Positions 1 through 64,000 of a DNA stretch of 64,000 bases are shown here, piece after piece. Source of the stretch: Anaerolineae bacterium (GTDB taxonomy: Bacteria > Chloroflexota > Anaerolineae > CG2-30-64-16); assembly GCA_038214535.1 (NCBI GenBank), contig JBBQRS010000003.1, positions 16,459-80,458 of the forward strand. The letters run 5' to 3'. The notes below the pieces were generated by a model that saw only the letters and a list, made by a program, of their open reading frames with translations, was not told the DNA's origin and ran no database searches. How positions within the stretch are numbered: the stretch's first letter is position 1; each line of letters starts with the position of its first letter. The translations under genes and the position numbers were made by a program.

Positions 1-183
1 GCGCAGAGCGGGATGACGATGTTGGTGGTGACGCACGAGATGGGATTCGCCCGTGCGGCCGCGCAGCGGATCATCTTCATGGATGAGGGCAAGGTCATCG
101 AAGATACGACGCCCGAGGCGCTGTTCGCCGCGCCCAAGCATGAGCGCACCAAACTGTTCCTGAGTAAAATACTCGATCATTAA
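1..183 (+). CDS. ABC transporter ATP-binding protein, polar amino acid type, C-terminal fragment (5' end outside window)
   Basis: Translation ...MTMLVVTHEMGFARAAAQRIIFMDEGKVIEDTTPEALFAAPKHERTKLFLSKILDH* matches the C-terminal H-loop region of GlnQ/HisP-type ATPases; stop TAA at 181-183. Confidence 0.7.
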   Translation, partial: AQSGMTMLVVTHEMGFARAAAQRIIFMDEGKVIEDTTPEALFAAPKHERTKLFLSKILDH

Positions 184-207
184 CAATGTGAGGTTGCGAT
201 TGTAACC

Positions 208-828
208 GTGATGAACGTGATCTTGCAGGGTGTATTTGCGTTGGCGGTAGGCTACTTGCTGGGCGCGATCCCGATGGGTTATCTGGTCGGGCGCGCGTGG
301 GGCGTGGACGTGCGACAGTATGGCAGCGGCCGCACGGGCGGAACCAACGTGTTGCGCGCGACTGGCAACGTCGTGCCCTTTCTGCTGACCGGCGCGGGCG
401 ACATTTTAAAGGGCGTCGCCGCGGTGCTGATCGGGCGGCTGGTGTTCGGCTCGGAACTGGCGGCGGCGTTGGCCGGGGTTGGCGTCGTGGTCGGGCACAA
501 CTGGTCGGTGTTTCTCAACTGGCGCGGGGGCGCAGGTGGGGCTACGGCGGCGGCGGCATTGACGACGCTTTCACCGCTCGCGGGGTTCATCGTCGTGCCG
601 ATGGGACTGTCCATCCTCTACTTCTCGCGCTACGCGTCTCTGGCGACCATCACGGTCGGTCTTGGGAGCCTGATCGCGCTGGTCGCGCTGGCCGCGTTTG
701 TTCCGCCCGACCATCCCTGGCTCCACGTGCTCTACGGCGCGGCGGCGGCGATGCTCCTGCTGTTGGCGCTGCGTCCCAACTTGCGCCGGTTGGCCGATGG
801 CACGGAGCGCCGCATCACCTATTGGTGA
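208..828 (+). CDS. plsY: glycerol-3-phosphate acyltransferase PlsY
   Basis: 206-aa polytopic membrane ORF with PlsY-like N-terminus (LAVGYLLGAIPMGYLVGR...GSGRTGGTNVLRATG) and HNWSVFL motif; GTG208/ATG211 start. Confidence 0.85.
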   Translation: MMNVILQGVFALAVGYLLGAIPMGYLVGRAWGVDVRQYGSGRTGGTNVLRATGNVVPFLLTGAGDILKGVAAVLIGRLVFGSELAAALAGVGVVVGHNWSVFLNWRGGAGGATAAAALTTLSPLAGFIVVPMGLSILYFSRYASLATITVGLGSLIALVALAAFVPPDHPWLHVLYGAAAAMLLLLALRPNLRRLADGTERRITYW

Positions 829-1030
829 CGCCGCGGCGGGTTCCCCCCTGCCAAGCTCCGCGGTGCGTTCGTGACAAATCCCACTTTTTGACATAAGATA
901 GCGCCTATGCTAAGGTAGCGATGCCTGCGTGTGGACGAACTCGAACCGGACGCAGCGCCTTGCCCCGTGCCCGGAATCCCATCAACCCGGCAGGCAGTGC
1001 GGGCTGATTGCGTACAAGGAGTTTTCCCGT

Positions 1031-1537
1031 ATGAAAGATATGACGGAGCGGAACTTGCAAGAGGCTTTCGCGGGTGAGAGCCAGGCCCATGTGAAGTATA
1101 CTGTCTATGCCGAACTGGCCGAGCGCGAACGCCTCAGCAATGTGGCGCGGCTGTTCCGCGCGGCGGCGTTCTCGGAACAGATGCACGCTGCCAATCATCT
1201 GCGCGCGCTGAAGGGCGCGGGCAAGACCTTGCAGAATCTCGAGGCCGCGCTGGCCGGCGAGACGTTTGAGATTGATGAGATGTATCCCGTGTACGTGGAA
1301 GTGGCGACGCTTCAGGAAGAGCCGCGTGCCCGGCGCAGCATGGAAGACGCCCTGGCGGCGGAGAAGGAACACGCCCGTTTGTACATGGAAGCCTTCGAAT
1401 CGGTGGTCGAGGGCAATGATGTAACCCTTACCAAGCTGTGGGTCTGTGATGTCTGTGGCTTCACGCTTGAGGGGGACGACGCGCCGGAACGCTGCCCCGT
1501 GTGCGGCGCGGTGCATTCGAGGTTTCGCGAGTTTTAA
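1031..1537 (+). CDS. rbr: rubrerythrin (ferritin-like diiron domain plus C-terminal rubredoxin-like CxxC...CxxC)
   Basis: ERNLQEAFAGESQAHVKYTVYAELAERE diiron motif and C-terminal CDVCGF...CPVCGA; start chosen at ATG 1031 (MKDMTERNL) rather than the upstream in-frame M of the 929 ORF. Confidence 0.85.
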   Translation: MKDMTERNLQEAFAGESQAHVKYTVYAELAERERLSNVARLFRAAAFSEQMHAANHLRALKGAGKTLQNLEAALAGETFEIDEMYPVYVEVATLQEEPRARRSMEDALAAEKEHARLYMEAFESVVEGNDVTLTKLWVCDVCGFTLEGDDAPERCPVCGAVHSRFREF

Positions 1538-1585
1538 CTTGGCGGCGTGCGTCGTTGAGAATAGGAATTATCCTAAAACTGCGCG

Positions 1586-1648
1586 ACGCGCTTCTTTGTA
1601 GTGATGGCTTCAGCCGTTGTCGTGCCCCGCAGCGGCTAAAGCCGCCAC
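1586..1648. repeat. palindromic intergenic repeat element, copy 1 (imperfect)
   Basis: ctttgtagtgatggcttcagccgtt ... agcggctaaagccgccactacgaagg forms a long hairpin between rbr and glpK; same family as copies at 9333, 13099, 38575 and 45300. Confidence 0.7.
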
Positions 1649-1742
1649 TACGAAGGATAGCGATGGGCAGTTTTCGGATAGACACGAAGAGGTTTGGGGC
1701 ACGTGATGCGTGCCCCTTTTGGCATATGCAGGGATGGTTCAG

Positions 1743-3242
1743 ATGACCGAGTACATCGCGGCAATTGATCAGGGCACGACCAGCACGCGCTGCATGATTT
1801 TCGACCACCAGGCCGAGGTGGTCTCGATCCATCAGCGCGAGCATGACCAGATCTATCCCAGGCCGGGCTGGGTCGAGCATGACCCGGTGCAAATCTGGGA
1901 CAGGACGCAGACCGTGCTGCGCGAGGCGCTCGAACGCGCGGGAATCGGCCTCAATCTGCTGACGGCAATTGGCGTCACCAATCAGCGCGAGACGACCGTC
2001 GTGTGGGATCGCAAGACCGGCAAGCCTTACTACAACGCGATTGTCTGGCAGGACACGCGCACTGACAAGATCATCGCGGAGTTAGGGCAGGAAGGCGGGC
2101 AGGATCGTTTCCGGGCGAAGACCGGGCTGCCGCTCTCGACCTATTTCTCCGGCCCCAAGGTGCGTTGGATTCTGGATAACGTGCCCGAGGCGCGGGCGGC
2201 GGCTCAGCGTGGCGACGCGATCTTTGGCAACATGGATACGTGGCTGATCTGGAACCTGACGGGCGGCGTGGACGGCGGAGGGGCGCACATCACCGATGTG
2301 ACCAACGCGGGCCGCACGATGCTGATGGACCTGGCGACGCTGGACTGGGACGCCGAAATTTTGGATGTGATGGGCATCCCGCGGGCCATGCTGCCCGAAA
2401 TCCGCTCTTCCAGCGATCCTTCTTTTTATGGCCGCGCGATGGGCAGGGTGCCCATCTGTGGTGACCTGGGCGATCAGCAGGCGGCGCTGGTGGGTCAGGC
2501 CTGTTTTGGGATGGGCGAGGCGAAGAACACCTATGGTACGGGTTGTTTCATGTTGCTGAACACCGGGCCGAAGCCAGTGCCCAGCGTGAGCGGCCTGTTG
2601 ACCACGATGGGCTACAAGTTCGGCGATCAACCCGCGGTTTACGCGTTGGAAGGCTCGATTGCGATTGCGGGCGCGTTGGTGCAGTGGCTGCGCGACAACC
2701 TGGATTTCTTCGACTTCAGCCACCAGGTGGAGGATTACGCCCGGCAGGTGGCGGATAGCGGAGGCATCTACATCGTGCCGGCCTTCTCCGGGTTATACGC
2801 GCCTTATTGGGAGGCCGACGCGCGCGGCGTGATCGTGGGGCTGACGCGCTACATCAATAAGAACCACATTTGTCGCGCGGCGCTGGAGGCCACGGCCTAT
2901 CAGACGCGCGAGGTGCTGGAGGCGATGAAGCGCGATTCGGGCGTTGACCTGACCGCGCTCAAGGTGGACGGCGGGATGGTGTACAATAACACGCTGATGC
3001 AGTTCCAGGCTGATATTCTGGGTGTCCCGGTCGTCAGGCCGAAGGTGGCCGAGACCACCGCGCTGGGCGCGGCGTATGCCGCGGGCTTGGCCGTGGGATT
3101 GTGGGATGGCCTGGACACGCTGCGGAGCAACTGGCACGCGGATAAGTCGTGGGAGCCGGCGATGCCTGAAGAACAACAGACGAAACTCTATAACGGCTGG
3201 CTGAAGGCGGTGCAGCGGTCTATGCACTGGGGGGAAGAGTAA
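1743..3242 (+). CDS. glpK: glycerol kinase GlpK
   Basis: [21 protein letters not shown]... FGGT sugar-kinase N-terminus; ~499 aa, typical GlpK length; start at ATG 1743 within the longer ORF. Confidence 0.9.
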
Positions 3243-3245
3243 AAT

Positions 3246-4850
3246 ATGACGCTCGAATGTGATGTCCTGGTGATCGGGGGCGGCGCGACCGGCGGCGGGG
3301 CGGCGCTCGACCTGGCGCTGCGCGGGCTGCGCGTGATCCTGGTGGAGCGGGCCGACCTCACCGACGGCACGTCAGGGCGCTATCACGGGCTGCTCCATTC
3401 CGGCGGGCGCTATGCCGTGCGCGACCCGGAGTCGGCGCGCGAGTGCATTGACGAGAACCGCATCCTGCGGCGGATTGTACCTCAGGCCATCGAGGACACG
3501 GGCGGGTTCTTCGTGGTCACGCCCCATGACGATCCCACGTACGCGGATGGGTGGGTCGCCGCCTGTCGCGCGTGCGATATCGAGGTGGAAGAAATCAGCC
3601 CGGCGCAGACGCTCGCGTTGGAGCCGGCGCTCAACCCGCGTATTTCGCGCGTCTTCCGCGTGCCCGACGCTGCGTGCGATTCGTTCGACGTGCTCAATGC
3701 CCTGGCCGCAGCGATTCAGCGTGAAGGCGGGACCGTGTTGACCTATCACGGTGTGACGGCGCTGTATACCGAGCATGGCCGGGTGGTGGGCGCGATGGTG
3801 CGCCATGCACGCACGGGCGAGGAGCAGCGGATCGCGGCGCGCATGGTGGTGAACGCGGCGGGGGCGTGGGCGGGGCAAATCGCGGCGATGGCGGGCTGCA
3901 AGGTGATCGTGCGCCCCAGCAAGGGCACGATGGTGGCGATGGCTTATCGCTTCGTTAACACGATCATCAACCGCTGCCACCCGCCGGGCGACGGCGACAT
4001 CCTGGTGCCGGTGGGCACGGTCGCCGTGATCGGCACGACTTCTGTGCCGGTGAGCGACCCGAACGAGACGGGCGTCGAGGCGTGGGAAGTTCAGCGGATG
4101 CTGGACGAAGGCGAGAAGATCGTGCCGGGGTTCAGCCGGGTGCGCGCCCTGCGCGCCTGGGCGGGGGTGCGTCCGCTTTATGAGGAGAATGAGGCGGCAG
4201 AGGGCCGCGAGGCGAAACGCACATTTGCGGTGCTGGATCATGCAACCCGGGACGGCGTGGCGGGCCTGGCGACAGTGGTCGGCGGGAAGTTTACCACCTA
4301 CCGACTGATGGCCGAGCGCACGGCAGACCTCGTGTGTGCGCAGTTGGGCGCGACTTCGACATGTCAGACGGCTACTTACCTCCTGCCCGATCCGCGCCGA
4401 CCGAGTGAAGCGGCGCAACCGCACTGGCCCGGCCATCGGTTGGAGCAGATCGAGGCTTCGGAAACGCTCGACCCGTTGATTTGCGAGTGTGAGCTGGTCA
4501 CGCGCTCGCAACTGGTGGAGGCCGCCCGCGCGAACCCGCACATTGAGGCGAAGACGGCGCTGGACGACCTGCGGCGCGACCTGCGGCTGGGGATGGGGCC
4601 GTGCCAGGGTGGTTTCTGCAACTACCGGGCGGGTGGCGTGCTCCATGCGACGGGCAGCGTGGACGCAGCGCAGGCCGACCGCGCGATTGGCGACTTCGCG
4701 CAGCGCCGATGGAAAGGGCAGCGCCCGCTACTGTGGGGGCAGAGCTTGCGCCAGGCGTTGCTGGACGAGCATATTTATCGCACGATCCTGGGAATGGATG
4801 CGCTTTGTGCACCGGGCGACCCTGCCGACATGGAGCAGGCCGATGGATGA
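3246..4850 (+). CDS. glpA: anaerobic glycerol-3-phosphate dehydrogenase subunit A (FAD-dependent, C-terminal BFD-like [2Fe-2S] domain)
   Basis: N-terminal FAD dinucleotide fold DVLVIGGGATGGGAALDLALRGLRV; C-terminal CECELVT...GMGPCQGGFC BFD-like motif; directly follows glpK. Confidence 0.85.
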   Translation: MTLECDVLVIGGGATGGGAALDLALRGLRVILVERADLTDGTSGRYHGLLHSGGRYAVRDPESARECIDENRILRRIVPQAIEDTGGFFVVTPHDDPTYADGWVAACRACDIEVEEISPAQTLALEPALNPRISRVFRVPDAACDSFDVLNALAAAIQREGGTVLTYHGVTALYTEHGRVVGAMVRHARTGEEQRIAARMVVNAAGAWAGQIAAMAGCKVIVRPSKGTMVAMAYRFVNTIINRCHPPGDGDILVPVGTVAVIGTTSVPVSDPNETGVEAWEVQRMLDEGEKIVPGFSRVRALRAWAGVRPLYEENEAAEGREAKRTFAVLDHATRDGVAGLATVVGGKFTTYRLMAERTADLVCAQLGATSTCQTATYLLPDPRRPSEAAQPHWPGHRLEQIEASETLDPLICECELVTRSQLVEAARANPHIEAKTALDDLRRDLRLGMGPCQGGFCNYRAGGVLHATGSVDAAQADRAIGDFAQRRWKGQRPLLWGQSLRQALLDEHIYRTILGMDALCAPGDPADMEQADG

Positions 4851-6069
4851 CGTGCTGGTGATCGGCGCGGGGCCGGCCGGGTTGGTGGCCGCATGGACCG
4901 CGCACCGGCGCGGCGCGCGCGTCAAGGTGCTTGCATCGGGCATCGGGACGACACACGTTATGCCGGGTTGGTTGCAGGTTCTCAATACCGACGGATCGGT
5001 CGAGGCGGGCGTTGCGGAACTCGCGGCGCAGCAGCCCGATCACCCGTATGCGCTGGCGGGCGCGGGCGCGGTGCAGGCGGGGCTGGCGATGCTGCGCGAG
5101 GTCATAGAGCCGGCCGGTCTGCGCTACGTTGGGGACATAACGGGGAACTTGCTGTTGCCCACGGCGTTGGGGGCTGTGCATCGGGCAGCTTACGCGCCGG
5201 AGAGCTTCATCGCGGGCGACCTGCGCGAGCGAGGCGCGATGCTCATCGTGGGGCCGGACGCCTGGCGCGATTTCTATCCTCTGTTGTGCGCGGAGAATCT
5301 GGCGCGGCAGGGTTTTGCCGCACGCGGGATGACCTTTGCGCTGCCGGAATCGGAGGCGGGCAAGTTTGACACGACGCCGCCCGGTTTTGCGCGCCTGTTC
5401 GAGCGCCCCGAAATCCGCACGCGCGTGGCGTATCTGCTCAAGCCGCACCTGAGTGGTTTCAAGCGCGTGGGGTTCCCGGCCATCCTGGGGCTGGAGCACC
5501 ACCGCGAGGTCTGGGAAGATCTGCAAGACCGGTTGGGGCTGCCCGTGTTCGAAATTCCGACCCTGCCGCCGAGCGTGCCGGGCCTGCGGTTGTTCGCGGC
5601 GTTCAAGCGTGCGCTGGCCCCCGCGGGCGTGCAATTGCTGCTGGATATGACGGCGACGCATGGCTTGATCGAGGGACGGCATGTGACCGGCGTGGTCGTG
5701 CCCACCGTCACCGGCCGACAGGCCATCTATCAGGCCGAGCGCTACATCTTGGCGACCGGCGGGCTTTACGGCGGCGGCGTCGCCTCCGATCATCATGGCT
5801 TGTTGCGTGAGGTGGTGTTCGGCCTGCCGGTGGAGGCGCCGGGTGAGCTGGGCGACTGGTTCAGGTCGGAACTGCTGGGCGAGGCCGGGCATCCGATTCA
5901 CAGGGCGGGGGTGCGCGCCAACCATGTGATGCAACCGGTTGACGCCGATGGGCGCGTGCTATTGGAGAATGTCCGGGTGGCGGGCCGTCTGCTCGCTGGC
6001 AGCCAGCCAACATTAGAGGGGTCAACCGAAGGCGTGTGGCTTGCCACGGCCTATCGGGCGGCCTGCTGA
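4843..6069 (+). CDS. glpB: anaerobic glycerol-3-phosphate dehydrogenase subunit B
   Basis: MDDVLVIGAGPAGLVAAWTAHRRGARV Rossmann start; ATG 4843 overlaps the glpA stop (ATGGATGA); the upstream part of ORF 4489.. is an out-of-frame read-through artefact. Confidence 0.8.
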   Translation: MDDVLVIGAGPAGLVAAWTAHRRGARVKVLASGIGTTHVMPGWLQVLNTDGSVEAGVAELAAQQPDHPYALAGAGAVQAGLAMLREVIEPAGLRYVGDITGNLLLPTALGAVHRAAYAPESFIAGDLRERGAMLIVGPDAWRDFYPLLCAENLARQGFAARGMTFALPESEAGKFDTTPPGFARLFERPEIRTRVAYLLKPHLSGFKRVGFPAILGLEHHREVWEDLQDRLGLPVFEIPTLPPSVPGLRLFAAFKRALAPAGVQLLLDMTATHGLIEGRHVTGVVVPTVTGRQAIYQAERYILATGGLYGGGVASDHHGLLREVVFGLPVEAPGELGDWFRSELLGEAGHPIHRAGVRANHVMQPVDADGRVLLENVRVAGRLLAGSQPTLEGSTEGVWLATAYRAAC

Positions 6070-6080
6070 TCTGGAATATC

Positions 6081-7364
6081 ATGAGCGAAACATACACGCC
6101 GATCCTGTTGGAAGATATCCGGCGCACTGCCGATCTGTGCGTCAAGTGCAACATCTGCACCACCGCCTGCCCCGTGGCTGCGGTGACCGATCTGTTCCCC
6201 GGCCCGAAATTCGTCGGGCCGCAGGCGCAGCGTTTTCGCGACCCCGAGATGCCGTCGCCCGACGACTCACTGGACTACTGTTCGGGGTGCGGCGTCTGCA
6301 CGCAGGTGTGCCCGCATGACGTCAAGGTGATGGAAATTAACATTGCGGCGAAGGCGGAGTTGCGCGAACGGCAGTTGGAAGAGAACAAGCTCGATCCGCA
6401 CCTGTGGCGCAACTGGTTGCTGGGCCACAATGAGGCGCTGGGTGAACTGGGCGGATGGTTCGCGCCGATCTCTAACCTGGTGATGGGCATCCCGCTCACC
6501 CGGACGTTGATGGAGGTGACGCTGGGGATTGACCGGCACGCGCCGTTCCCGAAGTTCCATTTCACCAAGTTCCGTTCGTGGTTCTTCGGCGCGCACCAGA
6601 AAGAGAAGGCCCCGACGCCGCCGGGCGCGCCGAAAGTCGCCTATTTTTACGGCTGCGCGACCAACAACTACGAACCGGAAGTGGGCCGCGCCATCGTCGC
6701 GGTGCTGGAGCACAACGGGTTCGAGGTGGTGCTGCCGGAGCAGAACTGTTGCGGCCTGCCCATGCAGTCGAACGGCGACTTCGACGGGGCGCGCCGCTAT
6801 GCGAACGCCAACCTGCGCACACTGGCCCCCTACGCCGCGGAGGGGATTCCCATCGTCCTCGGCGGGACGAGTTGCGCCATGGAGTTGAAGGCCGATTATC
6901 AACACCTGCTGGGCATTCATACCGAGGAAGCGCGGCTGGTCGCAGAGAACACCTACGATATCAGCGAATTCCTGTGGATGCAGCACGAGGCCGGCCGCTT
7001 GCGCACCGACTTCGCGCGCACGGAAGCCTATCTGCCGTATCATACGTCGTGCCACCAGAAGCTCCATCGGATCGGGCGGCCCGCCCTCGAGCTGCTATCG
7101 CTCGTGCCGGGGTTGCGGGCCGAGGAAATGGGGTTCGACTGTTGCGGGATCACGGGGACCTACGGCTACAAACACGAGAAGTACGACATCGCCTACGCAG
7201 TTGGGGAACCGCTCTTCGAGCGTTTGAAGGCTTCGGGCGCGGAGATGGCGCTGTGTGACAACGAGACGTGCCGCTGGAACATCGCCAACCAGTCGGGCCT
7301 GCGGGTGGTGCATACGATGCAAATCCTCGCGCGGGCTTATGGGCTGAGCGAACATGGCCTGTAG
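6081..7364 (+). CDS. glpC: anaerobic glycerol-3-phosphate dehydrogenase subunit C (two 4Fe-4S ferredoxin motifs plus CCG domains)
   Basis: CVKCNICTTACP and CSGCGVCTQVCP ferredoxin motifs near the N-terminus, Cys-rich CCG-like C-terminal half; start at MSETYTPILLED. Confidence 0.8.
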   Translation: MSETYTPILLEDIRRTADLCVKCNICTTACPVAAVTDLFPGPKFVGPQAQRFRDPEMPSPDDSLDYCSGCGVCTQVCPHDVKVMEINIAAKAELRERQLEENKLDPHLWRNWLLGHNEALGELGGWFAPISNLVMGIPLTRTLMEVTLGIDRHAPFPKFHFTKFRSWFFGAHQKEKAPTPPGAPKVAYFYGCATNNYEPEVGRAIVAVLEHNGFEVVLPEQNCCGLPMQSNGDFDGARRYANANLRTLAPYAAEGIPIVLGGTSCAMELKADYQHLLGIHTEEARLVAENTYDISEFLWMQHEAGRLRTDFARTEAYLPYHTSCHQKLHRIGRPALELLSLVPGLRAEEMGFDCCGITGTYGYKHEKYDIAYAVGEPLFERLKASGAEMALCDNETCRWNIANQSGLRVVHTMQILARAYGLSEHGL

Positions 7365-7382
7365 CGCGCGCGGGGCGGGTAT

Positions 7383-8417
7383 ATGCGGCTGCTGATTATC
7401 GGCGCGGGGGCGGCGGGGACGTTTATCGGCGCGCGGCTGGCGCTCGCCGGGCACGCCGTCTGTCTCGTCGGGCGGCCTGCGCTGCTCGACGCCGTGCGAA
7501 GTTCAGGACTGACGCTGCTCGAACCGGACGCCTTGCCCCGCGTCACGTCCCCGCGGTGCGTGACCGAACTCGCGACGGTATTTGCCGATGCGGCCACGTA
7601 TGATCTCGCGCTGCTCACGGTCAAGGCGTATGACACGGACGCGGCGATTGCCGAGCTCCAGGCCGCCGGCGCGTCGCTCCCCCCGATCCTGACCCTGCAG
7701 AATGGCGTGGGCAATGAAGAAGCGCTGGCGGACGCGTTCGGGGCCGCGCGAGTACTCTCCGGCGCGCTAGACACGCCGGTTTCCATCCCGCAACCTGGAC
7801 AAGTGCAGGCACACAAGGCGCGTTACGGCATCGGGCTGGCGACGCTGGCGGATCGCGTCGCGCTTGAAGGGGTCGCCGCGGCGTTGACCGGCGCGGGTTT
7901 CACGGTGCGGCGGTATGAAGATTACCGCGGTCTCAAGTGGACGAAGCTGCTGATGAACATCCTGGCAAACGCGCAATGCGCGATCCTGGGGTGGACCCCC
8001 GCGCAGGTGATGCGCGACCCCGTTGCCGCCGAACTGGAAGCTCGCGCCTGGCAGGAAATGGCCGCCGTGATGCGCCTGTCAGGCATCGCGCCCGTGCCGC
8101 TGGGGGTCTATCCGTTCCCGCAAATCATGCCGCTGGTCGAGCGGCTGCCCTCGGCATGGGTGGCACGCGGGTTGCGCAGCTTCGTATCCGGGGGGCGCGG
8201 CACGAAGCTGCCTTCGCTCCGGCTGGCGCTTGAGACGGGCCGGCCTTCCGAGGTGCGCTGGCTCAACGGCGCGGTGGCGCGTACCGGCGCGACCGTCGGC
8301 GTTCCGACGCCGGTCAACGCCGCGTTGACCGAGGTGCTTGCAGGATTGACGCAGGGCACGATTGCCCCGGACGCTTACCGGGATCAACCCCAACGACTCG
8401 CTGCTTTGATCCATTGA
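7383..8417 (+). CDS. 2-dehydropantoate 2-reductase (ApbA/PanE) family NAD(P) oxidoreductase
   Basis: MRLLIIGAGAAGTFIGARLALAGHAV Rossmann motif and KWTKLLMNILANAQCAI region typical of ketopantoate reductase family; substrate not assignable. Confidence 0.65.
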   Translation: MRLLIIGAGAAGTFIGARLALAGHAVCLVGRPALLDAVRSSGLTLLEPDALPRVTSPRCVTELATVFADAATYDLALLTVKAYDTDAAIAELQAAGASLPPILTLQNGVGNEEALADAFGAARVLSGALDTPVSIPQPGQVQAHKARYGIGLATLADRVALEGVAAALTGAGFTVRRYEDYRGLKWTKLLMNILANAQCAILGWTPAQVMRDPVAAELEARAWQEMAAVMRLSGIAPVPLGVYPFPQIMPLVERLPSAWVARGLRSFVSGGRGTKLPSLRLALETGRPSEVRWLNGAVARTGATVGVPTPVNAALTEVLAGLTQGTIAPDAYRDQPQRLAALIH

Positions 8418-9325
8418 AAAACGACCAACTACGCGGGTATCTTCTGATTCTTGTTGCGGCCACGCTCTGGGCGACCCTTGGCGTGTTCTACAAGTTTCTC
8501 ATCAACAACCAGGGGCTGACCCCGCTGGCGGCCGCGACGATGCGCGGCGGGCTTGGCGGGCTGATCTTGCTGGCAAGCCTGGTGTTGTTGCGTGTTGATT
8601 TGCGCGTGCCGCGCGCCGATTGGGGCGGGTTCCTGGCCTATGGCGTGTTTGGCGTAGCGCTCTTCTTTTTGTTCTACGTCAATGCCATTAACCTCACCGG
8701 TGTGGCGGTGGCCGCTGTGTTGATGTATACGTCGCCCGTGTGGGTGGCGGTCATCAGTTCGCGCTGGATGGGTGAGACGTTGGGACCGCGCAGCATCGGC
8801 GCGCTGGTGCTGGCGCTGATCGGCGTCGCGTTGGTAGCGCGCGTCTATAACCCGGCCCTGCTGCGGCTCAACGGGTTGGGCATCCTCTTCGGGTTGGGCG
8901 CGGGCCTGACCTACGGGTTGTACAGCATCTTTAACAAGCTGCTCGTGCGCCGCAACCGACCGTGGGTGGTGCAGGTGTATGGGCTGCTCATCGGCGCAGC
9001 GGTGCTTTTCGTGGTTGTGCCAAAAGGGGAGTTAGCGGTCGGTTTCGCGACGCCGACATCTATCGCGCTGCTGATCGGCATGGCGATTGTGCCGACGCTG
9101 CTCGCCAGCCTGGCCTTCGCGTTTGGCGTGCAGTGGGTTCCGGTCAGCGTGGCGGCGATTGTGGCGATGTTCGAGCCGGTCGTGGCGGCCTTCTTCGGTT
9201 ATGCTTTCTTCGGCGAGAGGCTCGATCCCGGTCAATGGGTCGGGGTCATTTGCATCCTGGGCGCGGTGATGCTTCTGCGACCGGGTGCGGGTCAGTCATC
9301 TGAGTTGCAGGCGGAGTTGACATAA
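8414..9325 (+). CDS. EamA/DMT-family transporter (10-TM)
   Basis: Two EamA-like hydrophobic repeats; TTG start overlapping the stop of the preceding gene (8414-8417). Confidence 0.65.
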   Translation: MKNDQLRGYLLILVAATLWATLGVFYKFLINNQGLTPLAAATMRGGLGGLILLASLVLLRVDLRVPRADWGGFLAYGVFGVALFFLFYVNAINLTGVAVAAVLMYTSPVWVAVISSRWMGETLGPRSIGALVLALIGVALVARVYNPALLRLNGLGILFGLGAGLTYGLYSIFNKLLVRRNRPWVVQVYGLLIGAAVLFVVVPKGELAVGFATPTSIALLIGMAIVPTLLASLAFAFGVQWVPVSVAAIVAMFEPVVAAFFGYAFFGERLDPGQWVGVICILGAVMLLRPGAGQSSELQAELT

Positions 9326-9332
9326 TGATAAC

Positions 9333-9398
9333 TCCCTTTGTAGTGACGGCTTCAGCCGTAGAACGCATACTCGACGGCTGAAGCCGTCACTACAAAGG
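9333..9398. repeat. palindromic intergenic repeat element, copy 2 (perfect 26-bp stem, 14-nt loop); likely bidirectional terminator between convergent genes
   Basis: ccctttgtagtgacggcttcagccgt / acggctgaagccgtcactacaaaggg perfect inverted repeat, read directly. Confidence 0.8.
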
Positions 9399-9401
9399 GG
9401 G

Positions 9402-10316
9402 TTAGGGTGCGAGTTCCCAGATCAGCGCCAACCCGATGATGGTCAGCAAGATGTGCTCGATCAGGACGCGGCGGCGGATGGGGCCTTGAATGGCGCTTTG
9501 CGCCAGGCCGACCACGTTGTAGAAGAGCAAGAGCAGCACCAGGCCGCCCGTCAGGCTGTTCAATCGCCAGTAGTTGAGCGCCCAGGTCGCCTGGCCGAGG
9601 ATGAGTCCGGTGATGACGGCGTAGAGGGCGACCAGCGAAAGGGGCCGCTCGCTGCCGCGCAACAGTTCCAGCGCCAACAGGCTGCTGACCAGCGTGACCT
9701 CCGTCGCCGAGACGAGGCTGCGCACGCGGGTACGGTAGACCACCAGGAACAACAAAAGCGCGACCGCATACGTCAGTGCGTTGAGGCCGAGACGCGCGCG
9801 CCGATAGCCCGTGGCAAACGGATCAATAGTGAAGTACAATCCGGCCATGCATACGCCCATCGCAATGCCCGTCGCGACCAGCCCGGCCAGCCAGTAGGTG
9901 CTCGACGGCGCGACGGGCAAGATCAATACGGCGACGACGATCAACGCGACGGGTAGCGCCCAGAAGACCCAGTGCCCGCCGAGGCCTAAGCGGCTGCCGC
10001 GCCACTGTTGGAGGGTGGGGGTAGGAATCTGCGGGCCACCAGTGAGCGCCAGGGTGTTGGCAGGAACGCGATCCCAGAGATCAAGCCCGGCGATTTGGAC
10101 GCGGGGATGGGCGCGCACGACGGCTTCTGTGCCGGTGGCGACGAGCGCAGCCAGCAGCGCGCCGAGGATCGTGTTTGCGGTGATCGTCAGAGTGAGCGGC
10201 GAACCCAGAAGGGTGCCTTCGAAGATGCGGGTGGGGACTTGCAGAAAGCGCTGGGCCACCAAACCCATCAGCACGACCCAAATCATCACGCTTACGCGAT
10301 CTCGATAGTCAACCAA
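9402..10316 (-). CDS. hypothetical polytopic membrane protein (about 8 predicted TM segments), family not recognised
   Basis: 304-aa ORF with multiple long hydrophobic stretches; divergent from the CHAT gene with a 95-nt spacer. Confidence 0.5.
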   Translation of the reverse strand: MVDYRDRVSVMIWVVLMGLVAQRFLQVPTRIFEGTLLGSPLTLTITANTILGALLAALVATGTEAVVRAHPRVQIAGLDLWDRVPANTLALTGGPQIPTPTLQQWRGSRLGLGGHWVFWALPVALIVVAVLILPVAPSSTYWLAGLVATGIAMGVCMAGLYFTIDPFATGYRRARLGLNALTYAVALLLFLVVYRTRVRSLVSATEVTLVSSLLALELLRGSERPLSLVALYAVITGLILGQATWALNYWRLNSLTGGLVLLLLFYNVVGLAQSAIQGPIRRRVLIEHILLTIIGLALIWELAP

Positions 10317-10379
10317 ATGTACTTTCCATGATCATAGACTCGAATTCAGTGTCAGGATTGTAGCCTGCCACGGGCGGCT

Positions 10380-10408
10380 TTGTCAATTCGTCTGCCCCGG
10401 CATATACT
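10380..10408 (+). promoter_or_regulatory. sigma70-like promoter candidate (TTGTCA-17 nt-TATACT) for the CHAT gene
   Basis: Hexamers at 10380-10385 and 10403-10408 with a 17-nt spacer; the predicted TSS near 10415 implies the first ATG (10411) is not used and the transcript has a ~10-nt leader. Confidence 0.4.
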
Positions 10409-10425
10409 CAATGGTGGAAGGCGCG

Positions 10426-11766
10426 ATGCTCTACAATAATCTCACCCTGACAATCGCCCAACGCCAGACATCCGGTTACCCTGTCCAGATGGCCGTTGAA
10501 GGGTTGGGCCGGGTGTCCGGCATCCTTGCGCCCCCGCCCGATGCGTTGCTCCGTTCGCTGGCCGCCATCCCACTGCGCTCGCCTGCGAACCCCGATACGC
10601 TGCGCCAGGTCGGTGAGGGGTTGTTTCGCTGGCTTTTTGCCGGTGAACTGGAAACTCAGTTGCGGGTTGCCTGGGACCGCGCCGAGCGCGCGGGTCATGG
10701 CTTGCGCATTCGCCTCAGCCTGGATGCGCCGGAGATCGGGGCGCTGCCCTGGGAGTTACTCTACGACCCGGTGCGTGACCATCTGTTCAGCACCAGCATC
10801 TCTACCCTGCTCGTCCGCTATCTGGATCAATCAAACCGCTTTGGCGGGCTGGCCGATCAAGGCGCGGAACTTCCGCTAAGCCTGTTGCTCATCATCCCCG
10901 AAACCCCCGACCTTGACGCCGCGCGCGAACGCGGCAATGTCGAGGAGGCCCTGGCCGGTCTGCAAGACCTCATTGGCCTGACGGTGATGGATGGCGGCGT
11001 GACCCGCCAGGCGCTGTCGGACGCGCTTCTGGAGACAGGGTATCAGATCATCCATTTTGCGGGGCATGGCGCGTTCGCTCACGGCGAGGGATTTATCGCC
11101 TTGAATCTGGCTGATGGGCAGGCGGATATCGTGGACGCGCAAAGCGTTGCCCGGCTGCTGGGGAACCATCGGGCGTTGCGGCTGGTGGTGCTCAACGCGT
11201 GCAGCACCGGACAAACCAACTCGCATCGGGCTTTCGTGGGGCTGGCCCCGCAACTGGTGAGCCGGGGTGTGCCGGGGGTGATTGCCATGCAGACCCCGGT
11301 GGTTGACGCAGAAGCGGCGACTTTCGCGCACGAATTCTATCAGCAATTATGCACGGGCGAGAACGCCGGGCAGGTGGATGTGGCGCTGACCCATGCCCGG
11401 AATATGCTCGCTGTGCTCTATCCGCGCAGCGATGCCTGGGCCGCGCCGCTGCTTTACACCCACGCGCCCGACGGCATCCTCTTCGATCTTTCGGAGTTGA
11501 CGGCAAAGCAGGCGGGCGCAGGCCCGGCGCGTGCAGCCCTGGTGATCGGCTCGTTGCAGAAGAGTATGGAACTGACCGAGGATTGGGAATTCGTTGACGC
11601 TGCGCAGCTCAAAGCGTGGCGCAAGACCCTCAAACGAGCCGAGCAAGCCTACCGCGCACACCTGGATGACCCAAACCTCGATGCGCAGCAGGCCGCCCGT
11701 TATGGCCTGGCGCTGATTACCGGGCGGTTGGAAGCGCTTGAGATGCGCCTCGCTGCCCCTGTTTGA
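10426..11766 (+). CDS. CHAT-domain protein (caspase-like cysteine protease fold, His/Cys dyad conserved)
   Basis: IGALPWELLYD start-of-CHAT motif, IIHFAGHGAF (His) and LVVLNACSTGQ (Cys) catalytic signatures; no fused sensor or repeat domain visible; alternative start at ATG 10411. Confidence 0.75.
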   Translation: MLYNNLTLTIAQRQTSGYPVQMAVEGLGRVSGILAPPPDALLRSLAAIPLRSPANPDTLRQVGEGLFRWLFAGELETQLRVAWDRAERAGHGLRIRLSLDAPEIGALPWELLYDPVRDHLFSTSISTLLVRYLDQSNRFGGLADQGAELPLSLLLIIPETPDLDAARERGNVEEALAGLQDLIGLTVMDGGVTRQALSDALLETGYQIIHFAGHGAFAHGEGFIALNLADGQADIVDAQSVARLLGNHRALRLVVLNACSTGQTNSHRAFVGLAPQLVSRGVPGVIAMQTPVVDAEAATFAHEFYQQLCTGENAGQVDVALTHARNMLAVLYPRSDAWAAPLLYTHAPDGILFDLSELTAKQAGAGPARAALVIGSLQKSMELTEDWEFVDAAQLKAWRKTLKRAEQAYRAHLDDPNLDAQQAARYGLALITGRLEALEMRLAAPV

Positions 11767-11770
11767 TTCC

Positions 11771-12718
11771 TCACATCCAGTCGCGCCGGATGAAGATGCG
11801 CGCGACGAAAATCGCCAATATGATCGAGATGCCGGCAATGATGGGAAACGCCCACGGCCAGTTTGCCATGGGCACGTTGACGTTCATGCCCCAGAAGCTC
11901 GACAGGATGTTCGGCATCATCAGGATGATGGTCGCCGCTGCCAGGAATTTCATCACGATGTTGACGTTGTTCGAGATAATGGACGCGAAGGCGTCCATCG
12001 TCGAACTGAGGATATCTGTCGCGATGTTGGTCATAGCGATGGCCTGCTGGTTCTCGGTGAGCGCGTCTTCCAACAGATCTTCGTCGTCGGGATAGGTGGT
12101 GAAGAACTGGCCGCGTTGCAGGCGCTCCATCATCAACTCGTTCGAGCGCAGCGCCTCGGTGAAGTAGACCAGGCTCTTCTGATGTTTCAGGAGACCGAGC
12201 AACTCTTTGTTGCGGGTGGAGAGTTGCAACTGGTCTTCCAGCAGATCTACCGCCTTGTTGATCTCCCTCAGGTAACTCAAATACTTGGACGCGGTCAGGT
12301 GCAGCAGTTGCAGCAGGAAGCGGTTGCGCTTGGCCGTGGTCAGGCCGCGCACGCGCCCGGTCGAGAATTCCTGCATGACTTCGCTGGGCCGCCGGGAGAT
12401 CGTCAAAATCCACTGGCTGTCGAGCACGACGCCCATCGGCATCGTGATGTAGGGCACGTCGGCGGCCAGGCCCTGATATAACGGGACGCGCAGGACGATC
12501 AGGATTTCGCCATCTTCGCGTTCCACGCGGGCGCGTTCATCCATATCCAAGGGGTACGTAATAAACTCTTGCGGGATGCCCAGATCGAGCAGTTCTGCGA
12601 TTTCTTCAACCGTAGGATCCACAACGTCAATCCAGCATCCGCGGGAAACCTCAGGAATCGTCTCCAGCCCTTGATCCGTGCTCTTGTAAATGGTGATCAT
12701 GGTCGCAGCCGCCTCCAA
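11771..12718 (-). CDS. corA: magnesium/cobalt transporter CorA
   Basis: C-terminal ILSSFWGMNVNVPMANWPWAF with the GMN motif and two C-terminal TM helices; 315 aa. Confidence 0.85.
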   Translation of the reverse strand: MEAAATMITIYKSTDQGLETIPEVSRGCWIDVVDPTVEEIAELLDLGIPQEFITYPLDMDERARVEREDGEILIVLRVPLYQGLAADVPYITMPMGVVLDSQWILTISRRPSEVMQEFSTGRVRGLTTAKRNRFLLQLLHLTASKYLSYLREINKAVDLLEDQLQLSTRNKELLGLLKHQKSLVYFTEALRSNELMMERLQRGQFFTTYPDDEDLLEDALTENQQAIAMTNIATDILSSTMDAFASIISNNVNIVMKFLAAATIILMMPNILSSFWGMNVNVPMANWPWAFPIIAGISIILAIFVARIFIRRDWM

Positions 12719-13038
12719 TCCACCCCCATTGACAGGGGGCGTCAGATAGATTTTTGAAGGCAGAAGCAGCCCACCGCCGGCTCGATCGGGAATCCTTACG
12801 GCCCGGCGGTAACGGGTTTACATCCGGGGAAGGTTCCGTGAAGGGAAGAGGCTATGGGCGTTCAGTCGGCCGGAGAGCCGGCTTCCGCCATGTTTGCAGG
12901 CCCGACAAGTTGCCGGGCCGCTCATACTGGGTAAATGATCAGATGACATCATTTCTCTCAAAGGCATGGCCGGCGCACTGGCCTCACAACACCTCAACGA
13001 CTCACACAGGGATTCGGGTTCGCTCGATTGTCAACATA

Positions 13039-13066
13039 ATTATACCGCCCCGCCCCCGAAAGTCAA
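13039..13066 (-). promoter_or_regulatory. sigma70-like promoter candidate on minus strand (TTGACT-16 nt-TATAAT) giving a ~310-nt corA leader
   Basis: Minus-strand -35 at 13061-13066 and -10 at 13039-13044, read directly; corA ATG is at 12718. Confidence 0.45.
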
Positions 13067-13098
13067 AATGCGGCGCGATTTCGAGTGTTCATGAGCTT

Positions 13099-13159
13099 CT
13101 TTGTAGGGACAGCTTTAGCCGTTGAGGCTACCCCAACGGCTAAAGCCGTCACTACAAAG
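13099..13159. repeat. palindromic intergenic repeat element, copy 3 (2 mismatches in stem)
   Basis: ctttgtagggacagctttagccgtt ... aacggctaaagccgtcactacaaag immediately downstream of the murE stop; likely terminator. Confidence 0.75.
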
Positions 13160-13182
13160 TGGTCGGTCAGGCTACAAAGGCG

Positions 13183-14796
13183 CTAAGGTGTCCAGGTGGG
13201 CAGGATGTGGGGTGGCGCGGACGTGGCTGCGCCGCACACCGTGTCCAGCGCCCAGGTGAGGGCATCCTGATCGCGCCAGGGATGTTCCACGACGCCGAAG
13301 CACATGGATTGCTCGTGGCCTTTGCCGCAGACGAGCACGATATCACCGGGTTGCGCGCGCTGGACGGCGTGGAGGATCGCTCGCTGCCGGTCGGGGATGC
13401 GCGTGAAATCCTGACCTTCGACGCGTCCCATGCGCCGCATGGCGGCGGCGGTTTCCTCCAGGATGGTCGCAAGCTCCTCGGTGCGCGGGTCTTCCGCGGT
13501 GATGATGGTGAAGTCCGCGTGTTGCGCCGCCGCCTCGCCCATCAGGCCGCGCTTGGCGCGATCGCGCAGACCGGCGCTGCCGAAGACAACGATTACGTGA
13601 CCGTCCTCCGGCTCGATGAGATTGCGAGCGGTCTTAAGGACGTGGGCCAGCGCGTTGGGCGTGTGGGCGAAATCCACGATGGCGGTGAAGTCCTGGCCGC
13701 GATAGATGCGCTCCATGCGGCCCGGAATCCCGGCAACCCGGCTGACGCCCTTGGCGATGGTCGCGGGATCAACTCCCAGGGCGATGGCTGCCCCGCAGGC
13801 GGCCAGGATGTTCGAGACGTTGTACTCACCGATCAACGGGGAGTTCAGCGCCCAAAACTGCGGCGCGGCGGATGTGAGTTCCGGTCGCAGTTCGACATCG
13901 AAGTGTAACCCGGTCGCGTCCTGCCGGATATTGCGGGCAATGATCTCGGCAAATGCGCCTTCGGGAACGGGCTGTAACGGCCTGGCCTCGCGATGATAGA
14001 TCAGGGTGCGTTCCGCCGGAATGCCCAGCAGATACGGATAAGAGGCATCGTCGGCGTTGAGCACCCGTGTCTTGCGCAAGCCCGGTTTACGCTCACTCTC
14101 GCCAAGCATCCGAAACAGCATGGCTTTGGCCACGCGGTAGGCCTCATAGGAGCCATGAAAGTCCAGATGCTCGTGGGTGATATTGGTCACGACGGCGACA
14201 TCGAAGGCGCAGCCGGTGACGCGGTGTTGGGCCAACCCGTGCGAGGTGGTCTCCAGAACGGCGACTTCGGTTCCCGCCTGGACCATCTGCGCGAGGTAGC
14301 GCTGCACATCGGGGGCGTCGGGGGTGGTGGTGTGTAAACCCGTCTCGTAAGTTTGCTCGCCGATGACCGCGTTGACGGTGCTGATGAGGCTCGCGTTCAA
14401 CCCTGCGGCGCGCAGGATGCCGTGCAAGACGTTCGCGGTGGTCGTTTTGCCGTCTGTCCCGGTGACGCCCACCAACTTCAGGCGGCGGCCGGGGTGTCCC
14501 TCCCAAGCGGCGCTGAGCCGGCCCAGGGCCTCACGCCCATCGCGTACCTGGAGATAGATGACGTTTGGGGCGCGCATATCGGGGATGGGCGTTTCACCAA
14601 CGATCACGGTCGCGCCGCGCGCGATGGCGTCTGGGATGAAACGATGGCTGTCGGTTCCGACGCCGCGATAGGCGACAAAGAGCGCGTCGGGCGTCACCTG
14701 ACGCGAATCTGCGACGATGCCGTTGACTTCGACATCCGTATCTCCGGCAATTGCCACGACGCCGGGCATACCGGCCAGCAAAGCCTTCAGGCGCAT
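13183..14796 (-). CDS. murE: UDP-N-acetylmuramoyl-L-alanyl-D-glutamate--2,6-diaminopimelate ligase MurE
   Basis: GVTGTDGKTTTANVLHGIL P-loop and Mur ligase central and C-terminal domains; start placed at MRLKALLAGMPG (internal M of the 597-aa ORF) to give a typical ~537-aa MurE. Confidence 0.8.
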   Translation of the reverse strand: MRLKALLAGMPGVVAIAGDTDVEVNGIVADSRQVTPDALFVAYRGVGTDSHRFIPDAIARGATVIVGETPIPDMRAPNVIYLQVRDGREALGRLSAAWEGHPGRRLKLVGVTGTDGKTTTANVLHGILRAAGLNASLISTVNAVIGEQTYETGLHTTTPDAPDVQRYLAQMVQAGTEVAVLETTSHGLAQHRVTGCAFDVAVVTNITHEHLDFHGSYEAYRVAKAMLFRMLGESERKPGLRKTRVLNADDASYPYLLGIPAERTLIYHREARPLQPVPEGAFAEIIARNIRQDATGLHFDVELRPELTSAAPQFWALNSPLIGEYNVSNILAACGAAIALGVDPATIAKGVSRVAGIPGRMERIYRGQDFTAIVDFAHTPNALAHVLKTARNLIEPEDGHVIVVFGSAGLRDRAKRGLMGEAAAQHADFTIITAEDPRTEELATILEETAAAMRRMGRVEGQDFTRIPDRQRAILHAVQRAQPGDIVLVCGKGHEQSMCFGVVEHPWRDQDALTWALDTVCGAATSAPPHILPTWTP

Positions 14797-14804
14797 GGGG
14801 GGCC

Positions 14805-15338
14805 TTAACGCCGTTTGCGCGGCGACTTGGGTGTGGAGCTGGCGGTGACGCGGAGTCCGCTCCAGCCGCAATCCTTGTTCCAGCAACGATAGCGGCGTAC
14901 CGGCGCGAACACGTTCACGACACGGTCTGTGGGGTGACGATGCACGCGATGAATCTCGCCGTCGCAACGCGGGCATGATATCTGGGTGAGGGATTTGGAG
15001 TGCGTGACCCGCCAGCGCAACCGGTAGGCGATGGCGACGACGGCGATGAGAAGCAGGACGAAACCAGTGATTTCGGCAGGCGACAGGTCATTGAAGAACG
15101 CGATCGCTTTGTCGGTCAGGGTGTGCGCCCGCGGCGCGACGATGTTGGTCGCCTTCGCAGCGGCCCGATCCATGGCGTAGCGGATCTGGCTGTATGCAGT
15201 GAGCAGCAGGAAGCCGGCCGCGGCAAGGGCCAGCCAGAAAAGCTCGGGCATTTCGCGCCATAGCCTGGCAAGCCTGCTCTCTTTGGGTTTGCTGCGATGT
15301 TTGTGTCGCGTGGGTTGCGTGACCGGATCCTGAACCAT
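14805..15338 (-). CDS. hypothetical small membrane-anchored protein with C-terminal Cys4 zinc-ribbon (CPRC...CWNKDC)
   Basis: 177-aa ORF with basic N-terminus, two hydrophobic helices and C-terminal CxxC-x22-CxxxxC; 13 nt after the nuoN-paralog stop and 8 nt before the murE start on the same strand. Confidence 0.4.
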   Translation of the reverse strand: MVQDPVTQPTRHKHRSKPKESRLARLWREMPELFWLALAAAGFLLLTAYSQIRYAMDRAAAKATNIVAPRAHTLTDKAIAFFNDLSPAEITGFVLLLIAVVAIAYRLRWRVTHSKSLTQISCPRCDGEIHRVHRHPTDRVVNVFAPVRRYRCWNKDCGWSGLRVTASSTPKSPRKRR

Positions 15339-15351
15339 AGGATGGACGACC

Positions 15352-16845
15352 TTACCTCAGGAATGAGAGCAGACTCTGCGCCGATTCGCCGGCCCAGTTG
15401 ATCACGGGACCGGGGATCAGTCCCAACAGCAGCGTGACCGCGCCGGCCAGCAGGATCGCGCCGGCCAGGGGCGCGGCGACCGCGATGGGCGTGCTGTCTT
15501 CGGGTAAGGGCATGAAGAACATGTAGCGGACTACGTTCAGATAGTAGAATGCCGCGACCACGCTGTTGATGGCGGCGATGATCACCAGCGCCCACATTTG
15601 TTGTTGGATGGCGGCGCCGAACACGAAGAACTTGCCCAGAAAGCCGCCGGTGGGCGGAATGCCCGCCAGAGAAATCAGGAAGAGGAAGAGCAGCACGGCC
15701 AGCCATGGCGCGCGGCGCACCAGCCCCGCGTACGATTCCAATTCGGCGCTCCCCGTGACCGTCTCGATGGCTGTCACGACGGCGAACGCGCCGACGTTCG
15801 TGAACAGATACGCGAACAGATAGAACAAGACGCCGTTATAGCCGGTGAAGGTTTGATCTGGGGCGGCCAGTACAGCGGCGACGCCGATCAGGATGTAGCC
15901 GGCCTGCGCGATAGACGAGTAAGCCAACATGCGCTTGATGTTGGTCTGGCGCAGGGCGGCCAGGTTGCCGATCGTCATGGTAAGGACGGCGACGGCGGTG
16001 AGGATGGCAACCCATTGCGGCTGCGCCCAACCCATCGCCATGGTGAAGACGCGCATCAGGATGGCGAAACCGGCAGCTTTGGATACTGTCGAAAGAAACG
16101 TCGTGATGGGCGTCGGCGCGCCTTCGTAGGTGTCGGGGACCCATTGGTGGAACGGCACGAGGCTGGCCTTGAACCCGAACCCGACCAGCAGCAGGATCAG
16201 CGCCGGGATTGTCAACCACACTAATTCCGATGGCCCTGCAAAGCTCAATGCAGCGGAGATGTCGCTCAGGCCCAGTGAGCCGGTCGCGCCGAAGAGCAAC
16301 GACATGCCGAACAGCATGATCGCCGATGCGGTGGAACCGTACAGGAAGTACTTGATCGCTGCCTCGCCCGACTTTTTGTCCTCACGCAGATAACCTGCCA
16401 GCACGTAACTGGTGATGCTGAGGAACTCCATGCTCAGGTAGACCATCATCAGGTTGGCCGAACCGACGGCGAGACAGATCGCCAGCGTCGCAATGAGCAA
16501 TAACGCGTAGAACTCGCCGGGGTAGGGCGTGCGCCCCCGCAGATAGGGGATGGCGATCAGGATGACCAGTGCAACCCCCATGATCGCCAGTGCTTTGAGG
16601 AAGATTGCAAATGAATCTACCACCAACATGCCGGTGACATAGTGCGCGCCGCTCGCCTCGCCGGCCAGCGCGTTGAGTGCCGGAATCAACCTGAGCGCGG
16701 CCACGCCCAGCCCGGCGAGCGCGATGTAGGGCAAAGACTCACGGCGGCGGCCTTCGCGATCTATCAGGTCGAGCGCGAAGATGAGCACGGCCGTCAGCAG
16801 CAGAGAGATTTCCGGTAGTATGAAGACAAGATCGCTCAAATTCAA
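15352..16845 (-). CDS. nuoN: NADH-quinone oxidoreductase subunit N, second (paralogous) set
   Basis: 497-aa antiporter-like subunit, MNLSDLVFILPEISLLLTAVLIF N-terminus, last gene of the minus-strand cluster. Confidence 0.85.
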   Translation of the reverse strand: MNLSDLVFILPEISLLLTAVLIFALDLIDREGRRRESLPYIALAGLGVAALRLIPALNALAGEASGAHYVTGMLVVDSFAIFLKALAIMGVALVILIAIPYLRGRTPYPGEFYALLLIATLAICLAVGSANLMMVYLSMEFLSITSYVLAGYLREDKKSGEAAIKYFLYGSTASAIMLFGMSLLFGATGSLGLSDISAALSFAGPSELVWLTIPALILLLVGFGFKASLVPFHQWVPDTYEGAPTPITTFLSTVSKAAGFAILMRVFTMAMGWAQPQWVAILTAVAVLTMTIGNLAALRQTNIKRMLAYSSIAQAGYILIGVAAVLAAPDQTFTGYNGVLFYLFAYLFTNVGAFAVVTAIETVTGSAELESYAGLVRRAPWLAVLLFLFLISLAGIPPTGGFLGKFFVFGAAIQQQMWALVIIAAINSVVAAFYYLNVVRYMFFMPLPEDSTPIAVAAPLAGAILLAGAVTLLLGLIPGPVINWAGESAQSLLSFLR

Positions 16846-16884
16846 GGCTGTGCCCTCCTCCGGCGCGACGCGCAGGGAAACCGG

Positions 16885-18465
16885 CTACTTTCCAACGAAA
16901 CCGCTCATCAGCGAGAGAAAAGTAGGATTGAAGAACGTCAGGAGGATGGCGGGCAGGACGCCCAGCAGCACCATGAAGAAAACCAGCGGCCAGAGTGTGA
17001 TTTTCTCGAAGGGAGCTACGTCCATCGGTGCGTGTTCTTCAACGCCGGTCACGGGATCGGTCCAATGCTCGATCTTGGTGGGGTCATACGGCCCCAGGAA
17101 CATGTACTGGATCATCTTCCAGAGGATGTAGGCGGCGGTCAGGATGATGCCGATGACGCCGACGATGGCCCAGAAGGTCACGATGTCGAAGGCGCCACGG
17201 AAGACGAAGAACTCGCCCCAGAAGCCGGCCAGCCCCGGCAGCCCCAGCGAGGCAAACGCCGTCACGGCAAAGAGGCCATAGTAATAGGGCGTCTTGCCGC
17301 TTAATCCGCCGAACATCTTTAAGTCGCGCAGGTGGGCGCGTTCATAGATAATGCCCACCAGGAAGAACAACGCGCCGGTGCTGATGCCGTGATTGAACAT
17401 GGTGAGCGCCGCGCCGTTCAGCGCCATCGTGCTGCTCTCGACCTGATCGGCCACGCCGACGGCGAGGGCGGCGGAACCGACGCCCAGCAACACGTAGCCC
17501 ATGTGACTGACGGAGGAGTACGCGATCAGTCGCTTGAGATCCCACTGCGCCATAGAGACCAGCGCGCCGTAGATGATCGAGATGACGCCCAGGATCACGA
17601 TGATCAAGCCGTAGCGTTTCATCGTTTCGGGGAAGATCGGCAGGGCGATGCGGATGATGCCATATGCGCCCAGCTTCAGCATGACGCCGGCCAGGATGAC
17701 CGAACCCGCCGTGGGCGCAGCGGTGTGGGCGTCGGGCAGCCAGGTGTGCAACGGCCAACTGGGTACCTTGATCGCGAAGGCGATGAAGAACGCCCAGAAC
17801 GCCAGGCTGGCGGCGAGGGTATTCCCGGCGAAGGGTTGCAGTCGCGCCGCCTCAACGATATCGAACGTCCCGCTGGACAGGTAGATGGCGATGATTGCCA
17901 GCAGCATGAATACGGAACCGGCCAACGTGTAAAGGAAGAACTTGATGGCCGAGTATTGCGGGCGGTCTTTGGGCTGGCCCCAGATACCGATCAGGAAGTA
18001 CATCGGCACCAGGCCGATTTCCCAGAAGACGTAGAAGAGCACCAGGTCGAGCGAGACGAAGACGCCCAACATGCCCATTTCGAGCAGGAAGAAGAGGAAA
18101 AAGAACTCGCGGACGCGGACTTTGATGGCGCGTGACGAATACCAGATGCCCAGCGCCGTCAGGAACGTGGTCAGGAAGACCAGCGGGACGCTGAGGCCGT
18201 CAACACCGAGATGATAGTTGATGTTGAGGACAGCGATCCACGGGGCGTTGACTTCGAACTGGAAGCCCGCGCCGGCCTTGTTGTAGGCGAACCAGAGCGC
18301 GATGGAGAGACCCAGAGGCAGCAGGCTATAGATGATAGACCCCTGCTTGATGAGCTTTTCCTCGCGTTCTTTACTCCATCCCAGCCACTTGCCCAGGGGC
18401 AACAACACGAGGATCGCGCCCACCAGTGGAGCAAATGTAATAAGGGTGAGTAGTGCGCTATTCAT
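16885..18465 (-). CDS. nuoM: NADH-quinone oxidoreductase subunit M, second set
   Basis: Mrp/NuoM antiporter-like fold with conserved ...WLPDAHTAAPTAGSVILAG...; start at MNSALLTLITFAPL. Confidence 0.85.
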   Translation of the reverse strand: MNSALLTLITFAPLVGAILVLLPLGKWLGWSKEREEKLIKQGSIIYSLLPLGLSIALWFAYNKAGAGFQFEVNAPWIAVLNINYHLGVDGLSVPLVFLTTFLTALGIWYSSRAIKVRVREFFFLFFLLEMGMLGVFVSLDLVLFYVFWEIGLVPMYFLIGIWGQPKDRPQYSAIKFFLYTLAGSVFMLLAIIAIYLSSGTFDIVEAARLQPFAGNTLAASLAFWAFFIAFAIKVPSWPLHTWLPDAHTAAPTAGSVILAGVMLKLGAYGIIRIALPIFPETMKRYGLIIVILGVISIIYGALVSMAQWDLKRLIAYSSVSHMGYVLLGVGSAALAVGVADQVESSTMALNGAALTMFNHGISTGALFFLVGIIYERAHLRDLKMFGGLSGKTPYYYGLFAVTAFASLGLPGLAGFWGEFFVFRGAFDIVTFWAIVGVIGIILTAAYILWKMIQYMFLGPYDPTKIEHWTDPVTGVEEHAPMDVAPFEKITLWPLVFFMVLLGVLPAILLTFFNPTFLSLMSGFVGK

Positions 18466-18517
18466 GAAGCATCTCCTCCGATGCAATTCGATCCGAAACG
18501 CCCAGGGCTGCCTGAGA

Positions 18518-20743
18518 TTATTTTGGCAGCAAGAAGAACGCGCCCAGCAAAACCGAAACGGTGACCAATGCGACCAACAGGTAATTCTGTACCCGGCCGG
18601 TTTGCAGGGTGCGAACGGCCGCGCCGACCCGGTCGGTGACGACGCCTACCCCGTTCACTGTGGCATCAATGATGTGCGTGTCGAACAGCGCGCTGACGTC
18701 TGAGAAGCGCTTCGACACCTTGCCGACGCCGTCCACAATCGGGTCGATGACCAGGACATCGTCGAAGTGATAGAGCCAGTTCGCTAGCCGCTTGATGGGA
18801 CGCACGAGAATCCGGTCATAGAACTCGTCGAAGTAGTATTTGTTCTGCAGTATGGTGTAGATGGGTCCCAGAGTACGTTGCATGGGGTCGGGCTGGCGCA
18901 TGGGGTCCGCCGCATAGGCGGTGTCTTCGCTGTAGTTGCGGTAGACCAGCCAGCCGACGAAGAGGCCGCCCAGTGCGACCACCAGCGACACCAGCAGCGG
19001 CACGATGTTGAACGGTAGCTCCTCGGCGGCAAACCCGTAGGCCTCGGCCATGCTGCCCATGATGTGGTGGAACGGATTCGACGAGAGGTTCCCCAGCACC
19101 GGGAAGGTCGTCGGGATGCCGATCCAGCCGAGCGTCACGGCGAAGAAGGCCAACACGGCCAGCGGGATGATCATCCACAGGAAGATGCTGTCGCTCTCGC
19201 TCGCATGGGCGGCAGCCTGCGTGCGCGGCTTGCCGAAGAAGGTCATGGTGATCTGGCGGGCGGTGTAGAAGGCCGTCAGCGCGGCGGCCAGCGCCAGGAC
19301 GAAGAAGACGAGCTGGTGACCGTGTGCCCAGGCGTCGGCGAAAATTTCGTCCTTGCTCCAGAAGCCCGCCGTGACGATGGGGAAGCCGGCCAATGCAAGG
19401 CCGCCCAGCACAAACGTGATTGCCGTCTTCGGCATCCGCCCGAACAGCCCGCCCATGTTGCGCATGTCTTGCGGGTCGAAAATTTGCGCGTCGGCGGCAT
19501 GTTCCTCGTCGTGGCCGTGCGCCGTCTCGTGTTGGCCGTGTTCCATGCCGTGGATCACGCTGCCCGAACTGAGGAACAACAGGGACTTGAAGAACGCATG
19601 CGTCAAGAGATGGAAGGTCGCCGCGACGTATGCACCGATGCCCAGCGCGGCGAACATGAAACCGAGTTGGGAGATCGTGGAGTAGGCCAGTACCTTCTTG
19701 ATGTCGTTCTGCGCCAGCGCGATAGTGGCGGCGAAGAGCGCCGTGAACGAGCCGATGAAGGCGATGAACGTCAGCGCCGGGCCGTGATCCACCGCCGTCA
19801 TCAGCGGGTAGGTGCGGATGATGAGGTAAACGCCGGCGGAAACCATCGTCGCGGCATGGATCAGCGCCGACACGGGGGTCGGGCCTTCCATCGCATCCGG
19901 CAGCCAGACGTGCAGCGGGAACTGGGCGCTCTTGCCGATCGCGCCGAAGAAGATCAGGATGGCGATGATGGTGGCCCAGGGCGTCGGGCCGATCAGCGGT
20001 ACGTTGGCGGTAGCCGTCACCAGGGCATTCAGCGTCTCCGGACGAAAGATCGCCGAAAAGTTCAGTGAGCCGACCTGAATATACAGGAAGAACATGCCCG
20101 TCAACATGATTGTGTCGCCGATACGCGTGGTCAGGAACGCTTTCAGTCCTGCCTGTTTCGGTGTGATCTTCCTGGGGTCGGCGTATTCGCGGGCGAACCA
20201 GAAGCCGATGAGCAGGTAGGAGCAGAGGCCCATGATCTCCCAGAAGATGAACAAGAGGATCATGTTGTCGGCCAGGATGAAGCCCAACATGCCACAGGCG
20301 AAGAGGGCGATGTAGGCGAAGAAGCGCGCGGCGAGCGGATCCACGTGGCCGGGTTCGGCGGGGACGCCGGGTTCGGCGTGCGCGGCGAGTGGTTTGCCCA
20401 TCCCCATATAGCCGACCGCATAGATGAAGATTAACAGGCAGACGAAGGGCACCATGAAGAGCATCACGGCTGTCAGGGGGTCAATGGCGAACCCCAGGCT
20501 GTGCCACGTGCTACCGGTGGGCAACCAGTCGCGGAAAATGCGGAACGGGTCTTCCGCCAGCCCTTCGGTGCGGAAGGCCGTGAAGGCCATCAGCCAGCTT
20601 ACGATCCAGGCCGCGCCGATCGCGCCGATAGCGAGGCCCGCGCTGAGCTTCTTGCTGCGATGCGCCCACAGAACAATGATAACAAAAGCCACGAACGGTA
20701 AAACGGGCGGCAACCACAGCAGATTGAATATGGATTCAGACAT
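18518..20743 (-). CDS. nuoL: NADH-quinone oxidoreductase subunit L, second set, unusually long (741 aa) with His/acidic-rich loop insertion
   Basis: Conserved WLPDAMEGPTPVSALIHAATMV core; insertion HGMEHGQHETAHGHDEEHAADAQIFDPQD (approx. nt 19453-19546) absent from the plus-strand NuoL. Confidence 0.85.
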   Translation of the reverse strand: MSESIFNLLWLPPVLPFVAFVIIVLWAHRSKKLSAGLAIGAIGAAWIVSWLMAFTAFRTEGLAEDPFRIFRDWLPTGSTWHSLGFAIDPLTAVMLFMVPFVCLLIFIYAVGYMGMGKPLAAHAEPGVPAEPGHVDPLAARFFAYIALFACGMLGFILADNMILLFIFWEIMGLCSYLLIGFWFAREYADPRKITPKQAGLKAFLTTRIGDTIMLTGMFFLYIQVGSLNFSAIFRPETLNALVTATANVPLIGPTPWATIIAILIFFGAIGKSAQFPLHVWLPDAMEGPTPVSALIHAATMVSAGVYLIIRTYPLMTAVDHGPALTFIAFIGSFTALFAATIALAQNDIKKVLAYSTISQLGFMFAALGIGAYVAATFHLLTHAFFKSLLFLSSGSVIHGMEHGQHETAHGHDEEHAADAQIFDPQDMRNMGGLFGRMPKTAITFVLGGLALAGFPIVTAGFWSKDEIFADAWAHGHQLVFFVLALAAALTAFYTARQITMTFFGKPRTQAAAHASESDSIFLWMIIPLAVLAFFAVTLGWIGIPTTFPVLGNLSSNPFHHIMGSMAEAYGFAAEELPFNIVPLLVSLVVALGGLFVGWLVYRNYSEDTAYAADPMRQPDPMQRTLGPIYTILQNKYYFDEFYDRILVRPIKRLANWLYHFDDVLVIDPIVDGVGKVSKRFSDVSALFDTHIIDATVNGVGVVTDRVGAAVRTLQTGRVQNYLLVALVTVSVLLGAFFLLPK

Positions 20744-20799
20744 AAATACGTCCCCTCGGTCTTGAAGGCGAGAGAAACCGGCGACCTGTAAACTTATTT

Positions 20800-20854
20800 G
20801 TAGTCTAGCCCCTCGTGAGCGTCGCCGACGGGCACAAGGCCCCTATGCTACGGA
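20800..20854. repeat. conserved ~55-nt non-palindromic intergenic motif, copy A (between nuoK and nuoL of the minus-strand cluster)
   Basis: gtagtctagcccctcgtgagcgtcgccgacgggcacaaggcccctatgctacgga is ~80% identical to 56804-56857. Confidence 0.45.
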
Positions 20855-20860
20855 CCTGAC

Positions 20861-21169
20861 TCAACCGCTCATCAGGTCGAGTTCGGGCACATTAATGGTG
20901 TGGCGCTGCCGGTAGACGGCCAGAATCAGCGCCAGCCCGACCGCGGCTTCGGCGGCGGCCACGGTGATGACGATGATGGCGAACGCCTGGCCGTCCATCT
21001 TCGCGGCGCTGATATAGCGCCAGAAGGCTAGCAGGTTCAGGTTCACGGCGTTCAGCATCAGCTCGATGCCCATCAGGATGCCGACGGCGTTACGACGGAT
21101 CAGCGCCCCGACGAGGCCGATGCAGAAGAGGCCGGTTGCAACAACGAGATACCACGTCAGCGGAACCAT
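20861..21169 (-). CDS. nuoK: NADH-quinone oxidoreductase subunit K, second set
   Basis: 102 aa; GIELMLNAVNLNLLAF motif. Confidence 0.85.
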   Translation of the reverse strand: MVPLTWYLVVATGLFCIGLVGALIRRNAVGILMGIELMLNAVNLNLLAFWRYISAAKMDGQAFAIIVITVAAAEAAVGLALILAVYRQRHTINVPELDLMSG

Positions 21170-21694
21170 TTATTCTCGCTCCCGTGCGACGATGATTGCC
21201 CCAATCAGCGCGGCGACCAGCAGGATGGACGCCACCTCAAACGGAATGACGTATGGGCCGACAAACCCCGCCCCCAACTGCTGGATGGCGTCGGGCGGGA
21301 CGGCCTGCACGTTGACGGGCCAGGGGATTTGCGTGACGATGGCCGCCAGCGCGACAAAAAGCAGCGCGCCGAAGCCCACCACCAGCCGCCACTGGTTGTT
21401 GAACCGCGCCTCATCTGAGGCCATGACGTTGCGGCTCAACATGATGGCGAAGATAATCAGCGTGGCAATCGCGCCGATGTAAACCAGCACCTGCACGACG
21501 GCCAGGAATTCCGCCTCAAGCAGGATGTAGAGCGCGGCAATGCCGGCGAAGGAGAGGATGAGCCACAGCGCGCTGCGGAACAGGCTGCGTGATGTCACCA
21601 CCATGAGCGCCGCCCCCAGCGTCAGGAGGCTCAGCATAATGAAGATCACCTGCTGCATGAAGGCTTCCCCCCGATCAAGAACCAATGAACACAC
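21170..21694 (-). CDS. nuoJ: NADH-quinone oxidoreductase subunit J, second set
   Basis: 174-aa 5-TM ORF with NuoJ-like LLEAEFLAVVQVLVYIGAI; alternative start at MQQVIFIM. Confidence 0.8.
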   Translation of the reverse strand: MCSLVLDRGEAFMQQVIFIMLSLLTLGAALMVVTSRSLFRSALWLILSFAGIAALYILLEAEFLAVVQVLVYIGAIATLIIFAIMLSRNVMASDEARFNNQWRLVVGFGALLFVALAAIVTQIPWPVNVQAVPPDAIQQLGAGFVGPYVIPFEVASILLVAALIGAIIVARERE

Positions 21695-21700
21695 ATAAGA

Positions 21701-22882
21701 TCAGGTATTTCCCTGCGATTCGAGCGGGACCCAGCCCTGTTGGCGCGCATGGCGTTTGGCGGCCCGCCCCAGGGCCCCCAGGGTCACCAGCAACACACCG
21801 AGACTGCCGGCCAGGATGAGCGCCCACTGCACAGGGGCAGGCACGGGCAGCTTCATGGCTATGGCAATCCAGAGTAAGTTGACCAGCGAGACGGGCACCA
21901 ACACCTTCCAGGCCAGATCGAGCATCTGGTCAATGCGGAAGCGGGGCCACGTGCCGCGAATCCACATCAGCACGAAGATGACGGCCACGATCTTGGCGAT
22001 GAAGTAGAAGGGGCCGAGCGCCGGGACAGCGGAACCGCCGGGCCCGCGCCAGCCGCCGAGGAAGAGCGTCGTTGTGATGGCCGCAATGGCGAAGAGGTTG
22101 CCATATTCGGCGATGTAGAACCAGCCGAACTTCAGACCGCTGTATTCTACGAAATAACCGGCGACGATCTCCGATTCGGCCTCGAGCAAGTCGAACGGGG
22201 TGCGCCCCGTCTCGGCGATCCCGCTGAGCAGGTAGACCAGGAAGGTGGCCGGCATGATGACGATGAACGGCAGGACTTGCGCCTCGACCACGTCGCCCAT
22301 CCGCATCGAGCCAACGAGCAGCGTGACGGCGGCGATGGAGAGGATCATCGGCACTTCGTAACTCAGGAGTTGCGCTACCGCGCGGAACGCCCCCAGCAGC
22401 GCGTATTTGTTGTTCGATGACCAGCCTGCCATCAGCACGGAGACGGTGGTGATGGAGCCGATCGCGACGACGTAAAGCACACCGATGTTGAGGTCGGCGG
22501 CGGCCATGCCCCGGCCAAACGGGATCACCGCCCACAGGAGCGCCGCGCCGGCGGCGATGAGGATGGGCGCGAGGTTGAAGACCGGCTTGTCGGCCCCGTC
22601 GGGGACGACATCCTCTTTGACGAGCATCTTCACGGCATCGGCAAACCCCTGAAAGACGCCGAAGGGGCCGAGGCGGTTGGGACCGAGGCGGTTCTGGATG
22701 CGGGCGATGGTCTTGCGCTCCATCCAGGTGAAGCTGAGCGTCGCCAGCACGGGCATCATCACCAGGATCACAGCCATGATGAGGAAGTTGAGCGTGTTGA
22801 CGGCCCAACCCGGCAGGAAGCCGTCAATCCAGCCTGTCCACGAACGGGCGATATTTACGAAGAAGTCTCGAAAGTAGTCCAT
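21701..22882 (-). CDS. nuoH: NADH-quinone oxidoreductase subunit H, second set
   Basis: RKTIARIQNRLGPNRLGPFGVFQGFADAVKMLVKED signature of NuoH/ND1. Confidence 0.85.
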   Translation of the reverse strand: MDYFRDFFVNIARSWTGWIDGFLPGWAVNTLNFLIMAVILVMMPVLATLSFTWMERKTIARIQNRLGPNRLGPFGVFQGFADAVKMLVKEDVVPDGADKPVFNLAPILIAAGAALLWAVIPFGRGMAAADLNIGVLYVVAIGSITTVSVLMAGWSSNNKYALLGAFRAVAQLLSYEVPMILSIAAVTLLVGSMRMGDVVEAQVLPFIVIMPATFLVYLLSGIAETGRTPFDLLEAESEIVAGYFVEYSGLKFGWFYIAEYGNLFAIAAITTTLFLGGWRGPGGSAVPALGPFYFIAKIVAVIFVLMWIRGTWPRFRIDQMLDLAWKVLVPVSLVNLLWIAIAMKLPVPAPVQWALILAGSLGVLLVTLGALGRAAKRHARQQGWVPLESQGNT

Positions 22883-23027
22883 ACTTGCGTTCCACTCTTG
22901 ATTGCGCGGCGACGAGATTCTTCGCTGAAGTCTCTCGGCAACGAACGTTTGTCGGGCGGCCCGCTCACGTTACCGTGACAAGTGCGCGACTACCGCCGCA
23001 AATTCTCAATGTGCATGAGCCGGATGC

Positions 23028-23390
23028 TTACCACTCCAGGGCGTCTTTGCGCCAGGCGTAGAGGAGCCCGCCCAGCAATATCAGGACGAAGACCATCATC
23101 TCGATGAGCGCATATAATCCCAGCTTGTTGTATGCGACTGCCCACGGGAAAATGAAGACGGCTTCCACGTCGAACACGACGAAGATCAGCGCAAAGATGT
23201 AATATTGGGCTTTGAACTGCACCCACGTATCGCCGATGGTTTCCATCCCGCATTCGTAGGTGGCATTTTTGACCGCATTGGGTTTTTTGGGCCGCAAGAA
23301 CCGGGCAAGGATTAACCCGATGATGGGCAGCGCAAGCGCAACGAGTATGAAGATGCCCAAAAACGCATACTGTGAAGGCACAGCCAACCC
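23028..23390 (-). CDS. nuoA: NADH-quinone oxidoreductase subunit A, second set
   Basis: NuoA-like ...ATYECGMETIGDTWVQF...FIFPWAV; GTG start at 23390 preceded by GGGAGG RBS; the upstream in-frame extension of the 169-aa ORF is rejected. Confidence 0.7.
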   Translation of the reverse strand, partial: GLAVPSQYAFLGIFILVALALPIIGLILARFLRPKKPNAVKNATYECGMETIGDTWVQFKAQYYIFALIFVVFDVEAVFIFPWAVAYNKLGLYALIEMMVFVLILLGGLLYAWRKDALEW

Positions 23391-23762
23391 TCCCTTGGGT
23401 CGCGTCGTCCCGGGAAGAAGTAAAGAGACTGCACGCGGGGTTGTCAACGTTGATTCGGTTGCGGGCCACACGCGCCTGTAACCGTTCAGACTGCGTGCGT
23501 AGTGTAACACAACCAAAAAGCCAGTGCAAAGATTCACGTCTTAACTGGAAGCCAGATACCAGATTCTAGCGGTCATCCGGCCGACAATATGTATATTGTA
23601 AATTAAGTCACATAATTACCGATCAATTTGCGTTCGGATGACCAAAACGGTTTGACAATGGGCAAGCGTTCGTGATAGACTTTGCAAGCCCTGCCGGGTA
23701 TTGCCCCTGAGCGCGGGGCGAATCCTCATATCATCGGTTAGTGTCAATACACGCAGCGTTGC
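23391..23762. promoter_or_regulatory. AT-rich divergent promoter region between the two nuo gene sets
   Basis: Plus-strand TTGACA (23652-57)-17 nt-TGnTAGACT candidate for the complete operon; minus-strand TTGACA (rc of 23443-48)-18 nt-TTTACT weaker candidate; local AT enrichment (gtatattgtaaattaagtcacataattacc). Confidence 0.4.
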
Positions 23763-24143
23763 GTGGCTCGAAGGAGTCTTCCCGCGATGCCTGAAGGCTA
23801 TCTCCCTATATTAGTGATGCTCGTGATTGCGGGGGCTTTTGCCGTGATTGCCCTCGTTGCTTCGGCGCTGTTGGGGCCGAAGCGTTACAATAAGGCCAAG
23901 AACGAGCCTTACGAATCCGGCATCCTGCCGTTTGGCGACGCCAAACAGCGCTTCCCGATTCAGTTCTACGTAATCGCGGTGCTGTTCATCCTTTTCGATA
24001 TCGAAGTTATCATGATGTATCCGTGGGCTGTCGCTGCCCGCAAGCTGGGCGTCTTCGGCCTGGTCGAAATGGGTATCTTCCTGGCGATCTTGCTCGTGGG
24101 GTTCATCTATGCCTGGAAGAGCGATGCCTTCAAGTGGCTTTGA
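23763..24143 (+). CDS. nuoA: NADH-quinone oxidoreductase subunit A
   Basis: 126-aa 3-TM protein ...NEPYESGILPFGDAKQRFPIQFYVIAVLFILFDIEV...; alternative start MPEGYLPIL at 23787. Confidence 0.8.
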   Translation: MARRSLPAMPEGYLPILVMLVIAGAFAVIALVASALLGPKRYNKAKNEPYESGILPFGDAKQRFPIQFYVIAVLFILFDIEVIMMYPWAVAARKLGVFGLVEMGIFLAILLVGFIYAWKSDAFKWL

Positions 24144-24194
24144 TATGGGCAGCCTTGTGCCGCGGGTTGCTGTTCGAACGAGTCGAGGATAGTT

Positions 24195-24683
24195 ATGGGT
24201 CTTGAAGAACATTTGCCCGAAGAAGGTTTCATCACCACGACGCTGGAAGGCGCGGTGGGCTGGGGGCGCAAGTATTCCCTCTTCCCGCTGAGTTTTGGCC
24301 TGGCGTGTTGCGCCATCGAGCAGATCGGTTCAGGGACCAGCCGGTTTGATATCAGCCGGTTCGGGTCGGAGGTGTTCCGGGCTTCGCCGCGTCAGGCCGA
24401 TCTGTTGATCGTGTCGGGCCGCGTCAGCAACAAGATGGCCCCCGTGGTCAAGCGGTTGTACGATCAGATGCTCGAACCCAAGTGGGTGATCGCGATGGGG
24501 ATCTGCGCCAGCGCCGGTGGACCGTTCAATAACTATGCCATCGTGCAGGGGGTGGATAAGCTGATTCCGGTGGACGTTTACGTGCCCGGATGCCCGCCCC
24601 GCCCCGAAGCGCTGCTTTACGCCTTGACGCTGCTGCAGAAGAAAGTCCAGGAGACCAAGTTCCGGGAACAGTTGCACACATGA
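24195..24683 (+). CDS. nuoB: NADH-quinone oxidoreductase subunit B
   Basis: FGLACCAIE...[10 protein letters not shown]...PGCPPRP N2-cluster Cys motifs. Confidence 0.85.
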
Positions 24684-26437
24684 GCACGATCACCCTGGAT
24701 GTGGATGCGATCACGGGGCGGTTCCCGCACGCCGTCCATGAACCGGTTAAGCTTCTTGACGAGGCGACGCTCACCGTCCCTGCCGGTGAGCTGATTCCGC
24801 TGTTAACCTTCTTACGCGACGCGCCGGAATTGCGTTTCAACCACCTGGCCGACGTCACCTCGGTGGACATGAGCCGGTATCCGGGTCGGGCCGGAAACGC
24901 GGCGCGCTTCATGACGTTGTATCAGCTCTTTTCGACAGAAACCGGAAAACGGCTTCGCATCAAGGTTCCCGCCCCCGGCGGCGACCGACCCAGCGTCCCC
25001 ACAGTGACCGGCCTCTGGCCCGGCGCAAACTGGTTCGAGCGCGAGATCTATGATCTCATGGGCATCCGGTTCGAGGGGCATCCCGACCTGCGCCGGCTGC
25101 TTCTGCCGCAGGATTGGCCAAATCACCCGTTACGCAAAGACGTGCCACGCGGCGGCGAGGATGTGCCCTTCTCGATGACCTGGGAAGACGAGGAATTCGA
25201 GTCTTTCGGCAAGCAGATCATCGAAGCGCCGTCTGTCCGTCAGGCGCCGCCGAAACAGGCGGACGCGAACCGGCATATGATCCTTAACATGGGGCCACAG
25301 CATCCCGCCACACATGGCGTCCTCCGGTTGATCGTCGAACTGGACGGCGAGCGGATCGTGGCCGTCTACCCGGATATCGGTTATTTGCATTCGGGCTTCG
25401 AGAAGCAGGGCGAGACGATCCGGTATAAGGACTTCACGCCGTATACCGACCGGACGGACTATATGTCCTCCATGAGCAACAACCTGGGCTATGCGCTGGC
25501 CGTCGAGAAGCTGATGGGCGTCGAAATCCCGCCGCGCGCGCAGGTGTTGCGCGTGATCATGGCCGAGTTGCAACGCCTAGTATCGCATCTGGTGTGGTTG
25601 GGCACGCACGTGATGGATGCGTCGGGCGTCAGCCACGCGCTGTTGATGTACGCGTTTCGCGAGCGCGAGCAAATTCTGGATATCTTCGAGTTGGTCAGCG
25701 GTGCGCGCATGACCCTTTCCTACATCCGCCCCGGCGGGCTGTGGAAGGACGTGCCGCCCAGCTTTACGCAGCGGGTGCAAGACTTGCTGGCTACCCTGCC
25801 GAAGCGCATTGACGAGTACGAGCGGATGATCACGGAAAACCCGGTGTGGCTGGCGCGCACGCGCGGCATCGGCAGGCTGACGGTGGAGCAGTGCCTCGCC
25901 CTGGGCGTGACCGGCCCCATGTTGCGTGCGAGCGGCCTGGCCTTCGACTATCGTAAGGCGCGCCCTTACAGCGGCTACGAGAACTACGATTTTGTCGTCC
26001 CGACTTCCAACGAAGGCGACACCTACGCCCGTTACATGGTTCACATCGAGGAGATGCGCCAGAGCGTACGCATCATCGCGCAGGCGATGGCGAACCTTCC
26101 GGACGGGCCGGTGCAGACGGCGGATCGCAAGATGGCCCTGCCGCCCCGGCAAGAGTTGGACACCAGCATGGAAGCTGTCATTCATCACTTCAAGCTGATG
26201 ACCGAGGGCTTCACGCCGCCGCGGGGCGAGGTCTACGAGCCGATCGAGAACCCAAAGGGCGAGCTGGGCTATTACCTGGTGAGTGATGGTTCTGCCATTC
26301 CGTACCGGTTGCACATCCGAACGCCATCCTTTGTTAACTTGCAGTCCATTGACACGATGGCGCGGGGTGGGATGATTGCGGATCTGGTCGTGTTGATCGG
26401 GACGATAGATATTGTGTTGGGCGATGTGGACAGGTGA
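24680..26437 (+). CDS. nuoCD: NADH-quinone oxidoreductase fused subunit C/D
   Basis: 585 aa; N-terminal NuoC-like ~170 aa followed by NuoD (NiFe-hydrogenase large-subunit-like); ATG 24680 overlaps the nuoB stop (ATGA). Confidence 0.85.
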
Positions 26438-26444
26438 AATTTAG

Positions 26445-28370
<1,926 letters not shown>

Positions 28371-28405
28371 CGCCCGATTCCAGCGTTTCGTTTTGAGGTT
28401 ACGCT

Positions 28406-31024
28406 ATGCCTGACCTGGTCAATCTGACCATTGATGATCTGCAAATTGCTGTGCCGCCCGGCACGTTGGTGGTAGACGCCGCCAGGGCCGCCGGTATTGA
28501 TATTCCCATCTTCTGCTCGCATCCAAAGCTCGATCCGTTAGGGGCGTGCCGTATGTGCCTGGTCGAGTTCATGGGGCCGCGCGGCAGCCGCCTCGACACG
28601 TCATGCACGGTGCGGGTCAGCGAGGGGATGGTGGTGCGCACGGACACCGAACAGGTGAAGGCCGTGCGCGAGGCCAACCTGGCCTTCATCCTGCTGAACC
28701 ACCCACTCGATTGCCCGATCTGCGACAAGGGCGGCGAGTGTCCGCTGCAAGATCAGACGATGGAGTATGGGCCGGGGTTTTCCAAGTTCATCGAGCCGAA
28801 GCGGCGCAAGAAGAAACACTACCCCATCAGCGACCTGATTATGCTGGATCAGGAGCGCTGTATCCTGTGCTGGCGCTGTATCCGCTATCTGGAAGAGTGG
28901 GAAGACAAGCCGCAGATCGGGTTGTTCGAGCGTGGCGGCGAGACTTTGGTGGACGTTTTCCCCGGCCAACCGGTGGACGCGAAGACTTCGGGCAGCATCA
29001 TTGATATTTGCCCGGTGGGCGCGTTGACCAACCGCGTGGCGCGTTTTCGCTATCGCCCGTGGGAACTGATGCGCGTGCCCAGCATCTGCACGCTGTGCCC
29101 TGTGGGTTGTAACACGCGACTCGACGAGCGCGTGCACGAGTTGCGCCGGATTGTGGCGCGCGAAAACCCGGCGGTCAACGATGAGTGGATCTGTGACAAG
29201 GGGCGCTTCCTGCACCAGTACGTAGATCACCCGGCGCGCCTGACGCAACCGATGGTGCGCGAGGACGGCGTCTTGCGCGCCGCGACATGGGATGAAGCCT
29301 TGCACCGCGTCGTGGAGGGTTTGGAAGCCGCCATCGAAGCGGGCGGGCATCAGGCGGTGGGCGGCGTCGCCTCCGCGCGCGTCAGCAATGAGAGCGCATA
29401 CCTGTTCCAGAAGTTCTTCCGTGTCCTGCTCGGCACGAATAACGTGGACTATCCCGATGGTTCGGCGGTCTCCGCGACGCCGGGTGGGCTATCGGCGATC
29501 ACGGCCATCGGCAAGAGCGATGTCATTATCCTGGCGGGGTATGATCCCAGCGAGGCTACGCCGATTATTGACATAAGAATCAAACGTGCATTGTTGCGGG
29601 CCGGGGCCGCGCTGATCGTCATCAATGCGCGCGGCATCGAGCTGACGCGCTACGTGGACGACAAACGCGTCAATAAGGGCGCGTATCTGCCGGTAACGCC
29701 CGGCGATGAGGCGAAGGTGATTGACGCGCTGACGACGGCGATCCGGCAAGGGCAGGAGCAGGCCGCGAAGGGCGCGAAGAAGGCCGCCGACAAGAGTGCG
29801 GCCCCAAGGTTGGTCCAGATCGCGGCCGCTGTGCTGGGGGCCGCGAAAAGCCCGCTGATCCTCTACGGCCCGGATATCGCCAGGGGCGCGCGCGGGCGGG
29901 CGAACGTGACGGCGCTGAGCAACCTTGCAACGACCTTGAATCACCCCGAGGCGCTGGCGTACATCGGAGCCGAGGCCAACAGCCAGGGCGCGCGCGACAT
30001 GGGGATGCTATCCAACGCGCTGCCGGGGCAACAATCCGTGGCCGAGGCTGCCGTCCGCGAGCGGTTGGGCAAACTGTGGGGCGCGCCGCCGCCGGCCGAG
30101 CCGGGTGTCTCGTATGATGAGATGCTTGCCGGACGCGTCAAGGCGCTCTATGTGATGGGCGCGAACCCCGCGGTCGAGCCGGCTGCCGCCGAAACATTGC
30201 GTGGGCTTGATTTTCTGGTAGTGCAAGATCTCTTCCTCACCGAAACGGCGCAACTGGCGGATGTTGTTCTGCCGGCGTCGAGTTTTGCCGAGGAAGACGC
30301 CACGTATACGAACCTCGAGCGCCGCGTGCAGCGCGGGCGCATGGGCGTTACGGTGGTGGGAGACGCGAAGGCCGATTGGGCCATCCTGACCGATCTGGCC
30401 GGGCACTGGCTGGCCGTCGAAGCGGCGCACCACGCGCCTGAGGTTGTGGCGGAAGTCCCGGACTGGAAGGCGAAGAGCGCGAAACGCGGCCGCAAGGCGC
30501 GCGCCGGATCCGGCCCGGAGCATCGCCCGTGGAACTATGGCAACGCGCGACATGTGTACGAGGAAATCGGCAAGGCCGTGCCGTTCTACACAGAACTGCG
30601 CTGGGACGACCTGGGCGAGTTGGGGATGCAATGGTCGGCGCCGTTGGCGCCGCGCCAACCGCGCAAAGCCGAACCGGTCGAAGTTGCGCCGCTGCCCGCG
30701 TTGCCTGATGGTGGGTTGTGGTTGGTCAGTGGGCCGTTGTTGTGGGATAGCGGCGTCCTCATGGAGTACGCGGCGGAAGAAATTTGCAATCTGATTCCGC
30801 CCCCGTTCGTGGCCCTTGCGCCGGCGGACTTCGCGTCCGCGGGCCTGACGGAAGGCGACACGGTGACCGTCGGTTCAGAGTATGGCTCCGTGAGTCTGGT
30901 AGTCAGGGCGGATGATTCCGTCCAGCCGGGCACAGCCTGGATACCCGCGGGGCTGGTGGGCGCGCCGGCCGAGACGCTGGGCGCGCGGCGCGCCGAACCG
31001 GTTGCGGTGACCGTTGCACGTTGA
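28406..31024 (+). CDS. nuoG: NADH-quinone oxidoreductase subunit G (molybdopterin-like 75-kDa subunit)
   Basis: N-terminal 2Fe-2S and 4Fe-4S motifs (CSHPKLDPLGACRMC, HPLDCPICDKGGEC), 872 aa. Confidence 0.85.
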   Translation: MPDLVNLTIDDLQIAVPPGTLVVDAARAAGIDIPIFCSHPKLDPLGACRMCLVEFMGPRGSRLDTSCTVRVSEGMVVRTDTEQVKAVREANLAFILLNHPLDCPICDKGGECPLQDQTMEYGPGFSKFIEPKRRKKKHYPISDLIMLDQERCILCWRCIRYLEEWEDKPQIGLFERGGETLVDVFPGQPVDAKTSGSIIDICPVGALTNRVARFRYRPWELMRVPSICTLCPVGCNTRLDERVHELRRIVARENPAVNDEWICDKGRFLHQYVDHPARLTQPMVREDGVLRAATWDEALHRVVEGLEAAIEAGGHQAVGGVASARVSNESAYLFQKFFRVLLGTNNVDYPDGSAVSATPGGLSAITAIGKSDVIILAGYDPSEATPIIDIRIKRALLRAGAALIVINARGIELTRYVDDKRVNKGAYLPVTPGDEAKVIDALTTAIRQGQEQAAKGAKKAADKSAAPRLVQIAAAVLGAAKSPLILYGPDIARGARGRANVTALSNLATTLNHPEALAYIGAEANSQGARDMGMLSNALPGQQSVAEAAVRERLGKLWGAPPPAEPGVSYDEMLAGRVKALYVMGANPAVEPAAAETLRGLDFLVVQDLFLTETAQLADVVLPASSFAEEDATYTNLERRVQRGRMGVTVVGDAKADWAILTDLAGHWLAVEAAHHAPEVVAEVPDWKAKSAKRGRKARAGSGPEHRPWNYGNARHVYEEIGKAVPFYTELRWDDLGELGMQWSAPLAPRQPRKAEPVEVAPLPALPDGGLWLVSGPLLWDSGVLMEYAAEEICNLIPPPFVALAPADFASAGLTEGDTVTVGSEYGSVSLVVRADDSVQPGTAWIPAGLVGAPAETLGARRAEPVAVTVAR

Positions 31025-31071
31025 ACGCGCCGACGGCGTACGCCGTCGCGTAACAATCACAGGGATTCGCT

Positions 31072-32088
31072 ATGGACTGGCTCAACCTGATTATCTTGCC
31101 GGGAATCAAATCCATCGTGCTGGTGCTTGCGCTCCTGGGCGGCTTCGCGTATCTGACCTGGGTCGAACGTAAGTTGATCGGCCGGTTTCAGATGCGCATC
31201 GGCCCGAACCGCGCCTGGCCGTTCGGGCTGGGGCATCCCATCGCCGACGCGCTCAAGATGGTTTTCAAAGAGGAATACGTCCCCAGTCACGTGGATAAGG
31301 CGCTCTACATCCTGGCCCCGGCGATGGCGATTGTGCCCGCGCTGGTGATGTTCGCCGTGATTCCGGTGGGGCCACAGTTGAATCTCTTTGGCAAGGAAAT
31401 CCCGCTCGTCGTGGCGAACGTGAACATCGGCGTGCTGTGGGTGTTGGCGATCTCCAGCGTCGGTGTGTACGGCATCATCCTGGGCGGGTGGGCCAGCAAC
31501 AACAAGTATTCGCTGCTGGGCGCACTGCGCACCAGCGCGCAGATGCTCTCTTACGAGTTGCCGATGGGCGTTCTGCTGATCGCCGCCCTGCTGATCTTCG
31601 GCAGCCTGAACCTGAATGAAATCGTCACGCCGACGATCCCGGTGCCGTGGTATATGCGGGCCTGGCTGCTGTTGGCGTTTCCGTTTTACTTCATCACCAT
31701 GCTGGCCGAGACCAGCCGCAAGCCGTTCGACTTTCCTGAAACGGAGAACGAGTTGGTGGCCGGTTTCCAGACCGAGTACGGTGGCATCAAGTTCGCGTTA
31801 TTCTATATGACCGAATACCTGCATATCCTCGCTGCCAGCGGGCTTGCAGTGACCCTTTTCTTCGGCGGCTGGCGCGGCCCGTTCGTGGAGCAGATTCCCA
31901 TCCTGGGGCCGCTTTACTTTGTCGGTAAAATCCTGGCGTTGGTCTTCCTGTTCATCTGGGCCAGCGCCAGCGTCCCGCGCCCCCGGTACGACCAGCTTCT
32001 CAACTTCTGCTGGACGTTTCTGTTCCCGCTGTCGCTCGTTTATATGGTGATCACGGCTATCGTTGTCGTGATGACGCAGAGCGGGTGA
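31072..32088 (+). CDS. nuoH: NADH-quinone oxidoreductase subunit H
   Basis: ERKLIGRFQMRIGPNRAWPFGLGHPIADALKMVFKEE signature. Confidence 0.9.
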   Translation: MDWLNLIILPGIKSIVLVLALLGGFAYLTWVERKLIGRFQMRIGPNRAWPFGLGHPIADALKMVFKEEYVPSHVDKALYILAPAMAIVPALVMFAVIPVGPQLNLFGKEIPLVVANVNIGVLWVLAISSVGVYGIILGGWASNNKYSLLGALRTSAQMLSYELPMGVLLIAALLIFGSLNLNEIVTPTIPVPWYMRAWLLLAFPFYFITMLAETSRKPFDFPETENELVAGFQTEYGGIKFALFYMTEYLHILAASGLAVTLFFGGWRGPFVEQIPILGPLYFVGKILALVFLFIWASASVPRPRYDQLLNFCWTFLFPLSLVYMVITAIVVVMTQSG

Positions 32089-32144
32089 GGCGCGGTCGCC
32101 GCCGAATATGTAGTAGTGGTAAGGTGATGTTTTGAGGTGTAGCG

Positions 32145-32618
32145 ATGTATAGTGTGCGTGACGTATTCCAGGGAACAAAAGAAATCGCCGGATCTATGGC
32201 GATTACGTTGAAGGCGCTGCTGACGCCGCCGTTGACGGTGGAGTATCCGGAGCAGCCGATTGCTGTCTATCCGCGCTTCCGGGCGCGACACGAACTGCGG
32301 CTTTACGAGAATGGTCTCGAACGTTGCATCGGCTGCTGCCTGTGCGAAGCCGCCTGCCCGACGGGCGCGATCCACGTGGAGGCCGCCGAAAACGATCCGG
32401 CGCACCCGCACAGCCCCGGCGAGCGCTACGCCAAGGTGTACGAGGTCAACCTGATGCGCTGCGTCTTCTGCGGCGATTGCGAGACGGCCTGCCCGGTCGA
32501 GGCGGTCGTGTTGGGGCATGATTTCGAACTGGCCGTTTATAGCCGCGATGGGTTCCTGCTGACCAAGGAGGAACTCTTGCATCCTAAGACGCCGAACGTG
32601 ATTGTGCGGGCCGAATAA
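32145..32618 (+). CDS. nuoI: NADH-quinone oxidoreductase subunit I (2x[4Fe-4S])
   Basis: CIGCCLCEAACP and CVFCGDCETACP motifs. Confidence 0.85.
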   Translation: MYSVRDVFQGTKEIAGSMAITLKALLTPPLTVEYPEQPIAVYPRFRARHELRLYENGLERCIGCCLCEAACPTGAIHVEAAENDPAHPHSPGERYAKVYEVNLMRCVFCGDCETACPVEAVVLGHDFELAVYSRDGFLLTKEELLHPKTPNVIVRAE

Positions 32619-32679
32619 CGTCGGAGAGACGTTTGGTCACTTATCCTGAAGCCGATTACCCGGTGGGCATGAGGGACGT

Positions 32680-33195
32680 ATGGTTTTATTCATCATCTTT
32701 AGTCTGATTGCCGTCGTGGCCGCCATCGGCGTCGTCGTCAGTCGCAAGCCGATTTACAGCGCGCTGTTCCTGCTGTTGAACTTCGCGACCCTGGCGGCGC
32801 TGTACATCATGCTCGAGGCGCAGTTCCTGGCGGCGGTGCAGATCATCGTCTACGCCGGCGCGATCGTCGTGCTGATTCTCTTTGTCATCATGCTGATCGG
32901 CGGCGGCGAGCTGCACGACATCCGCGATCAGAGCCTTCCCCTGGCAAAACGATTCACGTGGCCCCGCATCATGGGCCTCGTGCTGTTCGTGTTGCTTGTG
33001 GGAACCCTGGCTTATAGTCTGATTACGGGCGCGTTGAACCCGGTGCAGGGCGACGCCACGGCTTTCGGGCAGGGCAGCATCCAGGCCATCGGCAGCGTAC
33101 TCTATACCGATTACCTGCTCCCGTTCGAGTTGATGTCAGTCTTGCTACTGGTCGGCATGATCGGCGCCGTCGTGCTGGCGCGCCCACCCGATTGA
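32680..33195 (+). CDS. nuoJ: NADH-quinone oxidoreductase subunit J
   Basis: 171-aa 5-TM protein, position between nuoI and nuoK. Confidence 0.8.
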   Translation: MVLFIIFSLIAVVAAIGVVVSRKPIYSALFLLLNFATLAALYIMLEAQFLAAVQIIVYAGAIVVLILFVIMLIGGGELHDIRDQSLPLAKRFTWPRIMGLVLFVLLVGTLAYSLITGALNPVQGDATAFGQGSIQAIGSVLYTDYLLPFELMSVLLLVGMIGAVVLARPPD

Positions 33196-33217
33196 GCGCA
33201 CTGTTTTCGAGGCAAAC

Positions 33218-33520
33218 ATGGTCCCGACTGAATACTATTTGATTCTTGCCGCCGTACTCTTCAGCATCGGCGCGCTGGGCGTGGTGTTCCGGCGCAACGT
33301 CCTGATTATCTTCATGTGCGTCGAGATGATGCTCAACGCCGTGAATCTGACGTTCGTGGCGCTGGCCCACCATTTCATGGACCTGAACGGCCAGATCTTC
33401 GTGCTGGTCGCCGTGGCCGTCGCGGCGGCTGAGGTGGCCGTGGGTCTTGCGATCCTGATGAAGGTGATCCGGGGCAAGGATACGACCAACGTCCAGGACA
33501 TCAATCTCCTGAAAGGTTAA
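33218..33520 (+). CDS. nuoK: NADH-quinone oxidoreductase subunit K
   Basis: 100 aa, CVEMMLNAVNLTFVA motif. Confidence 0.85.
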   Translation: MVPTEYYLILAAVLFSIGALGVVFRRNVLIIFMCVEMMLNAVNLTFVALAHHFMDLNGQIFVLVAVAVAAAEVAVGLAILMKVIRGKDTTNVQDINLLKG

Positions 33521-33555
33521 CTTCCTGCTGACAGCAGGAAAGGGCAAGGTTGCTT

Positions 33556-35460
33556 ATGTCTGATTACGCCTGGCTGATGCTGTTGTTCCCGGCCATTGGA
33601 TTGGTCGTTATATCCTTCTTCGGGACCCGGTTGAGCAAGGGCATCGTCGGCTGGCTCGCGTCTTTGATGGTTGCCTTGAGCTTTCTGGTGGCCGTGGCCG
33701 TGTTCGTGCAGATGCTCGGGCTGCCGGTTGAGGCGCGCGGCCAGCGTGTGCCGCTCTGGTCGTGGATGACCGCCGGCGATTTCCACGCAGACGCCGCCCT
33801 GCTGATTGACCAGCTTTCCATCATCATGGCGCTGGTGGTTACCGGCGTTGGTTTTCTGATCCACGTTTATTCCATCGGCTACATGCACGATGACCCGCGG
33901 TTCCCGCGCTTCTTCGCCTATATGAATCTTTTCATCCTGATGATGTTGGTGCTTGTCCTTGCCGACAATTACCTGATGCTCTATGTTGGTTGGGAAGGCG
34001 TGGGCCTGTCGTCCTATCTGCTGATCGGGTTCTGGTATGAGAAGCCCGCGGCGGCCAATGCGGGCATGAAAGCGTTCCTGGTGAATCGCGTCGGTGACCT
34101 GGGGCTGTTGCTTGCCATTATGATTATCTGGACGAGCCTGGGCACGCTCCAGTTCAACGAGGTGTTCCAGCGGGCCGAGACGTTGTGGGCCGTCGGCGGG
34201 ACGTTCGCCGTGGCGACGACGCTGCTGATGTTGCTGGGGGCGACGGGCAAGAGCGCCCAGATTCCTCTCTTCGTCTGGTTGCCGGACGCGATGGAAGGCC
34301 CCACGCCGGTCTCGGCGCTCATCCATGCCGCCACGATGGTCACGGCAGGCGTCTACCTGATCGCACGGTCGGGCGTGCTCTATGCGCTGGCCCCGGTCAG
34401 CGCGAGCTTGGCCGCGGTGATCGGCGCGGCGACCGCGCTGTTTGCCGCCACCATCGCCCTGACACAGGTAGACCTGAAGCGTATTTTGGCCTATTCGACC
34501 ATCTCGCAGCTTGGCTTCATGTTCATGGCCGTGGGCGTCGGCGCATATTCCGCCGGCATCTTCCACCTGGTCACGCACGCCTTTTTCAAGGCGCTGCTGT
34601 TCCTGGGCGCGGGCAGCGTGATGCACGCGCTGGACGGCGAACTGGACATCCGCAAGATGGGCAACCTGCGCGCGAAGATGCCCACCACGAATTGGACGTT
34701 CCTGATCGGCGCGGCGGCGCTGGCCGGCATCCCGCTCTTTTCCGGCTTTTTCAGCAAGGACGAAATCCTCTATTACGACTATCTGTATCAGCCGTTGTTG
34801 TGGCTGGTGGGGACGATCACGGCGTTCCTCACGGCGGTCTATGCCTTCCGGGCCTATTTTATGCCCTTCTGGGGGACGGAACGGGTTAAGAAGCGGTGGG
34901 ATCACGCCCATGAGTCGCCGCGGATCATGACGATCCCGCTGATCATTCTGGCGGTCGGCGCGGTGGTGGTTGGATTGATCGGTATCCCCTTCGCATCGTG
35001 GATCGAACCGTGGCTCGAACCCGTGTTTGCGACCGCACACGAGATCAAGCACGCCGAGGAAGCCGCCGGCTCAGACATGACCAAGACCGTCCTGCTGGCG
35101 ATTGCGGCGATCATCGCCCTGAGTGGCGCGTTCGTGGCCTACCGGGCCTTCCTGGTCAGCACCGAGTGGCCCAAACGCGTGCGGGCGTCGTTGGGCGGGT
35201 TCGGTACGCTGGTGGAAAACAAATACCGCGTGGATGAACTCTACAACGCGGCGGTCGTGGCTCCCCTCCTGGGCCTGGCCCGCTGGTTTGCCGGCCCTAT
35301 GGATCAACGCACCATTGACGGCGCCGTGAACGGTCTGGCCGGGCTGACGGGCAGCCTCGGTGAACGGGTGCGTCGCCTGCAAGTGGGCCAGGTCGGTATC
35401 TACGCATTGTCCATGCTCTTCGGGGCCGTCGCCATTCTCATCTGGCTTGCGGTTCAATGA
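33556..35460 (+). CDS. nuoL: NADH-quinone oxidoreductase subunit L
   Basis: ~634 aa, WLPDAMEGPTPVSALIHAATMV core and C-terminal long-helix region; start at MSDYAWLM. Confidence 0.85.
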   Translation: MSDYAWLMLLFPAIGLVVISFFGTRLSKGIVGWLASLMVALSFLVAVAVFVQMLGLPVEARGQRVPLWSWMTAGDFHADAALLIDQLSIIMALVVTGVGFLIHVYSIGYMHDDPRFPRFFAYMNLFILMMLVLVLADNYLMLYVGWEGVGLSSYLLIGFWYEKPAAANAGMKAFLVNRVGDLGLLLAIMIIWTSLGTLQFNEVFQRAETLWAVGGTFAVATTLLMLLGATGKSAQIPLFVWLPDAMEGPTPVSALIHAATMVTAGVYLIARSGVLYALAPVSASLAAVIGAATALFAATIALTQVDLKRILAYSTISQLGFMFMAVGVGAYSAGIFHLVTHAFFKALLFLGAGSVMHALDGELDIRKMGNLRAKMPTTNWTFLIGAAALAGIPLFSGFFSKDEILYYDYLYQPLLWLVGTITAFLTAVYAFRAYFMPFWGTERVKKRWDHAHESPRIMTIPLIILAVGAVVVGLIGIPFASWIEPWLEPVFATAHEIKHAEEAAGSDMTKTVLLAIAAIIALSGAFVAYRAFLVSTEWPKRVRASLGGFGTLVENKYRVDELYNAAVVAPLLGLARWFAGPMDQRTIDGAVNGLAGLTGSLGERVRRLQVGQVGIYALSMLFGAVAILIWLAVQ

Positions 35461-35467
35461 GGCCTTC

Positions 35468-36961
35468 ATGAACCCTGACATTCCTATTCTTTCCATTATC
35501 CTGTTCCTGCCGCTGCTCGGCGCGCTGGTGTTGCTGCTGCTGCCTTCCGAAAAGTTGCAGAAGTGGTGGACGCTCGGCGTCACCGTCGCCACGTTCCTGG
35601 CGTCCTGTTTGCTGATCGTCTGGTGGCAAGAGGGCTACGCGGGGATGCAGTTCATTGAGCGGTATGACTGGGTCGCGCTGTTCAACATCCAATATCTATT
35701 GGGCGTGGACGGGCTGAGCGTGTGGCTGGTGTTGCTGACCACCTTCATGACGATGCTGGTGATCGTCTTCTCGTGGGAAGGGATCGCGAAGAACCTCAAG
35801 GGCTATCTCTTCCTGATCCTGCTGCTGGAAACGGGCATGATTGGGGTGTTCGTCGCGCTGGATCTGGTGCTGTTCTATATCTTCTGGGAACTGAGCCTGG
35901 TGCCGATGTATTTCCTGATCGGCATCTGGGGCGGTCCGAAGCGCGTGTATGCCGCCGTCAAGTTCTTCATCTTCACGATGGTCGCCAGCGCGCTGATGCT
36001 GGTCGGTATCCTGATGCTCTACCGGCAGGGCGGCACGTTCGACCTGTTGGAGCTGCAGAAAATGTCACTCTCGCCGAATCTCCAGGTGTGGTTGTTCCTG
36101 GCGTTTGGGCTGGCGTTCGCCGTGAAGGTTCCGTTGTTCCCGTTCCACACCTGGCTGCCCGACGCGCACGTCCAGGCCCCCACCGGCGGCTCTGTGATCC
36201 TGGCAGGCATCCTGCTGAAGATGGGGACGTACGGGTTCCTGCGTTTCTGCCTGACGATGTTTCCCGACGCTACCCGACAATTCGTGCCGTGGATCGCCGC
36301 GCTGGCTGTGATCGGCATCATCTACGGCGGGCTGGTCGCGCTGACCCAGCGCGATGTGAAGTCGCTGGTCGCCTACTCGTCGGTCGCCCACCTGGGGTTT
36401 GTGGTGCTGGGGCTATTTGCCCTCAACTCACAGGGCATCGCTGGGGCCTCGTTGCAGATGGTCAATCACGGGTTGAGTACGGGGGCGTTGTTCTTGCTGG
36501 TGGGGATGCTCTACAACCGGCGGCACACGCGCAACCTGGATGAATTTGGCGGCCTGTGGAAGGTGATGCCGGTCTTCGGCTTTCTCTTCCTGATCGTAGC
36601 GTTTTCATCCGCCGGGTTGCCGGGGCTGAACGGCTTCGTGGGCGAGTTCAACATCCTGCTGGGCGCTTTCCGGTCGAACCCCGTGTTCGCCGTGATCGGC
36701 ACTGTGGGCATCGTGGTCGGGGCCTGGTATCTGCTGCGGGCGATCCGTGAGATGCTGCAAGGCCCGTTGACCAAGCCGGAGAACATGGCGCTGAGCGACT
36801 TGAATAAGCGCGAAGTGTTGACGCTCGTCCCGATCATCATCCTGATCGTCGTGATTGGCCTCTTCCCGAATCTGTTCCTGAGCAAAATCAACCCGTCCGC
36901 CGATGCAGTGGCCGCGGAGTTGGAAAATCGCCCCGCCGTCACCCTGATGATTGACAAGTAG
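35468..36961 (+). CDS. nuoM: NADH-quinone oxidoreductase subunit M
   Basis: WLPDAHVQAPTGGSVILAGILLK core; start at MNPDIPILSI (the overlapping upstream part of ORF 35360 is rejected). Confidence 0.85.
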   Translation: MNPDIPILSIILFLPLLGALVLLLLPSEKLQKWWTLGVTVATFLASCLLIVWWQEGYAGMQFIERYDWVALFNIQYLLGVDGLSVWLVLLTTFMTMLVIVFSWEGIAKNLKGYLFLILLLETGMIGVFVALDLVLFYIFWELSLVPMYFLIGIWGGPKRVYAAVKFFIFTMVASALMLVGILMLYRQGGTFDLLELQKMSLSPNLQVWLFLAFGLAFAVKVPLFPFHTWLPDAHVQAPTGGSVILAGILLKMGTYGFLRFCLTMFPDATRQFVPWIAALAVIGIIYGGLVALTQRDVKSLVAYSSVAHLGFVVLGLFALNSQGIAGASLQMVNHGLSTGALFLLVGMLYNRRHTRNLDEFGGLWKVMPVFGFLFLIVAFSSAGLPGLNGFVGEFNILLGAFRSNPVFAVIGTVGIVVGAWYLLRAIREMLQGPLTKPENMALSDLNKREVLTLVPIIILIVVIGLFPNLFLSKINPSADAVAAELENRPAVTLMIDK

Positions 36962-36988
36962 AACCCTGAGCGCCAAGCGGAGTCATTC

Positions 36989-38470
36989 ATGACTTTTCCC
37001 ACCATCAACCTGCTCGCCATTGCGCCCCAGATCATCCTGGTGGTTGCGGCCTGCATCACCCTGCTGCTCGATCTCGTCGTGCAGAACAAGCGCAGCCTGG
37101 GCTGGTTCAGCCTGGGTTCGGTGCTCACGGCGCTGGCCGCGCTCATCTTCCTGCGCCCCGCGACGCCGGAATTTCAACCGGGGGCCGTCGGCTCCAACAT
37201 GGCGCTCGCCGATGGCCTGAGCTGGATTGCCGGCGCGGCCATCCTGATTGCGGTCGGCCTGGCGATCCTGGTCTCCATAGATCACGTCGCAGACTTCACG
37301 CGGCGGATCGGCGCGTATTATGCGCTGCTGCTGCTCGCGGCGGTCGGTATGCTGGCAATGGTGACGGCCAGCGACTTCATGACCATTTTCCTGGGGCTGG
37401 AAATCTTCTCGCTGGCGCTCTACATCCTGGTGGGGTATTATCACAGTGACCTGCGCTCAGGCGAGGCCGCGTTGAAGTATTTCCTGCTGGGAGCCTTTGC
37501 CAGCGGCTTCTTCCTCTATGGCATCGCTCTGATCTACGGCGCGACGGGGCAGACGAACCTGGCGGCCATCACGATGTCTATCGCGCCGTTGTCCTCTAAC
37601 CTGCCGTTTGCGCCTCTACTTCCGATCGGGATGGGCCTATTGCTGGTGGGGTTTGGCTTCAAGGTAGCGCTAGTACCGTTCCATATGTGGACGCCGGATG
37701 TCTACCAGGGTGCGCCGACTACCGTGACAGCGTTCATGTCCGTCGCCGTCAAGACTGCGGCCTTCACGGCGCTGATTCGTGTGCTGGCGTCTGTCACTAC
37801 GTTCAGCCGGCCCTGGTTGCTGGTGTTGGCGGTTATGGCCGCGCTGACGATGACGTGGGGCAACCTGGCCGCCCTGCGCCAGACCAGCGTCAAGCGGATG
37901 CTGGCCTATTCCAGCATCGCCCATGCGGGCTATATCCTGACGGGCGTGGCCGCGGGCACGGAGCGCGGCGCGCAGGCGGCCCTCTATTATCTGGTGGTCT
38001 ACACTTTCATGACCTTCGGTGCGTTTGGCGTCGTCCTTGCGGCGCAGCGCCGCGATCAGAACGATCTGACGACTTCGCAGATTGCCGGGCTGGCCTCGCG
38101 CCAGCCGTTTCTGGCGGTGCTGATGTCCATCTTCATGTTCGCCCTGATCGGGATTCCCCCGCTGGCCGGTTTCTTCGGCAAGCTGTACGTGTTCGGCGCC
38201 GCAGTGGACGCCGGGTTGACGTGGCTGGCCGTGATCGGTGTCATTAACAGCGGTATCGCCGCCTTCTACTATCTGCGGATTACCGTTTCCATGTATATGG
38301 ACGCGCCGGAAGCCGCCGCGGAAGGCAGTGGGTCCATCGCGGCGCGCAACACGTCTGCGCTGGTGTTGACTGCCCTTGTTGTGGCCGCCGCCGGCACGGT
38401 CATCCTGGGCCTGTGGCAACAGCCGCTGGTCAATGGAATTGCCCAGGCGGTGGTGGCTCTCTTGCCGTAA
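36989..38470 (+). CDS. nuoN: NADH-quinone oxidoreductase subunit N
   Basis: 493-aa antiporter-like subunit, last gene of the complete operon. Confidence 0.85.
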   Translation: MTFPTINLLAIAPQIILVVAACITLLLDLVVQNKRSLGWFSLGSVLTALAALIFLRPATPEFQPGAVGSNMALADGLSWIAGAAILIAVGLAILVSIDHVADFTRRIGAYYALLLLAAVGMLAMVTASDFMTIFLGLEIFSLALYILVGYYHSDLRSGEAALKYFLLGAFASGFFLYGIALIYGATGQTNLAAITMSIAPLSSNLPFAPLLPIGMGLLLVGFGFKVALVPFHMWTPDVYQGAPTTVTAFMSVAVKTAAFTALIRVLASVTTFSRPWLLVLAVMAALTMTWGNLAALRQTSVKRMLAYSSIAHAGYILTGVAAGTERGAQAALYYLVVYTFMTFGAFGVVLAAQRRDQNDLTTSQIAGLASRQPFLAVLMSIFMFALIGIPPLAGFFGKLYVFGAAVDAGLTWLAVIGVINSGIAAFYYLRITVSMYMDAPEAAAEGSGSIAARNTSALVLTALVVAAAGTVILGLWQQPLVNGIAQAVVALLP

Positions 38471-38504
38471 GGCGTGATGGTCCGTTACCTGCACAGCTAA
38501 AAGC

Positions 38505-38538
38505 AAAGGAGCCTGTCACTTCGGCAGGCTCCTTTTTA
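38505..38538 (+). terminator. rho-independent terminator after nuoN
   Basis: ggagcctg-tcacttcgg-caggctcc 8-bp GC stem followed by TTTTT, read directly. Confidence 0.7.
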
Positions 38539-38574
38539 TTATCTATAATCTATGCGCGATCCCAAATCATCATA

Positions 38575-38620
38575 GCTCCCCTTCGTAGTGACGGCGTTAG
38601 CCGTCACTACGAAGGGGAGC
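38575..38620. repeat. palindromic intergenic repeat element, copy 4 (perfect 21-bp stem, 4-nt loop)
   Basis: gctccccttcgtagtgacggc gtta gccgtcactacgaaggggagc. Confidence 0.8.
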
Positions 38621-38671
38621 GACGCGCAGATTTTAGATCAGATACTTGCAGTTCATCCGGTCTGCGACCGC

Positions 38672-39553
38672 TTAGAGGCCCAGGGCCAGACGGATATCGG
38701 CCAGGGCTGCCGCCTCTTCTTCGCTGATCACTTTCTTGCCGATGCCCAGGAACCCACCTTCTTTGGAGGCTTCCGCGACGTTGGTGGCGGCTTCCAGGAG
38801 CATGGCGTTAAAGATTGCAGCCTGGTCCGGCGCTTTCGCGGCAACGGTGGCCGCGGCGGATTTGACGGTGCTCATCATCGCCGCCGGAGGCGTTTCGTTG
38901 ATGAACTTCTGCATATCCGCCACGTTGACTTCCTGGCCGTACGCCACGTTCATCAATGACCACGCCGAGCCACCCTTTTGGGCTGCGTTCAGTGTGTCAA
39001 CTACCGCGTTCGCTTCGGCAGCCGCATCCTTGCCTTTGGAAGGCGAGGCGAGCATGACCAGCGCAGCCGCGGCCATCGGTGCGAGGCGAATCTTGGCCCA
39101 TTCATCACCGGCGAACAGGGCCTTTGTAGATGCCATCCGCTCTGACGTGGACCACGAGACCAGATCCGGCGTCTGCTTGGCGGTCTGGACCCACTGCGCA
39201 ACCTCGTCATCACGCGGCACGCGCTGGTTGCCCATAGTGGTGGCCGTTTTAATCAACGTCGCGTGTAGATCGGCGGGGTTGGCTTTGGCCAGGTCCGACA
39301 CGGAGCGGATCCCTGCCCGGTTCAACATCACCGCAAAGGAAGCGCCGATGCCCTTCACGCGGGTCAGGTCGGTCTGCTCGATGATGTCATTCAGCATGCG
39401 TTCGTCAACGCCCAGCTTCTGCAGTAGAGACGCGCGTTGCGCCGGATCGGTGACGAGCATGAGCAACTGATCGGTGTCGGCGATGCCCATGGATTTGAGG
39501 ACTGCGGCGGTTTGCCCGGAGATGTTGGAGAACTCACTCAGTTTGTAGGCCAT
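38672..39553 (-). CDS. hypothetical protein with N-terminal tandem helix-hairpin-helix (DUF4332-like) region and Ala-rich C-terminal half
   Basis: 293-aa ORF; AAGGAG-type RBS 7 nt upstream of the ATG at 39553; GIG-containing HhH-like motifs (VKGIGASFAVMLNRAGIRSVSDLA). Confidence 0.5.
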   Translation of the reverse strand: MAYKLSEFSNISGQTAAVLKSMGIADTDQLLMLVTDPAQRASLLQKLGVDERMLNDIIEQTDLTRVKGIGASFAVMLNRAGIRSVSDLAKANPADLHATLIKTATTMGNQRVPRDDEVAQWVQTAKQTPDLVSWSTSERMASTKALFAGDEWAKIRLAPMAAAALVMLASPSKGKDAAAEANAVVDTLNAAQKGGSAWSLMNVAYGQEVNVADMQKFINETPPAAMMSTVKSAAATVAAKAPDQAAIFNAMLLEAATNVAEASKEGGFLGIGKKVISEEEAAALADIRLALGL

Positions 39554-39705
39554 GTTTTCTTACTCCTTTTTGCATATGAGCGGCTGTGGCGCCCGCGCGA
39601 ACGGCGCAGACAGACGCATAGAACGATGATGACAATTTATTATAACCTTCTTGCGCTAAATAAGGCAAGTGCCCATCTTACACTCTGCACAAATGGGCGT
39701 GGTTC

Positions 39706-39734
39706 TTGATTGAGGAAGAGGGTTGCGCTATACT
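39706..39734 (+). promoter_or_regulatory. sigma70-like promoter candidate (TTGATT-17 nt-TATACT) for the exonuclease / NTase-like / permease-peptidase operon
   Basis: Hexamers at 39706-39711 and 39729-39734 with a 17-nt spacer, ~45 nt upstream of ATG 39781. Confidence 0.45.
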
Positions 39735-39780
39735 GCGCTCGTACCATGAATGCCATCCCTTAGCCGAGAAATCATCCCCT

Positions 39781-40356
39781 ATGACGCGTTATCATCCCGA
39801 AGACGAAATCTTTATCTCTGTGGACATCGAAGCGGCCGGCCCCTACACGGAACGCTATTCGCTGCTGACCATCGGCGCGTGTATTGTGGATGCGCCGGAC
39901 GAGGCCTTTTACGTCGAACTGAAGCCATTAAGTTCAGACGCCACGCCGGAGGCGCTGGCAGTCACCGGGCTTTCGATGGATGAACTGGCTGCCAACGGCG
40001 TTGAGCCTGCCGAGGCCATGTTGCGCTTCGAGCAGTGGACGCTGAGCCACATCGCAAGGGGGCAACGCCCGGTCTTCGTGGCGTTTAACGCCTCGTTTGA
40101 CTGGATGTTCGTCAACGAGTATTTTCACCGTTTCCTGGGCTGTAACCCGTTCGGGCATTCGGCGCTCGATATGAAGGCGCTTTACATGGGGTTGAGCGGG
40201 GCGACCTGGTCTGAGACTTCGATGCGTTATGTCTCTGCGCGTTATCTGGAAGATTGCCAGTTGACGCATCACGCGCTGAATGACGCCCGCGATCAGGCGG
40301 AACTGTTTCGTCGGATGCTGGATGAAGCGTCAACCCACGGTTGGGGTTGGGTCTGA
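39781..40356 (+). CDS. DEDDh-family 3'-5' exonuclease (DnaQ/RNase T/oligoribonuclease-like fold)
   Basis: Exo I motif FISVDIEAAGP, Exo II FVAFNASFDWMFV, Exo III HHALNDARDQAELF (His = DEDDh subtype); ~191 aa if started at MTRYHPED. Confidence 0.75.
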   Translation: MTRYHPEDEIFISVDIEAAGPYTERYSLLTIGACIVDAPDEAFYVELKPLSSDATPEALAVTGLSMDELAANGVEPAEAMLRFEQWTLSHIARGQRPVFVAFNASFDWMFVNEYFHRFLGCNPFGHSALDMKALYMGLSGATWSETSMRYVSARYLEDCQLTHHALNDARDQAELFRRMLDEASTHGWGWV

Positions 40357-40400
40357 GCCAAAGCCGGCGCGCCGATAGCTCATACAGAAAGGTAATTGTC

Positions 40401-41738
40401 ATGGATCAGCAACAATCCTCCGAATCCGCAAATTCAGCCCTCGCGGCGCTCATCGAATCGGCCCAACGCCTGGGCGTCGAACTGGATGAAGCCGATGCCT
40501 TGCAATGGCTGACGGCCATTAGCGCATGGAAACCGGGCGACGCGCTGTCGGTTAATGATGAACTCGGCGTTTTTGGTCATCAGGTTGTCATGCTCGACTT
40601 CAACCCCGCGGAACTGGCCTATTTTCGGGAACTGGCGCGCGTGGTGGCGATTGACGATCAACCCGGCGTTATCGAGACGGCGATTGCACTGTCCGGTTCG
40701 GCGGCCCAGTCGAAAATCCAGACCTACCCCGGCGACTGCGACTTCTTCCAACGGGTGAACATTATCGCGCCGACGCGTCAGGAGGCGTGTCGCATTCTGG
40801 CGCAGGCGATGCGCGACAAGGCGTTGCAGGCAATGCGGGGTCGCACCTACCAACTCATCGAGGTGAAGTTCGGCTCGTATCCGCAAGACCTGGTGGTGGG
40901 CGATAAACTGATGAAGGCCGGTTCGCCGATTGCGTGGGGCGTCGGTGAGCTACGCGCCGGCCAGATCAACGCCTTCCTGCCCGATGATTCGCCCTATGCG
41001 TTGCAGTGGGATGATGTGGCCGATGACCCCGGTTGGTGCAAGCTGGATTGGGTCGTTGCCGATCCGCAGCGCAGCCGGTTGGCGAACGCCAGCAATATGC
41101 TGGATGTTACGTGGGAAGCGCCGGACGGCAGCATCACGCCGCTGGATGGCTACCTTGACCCCTACTTCCAGGAGGTCTATCTCGAAGCGGACTCGATTCC
41201 CATCTTCAGCAAGCTCTCCCGGCACGTTTCGGCTGATGCCCTCGACGATTACGTCGCGGCGCTCCAACGTGAAGTCCGCAAATATGTGACGAAAGACGTG
41301 AACTACGGCAAGGCGGCCAAGCGGATGTACAACGTCTTCCGGTTGACGGGGCGCTATCCCGAAGCGGCGTTCATCCGCGAGCTGTTCGACGAACCGGCGA
41401 CCATGCTTTACCAGGTTTGGTCTTTGATCCGCACCGTGGATGATTGGTACGAGACAGGTTCGAGCATTTCGCTGGAGATTGTTCTCCAGCAGACCGATCA
41501 ACTGATCCTATCGGTGATCAAGGCGCTGGAGGGCGAAGCGGAAGAGGAGATCGTTGAGGATCTGCTCCATTTCCGCGATATTCTGGTGCGTCACGGCAGC
41601 GACGAGTCGCTGACCGCGGAGGCCGAAGGCGCGCGCCAGCGGATCATCAACCTGGTGAACAACTTCTTTTATGAGCGATTGACCGCGTTGCCGCAGATTA
41701 AGCAGTACATGGAAGATATTTCAGCGGATCACGCTTGA
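40401..41738 (+). CDS. hypothetical protein with candidate Pol-beta-superfamily nucleotidyltransferase core (hG[GS]...DxD) plus large helical C-terminal domain
   Basis: AIALSGSAAQSKIQTYPGDCDFFQRVNI matches hG[GS]-x(9-13)-[DE]h[DE]h; candidate third acidic residue in QLIEVKF; 446 aa; its stop overlaps the ATG of the next gene (TGATG at 41736-41740). Confidence 0.4.
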   Translation: MDQQQSSESANSALAALIESAQRLGVELDEADALQWLTAISAWKPGDALSVNDELGVFGHQVVMLDFNPAELAYFRELARVVAIDDQPGVIETAIALSGSAAQSKIQTYPGDCDFFQRVNIIAPTRQEACRILAQAMRDKALQAMRGRTYQLIEVKFGSYPQDLVVGDKLMKAGSPIAWGVGELRAGQINAFLPDDSPYALQWDDVADDPGWCKLDWVVADPQRSRLANASNMLDVTWEAPDGSITPLDGYLDPYFQEVYLEADSIPIFSKLSRHVSADALDDYVAALQREVRKYVTKDVNYGKAAKRMYNVFRLTGRYPEAAFIRELFDEPATMLYQVWSLIRTVDDWYETGSSISLEIVLQQTDQLILSVIKALEGEAEEEIVEDLLHFRDILVRHGSDESLTAEAEGARQRIINLVNNFFYERLTALPQIKQYMEDISADHA

Positions 41739-44700
41739 TGACGGCGGCGGATGGCCTGCTTGTCGGCGAGGCTGTAAGCGAGGTCAAGCACCGGCGGGCC
41801 GGGGGTGAGGGCGTGCGTCGGGTTGTGCGGCGGCTGTTGGATACGTTGCTGATCCTTGCCGCCATTGTTTATCTTACCCAGTTCCTTCTTATCCTGGCCG
41901 CGCTGGGACGCGAGCGTCAGCCTGCCTCGTTCGTTCAGGTCGCCGGGCAGGCCCTGACGCAAAGCCTCGATTACGTCTTCCGGCATCCCCAGACTTACCT
42001 CTGGCACAAAGTCGAAACCGGCTCGTTTAACCTCGTCCTCACGACCTTCAGTCACAGCATTGGCCTGCTTTTATTATCCCTCGCCATCGCGACGGTGAGC
42101 GGCTGGGCGCTGGGGCTGCTGATGGCGCTGAGGCAGCGGCGCGCCGGTTCGATGTTCATCTTCACGCTCACCGTCCTGGGTACCTCGACTCCCAGCTTTC
42201 TGCTCGCGATGTTGCTCTGGATCATCAACATCCGGGTACACAACCGCTTTGACGTGCCCGCGCTGCCGCCCACCGGCTTCGGCTGGGACGCGCACCTGAT
42301 CATGCCCGCGCTGGTGTTGGCTGCCCGCCCGCTCGCGCAGATCGCCCAGGTGACGTATGTGCAGGTGTCGCAGGCGTTGGGGCAAGATTTCATCCGCACG
42401 GCGCACGCCAAGGGCCTCTCGGCGCGGATGGTGCGCGATCGCCACGCCATTCCCAACATTATTGCGCCGGTGCTCACCACCGTCGGCACGTCGCTGCGCT
42501 ATTCGCTTTCGAGCCTGCCGGTCGTCGAGTACTTCTTCCTGTGGCCGGGCGTTGGCTTGCTGATTTTGCAAGCCATTGACGCAGATATGCCGACGCTGGT
42601 GACCGATTCGATCGTCTGCCTCGGGCTGTTCTTTCTCGTCGTTAACTTGCTGCTGGATCTGGCGCTGCCCCTGCTGGACCCACGCCTGCGCGATACGTCT
42701 TCCAATCGCGTGGGCGTGGAAGGGATGGGGCTAAACGGGCTGAAAGAGGGCCTTGTCGGCATCTTCAACCGACAGAGGACGCGCGGCGAGACGTTGCCGC
42801 CGCTGCCCCGTTCTACGGTGAGCCGTGCGCTGCTTGAAGCCGGGGAACCGGCGGCCACTGCGCGCGCGACCTGGGCCTTCAAGGGCCTGGCGAGTAACTT
42901 ACCGCTGCTGATCGGCGGCGCGCTGGTAGTCGGCATGATTCTCGTGGGGATCTTCGCGCCCCGCCTGACCGCCGCCAATCCCTACCAGAGTCACGGCGTG
43001 ATGACGATTGACGGCGTGATCGGCGCGCCGCCATATCCGCCTTCGGACACCTTCCCGTGGGGCACGGATCATATCGGGCGCGACGTGCAGGCGTTGGTGT
43101 TGTATGGCGCGCGGCAAACGCTGCTGCTGGCCTTCTTCGGGATGCTTGCGCGCCTGGTTCTTGGGTCTATGCTGGGGGCCGTGGCCGGGTGGCAGCAGGG
43201 CGGACGGTTCGACCGGCTGGTGATGGGGGCGACGAACGTCTGGGCGGCGTTTCCCACTACGATTTTTGCGCTCCTGCTCATCCAGGGGTTGGGTATCCAG
43301 CAGGGGATGTGGGTTTTCGTCGTGGCGCTTTGTGTCGTGGGCTGGGGCGAGGTCGCGCAGACGGTGCGGCAACAGGTGATCCATATCAAGCCGCAGCTCT
43401 TCATCGAGGCCGCGCGTTCGATCGGCGCGCGGGCGTCGCGTACCCTGGCCCAACACGTTATGCCCGGTTTGTTGCCGATGTTGATCGTGCTCGGTGTGTT
43501 GGAGATGGGCGGCATCCTGATGCTGCTGGCCGAGCTCGGTTTTCTGAACACCTTCCTGGGCGGTGGATTCCGCGTGGAAATCGGCGAGGTCGGGCAGATG
43601 CAGCCGATTGTCGCCTATTTCTCCGACATTCCGGAATGGGGCGCGATGCTGGCGAACGTGCGCCAATGGTGGCGCAGCTACCCATGGATGGCGTGGTATC
43701 CGGGGGCGGCGTTCTTTCTGGCGATCCTCAGCTTTAATCTGTTTGGCGAAGGGCTGCGGCGCTTTTTCGAGCGCAGCCGGATTAATCTGGGCCGGCTCTT
43801 TGGCCGCTACGCGCTGCCCGGCGCAGTCGCCGCGACTTTGCTGCTCGTATGGCTGCTGCGCAGCGCGACGCCCCTGGCCGATTATCAGGGTTACGCGGAA
43901 TCGTTTGACGCGCAGCATGTTTTGCATGACGTCGAGACGCTGGCCTCCGCGGAGTACGGCGGTCGCGAGACGGGCACGCCGGGCGCAGAGCAGACCGTCC
44001 GATTCATCGCCGAACGGATGGCGGAGATCGGTCTGTTCCCTGCCGGCGACTCGACGCCGACCAAAGATCAGAATCCCTTCATTCAAACGCAGATTGTGGA
44101 GCGGCCTCGCCTGACCGGTGTGCCACAACTGACGATTGAAGGCGACCCCGGTGAGGCGCTGATTTACCGGGAGGACTTTGTCGAGCGGCCCGTTTCAATG
44201 CAGGAACGCGCGCAGGGCGTCGTGGTCGGCGTGGCGCTTGGCCCCGAACCGTCCGGCAGGCTCACCGATCCGTATGGGCTGGGGCGGCAAGACCTGCTCG
44301 ACAAGGTGCTGATCGTGCCGGAGGAGAACCTCGCTCGCCTGAAAACCAGTGTGCCGTCGGCGATTCTGGTGATTACACAGGACTCGCTGATGCTTGAACG
44401 GAGATTCCTGTTTCCCGGCGCTTTTGGGCGTGGAAAAACGCCTCCGCAAATGTACATCTCGCCGGAGACGTCGGATCGCCTGCTTCAGACGACGGGGACC
44501 AGCCTGGCAGAGTTCGAGAATGCCGCCGCCCAACTCGGGCCGGGCGAAGCGGTTGTGACCGGTGACGGGGTTTCGGTGACGCTGGAGATTCCGCTGTCTG
44601 CGCCGGATGGGGGCGAAACGCCTACCGTGGAATATTACAACATCATCGGGTTTATCCCCGGCAGCGGCGCGGAAATGCAAACCGAGACCGGCGCGAGCAT

Positions 44701-45298
44701 GGATAGCCAGGTTATCGTGGTTAGCGCGTATTACGATGGCCTGGGCATCGGCCCGGATGGGACGTTCTATCCTGGCGCGAATGACAACGCCAGCGGCATC
44801 GCCACGCTGTTGGAACTGGCGCGCTTGATGAAAGAGAGCCCATATCAACCCAAACGGACAATCGTGTTTGTGGCCTGGGCAGGCGGCGAGCGCAACGAAG
44901 CGCTGAGTGTGACGAGCATCATGAGCGCGAAGGTCGGGTTCAGCGGGTTGAACGTGGAGACCGTGATGGAACTGAGCGGCGTCGGCGCGGGCGACGGCAA
45001 GGCGGTGGCCTTCGGTGAAGGGAGCAGCTATCGTCTGGTGCAGCTTTACCAGAAAGCAGCGGCGCGCCTGGGGGTCGAGACGACGACGCGGGGGCGAGGC
45101 CCACACTACGCGATGCCTGACACGATGGCCTTCGGCGGCCGCGATGCGCTCTCGCTCCACGTCAGTTGGGACGGCTCCGACCGGACCGCGCACACGCCCG
45201 ATGACGCGATAGCGGCGATTGACATCGAGAAGCTGCGACAGATCGGCCAGTCGGCCATGCTCACATTAAGCGTGCTCAGCCGCGAGCCCACATATTAG
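41738..45298 (+). CDS. fusion protein: OppB/DppB-like ABC permease domain + OppC/DppC-like ABC permease domain + extra TM helix + M28-family zinc-peptidase-like domain with PA-like insert
   Basis: EAA-region AHAKGLSARMVRDRHAIPN and C-terminal LLDPRLR (OppB-like); PWGTDHIGRDVQALVLYGARQT and second EAA region (OppC-like); hydrophobic YALPGAVAATLLLVWLL after the permease; C-terminal SAYYDGLGIGPDGTFYPGANDNASGIATLLELAR...WAGGER...HTPDDAIAAIDIEKL (M28-like). Confidence 0.7.
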   Translation: MTAADGLLVGEAVSEVKHRRAGGEGVRRVVRRLLDTLLILAAIVYLTQFLLILAALGRERQPASFVQVAGQALTQSLDYVFRHPQTYLWHKVETGSFNLVLTTFSHSIGLLLLSLAIATVSGWALGLLMALRQRRAGSMFIFTLTVLGTSTPSFLLAMLLWIINIRVHNRFDVPALPPTGFGWDAHLIMPALVLAARPLAQIAQVTYVQVSQALGQDFIRTAHAKGLSARMVRDRHAIPNIIAPVLTTVGTSLRYSLSSLPVVEYFFLWPGVGLLILQAIDADMPTLVTDSIVCLGLFFLVVNLLLDLALPLLDPRLRDTSSNRVGVEGMGLNGLKEGLVGIFNRQRTRGETLPPLPRSTVSRALLEAGEPAATARATWAFKGLASNLPLLIGGALVVGMILVGIFAPRLTAANPYQSHGVMTIDGVIGAPPYPPSDTFPWGTDHIGRDVQALVLYGARQTLLLAFFGMLARLVLGSMLGAVAGWQQGGRFDRLVMGATNVWAAFPTTIFALLLIQGLGIQQGMWVFVVALCVVGWGEVAQTVRQQVIHIKPQLFIEAARSIGARASRTLAQHVMPGLLPMLIVLGVLEMGGILMLLAELGFLNTFLGGGFRVEIGEVGQMQPIVAYFSDIPEWGAMLANVRQWWRSYPWMAWYPGAAFFLAILSFNLFGEGLRRFFERSRINLGRLFGRYALPGAVAATLLLVWLLRSATPLADYQGYAESFDAQHVLHDVETLASAEYGGRETGTPGAEQTVRFIAERMAEIGLFPAGDSTPTKDQNPFIQTQIVERPRLTGVPQLTIEGDPGEALIYREDFVERPVSMQERAQGVVVGVALGPEPSGRLTDPYGLGRQDLLDKVLIVPEENLARLKTSVPSAILVITQDSLMLERRFLFPGAFGRGKTPPQMYISPETSDRLLQTTGTSLAEFENAAAQLGPGEAVVTGDGVSVTLEIPLSAPDGGETPTVEYYNIIGFIPGSGAEMQTETGASMDSQVIVVSAYYDGLGIGPDGTFYPGANDNASGIATLLELARLMKESPYQPKRTIVFVAWAGGERNEALSVTSIMSAKVGFSGLNVETVMELSGVGAGDGKAVAFGEGSSYRLVQLYQKAAARLGVETTTRGRGPHYAMPDTMAFGGRDALSLHVSWDGSDRTAHTPDDAIAAIDIEKLRQIGQSAMLTLSVLSREPTY

Positions 45299-45299
45299 A

Positions 45300-45366
45300 C
45301 CTTCGTAGTAACGGCTTTAGCCGTAGAAACCCCGACAGAGCGACTGAAGTCGCAACTACAAAGGGG
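45300..45366. repeat. palindromic intergenic repeat element, copy 5 (imperfect), between convergent genes
   Basis: ccttcgtagtaacggctttagccgt ... gcgactgaagtcgcaactacaaagggg. Confidence 0.7.
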
Positions 45367-45380
45367 GTGATTGTGGTTAC

Positions 45381-47141
45381 TTACGGCGACGGCAGCCGCC
45401 AATACTGGAATTGCGGGGCGCCGAACGCCGGATACTCAAACGTGACGCCGGACTTGACCAGCAGCGTCCGATCATAGAATTGCAACGGCGCGACCACGGC
45501 CGCTTCATTGAGCAGGAGGCGTTCGGCCTCGCGGTACAATTCGGTGCGCGCCGCCTCATCGGTTTCGACGCGTGCCTTCAGCATCAACTCCTCGTAGGCG
45601 GGTGACTCCCAACCCGTATACTGGAAAGCGGAGCGCGGGCTGAAAACAACGTCCAGGAGGCTTGACGGATCGGCGTAGTCCATTACCCAGCCCATGCGAT
45701 AAAGGTTATAGGAGCATTGGGCGGGCGAACTCGCGGCGCTTCGATTGGGGGCATTGCAGGCATCCAGCGTGTTCCGATGCACGTCCCAACTGCTGCTGAC
45801 CAGACGCACCGGGATGCCGACCTCTTCCAGCATCCCTGCAATCGCCTTAAACAGCAATTCATTGTTTCCTTCCCGGTTGTACCATAGCTCGACCGGCGGC
45901 GGGTTCTTCTCGTTGAAGCCGGCCAGCGCCAGGAACTCGCGCGCCTTTTGCAGGTCGTAGGCATAACCGACTGACGGGTCATCACCCTGAAAGCCGACAA
46001 TCCCCGGCGGCACGACGACCTGCGCAGACACGTGCCACGGTTGTTCGAGCACGTTCGCGATGAGCGCGTCGCGATCAATGGCGCTGACGATGGCGCGCCG
46101 GACGTTGACATCCAGCGTGGGGGTGATCTGCGTGTTGATGCCCAGATAACTGGTCCCCGGCTGCACCAGCACCTGTAGCTCCTGGGCGAACGTCGGGTCG
46201 GCCTGGATGCGTGGGGTCTGCTCGGCGGGGAACTGCGCGACATAGAAATCGCCTGCTTCGTAACGGCTCAACTGCTCGGCGGCGTCAGGGACCAACGGGA
46301 ATTCGATGCGCTCGATGGTCACGGCGTCAGCGTTCCAGTAGTTGGGGTTTTTCACCAGGGTCAGCCCTTCGCCGGGCGTCCATTGATCCAGAAGGTAGGG
46401 GCCGTTGGTGATCCGGCCGGGTTCACCCAGGTCGGCGCGGTAGGGCAGGAAGGCGCGAAACGCCAGCAGGCCGGGGAGGAAGCTCGCCGGGCGTTCCAGT
46501 GTAATGGTGAGCGTGCGTTCATCGGCGGCCTTGAACCCCACCGTGTTACAGTCGGCTACGTCGCCGGCAGCGAAATCGTGCGCCCCGGTGATCGCCAGCA
46601 CCTCGGTCAGCAGATAGTAATAGCTGTTGCCGGTCGTTGGTTCCAACAGGCGACATAAGCCGTCCACGTAATTCTGGGCGGTGAGCGGCGCGCCGTCCGA
46701 CCATGTGACGCCGGAGCGCAACGTGACGGTGTAGGTCTGGCTGTCGGGTGAAACGGTGTACTCTGTGGCGGCCGCAGGTTCGATCGCGCCGTCGCCGCGC
46801 AGATGGAACAGGCCCTCGTAGAGTTGTTCGACCACCAACCCCGCCGTCTCGTCTACCGCCTTCTGCGGGTCCAGCGACGCGGGCGCGGCCGTCAGGGGAT
46901 ACACCAGGGTTCCGGCCGGCGCGTTGATCCGGGAGACGTATATGGGCGTCGGTACGGGAGTGGCGGTGACGACCACCGTCACTTCGACAGACTGCGTTTC
47001 CACCACCACCTGCGTCTGCATCACGGGTACTTCGACTGTGACCGGCGCCGTTGCCGTTTCAGGGTCAGAGCCACACGCCGCAAGCAGCAGGGCGGCCGCG
47101 AACAGCCATATTCCCACAAATCCTCTGACCTTTGTCACCAC
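45381..47141 (-). CDS. ABC transporter substrate-binding lipoprotein, family 5 (OppA/DppA-like), paralog 3
   Basis: Signal peptide plus lipobox LLLAACGS, Pro/Thr/Val linker, SBP_bac_5-like body; GTG start with AGGAGG RBS. Confidence 0.8.
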   Translation of the reverse strand: MVTKVRGFVGIWLFAAALLLAACGSDPETATAPVTVEVPVMQTQVVVETQSVEVTVVVTATPVPTPIYVSRINAPAGTLVYPLTAAPASLDPQKAVDETAGLVVEQLYEGLFHLRGDGAIEPAAATEYTVSPDSQTYTVTLRSGVTWSDGAPLTAQNYVDGLCRLLEPTTGNSYYYLLTEVLAITGAHDFAAGDVADCNTVGFKAADERTLTITLERPASFLPGLLAFRAFLPYRADLGEPGRITNGPYLLDQWTPGEGLTLVKNPNYWNADAVTIERIEFPLVPDAAEQLSRYEAGDFYVAQFPAEQTPRIQADPTFAQELQVLVQPGTSYLGINTQITPTLDVNVRRAIVSAIDRDALIANVLEQPWHVSAQVVVPPGIVGFQGDDPSVGYAYDLQKAREFLALAGFNEKNPPPVELWYNREGNNELLFKAIAGMLEEVGIPVRLVSSSWDVHRNTLDACNAPNRSAASSPAQCSYNLYRMGWVMDYADPSSLLDVVFSPRSAFQYTGWESPAYEELMLKARVETDEAARTELYREAERLLLNEAAVVAPLQFYDRTLLVKSGVTFEYPAFGAPQFQYWRLPSP

Positions 47142-47300
47142 ATTGCCTCCTGGCCTCGCGACATTATTCTACAGCAGAATAGCATAAACTGACTGACTGG
47201 AAAAGAGACGCCGGGCTGAGCGGGCAGGTTCCCCCGCCCATACAGCCCGGCGTCAGGAGCCGGTTTGTTCTAAGCAAACCGGCTCCGCGTCTTCAGGACT

Positions 47301-49127
47301 CTATTCGATGACCCACTTTTCGTATTGATCGTAGCCGGTGATCGAGACCAGGCTCCGCACGTTCGGGCGTACCAGCCGCGGGCTGCGATACCAGTAGAGC
47401 GGCGCAATGACTGCCTCATCCTCTATCAGGATCTTCTCGGCATCAGCGTAGAGCGCCATGCGCTTCACCGGGTCAGTTTCGAGGGCTGCTTGCTGCCAGA
47501 GCGCATCATAAGCGTCGCTTTGCCAGTCAACAACATCCGCATACCCACCGCCCTTGCCGAAGACGTCCGCCGTGAAGTTGTTGGCGTCAGGATAGTCTTG
47601 CACCCAACTGCCGCGGTAGATGTTCTCGTTGCCTTCCCGACGTTGCGTCAGGTAGACTTTCCACTCCTGGTTGGACAGTTTGGCGTCGATCCCCAGGACG
47701 TCTTTCCACATCCCTTGAATCGCCTCGGCGCGTTGCTGATGTGACTCGGAGGTGTTGAACATCAGCGTTACCTGGACCTGATCCGCTGTGATGCCCTTCT
47801 CCGTCAGATATTCATCCAGAAGGGCTTTTGCCCCTTCGGGGTCATACTTGACGCCCAGATCGGGGTAACTTTCTTCCTGCGGTGAACCCGCAGCACCGGG
47901 ATGTGAGAACCACTGCGCCGGCAGGCCGCTGCCCTTGTTGACGTTATCTACCAGCGATTTGCGATCAATCGCCATGGACAGCGCCTTGCGCACGCGTGCG
48001 TCATCCGTGGGGGCTTTCTGCGTATTGAAGGCGTAGAACTCGGTACCGATGGTGTACGTGAAGTCCACCATATCCTTATACTCCGGATCGGTGGTCATGC
48101 GGTCCATGTCGCCTGAGGGAATGCCGGACACATCCAGATTTCCCGCTTCGAACTCCGCCAGCCCCGGGCTGGCGTCCAACATCACCCAGCGAAGTTCATC
48201 AATTGTGGCCTGCGGCGCGGATTCGATCCCGGGCCAGAACGGATTCTTAATCAGCGAGATGCTGTCGTCGTGGATCCATTCCTTCAGGGTGTAAGGCCCG
48301 TAGCCCTGGTAGAAGCCTTGCTCGGTCCAGCGCTCGCCGCGCGCATCGGTGCAGTCATCGCCATCAATCAGCCAGCTCGGTTGCGCGTGCGCCACCCACA
48401 GGCCCAGGATGTTCAGGTTGTAAATCGCGGGCGAGGTGACTTGGATTTCCAGCGTCCTGGGGTCAATCGCTCTGACGCCGACTTTTGCGGTATCGGTCAC
48501 TGTACCATCGTTAAAATCGGCTGCGCCGACGATGACGGGATTCAAGACATAGGCATAGTCGGAGGCCGTCAGCGGGTCGAGGGTGCGCAGGATGCCGTAG
48601 ACGAAATCGTCGGCTGTGACCATGCGATCGTTGCCGTCGCAATCCTGAACTTTCACCACCTGTCCCGACGCGGCGTCGTATTTGACCCAGGGAACACCCT
48701 CAAGGATAGTGAACGTGTAGGTCAGGCCGTCGTCTGAGACGCTATATTCGGCGGCCATGCCTTTTTCGAGCTGGGCCGTCTCTGCGTTTTGCCGCGTGAG
48801 CCCGACGGTCGCTTCTTCAATAATTTGAACGCTGGCAGCTGCTACGGCCAGCGCCGTGTCAATCGTGGGGATGTCGCCGGGGCCCATGTTCATGCGCAGA
48901 GTCTGGACGCCGGAAGTCGCAGCCACAGGTACAGGCGTAACTTCCACGATCTTTTCGACTTCTTTCTGCACTTCGACGACCTGGGTCTGAACGACTTCAA
49001 CCTGCTTCTCGACGACCTGGGTCACGACCTTTTCGACGACCTGCGGAGCAGGCGCCGCGCAGCCGGATACGATCAGGGCTGCGAGCAACAACACGGAACC
49101 GAACTGCAAGAGTCTGTGATGTTTCAT
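47301..49127 (-). CDS. ABC transporter substrate-binding lipoprotein, family 5, paralog 2
   Basis: MKHHRLLQFGSVLLLAALIVSGCAAP lipoprotein signal, repetitive VVEK/VVQTQVVEVQKEVEKIVEVT linker, OppA-like body; start at internal ATG 49127. Confidence 0.8.
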   Translation of the reverse strand: MKHHRLLQFGSVLLLAALIVSGCAAPAPQVVEKVVTQVVEKQVEVVQTQVVEVQKEVEKIVEVTPVPVAATSGVQTLRMNMGPGDIPTIDTALAVAAASVQIIEEATVGLTRQNAETAQLEKGMAAEYSVSDDGLTYTFTILEGVPWVKYDAASGQVVKVQDCDGNDRMVTADDFVYGILRTLDPLTASDYAYVLNPVIVGAADFNDGTVTDTAKVGVRAIDPRTLEIQVTSPAIYNLNILGLWVAHAQPSWLIDGDDCTDARGERWTEQGFYQGYGPYTLKEWIHDDSISLIKNPFWPGIESAPQATIDELRWVMLDASPGLAEFEAGNLDVSGIPSGDMDRMTTDPEYKDMVDFTYTIGTEFYAFNTQKAPTDDARVRKALSMAIDRKSLVDNVNKGSGLPAQWFSHPGAAGSPQEESYPDLGVKYDPEGAKALLDEYLTEKGITADQVQVTLMFNTSESHQQRAEAIQGMWKDVLGIDAKLSNQEWKVYLTQRREGNENIYRGSWVQDYPDANNFTADVFGKGGGYADVVDWQSDAYDALWQQAALETDPVKRMALYADAEKILIEDEAVIAPLYWYRSPRLVRPNVRSLVSITGYDQYEKWVIE

Positions 49128-49280
49128 CGTTTCTCCTTCTCCTTTATGTGAAATAGTTGGCTGACGGTTGATATGACAACTGCCTGATGGTCGCAATCGC
49201 ACTTACCGACAGGCAGTCGGCAGAGGTTTGGCTTGCATCCACCAGGCAGTCATCTTTGGGCCTTATGGAGGGGGTATGGC

Positions 49281-50300
49281 TTACTGCGTGCCGCGCATCC
49301 GCGGGTCGAGTGCGTCGCGCAAGCCATCGCCCAGGAAGTTGAACGCGAACATGGTGATCGCCAGCGCCAGGGCCGGGAAGACTGTTTGATTCGGATACGT
49401 GCGCACCACGCGCGAGCCGTCCGAGATCATCGAACCCCAGGAAGGCGTGGGCGGGTTGACGCCCAGACCGATGAAGGACAGGAATGCCTCCGTGGTGATG
49501 TATGCCGGAATGGCGAGCGTTTCAGCGACGATCAGGGGGCCGAGGATGTTGGGCAGGATGTGCTTGAACATGATGCGCACATGGCCCGCGCCGATGGTGC
49601 GCGCCGCCTCGATGTACTCTTTCTGGCGCACCGACAACACCTGCCCACGGGTCAACCGGGCCATCGTCTCCCACGCCGTCAAGCCAATGCCGACAAAGAT
49701 AAACAACAGACCGCCCATCTTCGCGTCTATGGCGTTGACTTGATACAAGAATGTGCCTGGGTCCGGTTTCGAGCCGCGAAAGAAGGCCATCAACAGGATG
49801 ATGAATAGCAGGCTGGGGAAACCGTAGAGCACATCTACGATACGCATCATGATGTTATCAACGCGTCCCCCGGCATACCCCGAAATGCTGCCGAATACCA
49901 CCCCGATCATCAAGCTGAGGAGCGGGCCGATCAGCGCGACGGTCAGCGAGACGCGCGCACCATAGACAATGCGACTGTAAAGGTCACGCCCCACGTAATC
50001 TGCGCCCAACGGGTACGCGTTGCTGATCTTGGCGTAGCCTTGCATGCTGGGGAAAACGGTCAGCATCCACTGTGGGACCTTGTTGTTATCTACTAGCGTC
50101 TGATCGGCATACGGCTTGAGTGCGAAGACGGGAGCAAAAATCGCCATCGTCGCGAGGATCGCGATGGTGATCAGGCCCAGGACGGCCGCTTTGTTCTTGA
50201 AAAGACGCCGGATGGCATCCCGCCAGAGGCTTTCACTTTTACGCGTCGGTGAGAGACCTCCCGCAATTGTTGTGGTCGCTGCTTGTGATTCAACCGCCAC
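49281..50300 (-). CDS. peptide ABC transporter permease, OppC/DppC-like
   Basis: N-terminal OppC_N-like region, ADYVGRDLYSRIVYGARVSL motif, EAA region. Confidence 0.85.
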   Translation of the reverse strand: MAVESQAATTTIAGGLSPTRKSESLWRDAIRRLFKNKAAVLGLITIAILATMAIFAPVFALKPYADQTLVDNNKVPQWMLTVFPSMQGYAKISNAYPLGADYVGRDLYSRIVYGARVSLTVALIGPLLSLMIGVVFGSISGYAGGRVDNIMMRIVDVLYGFPSLLFIILLMAFFRGSKPDPGTFLYQVNAIDAKMGGLLFIFVGIGLTAWETMARLTRGQVLSVRQKEYIEAARTIGAGHVRIMFKHILPNILGPLIVAETLAIPAYITTEAFLSFIGLGVNPPTPSWGSMISDGSRVVRTYPNQTVFPALALAITMFAFNFLGDGLRDALDPRMRGTQ

Positions 50301-50315
50301 AGTGGCCTCCTGAGG

Positions 50316-51374
50316 TTAAGTATACCTGATCCGAGGATCGAGGAATGCGTACATGATATCCACCACCAGGTTCGCAAGCACCAGAAACACCGCGAAGAGC
50401 AGGATGGTTCCCATGATGACCGGATAGTCGCGATTGGTGATGCTGGTGACGAAGTACTTGCCCATGCCCGGAATGCCGAAAATCTGCTCGGTAACGAACG
50501 TGCCGGTGAGCAGGGCGGCAAACATCGGCCCCAGGATCGTGATGACGGGGATCATGGAGTTGCGCATGGCGTGTCGGGTGATGACTTTGTTCTCTTTAAG
50601 GCCCTTCGCCCGCGCCGTGCGGATATAGTCTTCGCGGGTCACCTGCAGAAGGCTGGCGCGGGTGAGGCGGGCGATGATGGCGGAGCTGGCCAGCCCTAGA
50701 GCGATCGCCGGCATGATGGCATGTTGGAAGAACGGGATATAGGGCGGGCGCGGGAAGACGCCCAGGATGAACGGCGGTTTGGCTCCCCAACCTGTCGGTG
50801 GCAGCCACTTCAGAGACACGCCGAAGATCCACACCATAATTGGCCCCAGCACGATCACCGGCACGGAGACGCCGAAAATCGCGACGCTCATGCCCAGATA
50901 ATCCCATACGGTGTTCTGGCGCAACGCCGAAAGGATGCCCAGCGGCAGGCCGATCAGTAAAGCCACGGCAAGCGCCAGGCTGCCAAGCTGGATCGAAATG
51001 GGCAATTGCTGCTTGAAAATATCGTTGACGGTGCGGCTACGCGAGGCGTATGAGGGGCCAAAGTTCATCCACTTCAGCCAGCGGCCTTCGCCGACGGGGA
51101 TATTGAAAAGAAAATCGTCGCGCAGCGAAGTGCCCGGCGGGACGCTGGATATACGCGGGATCAGAATGTCGTAGACATAGCGCCCATACTGCATGGGGAG
51201 GGGTTCATCAAGATGATACCGCTCTTCGAGGTTCTTCTTGATTTCTTCCGGCACCGGTTTTTCTTTATCAAACGGGCCGCCGGGAACTGCGTGCATCAAC
51301 CCAAACGTGATCATGGAAATCACCATGATCACCAGGAGGTTCCACAGCATACGGCGAATCATGTAATTGACCAT
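50316..51374 (-). CDS. peptide ABC transporter permease, OppB/DppB-like
   Basis: MVNYMIRRMLWNLLVIMVISMITF N-terminus, long first periplasmic loop, EAA motif ARAKGLKENKVITRHAMRN, C-terminal FLDPRIRYT. Confidence 0.85.
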   Translation of the reverse strand: MVNYMIRRMLWNLLVIMVISMITFGLMHAVPGGPFDKEKPVPEEIKKNLEERYHLDEPLPMQYGRYVYDILIPRISSVPPGTSLRDDFLFNIPVGEGRWLKWMNFGPSYASRSRTVNDIFKQQLPISIQLGSLALAVALLIGLPLGILSALRQNTVWDYLGMSVAIFGVSVPVIVLGPIMVWIFGVSLKWLPPTGWGAKPPFILGVFPRPPYIPFFQHAIMPAIALGLASSAIIARLTRASLLQVTREDYIRTARAKGLKENKVITRHAMRNSMIPVITILGPMFAALLTGTFVTEQIFGIPGMGKYFVTSITNRDYPVIMGTILLFAVFLVLANLVVDIMYAFLDPRIRYT

Positions 51375-51528
51375 TCTGAAAATCCTGTTTGAATCGGTTC
51401 AGACTCGGCGTGGCAAATGCCTGGCCAATCTGAAGGTTTTAGAATCTCGGACGGCTTTATTATTGTGAAGCCGTCCGAAATTGGAGTAACCTGGGGAGAA
51501 GGCTCTCCCCAGGTTCACAGTCGCTAGA

Positions 51529-53367
51529 CTACTTGATGTCCCACTTGTTGTACGCTTGCTTGCCGCCGAGGACGGAGAAGGTCCGCTCGATGTTCGGCTT
51601 GGTCACGGCAACAGAGGTGTACCAGTAGATCGGGGCGATCACGGCATCGGTCTTGACGAACAGTTCTTCTGCGTCGGCGTACATTTGCACGCGCTTCGCC
51701 GGGTCCTGCTCGCGGGCCGCAGCCACGACCATCTCTTCGAAGGTCGGGTTGTCATAGTTCACGCCGCCGCCTTCCGCCGTGTTGGCCGAACCGCCCTTGA
51801 CGAAGACCTCACGAATGAAGTTGTTCGCGTCGGGGTAGTCCTGGCACCAGCCGAGGCGGTAGATCTGCGGTGTGTTCTCGGGGTCGCGGATGGTCTTCAG
51901 GTAGACTTGCCATTCCTGGCTGGTTATTTTGACATCCAGGTTCAGGTTGTCTTTCCACATCTGCTGAATCGCTTCCGCGATCTGCTGATGGCCCGAAGAG
52001 GTGTTGAACATCAGGGTGATGTCCAGTTGGTCAAGCGTCAGGCCCTTCTCGTCCAGGTAGGACTGAAGGTCGGCCTTGGCGGCCTCAGGATCGAACTTGA
52101 CGCCCAGGTCGGGGAAGTCGGCGATGGTCGGCGCGCCGGCCAGGCCGGGGCGAGAGAACCACTGCGCGGGTTCCTGGTCGCCCTTCAGGACGTTGTCAAT
52201 CAGGCTCTGGCGGTCAATGGACTGCGAGAGCGCACGGCGCACGCGGGCGTCGTCCACAAACTTGGCTTTGTTGTTGAAGCCGTAGTAGTAAGTGCAGAGG
52301 TTGGGGGAGATGTTCAACTCGGCCGACAGGGTCGGGTCTGCCTTGACGCGCTCGAGGTCCTGGCTTGGCACCGCGGCAACATCCAGGTTGCCCGCTTCGT
52401 ACTCGGCGAAGGCCGGCACGTCGTCCAACATGCTCCAGGTGAGTTGGTCAATCTTGGCTTCCGGCACGGCATCGGTGCCGACGAAGAACGGATTCTTGAC
52501 GAGCGTGATGCTGGCGTCATGGATCCATTCTTTCAGGGTGTATGGGCCGTAGCCCTGGAAGAAACCGGTCTCGGTCCAGCGTTCGCCGCGGGCGTCAGTG
52601 CAGTCGTCGCCCTCGATGATCCACTTGGGTTGCGCGTTCGCGACCCACAGGCCGATGATGTTCGCGTTGAAGGCGGCCGGTTCCTTGAAGGTGACTTCAA
52701 GGGTCGTGGGGTCAATGGCCTTGACGCCGACGGTCGCCGTATCGGTCACGGCGCCGGTGTTGAACTCTTCCGCGCCCTTAACCACGAATGACAGCACGTA
52801 CGCGTAGTCAGAGGCCGTCGCGGGGTTGAGGGTGCGCAGGATGCCATATTCGAAATCTTGCGCGGTGACCATGCGGTCATTGCCGTCGCAGTCCATGACC
52901 TTCTCAACGGAGTCGGTCGTGGAGTTGTACTTCACCCACGGCACGTCGTCGCGCAGGTGGAAGGTGTAGACCGTACCATCATCCGAGATGTCCCAGGTTT
53001 TTGCAATCCCGGGCTTGATTTCGGTGGTGACTTCGTCCTGGAACGTCACACCGCCCATCGTCATGGCGACGATCTGCGTGGATGACGTGTCGGTGGACAA
53101 CGCCGGGTCAATCGTGGGGATGTCGCCGGGGCCCATGTTCAGGTACAAGGTCTTCGGGCCAACGGGCGGCACCGCGGTGACCTCAACGATTTTCTCGACT
53201 TCCTTCTGAACTTCGACGACCTGGGTCTGAACGACCTGTACTTCCTTCTCTACAACCTGAGTCACGATCTTCTCAACGGTCTGCGCGGCCGGGGCAGCAC
53301 AGGCGGTGACGATCATGCTGGCAATCATCAGCAGACTCAGGAAGCTGAACAAGCGCTTCGCGGGCAT
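51529..53367 (-). CDS. ABC transporter substrate-binding lipoprotein, family 5, paralog 1
   Basis: MPAKRLFSFLSLLMIASMIVTACAAP lipoprotein signal, same repetitive linker as paralog 2, OppA-like body; ATG 53367 preceded by GGAGG RBS. Confidence 0.8.
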   Translation of the reverse strand: MPAKRLFSFLSLLMIASMIVTACAAPAAQTVEKIVTQVVEKEVQVVQTQVVEVQKEVEKIVEVTAVPPVGPKTLYLNMGPGDIPTIDPALSTDTSSTQIVAMTMGGVTFQDEVTTEIKPGIAKTWDISDDGTVYTFHLRDDVPWVKYNSTTDSVEKVMDCDGNDRMVTAQDFEYGILRTLNPATASDYAYVLSFVVKGAEEFNTGAVTDTATVGVKAIDPTTLEVTFKEPAAFNANIIGLWVANAQPKWIIEGDDCTDARGERWTETGFFQGYGPYTLKEWIHDASITLVKNPFFVGTDAVPEAKIDQLTWSMLDDVPAFAEYEAGNLDVAAVPSQDLERVKADPTLSAELNISPNLCTYYYGFNNKAKFVDDARVRRALSQSIDRQSLIDNVLKGDQEPAQWFSRPGLAGAPTIADFPDLGVKFDPEAAKADLQSYLDEKGLTLDQLDITLMFNTSSGHQQIAEAIQQMWKDNLNLDVKITSQEWQVYLKTIRDPENTPQIYRLGWCQDYPDANNFIREVFVKGGSANTAEGGGVNYDNPTFEEMVVAAAREQDPAKRVQMYADAEELFVKTDAVIAPIYWYTSVAVTKPNIERTFSVLGGKQAYNKWDIK

Positions 53368-53555
53368 TTTTCTCCTCCTAAAGAGAGAATGTAGGATGGT
53401 TTTCGTTTGCCGGCAGGCTGCCCATACCCCGTGGGGCGGGCGATGGCCGACGCTGACGGGTGAGCGTTGGTTAGAACTTAGCGATTCGGAACACCACCTC
53501 CTCTCCAAAAGCGCCGGCCTGTCTCAGGCCAAATGGTGTTCGTTGCCTGACGCAG

Positions 53556-54593
53556 TTATTCCTGCGGGTACAACCAGCAGGCCACAAAATGTCCCTCGCC
53601 ATAATCCCGGAACGCAGGCTCCCGGTCGTGGCAGACGTCCATAACTTTGGGGCAACGCGTGCTGAAGTTGCACCCCAAGGGTGGATTCACCGGTGAGGGC
53701 ACGTCCCCTTCCAGGATGATGCGTTGGCGCTTTTCCTCAATCACCGGATCCGGGATCGGCACGGCAGAGAGCAACGCTTGCGTGTACGGGTGCATCGGGT
53801 TGCGATACAACTCTTCCCGATCGGCCAATTCCATGATCTTGCCCAGATACATCACGGCGATCCGATCCGAGATGTGACGTACCACCGACAGATCATGGGC
53901 GATGAAGAGATAGGTCAACCCCAGTTGGTCTTGCAAGTCTTCCAACAGGTTGATGACCTGCGCCTGAATGGAGACATCCAGGGCGGAAATCGGCTCGTCG
54001 CACACGATGAAGGACGGATTGACGGCGAGGGCGCGCGCCACGCCAATACGCTGGCGTTGGCCGCCCGAGAACTCGTGCGGGTAGCGGTTAATGAAATAGG
54101 GGTTCAGGCCGACAACCGCCAACAACTCGCGCACACGTTCCAGGCGCTCCGCCTTGGTGCCGATATTATGGACTTCCAGCGGCTCGCCGACGATGTTGCC
54201 CACCGTCATGCGCGGGTTCAGCGACGCATAGGGATCCTGGAAGATCATTTGCATCTCGCGGCGCATGGCGCGCATCTCATCGCTCTTGAGCTTGGTTAAG
54301 TCTGTGCCGTTGTAAATAACCTCGCCGTCCGTGGGCTTATAGAGCTGTAAGATCGCCCGCCCGGTGGTGGATTTGCCACAACCCGATTCGCCCACCAGGC
54401 CGAGCGTTTCGCCCTTGATGATATCAAATGAAATGCCGTCCACGGCCTTCACGTCACCGACGCGACGCTGTAGCAGGCCCCGGTTAATGGGGAACCACAT
54501 GCGCAGATCCTTGACTTGCAGGATCTTGTCGCGGCCGTTCTGTGGCCCGTGAGGGTCCGTATCCGTAACTGTAAGGGCTGGAGTTGAAGTCAC
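53556..54593 (-). CDS. peptide ABC transporter ATP-binding protein (OppF/DppF-like)
   Basis: Walker [10 protein letters not shown], signature [14 protein letters not shown], Walker [14 protein letters not shown]-terminal oligopeptide-transporter extension. Confidence 0.85.
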
Positions 54594-55597
54594 GCTGTTA
54601 TACCTTGTGTTGCCGTTCTCACATCCACCCAGCAGGCCACTTTGTGGCCCGGTGAAACCGGTTCGAGAGCCGGGTTTTCGGTAGCGCAGTGTTCAATCCG
54701 ATAATGGCAACGCGCATAAAATGGGCAACCCACAGGAAGATCAATCAAATCAGGCGGGAGCCCTTCGATGGATGTCAGGCGATGACCGCGTTCTGCATCG
54801 AGGCGCGGGAGAGAACCCAACAGGCCGATGGTATAGGGATGACGCGGATTGGCATACAGGTCTTTGACCGGCGCTTCTTCCACAATAAAACCGGCGTACA
54901 TCACGATGACCCGGTCCGCCAATCCGGCGACGACGCCCAGATCATGCGTAATCCAGATGATCGCCATGCCGATTTCATCGCGCAGCCGGTTCACCAGGTC
55001 GGTGATCTGAGCCTGAATGGTCACATCCAGCGCGGTGGTTGGTTCATCGGCGATGAGCAATTGCGGGTTGCAACTCAGACCCATCGCGATCATCACGCGT
55101 TGGCGCATACCGCCGGAAAACTGATGTGGATAATCGTCGAGGCGGTCAGCCGCATGGGGAATGCCGACCAGCTCCAGAAGCTCGGCGGTGCGCTGCCGCG
55201 CCGCCTCTTTATTCATCCCCATATGCAGCATCAAGGCTTCAGAAATCTGATAGCCGATGGTCAGAACCGGGTTGAGGGAAGTCATCGGATCCTGGAAGAT
55301 CATCGCGATCCGATTCCCGCGCACCTGACGCATTTCCTCGTCCGGCATCGTGATGAGGTTTTTGCGGGCTTCCCCGGCCCCAAACCACACCTCTCCGCCG
55401 GTAATCTTGCCGGGCGGCTGAGGAATGAGGCGCAGAAGTGACATGACGCTGACACTTTTGCCGCAACCGCTTTCCCCAACGATGGCAAGGGTCTCGCCCT
55501 CGTCAACGGTATAGGAAATCCCGTTAACCGCGTGGACAACGCCGTCCTGGGTGAAGAAGCGCGTCTCCAACCCCTTCACCTCGAGCAATCTACTCAT
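54590..55597 (-). CDS. peptide ABC transporter ATP-binding protein (OppD/DppD-like)
   Basis: Walker [11 protein letters not shown], signature [14 protein letters not shown], Walker [13 protein letters not shown]; start placed at internal [10 protein letters not shown] preceded by GGAGGGGAAG RBS (the ORF could extend to 55654). Confidence 0.8.
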
Positions 55598-55705
55598 CCA
55601 CTTCCCCTCCGGCCCGGATAAACTGAATATGGTAGGCAAGCCCGATGATAACATACGCGAAAAATCGTGTCAAATCATCTTTGAATTTAAGCCCACAAAT
55701 AGAGA

Positions 55706-55744
55706 CCGGGAGGCAATCCAATGACTTTCTGGATTGCCTCCCGG
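55706..55744. terminator. hairpin terminator downstream of the minus-strand DUF4397 gene
   Basis: ccgggaggcaatcca-atgactttc-tggattgcctcccgg 15-bp stem just past the gene stop at 55784. Confidence 0.55.
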
Positions 55745-55783
55745 CTCACTTGCCTTGCGGGAGATATTGGGGCGGAAATCTGC

Positions 55784-56590
55784 TTACTGGCGCTGTTCGT
55801 TACGCGCCGCTGCGGTTTGCTTTTGCGACGCGACCACCAGGAGCGTGGAGCCGCCGAGCAACACCGCTGCGATCATCAGCCAGTTGGGGCCGCCGCCCGT
55901 CGTGGGCAGGGTCGTCGGGGCTGCGGTGTGCTGCGCGTCGGTAGTAAGGACTGCCGTCAACGCCGGTTCGCCGGCAGCCAGGCCCATGGCCCACGCTGTG
56001 TAAACCGTACCCGCATCCAATTTCACACCCGGCAAGGGCAGCACGACGGTGTCCGTGCCGGCCACACGCACCTCAAGATCGTAAGTTCCCGCATCCACCG
56101 GCGTATAGTCACCGACGCCCTTGAAGGGGACATTGCTGAAGAGGACCGGGCCGCCCGTCACGGCAATATCAACGGCGGGGGCATCGGGTGACGCATGCAC
56201 AAATCGCACATGCGCTTTGCCTGCTGCGGGGGCCGCGTTGTTGTCCTCAAGCACCAGCGGCTCGATGTTGGCCAACTTACCGACAGCCACGACGGAATAA
56301 TCTTTGTCGGCGGCCAGGGTCAACGTAGCATCAATCACGGCGGGTTCGGTCTGACCCGCGGGCACGACCTGCACCTTATGGTCGCCCGCGCTCAAGGGGG
56401 CATAGGTGGTCGCGGCTTTGAATGACGCATCCGAGAAGGCTTTCGCCCCGTCAACCCACACATCTACGGCCGGTGCGTCGGGGGATGCATGGATGACTCG
56501 CACTCGCGGCCCGGCGGCGAAAGCTGTGACCGAAGTGGTGAGCAGGGCCACGAGGGCCCCGACAACGACGAAACTGCGAAGGGTACGCAT
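55784..56590 (-). CDS. secreted DUF4397-repeat protein with C-terminal LPXTG sortase cell-wall anchor
   Basis: N-terminal signal peptide; two repeats VIHASPDAPAVDVWVDG / VHASPDAPAVDIAV; C-terminal LPTTGGG + hydrophobic helix + basic tail (KQTAAARNEQRQ). Confidence 0.65.
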   Translation of the reverse strand: MRTLRSFVVVGALVALLTTSVTAFAAGPRVRVIHASPDAPAVDVWVDGAKAFSDASFKAATTYAPLSAGDHKVQVVPAGQTEPAVIDATLTLAADKDYSVVAVGKLANIEPLVLEDNNAAPAAGKAHVRFVHASPDAPAVDIAVTGGPVLFSNVPFKGVGDYTPVDAGTYDLEVRVAGTDTVVLPLPGVKLDAGTVYTAWAMGLAAGEPALTAVLTTDAQHTAAPTTLPTTGGGPNWLMIAAVLLGGSTLLVVASQKQTAAARNEQRQ

Positions 56591-56803
56591 TTTTCTGCTC
56601 CTGATTTGAGATTGCGCCGCACGATGTGCCCGACGCTTGATGGTCTAAGTATAAGCTATGTATAAAGTTGGCATAGTCTTCTTCATTACAATTCGGGTCA
56701 CATCGTGCAAAGCGCTTGATCTGAGGGTTTTTGCGCCGTCGCGCCCTGTGCTACAATTCAGGCTGTAACACGTGGTAAAACCAAGGACCTATCCGAAGAC
56801 TCC

Positions 56804-56857
56804 GTAGTCTGGCCCCTGGTGGGCGTTCGCGACGGGCACGGGGCCCTACAGTACGAA
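56804..56857. repeat. conserved ~55-nt non-palindromic intergenic motif, copy B (upstream of the AcnX-like gene)
   Basis: gtagtctggcccctggtgggcgttcgcgacgggcacggggccctacagtacgaa; ~80% identical to 20800-20854, same orientation. Confidence 0.45.
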
Positions 56858-56898
56858 TGTTCGGATAGACTCCAAACCGGTGGAATGATCGAGAGCGC

Positions 56899-58203
56899 AT
56901 GACCGAGTTAATCCTCACTGAGCAAGAGCAAGCAATGTTGGCGGGGGCGGAAGGCCCCGGCGTGCGGCGCGCCATGGAGATCGTCACGGCGCTGGCGCGC
57001 ATCTATGGCGCCGCCGACCTGGTACCGATCCGCCACGCGCAAATCGCCGGGGTGTCATATAAGAACCTGGGCGACGCCGGCGTCGCCTTCTTAAGCGAAT
57101 GGGCGGACGAAGGCGCGAAGGTGCGTGTGCCCACGACGCTCAACCCGATGGGGATGGAACGCGACCGATGGCAGGAGTGGGGCATCCATGAGAATTTCGC
57201 GGCGCCGCAGTTGAGCGTCATCGGGGCTTTCACGAAGATGGGCGTCACGCCGACCATGAGCTGCACGCCCTATCTCTTTCCCGACTACACGCCGCAGCGC
57301 GGCGATACGCTGGCATGGGCCGAATCGAGCGCCGTAGCATTTGCGAATTCGGTCATCGGGGCGCGCACCAATCGCGAGGGCGGCCCCAGCGCCATTGCAG
57401 CCGCGATTGTGGGGCGCACGGCGCGCTATGGCTTTCATCTCGACGAGAACCGGCGCGCCGGTCACATCATCGAAGTGCGTTGCCCGGTGCGCTCGGTGGC
57501 CGATTTCGGCGCGTTGAGCTACGTTGTGGGCAAGGCTGTTGGCAACGGCGTGCCCTGGTTCGCCGACCTGGCCGCGTGGCTGCCGTCTCTGCTCGCCGAC
57601 ATCACGCTGGGCGGGCTGGCGGGCGATCGCCTGAAGACGCTGGGCGCGGGGCTGGCGGCTTATGGCGCAGTCGCCGTCTATCATATCGCCGGTTATACGC
57701 CCGAGGCGCGAGGCGCCGGGGAAGCGTTGATTCGGCCGGATGCGGCGCGCCTGACGATTGATAACCTGGACGAAGCATATCGTGTGATGGACGCCGACCC
57801 CGACCTGCGACAGATTGACCTGGTGACCGTGGGCTGTCCGCACGCCAGCCTGACGGAGATCGCGCAGGTGGCCGAATATCTGCGCGGCAAACGGCTGGCG
57901 ACGCGTTTGTGGGTCACGACCGCGGCGATTACCCGCGCGCGAGCCGTCGAATTCGGCTACGTGGCGACCATCGAGGCTGCGGGCGGCGAGGTGGTCGCGG
58001 ATACGTGCGCCGTCGTCGCGCCCATGCGCATGTTGAACGTGCGCACCATGGCAACCAACGCCGGCAAGATGGCGTGCTACGCGCCGATGCACAGCGGGGT
58101 TAAGATGCGTTTCGGCGATCTCGAAGCGTGTCTGGATGCCGCGGTGAGCGGCGAGTGGCGACAATCAACCCTTAGAGGAGAGGATGTCGCGTCCGATGAA
58201 TGA
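56899..58203 (+). CDS. aconitase X (AcnX, DUF521) catalytic-domain-like protein
   Basis: Recalled AcnX-like motifs [14 protein letters not shown]...[18 protein letters not shown]...[22 protein letters not shown]...[27 protein letters not shown]; 434 aa; no separate swivel-domain small subunit seen. Confidence 0.45.
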
Positions 58204-58591
58204 ACGCAAGATCCGTGTGTTGATCGCCAAACCGGGGCTGGACGGCCACGATCGCGGCGCAAAAGTTGTGGCGCGCGCGCTGCGCGACGCGGGGATGGAA
58301 GTGATCTATACGGGCATCCGCCAGACCCCGGAAATGATCGCAGAAGCCGCCCTGCAAGAAGACGTGGATGTCGTCGGCCTATCGGTGCTTTCCGGCGCGC
58401 ACATGTCGCTTTGCCCGCGCATCATCGAGCAGTTGCGCGCGCAGGGCCTCGGCGATGTGCCGGTTCTGTTGGGCGGCATCGTGCCCGAAGAGGACCTGGC
58501 GCGCCTCCAGGCGATCGGTATCCGCGCCGTGTTTGGGCCGGGCGCCAACACACAGGATATCGTGAGTTATATCCGGCAGGCCGTCCGCTGA
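58184..58591 (+). CDS. methylmalonyl-CoA mutase small subunit-like cobalamin-binding domain protein
   Basis: [35 protein letters not shown] with the DxHxxG base-off/His-on B12 motif; 135 aa; start overlaps the end of the previous gene by 20 nt. Confidence 0.8.
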
Positions 58592-58608
58592 TTAAAGGCA
58601 CACCTAGA

Positions 58609-59610
58609 TTGCACCCTTTAGCTGAAGGCATTCGGGTGGGGAACCGCCGTGCGCTCGCCCGGGCGATTTCGCTGGTTGAGGACGATCAACCTGAAGGCCC
58701 GCAAATTCTGTCCGATTTGTATGCGCACACCGGGCGCGCCCACGTCATCGGCGTCACCGGCTCACCGGGCGCCGGCAAGTCAACCCTCGTGAACGCGCTG
58801 GCAAGGTCTTATCGCGCCGCCGGCTTGACGGTAGGCGTCATCGCCGTGGACCCCAGCAGCCCGTTCTCTGGGGGGGCGCTGTTGGGCGACCGGATTCGGA
58901 TGCGCGATCTGACGGGAGACCCCGGTGTCTTCATTCGCAGCATGGCGTCGCGGGGCAGTCTGGGCGGGCTGGCGCGCGCTACCTTCGACGTGGTTCAGTT
59001 GATGGACGCCGCCGGGTTCGACCGTATCCTGGTCGAGACGGTCGGCGCGGGCCAGGCAGAGGTGGAAATTGCCGAGGCCGCGCACACGACCATTGTGGTG
59101 GAAGCGCCGGGCATGGGCGATGAGGTGCAAACCTTCAAGGCCGGCCTGCTGGAGATTGCCGACATCTTGGTCGTGAACAAGGCCGACCGCAGCGACGTTG
59201 ACCGGACGGTGCTGGCCCTTCAGGCGATGCAGTCGTTGGGATCTGCGGCTGCTGCGCATCATCATCTGACGGTGGATGAGAGGCCGGGGCCGGGCCGTCA
59301 ACCGGATGGCTCTTGGTTGCCGCCCATTGTTAAGACTGTCGCCGCGGAGGGCCGCGGCATTGAGACTGTGCGCGGCTGGGCGGAGGAACATGCCCGTTAT
59401 TTGCGAGAGACGAACGGCTACGCGCGGCATGAGGGTCAGCGCGCCGCCGCTTCGATCCGCCATATCCTCTATGAACGCTTGCCGGCGATGCTCCTGGCGC
59501 GCTTGCCGGAAGGCTACTGGGAACGTATGATTCGCGATGTGGTTAACCGCGATGTGGCGCCCCACGCCGCAGTGGATGCGTTGTTGCGCGCGGGGAACTG
59601 GTTGGGCTAA
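58609..59610 (+). CDS. meaB: methylmalonyl-CoA mutase-associated GTPase MeaB/ArgK
   Basis: GVTGSPGAGKSTLVNAL P-loop, VIAVDPSSPFSGGALLGDRIRM, NKADR; start uncertain (TTG 58609 chosen; in-frame ORF extends upstream through the B12 gene in another frame). Confidence 0.75.
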   Translation: MHPLAEGIRVGNRRALARAISLVEDDQPEGPQILSDLYAHTGRAHVIGVTGSPGAGKSTLVNALARSYRAAGLTVGVIAVDPSSPFSGGALLGDRIRMRDLTGDPGVFIRSMASRGSLGGLARATFDVVQLMDAAGFDRILVETVGAGQAEVEIAEAAHTTIVVEAPGMGDEVQTFKAGLLEIADILVVNKADRSDVDRTVLALQAMQSLGSAAAAHHHLTVDERPGPGRQPDGSWLPPIVKTVAAEGRGIETVRGWAEEHARYLRETNGYARHEGQRAAASIRHILYERLPAMLLARLPEGYWERMIRDVVNRDVAPHAAVDALLRAGNWLG

Positions 59611-59640
59611 ATTTTCCGGCATCGGATTGCCTGTGACACG

Positions 59641-60690
59641 ATGAAAACGCTGATTATTCAAAATCCATCATCCGGCGTTCGGACGCTCAGCGATGAGCTG
59701 AGTCGGGTCCCGGAGGTATTGGCGGTCCAGGGATGGGAAGTTGCCGCCATCAAGACAACGCGCGGGCGCAGCGACGCGACGACGTATGCGCGCGAGGCCG
59801 CAGCAGAGGGCTATGACGTGGTGCTGGTGGCCGGCGGCGACGGCACGATTGCCGAGGCGATAGACGGCCTGGTGGGGACGGAGACGGCGCTGGCGATTCT
59901 GCCCGGCGGCACGGGCAACGTCATGGCGCGCCAGCTCAACCTGCCGGTTCCGGGCGCGTTTCAGGGGAACGCGCTGCTTCAGGCGGCCCGCCTGAACATG
60001 AAAGGGCAAATCCGTGCGGTGGATGTGGGGCGCATGAGCTTCCCCTCGGGCAGTGCGCTGTCGCGCCATTTCCTGTGTTGGGGCGGCGTGGGCTTTGACG
60101 CCGAGTTCAATCAGCAGTTCAACCGGGATCGAGATTTGAAACGCCGGCTGGGCCTGGGCGCGATGGCCGTTGCGATGTATTACACGCTGCGCGACTTCGC
60201 CGGTACGGGCGCGATGGTCCGGGTGGACGGCAAGGTCGTCAGCCGGCGGTTGTTGATGCTTTCGGCCAGCAACATCCAGATTTACGGCATTGTGTTCAAG
60301 ATGACTCCTGAGGCGCTACTCGATGATGGGCTTCTGGATATCGTCTGTTTTCAAGGCAGCCGCCCCATTCGGATGATCGCACATCTGAGCGAGATTCTGG
60401 TTAATCAACACGTGCGCGATCCCCAGGTAGACATCTTTCAGGCGCAACGCGTGGAGGTCGTCACGACGCGGCCCTTGCCCGTGCACGTGGACGGCGATTA
60501 TATCGGTGAGACGCCGGTCGTGATTGATGTTGTGCCCCGCGCCCTGAAGCTGGTTGTGCCCGGCTCGGCGTCGCCCGATCTCTTTGTGGATCCATCGGGG
60601 ATGCCGCCGACGGAAAACCCGATGGATCGGATGGTTCGCATGGCCCGTGGCGCGCAAACAGCGATCATCGAGAGGAGCCGTCACCTATGA
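59641..60690 (+). CDS. diacylglycerol kinase catalytic-domain family lipid kinase (YegS/BmrU-like)
   Basis: VVLVAGGDGTIAEAIDGLVGTETALAILPGGTGNVMARQL DAGK_cat signature. Confidence 0.75.
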   Translation: MKTLIIQNPSSGVRTLSDELSRVPEVLAVQGWEVAAIKTTRGRSDATTYAREAAAEGYDVVLVAGGDGTIAEAIDGLVGTETALAILPGGTGNVMARQLNLPVPGAFQGNALLQAARLNMKGQIRAVDVGRMSFPSGSALSRHFLCWGGVGFDAEFNQQFNRDRDLKRRLGLGAMAVAMYYTLRDFAGTGAMVRVDGKVVSRRLLMLSASNIQIYGIVFKMTPEALLDDGLLDIVCFQGSRPIRMIAHLSEILVNQHVRDPQVDIFQAQRVEVVTTRPLPVHVDGDYIGETPVVIDVVPRALKLVVPGSASPDLFVDPSGMPPTENPMDRMVRMARGAQTAIIERSRHL

Positions 60691-61739
60691 AATGGATCAA
60701 TATCCTCTTTATCTTTGCTCCGATTGCGATCCTGGGCGAATTGCTCGGCTGGTCGCCGAATCTCTTGTTCATCACCTCGGCATTGGCGATTATCCCGACC
60801 GCCGGCTTGTTGGGGCAGGCGACCGAGGAATTGGCCGTGCGCACCGGGCCGCGCGTCGGCGGCCTGCTCAACGCGACGCTGGGCAACGCCGCGGAACTCA
60901 TCATCACGATCTTCGCGATTCGCGCCGGGCTGTTGGATCTGGTCAAGGCGTCTATCACCGGCTCCATCATCGGCAACATCTTGCTGGTGATGGGGGCGAG
61001 CATTCTGGTTGGCGGCCTCAAGAACGGGAAGCAACATTTCAACCGTACTGAGGCCGGCGTCAACGCGACCCAGTTGCTCCTTTCCGTGTTGGCGCTGGCG
61101 ATCCCGTCTCTCTTTTTCTTCGCTCACACCGAAAACTACGGCCCGGTCGAGTGGCTGAGTCTGGGTACGGCGGTCGCGATGCTGCTGATTTACATCCTGG
61201 GACTCCTGTTTGTCTTTCGGAACGGCGATACGCATGCCGCGGCGGCTCAGGAGGTGGAACACGGCAATGGCGCGCCCTGGCCGCTCAGGAAATCATTGGT
61301 AGTGCTGGGGATCGCGACGGTTCTGATTGCCGTGCTGAGCGAGGTTCTCGTGGGCGGTGTGGAGCACATTGCCGAGACCATGCACATCTCCGAGTTCTTC
61401 ATCGGCATCATCGTGGTGCCGTTGGTGGGCAACGTGGCCGAACATATGGTCGCCGTGCAGGCCGCCTACAAGAACAAGATGGATCTGAGCATGGCCGTCT
61501 CGCTCGGCTCCAGCCTCCAAATTGCGCTCTTTGTCGCGCCCGTGCTGGTGTTTCTCAGTCTGCTGATGGGCAATCCGCTGACTCTGGTCTTCAACCAGTT
61601 CGAGATCATCGCCCTGTTCGGCGGCACGTTGATCGCCGCGTTCGTGGCCCTCGACGGCGAATCGAACTGGCTGGAGGGCGCGCAATTACTCGCCCTCTAC
61701 GTCGTGCTGGCGATGGCCTTCTTCTTCCTGAGGGTATGA
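60687..61739 (+). CDS. Ca2+/H+ antiporter, CaCA family (ChaA/CAX-like)
   Basis: Two alpha-repeat motifs GNAAELIITIFAIRAG and GNVAEHMVAVQAAYKNKMD; ATG overlaps the upstream stop (ATGA). Confidence 0.8.
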   Translation: MKWINILFIFAPIAILGELLGWSPNLLFITSALAIIPTAGLLGQATEELAVRTGPRVGGLLNATLGNAAELIITIFAIRAGLLDLVKASITGSIIGNILLVMGASILVGGLKNGKQHFNRTEAGVNATQLLLSVLALAIPSLFFFAHTENYGPVEWLSLGTAVAMLLIYILGLLFVFRNGDTHAAAAQEVEHGNGAPWPLRKSLVVLGIATVLIAVLSEVLVGGVEHIAETMHISEFFIGIIVVPLVGNVAEHMVAVQAAYKNKMDLSMAVSLGSSLQIALFVAPVLVFLSLLMGNPLTLVFNQFEIIALFGGTLIAAFVALDGESNWLEGAQLLALYVVLAMAFFFLRV

Positions 61740-62980
61740 GCGTGCCGACACCCATCATCCACAGCATTGCCGAGGTCACCGCGTACATCAAGGCGCGCTT
61801 CGAAGAGGACGAATTGTTGCGCGATGTGTGGCTGACGGGCGAGATCTCCAACTTCAAGCAGCACACCTCCGGTCATTGCTATCTCACGCTCAAGGATGAA
61901 ACGACCAGCATCAAGGCGATCATCTGGCGGACGACGGCAGCGCGCTTGGTCTTGCCGCGCGACGGCGACGCTGTGATCGTCCGCGGGTACATCTCCGTTT
62001 ATGAACCGCAAGGCGCGTACCAGTTCTACATTAACCACCTCGAACCCGCCGGTCTGGGTCGGCTGTGGGTGGAGTTCGAGCGGCTGCGCGCCCGGCTTTT
62101 GGAAGAGGGGTTGTTCGACGAGGCGCGTAAACGCCCGCTGCCCGTCCTGCCGATGCGGGTCGGCGTGGTGACGTCGCCCACGGGCGCGGCGCTGCGCGAC
62201 ATTCTCCGGACGCTGGCCGCGCGCTTCTCCCTGCTTGAGGTGATCGTTGCGCCTGCGGTCGTGCAGGGTGCCGCCGCGCCGCTGAGTATTGTGGCCGCGA
62301 TTCGGGCGCTGAACCGGTGGATGGCCGAATATGGGCGGCTGGATGCGATCATCCTGGCGCGCGGTGGCGGCTCGATCGAGGAACTGTGGGCCTTCAATGA
62401 TGAGCGCGTCGCGCGCGCCGTGGCCGAATCGCTCGCCCCGATTGTGACCGGCGTTGGCCACGAAACCGATTTCACCATTGTAGATTTTGTCGCCGACCGG
62501 CGCGCGCCCACCCCCACAGGCGCGGCCATGCTGGTTGCGCCGGACGCCCGCGAATTGCGTGATAGCGTCGGCGGCCTGGCCGCTGCCGCGACGGCGCGCA
62601 TGGCCGACCGACTGGCCGCTCAACGCGCCAACCGTGACACCCTGGCGCGCCGGCTCGAACGCAGTTCCCCGGCGCTGCGGCTGGCGGCCAACCGGCAGCG
62701 GGTGGATGACCTGACCCGGCGCAGCGAACTGGCGATCATGCATCGGCTGGCGACCCTGGGCGAACGGTTGGCGGGTCGATCCCTGCGCATGACGGCCTTG
62801 CACCCGCAACAGGTTCTGGCGCGCGGCTATGCGATCGTGACCAGGCTGCCCGAAAACGAAGTTGTGACGATGACCTATCAGGTGACGCGCGGGGATGCGT
62901 TGCGCGTCCGGGTGTCCGACGGCAGTTTCACCGCAGATGTCTCCGATGGCGATCATCCCCGCGGAAAAAGTGAGAAATGA
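61736..62980 (+). CDS. xseA: exodeoxyribonuclease VII large subunit
   Basis: N-terminal OB fold (VWLTGEISNFKQHTSGHCYLTLKD) and catalytic region GVVTSPTGAALRDIL...ARGGGSIEELWAFNDE; start at MSVPTPIIHS overlapping the CaCA stop. Confidence 0.8.
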   Translation: MSVPTPIIHSIAEVTAYIKARFEEDELLRDVWLTGEISNFKQHTSGHCYLTLKDETTSIKAIIWRTTAARLVLPRDGDAVIVRGYISVYEPQGAYQFYINHLEPAGLGRLWVEFERLRARLLEEGLFDEARKRPLPVLPMRVGVVTSPTGAALRDILRTLAARFSLLEVIVAPAVVQGAAAPLSIVAAIRALNRWMAEYGRLDAIILARGGGSIEELWAFNDERVARAVAESLAPIVTGVGHETDFTIVDFVADRRAPTPTGAAMLVAPDARELRDSVGGLAAAATARMADRLAAQRANRDTLARRLERSSPALRLAANRQRVDDLTRRSELAIMHRLATLGERLAGRSLRMTALHPQQVLARGYAIVTRLPENEVVTMTYQVTRGDALRVRVSDGSFTADVSDGDHPRGKSEK

Positions 62981-63222
62981 CAGGAGTCAGCATGACGAAC
63001 CAGGTTGCGCTTTCGTTTGAAAAGCTCTATCAGGAGTTGGAAGAGGCTGTGCGTCGTCTCGAAACCGGTGAGATGAGCCTCGAAGATTCGCTTGCGCTGT
63101 TCGAGCGTGCGTCGCAACTGGCCGAACAATGCAATGCGCTGCTGGATCAGGCCGAGTTACGCGTGCAACGGCTGGTAGACCGCCCCGATGGCGGCCTGGA
63201 CGTTGCACCGTTTGACGATTGA
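62977..63222 (+). CDS. xseB: exodeoxyribonuclease VII small subunit
   Basis: FEKLYQELEEAVRRLETGEMSLEDSLALFERASQLAEQCNALLDQAELRVQRL typical XseB; overlaps the xseA stop. Confidence 0.75.
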   Translation: MTGVSMTNQVALSFEKLYQELEEAVRRLETGEMSLEDSLALFERASQLAEQCNALLDQAELRVQRLVDRPDGGLDVAPFDD

Positions 63223-63347
63223 CCGGGGCCGACCGGCGCGGCTCCGATAGAAATGAACTTGCGGGTCGGGCTTCACGGCGAAGATTGCCGTGGCGGCCCG
63301 ATTCTGCACTCTGAGGTGCTCAATTGTTTAACATCAGATCGGGAAGT

Positions 63348-64000
63348 ATGATCTTCCTCGCGCTAGTGATTGCGCTGGCGGCGCTGGCCGGGTGCAGCGG
63401 CGACCTTGCTGCGCCTGCGCCAACGCCGACGGGCGAAATTCTGGCGGCGGCTCTGCCGGATACCCCGACGAGCGCGCCGCCCACGGCGACGACCCAACCG
63501 CCCACCGCAACGGTCGAACCGACCGCCACAGCGATGAGCACGGCGACTCTACCCCCAACGCAGACCGCGTCGCCGTTCCCCACGCTGACCCTGACGCAGA
63601 CGGTAGCCGCATCGCCCACCCTCACGCTGACAGTTGTGGTGGCGTCTGCATCCACCACAGCAATATCTGCGCGCGTCGCCGAAGGGCGTTGGTTGCAACG
63701 CATCGGCGATTGCGATGGCGCGCGACGTGTGCTGGCCGATTTTCTCAGCAACGCGCCCGCGCCGCTTGACGCGGCCGAGGCGCGTTATGCCCTGGCGCAA
63801 TGCTATCTGCGAGACGGGGCGACTGTGGAGGCCGTGACCGTGCTGACCCAGTTACGTGAAACCGCGCCGCAGGATAGCCTCTTCCGTGATCCGGCCCTGT
63901 TCCTCCTCGGTGAGGCGCAATCGAGCCTGGGGCAGTGGAGTGAGGCGGAGGCCAGTTACACGGCCTATCAACCTGCCGCGCCCGAGCTTGCCTCGCTAGT
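63348..64000 (+). CDS. lipoprotein with Pro/Thr-rich linker and TPR-like C-terminal region (3' end outside window)
   Basis: MIFLALVIALAALAGCSGD lipobox, PT-rich spacer, then helical repeats (AEARYALAQCYLRDG...); open to the window end so absent from the ORF track. Confidence 0.5.
   Translation, partial: MIFLALVIALAALAGCSGDLAAPAPTPTGEILAAALPDTPTSAPPTATTQPPTATVEPTATAMSTATLPPTQTASPFPTLTLTQTVAASPTLTLTVVVASASTTAISARVAEGRWLQRIGDCDGARRVLADFLSNAPAPLDAAEARYALAQCYLRDGATVEAVTVLTQLRETAPQDSLFRDPALFLLGEAQSSLGQWSEAEASYTAYQPAAPELASL

Follow-up and report, generated by a model that had tools for sequence, protein, structure and literature searches.

What does a single gene do that joins both permease halves of a peptide importer to a peptidase-like domain, and which ATPases would drive it? 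The gene in question lies on the + strand of a 64,000-nt stretch of an Anaerolineae contig (the window, to which all coordinates refer), and a sequence-only reading had described its product as fused OppB-like and OppC-like permeases followed by an extra transmembrane (TM) helix and an extracytoplasmic M28-like domain with a possibly degenerate active site. The prevailing view is that type I ABC importers rely on receptors of the periplasmic-binding-protein fold; if a permease carries a different, enzyme-derived ectodomain, there would be more ways of delivering cargo to these importers.

A complete Opp/Dpp/Nik-type translocator in one chain

The open reading frame is real, beginning at 41735 (TTG) or 41738 (ATG, overlapping the upstream gene's TGA stop as TGATG) and ending at 45298. 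In its ATG form (41738..45298, + strand, as are all of its features below), it comprises 1,186 aa plus a TAG stop and matches a database protein exactly (P0001; 100% identity, 100% coverage). An artefactual join of separate oppB, oppC, and M28 genes, through misassembly or a frameshift, is refuted, and nothing was found in its support: the frame stays open through all 1,186 codons without interruption; the same architecture recurs in more than 120 full-length orthologue clusters from independent sources, as well as in the isolate genomes of Thermanaerothrix daxensis GNS-1, T. solaris 4228-RoL, and Ornatilinea apprima P3M-1; and fused transmembrane domains (TMDs) directly precede the ectodomain at every locus with enough upstream sequence. 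Matching stretches number 584 across species genomes, and essentially all come from Chloroflexota: the family is large, conserved, and Chloroflexota-specific, and not a one-off oddity. Databases annotate its members only as "ABC transporter permease subunit," and our literature search found no paper on the family.

The gene encodes, in one chain, the complete membrane translocator of a type I ABC importer of the Opp/Dpp/Nik family. Pfam BPD_transp_1 is matched twice (151.2 bits versus a gathering cutoff of 26.4). The Pfam domains of the protein have E values of 3e-44 and 9e-22, which, with the more than 120 orthologue clusters, leave no room for chance. An Arg-rich cytoplasmic tail (aa 1 to 36, 41738..41845; placed by hydropathy and AF2, and poorly conserved at 0.23) leads into an OppB/NikB-like half containing TM1 to TM6 (aa 37 to 313, 41846..42676; Pfam, NCBIfam, AF2 helices, and hydropathy). 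A linker that is cytoplasmic, basic, and modeled with low confidence (aa 314 to 385, 42677..42892; hydropathy, AF2, and conservation) joins it to an OppC/NikC-like half containing TM7 to TM12 (aa 386 to 680, 42893..43777; Pfam, NCBIfam, hydropathy, AF2, and Foldseek). The type of each half follows the NCBIfam models with which it groups: OppB/NikB for aa ~100 to 318 and OppC/NikC for aa ~385 to 677. All 25 listed models (OppB/OppC, NikB/NikC, DppB/DppC, and GsiC/GsiD among them) score far below their equivalog cutoffs, at ~100 to 157 bits against 300 to 480; oligopeptide models score comparably to nickel and metallophore ones, and the top score belongs to Opp4C (156.6 bits versus 350).

Each half bears an EAA (coupling-helix) loop in the orthologue alignment, as the sequence-only reading had proposed. 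That of the first half (DFIRTAHAKGL...H.IPN, aa 217 to 245, 42386..42472) reads DFIRTAHAKGLSARMVRDRHAIPN at aa 217 to 240, and that of the second (FIEAARSIGA...H.MP, aa 553 to 582, 43394..43483) includes FIEAARSIGARASRTLAQHVMPG within aa 553 to 577. Among 63 orthologues, the key residues of both loops are invariant or at least 90% conserved, with A222, K225, G226, and H236 of the first loop invariant, and no region of the protein is better conserved than its two TMD halves (0.74 and 0.79). Hydropathy, AF2, and Foldseek agree that each half has six TM helices, both termini in the cytoplasm, and a DppB/DppC fold; Foldseek matches the TMDs to Escherichia coli DppBCDF (8z1w_B; TMt of 0.84, 28% identity), and the full-length AF2 model has a pLDDT of 82 and a pTM of 0.67. 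The extra hydrophobic helix that had been noticed after the second half, YALPGAVAATLLLVWLL at aa 691 to 707, is the core of a 13th TM helix (aa 684 to 709 in AF2, 43787..43864; hydropathy and AF2) running from the cytoplasm to the outside. Hydropathy and the positive-inside rule together give 13 TM helices with the N terminus in and the C terminus out, which places the C-terminal domain outside the membrane, as had been claimed, and not in the cytoplasm.

The ectodomain and its remodeled active site

The ~475-aa domain displayed outside the membrane has a PA+M28 fold, which bears out the earlier assignment to that type. Pfam Peptidase_M28 is matched at aa 987 to 1173 (78 bits versus a cutoff of 21.3), the AF2 model of the ectodomain has a pLDDT of 90.7 and a pTM of 0.91, and its Foldseek matches include PaAP, BSAP, TfR, and GCPII. 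The N-terminal part of the M28 fold, with the conserved motif GRETGTPGA (aa 712 to 795, 43871..44122; AF2, structural match, and conservation), is followed by a PA-like (apical) insert with approximate boundaries (aa ~796 to 962, 44123..44623) and by the homologue of the M28 catalytic core (aa 963 to 1186, 44624..45295; Pfam, HMM alignment, and structure). Evidence for the PA domain, inserted in the M28 fold, is structural, as the Pfam PA model has no match in the protein: the insert is seen in structural matches to 2ek8, BSAP, PaAP, TfR, and GCPII, with 375 of the 412 residues of 2ek8 aligned and the TfR and GCPII alignments extending over ~540 to 600 columns.

We mapped the active site by phmmer and profile (HMM) alignments to Vibrio aminopeptidase 1AMP, taking metal-ligand roles and site numbering from Table 1 of PMC7522609. 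The five co-catalytic M28 ligands (H97, D117, E152, D179, and H256 in 1AMP) read Tyr998, Asp1016, Glu1051, Ser1080, and His1152, an incomplete set in which all three Zn1 ligands are retained and both Zn2-specific ligands, along with the general base, are replaced. Tyr998 stands at the Zn2 ligand His97 (Tyr998-Tyr999-Asp1000, 44729..44737, within SAYYDG at aa 996 to 1001) and is Tyr in 117 of 120 orthologues, with Asp99 kept as Asp1000. The bridging ligand Asp117 is kept as Asp1016 (Asn1015-Asp1016-Asn1017, 44780..44788, invariant in 120/120) in NDNASG (aa 1015 to 1020). In GGER (aa 1049 to 1052), the general base Glu151 has become Gly1050 (Gly in 118 and Ala in 2 of 120 orthologues), followed by the Zn1 ligand Glu152 as Glu1051 and by Arg1052 (Gly1050-Glu1051-Arg1052, 44885..44893). 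Ser1080 occupies the position of the Zn2 ligand Asp179 (Glu1078-Leu1079-Ser1080, 44969..44977; HMM alignment and orthologues), a substitution that the sequence-only reading had overlooked. The Zn1 ligand His256 corresponds to His1152 (45191..45193), which opens HTPDD (aa 1152 to 1156) and is conserved in 113 of 120 orthologues, with Phe in one subclade. Thus, the Tyr-for-His and Gly-for-Glu replacements noticed earlier in SAYYDG and GER were correctly placed, as were the retained NDNASG and HTPDD motifs; the reading's own worry that its alignment by eye might be off was unfounded, since the HMM alignments and 120 orthologues agree.

Other residues of the ectodomain have become fixed as well. 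Arg1052 and Glu1078, the latter two residues upstream of Ser1080 on the same strand, are invariant in 120/120 orthologues, and a family-specific invariant motif, TTRGRGPH (aa 1116 to 1123, 45083..45106; orthologues and conservation), stands at the position of the canonical SDHxPF; the invariant polar set of the ectodomain comprises Asp1000, Asn1015, Asp1016, Asn1017, Arg1052, Glu1078, and the RGRG motif. Conservation within three positions of the former catalytic residues reaches 0.876, the ectodomain maximum; the core outside these stretches stands at 0.728, and the PA insert, the least conserved part, at 0.557. The signature Y-D-D-G-E-R-E-S-H characterizes ~112 of the 120 orthologue clusters (112 TMD-fused domains), and one subclade of eight sequences has YDDGDRESF, in which the His is lost. 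Only 2 of 184 complete signatures in TMD-containing proteins are canonical for M28, and both sit in appended second domains, never in the membrane-proximal one. Because the signature extends over ~112 of 120 clusters and no other part of the ectodomain is as conserved as the pocket, the remodeled site is a fixed derived state and not decay. Judged by its residues, the ectodomain is a conserved pseudo-aminopeptidase.

Candidate ATPases and the role of the fusion

The sequence-only reading had found no ATPase gene on the strand of the fusion gene, and we likewise found no ABC ATPase gene on the + strand nearby and neither a cognate nucleotide-binding domain (NBD) pair nor a substrate-binding protein (SBP) in the gene's own operon. 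Candidate energizing partners are the two OppD/OppF-type ATPases (ABC_tran + oligo_HPY; 53556..55654, − strand) of a convergent opp operon. The rest of this operon (45381..53508, − strand throughout) is of the standard opp/dpp type with SBP_bac_5 proteins and contains SBP5 (51529-53508), OppB (50316-51374), OppC (49281-50300), and two further SBP5 genes (47301-49202 and 45381-47141). At 11 of 69 loci, the fusion gene has the closest relatives of the window's OppD/F (64 to 94% identity, an orthology proxy for "same operon" applied to loci that are phylogenetically related) within ~10 kb. Ectodomain identity across the 11 runs from 41 to 83%, and the opp operon takes three arrangements relative to the fusion gene: convergent, or on the same strand either downstream or upstream of it. 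No opp operon was found near the gene in the other 58 loci, such that the partnership is not obligatorily encoded in cis; in 45 loci, the flanks contain nothing resembling an ABC ATPase gene, and most orthologues stand alone as orphans amid unrelated housekeeping genes (trpA, the his operon, metG, and coaE fusions). Across the family, the fusion gene is never accompanied by an Opp-type ATPase of its own. The suggestion that the convergent opp ATPases are borrowed is, as such, only partly sustained: recurrent adjacency of the same operon in distant relatives is circumstantial support for borrowing, and most orthologues have no ABC partner nearby. ATPases shared between type I importers do have precedent (PMC7658222, PMC4519317).

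Two kinds of variant extend the architecture. Proteins of ~1,680 aa append a canonical PA+M28 domain, with the motifs HYDH, DDNATG, DDEEQG, LDMVG, and HKPGDD, and some distant relatives carry fused NBDs, such as the N-terminal ABC_tran domain of P0155. These NBDs are LolD/MacB-like, not OppD/F-like, and degenerate (P0155 has the signature LTEEQ and Walker B DDP; P0158 lacks Walker A).

The reading we prefer, plausible if a little short of probable, is that of a single-chain Opp-type translocator that would borrow OppD/OppF and capture ligands with a tethered pseudo-aminopeptidase that does not hydrolyze them. That the translocator works is suggested by the TMD halves being the best-conserved regions, by the conserved EAA loops, and by distant relatives with a fused ABC_tran domain; that the former active site is still functional is suggested by its being the conservation peak of the ectodomain. 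The two EAA loops would dock an OppD/OppF-type ATPase heterodimer, here that of the neighboring convergent operon, shared with its own OppB/OppC. The former active site would bind a peptide or amino-acid-like ligand without hydrolysis, and the ectodomain would hold this ligand at the mouth of the translocator, replacing or assisting soluble binding proteins. Chloroflexota are monoderm, and tethering would suit a single-membrane cell, from which an untethered extracellular protein would diffuse off. In some lineages, the appended canonical PA+M28 domain would trim substrates beside the capture domain. Substrate capture by an inactive peptidase, one of the options raised earlier, is favored from the residue pattern because the general-base Glu and both Zn2 ligands have been lost, yet the remodeled pocket is very strongly conserved. 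A bolder version, in which this Opp-type importer needs no classical SBP and relies on borrowed ATPases and on the tethered ex-aminopeptidase as its receptor for peptide or amino-acid termini, seems to us rather doubtful.

Other readings share parts of this evidence. The ectodomain might instead be an active, atypical one-metal enzyme (an aminopeptidase, another hydrolase, or a cyclase) with a site formed by Asp1016, Glu1051, and His1152 and a relocated base, for example, Glu1078, which would trim peptides outside the cell and pass the products straight into its translocator, linking digestion with uptake. In M28-type glutaminyl cyclases and GPAA1, the single zinc is bound by sites 2, 3, and 5, precisely the ligands kept here, and Tyr is able to ligate metals (PMC7522609); the invariance of Glu1078 and Arg1052 and the concentration of the strongest purifying selection of the ectodomain on the pocket also fit. 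We nevertheless regard an active enzyme as unlikely: the general base is replaced throughout the orthologues, and GCPII mutants at the equivalent Glu (E424A and E424M) are deposited as inactive (a PaAP E340A mutant also appears in PDB descriptions, with no activity statement); the His is lost in the YDDGDRESF subclade and other ligands in P0158 (GANKNASG), so what is conserved is not the metal chemistry; and lineages apparently needing activity append a separate canonical M28 domain. Half a metal site, together with the His-to-Tyr change, might also suggest a Nik/Opp1/Cnt-type importer of metals or metallophores, with the remodeled site (Tyr, Asp, Glu, and His plus arginines) as a built-in receptor for a metal or metal chelate, and several top NCBIfam matches are indeed nickel, nickel/cobalt, or staphylopine permeases (Opp2C, NikC, Opp1C, Opp2B, and CntC). 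That such matches fall far under their equivalog cutoffs, with oligopeptide Opp4C on top, that the linked operon is a standard opp/dpp one, that His1152 is not invariant, and that appended second domains are aminopeptidase-like make metal import very improbable.

It is also possible that the protein transports nothing, its permease body being a conformational scaffold or sensor that signals ectodomain occupancy or competes for and regulates OppD/OppF, or else a surface anchor for a protein-binding pseudo-peptidase like TfR or nicalin. The prevalence of orphan genes would be expected on such an account, the degenerate or dead NBDs of distant relatives fit a non-transporting role at least as well as a transporting one, and both TfR and nicalin, non-catalytic M28 homologues, are sequence matches of the ectodomain (TfR, along with glutaminyl cyclases and GPAA1, is a structural match as well). 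The strong conservation of the TMD halves and both EAA loops is unexpected for a mere anchor, however; the conservation maximum lies in the small pocket of the former active site and not on a PA/apical protein-binding surface of the TfR type; and a complete opp operon recurs beside the gene. On balance, a non-transporting role seems improbable to us.

Should the ex-aminopeptidase prove to be a receptor, it would add a new fold, widespread in Chloroflexota, to the receptors of type I ABC import and be a clear instance of an enzyme that became a transport receptor by losing its base and its second metal site. It would also indicate a possible layout of extracellular peptide processing and uptake in monoderm, peptide-scavenging Chloroflexota, which abound in sludge, sediments, and hot springs. 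Hundreds of species possess the family, and its current annotation hides both the pseudo-peptidase domain and the missing ATPase from metabolic reconstructions. The isolates carrying the gene make the question open to experiment.

Comparison with known systems

With Opp/Dpp/Nik (PepT-family) importers such as E. coli DppBCDF (PDB 8z1w), the fusion shares two BPD_transp_1 domains, one of OppB and one of OppC type, an EAA loop in each, and the canonical OppC periplasmic motifs (GTDxxGRD and PxWG...R.YP). Unlike them, it has both halves in one chain along with the 13th TM helix and the ectodomain, has no NBD or SBP gene in its own operon, and has a periplasmic loop between TM1 and TM2 of the OppB-like half that is about half the canonical length, with BPD_transp_1_N undetected. 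GlnPQ has receptor domains fused to its translocator, and the principle proposed here is the same as in GlnPQ and OpuA of Gram-positive bacteria, in which, in a cell with a single membrane, an extracytoplasmic ligand-capture domain is joined covalently to the TMD (PMC8025302); whereas those systems tether a periplasmic-binding-protein fold, the fusion carries a PA+M28 peptidase fold with a putative receptor role.

The NDN(A/G)SG and HTPxD motifs are common to the ectodomain, to PA-domain M28 aminopeptidases (Aneurinibacillus AM-1, 2ek8; Bacillus subtilis BSAP/YwaD, 6hc6; Pseudomonas aeruginosa PaAP, 8ac7), and to the Vibrio/Aeromonas AAP (1amp/1rtq). The ectodomain differs from all of these enzymes in the family-wide replacement of His97 by Tyr, Glu151 by Gly, and Asp179 by Ser, in the new invariant Arg1052, Glu1078, and TTRGRGPH, and in being tethered to the membrane via an ABC permease. 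As an M28 fold with an incomplete ligand set, it resembles the transferrin receptor, nicalin, GPAA1, and glutaminyl cyclases, and in keeping sites 2, 3, and 5 (Asp1016, Glu1051, and His1152), it resembles the one-zinc class (PMC7522609); glutaminyl cyclases, however, keep the general-base Glu next to the ligand Glu, where the fusion has Gly1050. TfR and nicalin are eukaryotic protein-binding modules, and none of these four is fused to a transporter. Finally, the proposed energizing follows the multitask ATPases MsmK and MsiK, in which one NBD set serves several translocators (PMC7658222, PMC4519317); the documented cases of that type are homodimeric sugar-importer (CUT1) ATPases, whereas here an OppD/OppF heterodimer would serve a fused OppBC-like chain.

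A single-chain permease with an external domain

The fusion gene is an unbroken plus-strand reading frame from 41735 (TTG) or 41738 (ATG) to 45298; the gene before it ends in a TGA that shares bases with this ATG (TGATG). The ATG form encodes 1,186 aa and has an identical, full-length counterpart in public databases (cluster P0001), named at NCBI as "ABC transporter permease subunit" and nothing more. Pfam returns two BPD_transp_1 matches (3.4e-44) and Peptidase_M28 at aa 987 to 1173 (8.8e-22); in NCBIfam, aa ~100 to 318 match OppB/NikB-type models and aa ~385 to 677 match OppC/NikC-type models, all with scores of ~100 to 157 bits, far under the equivalog cutoffs (300 to 480), none of which is reached. 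Hydropathy and the positive-inside rule predict 13 transmembrane (TM) helices, six per permease half, with a basic cytoplasmic linker between the halves (aa 314 to 385), a short basic loop after TM12, and a TM13 (hydrophobic core, aa 691 to 707; AlphaFold2 helix H684-709), and this topology therefore places the last 475 residues (ectodomain, aa 712 to 1186) outside the membrane. The full-length AlphaFold2 model, built on a 63-sequence alignment (pLDDT 82, pTM 0.67), contains the same helices as the hydropathy analysis, and the ectodomain modelled alone reaches a pLDDT of 90.7 and a pTM of 0.91. Each half carries an EAA loop, and across 63 orthologues the key residues of both loops are either invariant or conserved to at least 90%. 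Reading frame, Pfam, NCBIfam, and AlphaFold2 thus bear out the sequence-only reading, which had described fused permeases with EAA loops in both halves, an extra helix that puts the C-terminal domain outside, and an M28-like fold for that domain. The protein is an OppBC-type translocator made as a single chain, to which a conserved PA+M28 pseudo-aminopeptidase is attached externally.

The Pfam PA domain has no match in the fusion protein, and the putative PA assignment of the insert (aa ~796 to 962) derives entirely from the predicted structure. A soluble product released by signal-peptide cleavage at TM13 was considered and judged unlikely, as the family consensus shows no visible conserved AxA-type site. 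Base composition (GC content, 0.59 to 0.64) gives no sign of a foreign origin of the region, and a scan of positions 39400 to 45600 recovered no terminators or promoters above shuffled expectation.

The family is widespread: when one genome per species was scanned, at least 584 stretches were confirmed, and all but one of the 79 loci listed belong to Chloroflexota (Anaerolineae, Ardenticatenaceae, Thermanaerothrix, Ornatilinea, Bellilinea, Longilinea, and "Ca. Aquidulcis"), the single exception carrying the label Bacteroidales, probably through a binning error. The closest among the loci listed is L009, with 83% ectodomain identity. Complete or isolate genomes with the fusion include CP070811.1, Thermanaerothrix daxensis GNS-1, T. 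solaris 4228-RoL, and Ornatilinea apprima P3M-1. That the fusion is an artefact is refuted, since the frame is unbroken and the fused permease halves directly precede the ectodomain in all loci with enough upstream sequence. Full-text searches on ABC/Opp systems or Chloroflexota turned up no account of an M28-permease fusion; a paper on Thermoflexus proteolysis mentions M28 and Opp separately, and the fusion is absent from it. The family is therefore one that is already sequenced but uncharacterised. In some genomes, the whole fusion gene has a second copy, in tandem or dispersed (loci L012, L049, and L050; L022 and L032, which share a contig; L083 and L086, which share another).

A remodelled and conserved pocket

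Residues were mapped onto the Vibrio aminopeptidase (1AMP) by phmmer and profile alignments, with the roles of the M28 metal ligands taken as tabulated in PMC7522609. Tyr998 occupies the position of His97 (Zn2 ligand), Gly1050 that of Glu151 (general base), and Ser1080 that of Asp179 (Zn2 ligand); Asp1000, Asp1016, Glu1051, and His1152 correspond to Asp99, Asp117 (bridging ligand), Glu152 (Zn1 ligand), and His256 (Zn1 ligand), respectively. The Zn1 triad is therefore kept; neither of the Zn2-specific ligands remains, nor does the general base. The sequence-only reading of a possibly degenerate site was correct in noting Tyr for His and "GER" for the Glu-Glu motif but overlooked the replacement of Asp179 by Ser1080. 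An FbpA/transferrin-like Tyr-Tyr iron site at Y998-Y999 was rejected because Y999 is simply the usual Tyr of the H-Y-D motif that ordinary M28 enzymes carry, as seen in BSAP and in the second domain of cluster P0073.

These replacements recur across 120 full-length orthologue clusters: Tyr998 is present in 117, Gly1050 in 118, Glu1051 in 114, and Ser1080 and His1152 in 113 each, and Asp1000, Asn1015, Asp1016, Asn1017, Arg1052, and Glu1078 are each found in all 120. When the ectodomain HMM was run on all retrieved proteins, including 150 representatives of an exhaustive search of 1.8 billion proteins, the result was a clean split: domains behind a fused permease displayed the signature Y-D-D-G-E-R-E-S-H (112 exact, the others near variants), and the canonical H-D-D-E-E-x-x-D-H was that of free or multidomain M28 proteins. 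Canonical signatures number only 2 among the 184 complete ones from proteins with a permease, and both lie in appended second domains. Conservation peaks for the ectodomain at positions within three residues of the former catalytic ones (0.876; the remainder of the core scores 0.728 and the PA insert 0.557), and the best-conserved 9-mers are ANDNASG, VSAYYDGLG, TTTRGRGPH, FVAWAGGER, and MELSGVGAG. One subclade has Phe in place of His (YDDGDRESF), and distant fused relatives degrade other positions (e.g., GANKNASG in cluster P0158). Judged by these alignments, the degenerate site is a fixed, selected state, which argues that the pocket is in use, though not for canonical two-zinc hydrolysis. 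The invariant residues are Asp, Asn, Arg, and Glu, all of them polar or charged, and are not the metal triad, suggesting a pocket that may bind its ligand through hydrogen bonds and salt bridges.

Several architectural variants surround this core. In forms of ~1,680 aa, the pseudo-domain is followed by another PA+M28 domain (locus L005, 166 to 5226, cluster P0073; also P0024, P0025, P0096, and others). This second domain is canonical in P0073 and P0025 (HYDH, DDNATG, DDEEQG, LDMVG, and HKPGDD), which ties the family to peptide N-terminal processing; in P0096, P0099, and P0075, it has degenerated along a path of its own, with NDAEEQ and NDVQEQ signatures, and the appended domain seems to decay repeatedly. 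Forms of ~1,425 aa have a dephospho-CoA kinase domain at the N terminus: CoaE (87.6 bits) is joined to the cytoplasmic end in locus L006 (8001 to 12278, cluster P0085) and in ~10 other clusters of one clade, which may be a working fusion or may reflect loss of the stop codon that separated two adjacent genes. In the distant relatives P0155 and P0158, an N-terminal ABC_tran domain precedes the OppB-like and OppC-like parts, the TM helix, and the pseudo-M28 domain. Here, the fused ATPase is LolD/MacB-like and degenerate (in P0155, signature LTEEQ, Walker B DDP, and no H-loop His; in P0158, no Walker A), such that the permease in these proteins would bear a pseudo-ATPase as well as a pseudo-peptidase. 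The search also recovered a family unrelated to the ABC fusion (P0167, P0169, P0156, and P0171; ~1,550 to 2,080 aa) with two M28 domains plus a PA domain and/or a Peptidase_MA_2-like region; its second M28 domain often has the degenerate signature H-D-D-Q-E-x-Q-D-N, and just P0167 and P0169, both ~2,070 aa, begin with the membrane domain DUF418.

ATPase partners and gene neighbourhood

The fusion gene has no nucleotide-binding domain (NBD) of its own, and its strand holds no ATPase or substrate-binding protein (SBP) gene in the window, as already read from the sequence in the case of the ATPase. Convergent to it on the minus strand lies a complete opp operon with two ATPase genes (53556 to 55654), OppD (54590 to 55654) and OppF (53556 to 54593), followed by an SBP gene, OppB, OppC, and two more SBP genes (45381 to 53508). 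All three SBPs of the operon (45381 to 55654) are SBP_bac_5 proteins: by cross-matches in L009, the first (51529 to 53508) and second (47301 to 49202) share ~58% identity, and the third (45381 to 47141), which ends 83 bp from the fusion-gene stop, is ~29% identical to either.

Recurrent linkage to this one operon is the only conserved neighbourhood of the orthologues, whose other neighbours include trpA, the his operon, and metG. The window's Opp proteins were compared with all loci by tblastn, with closest relatives counted as the same operon. Those of OppD/F (64 to 94% identity, a threshold that is a mere proxy for orthology) were located ~10 kb or less from the fusion gene at 11 of the 69 loci, which span 41 to 83% ectodomain identity. 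The operon is convergent in L009, L010, and the window; downstream on the same strand in L011, L012, L013, L016, and L041; upstream on the same strand in L052, L061, and L082; and represented by its ATPases only in L079. By chance, one given operon in a ~5-Mb genome would be expected at <1 to 2% per locus, although the loci are phylogenetically related. The earlier suggestion that convergent opp ATPases are borrowed thus gains from a linkage that recurs in three arrangements but is limited by its presence in just these 11 loci. In locus L008, a 182-aa ORF without a Pfam match (11486 to 12034) sits between the fusion gene, the stop of which its start overlaps, and a same-strand downstream opp operon.

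The upstream 445-aa gene (40401 to 41738, +) was rejected as a conserved partner, being kept at that place in no relatives other than the closest two, L009 and L010. Its product drew no match from Pfam, NCBIfam, PADLOC, or the PDB and contains SGSAAQSKIQTYPGDCDF, which by eye fits the GS-x11-DxD motif of Pol-beta-type nucleotidyltransferases. Before it lies a gene (39706 to 40356, +) for a 216-aa DEDD/RNase T-like protein matched nearly end to end by PADLOC PDLC00753 ("Effector / Exonuclease," E = 6.4e-71); the two could be a defence-like pair, and the trio that they form with the fusion gene is likewise confined to L009 and L010. Elsewhere in the window, the 609-aa GTG ORF given for the exonuclease VII large subunit (61151 to 62980, +) runs ~590 bp into the Na/Ca-exchanger gene before it (60687 to 61739); since its Pfam domains start only at aa 205, translation probably begins well downstream of this GTG.

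Candidate mechanisms and known systems

We favour, tentatively and at a little short of an even chance for the whole, a mechanism in which the fusion protein would dock OppD/OppF through its EAA loops and the tethered ectodomain would capture a peptide or amino-acid-like ligand but not hydrolyse it; interest in the family would be considerably higher were the ectodomain a receptor. ATPases common to several type I importers are documented (PMC7658222 and PMC4519317), and the N-terminal ABC_tran of the distant relatives lends support to an ABC-type assembly. The degeneracy of that same domain keeps alive a role as sensor, regulator, or anchor without transport, which we consider unlikely: the permease halves are the best-conserved regions of the fusion protein (0.74 and 0.79), pointing to a working translocator and away from a mere anchor.

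We regard as just as unlikely an atypical one-metal enzyme with a relocated base. The ectodomain does keep sites 2, 3, and 5 of the one-zinc configuration (PMC7522609); mutants of the equivalent Glu in GCPII (E424A and E424M) are deposited in the PDB as inactive, and the PaAP E340A mutant appears among the same descriptions without a statement on activity. An importer of metals or metallophores is far less probable still.

By fold and sequence, the fusion protein belongs to both parent families, the Opp-type permeases and M28. It departs from M28 peptidases in their defining catalytic features, with two of five ligands and the base replaced, and from self-contained Opp systems in that the fusion gene does not make up such an operon. 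The tethered binding domains of GlnPQ and OpuA (PMC8025302) offer, by analogy, the working principle proposed here; the fusion protein is nevertheless not a member of these SBD-fused importers, because the fold of its ectodomain differs.
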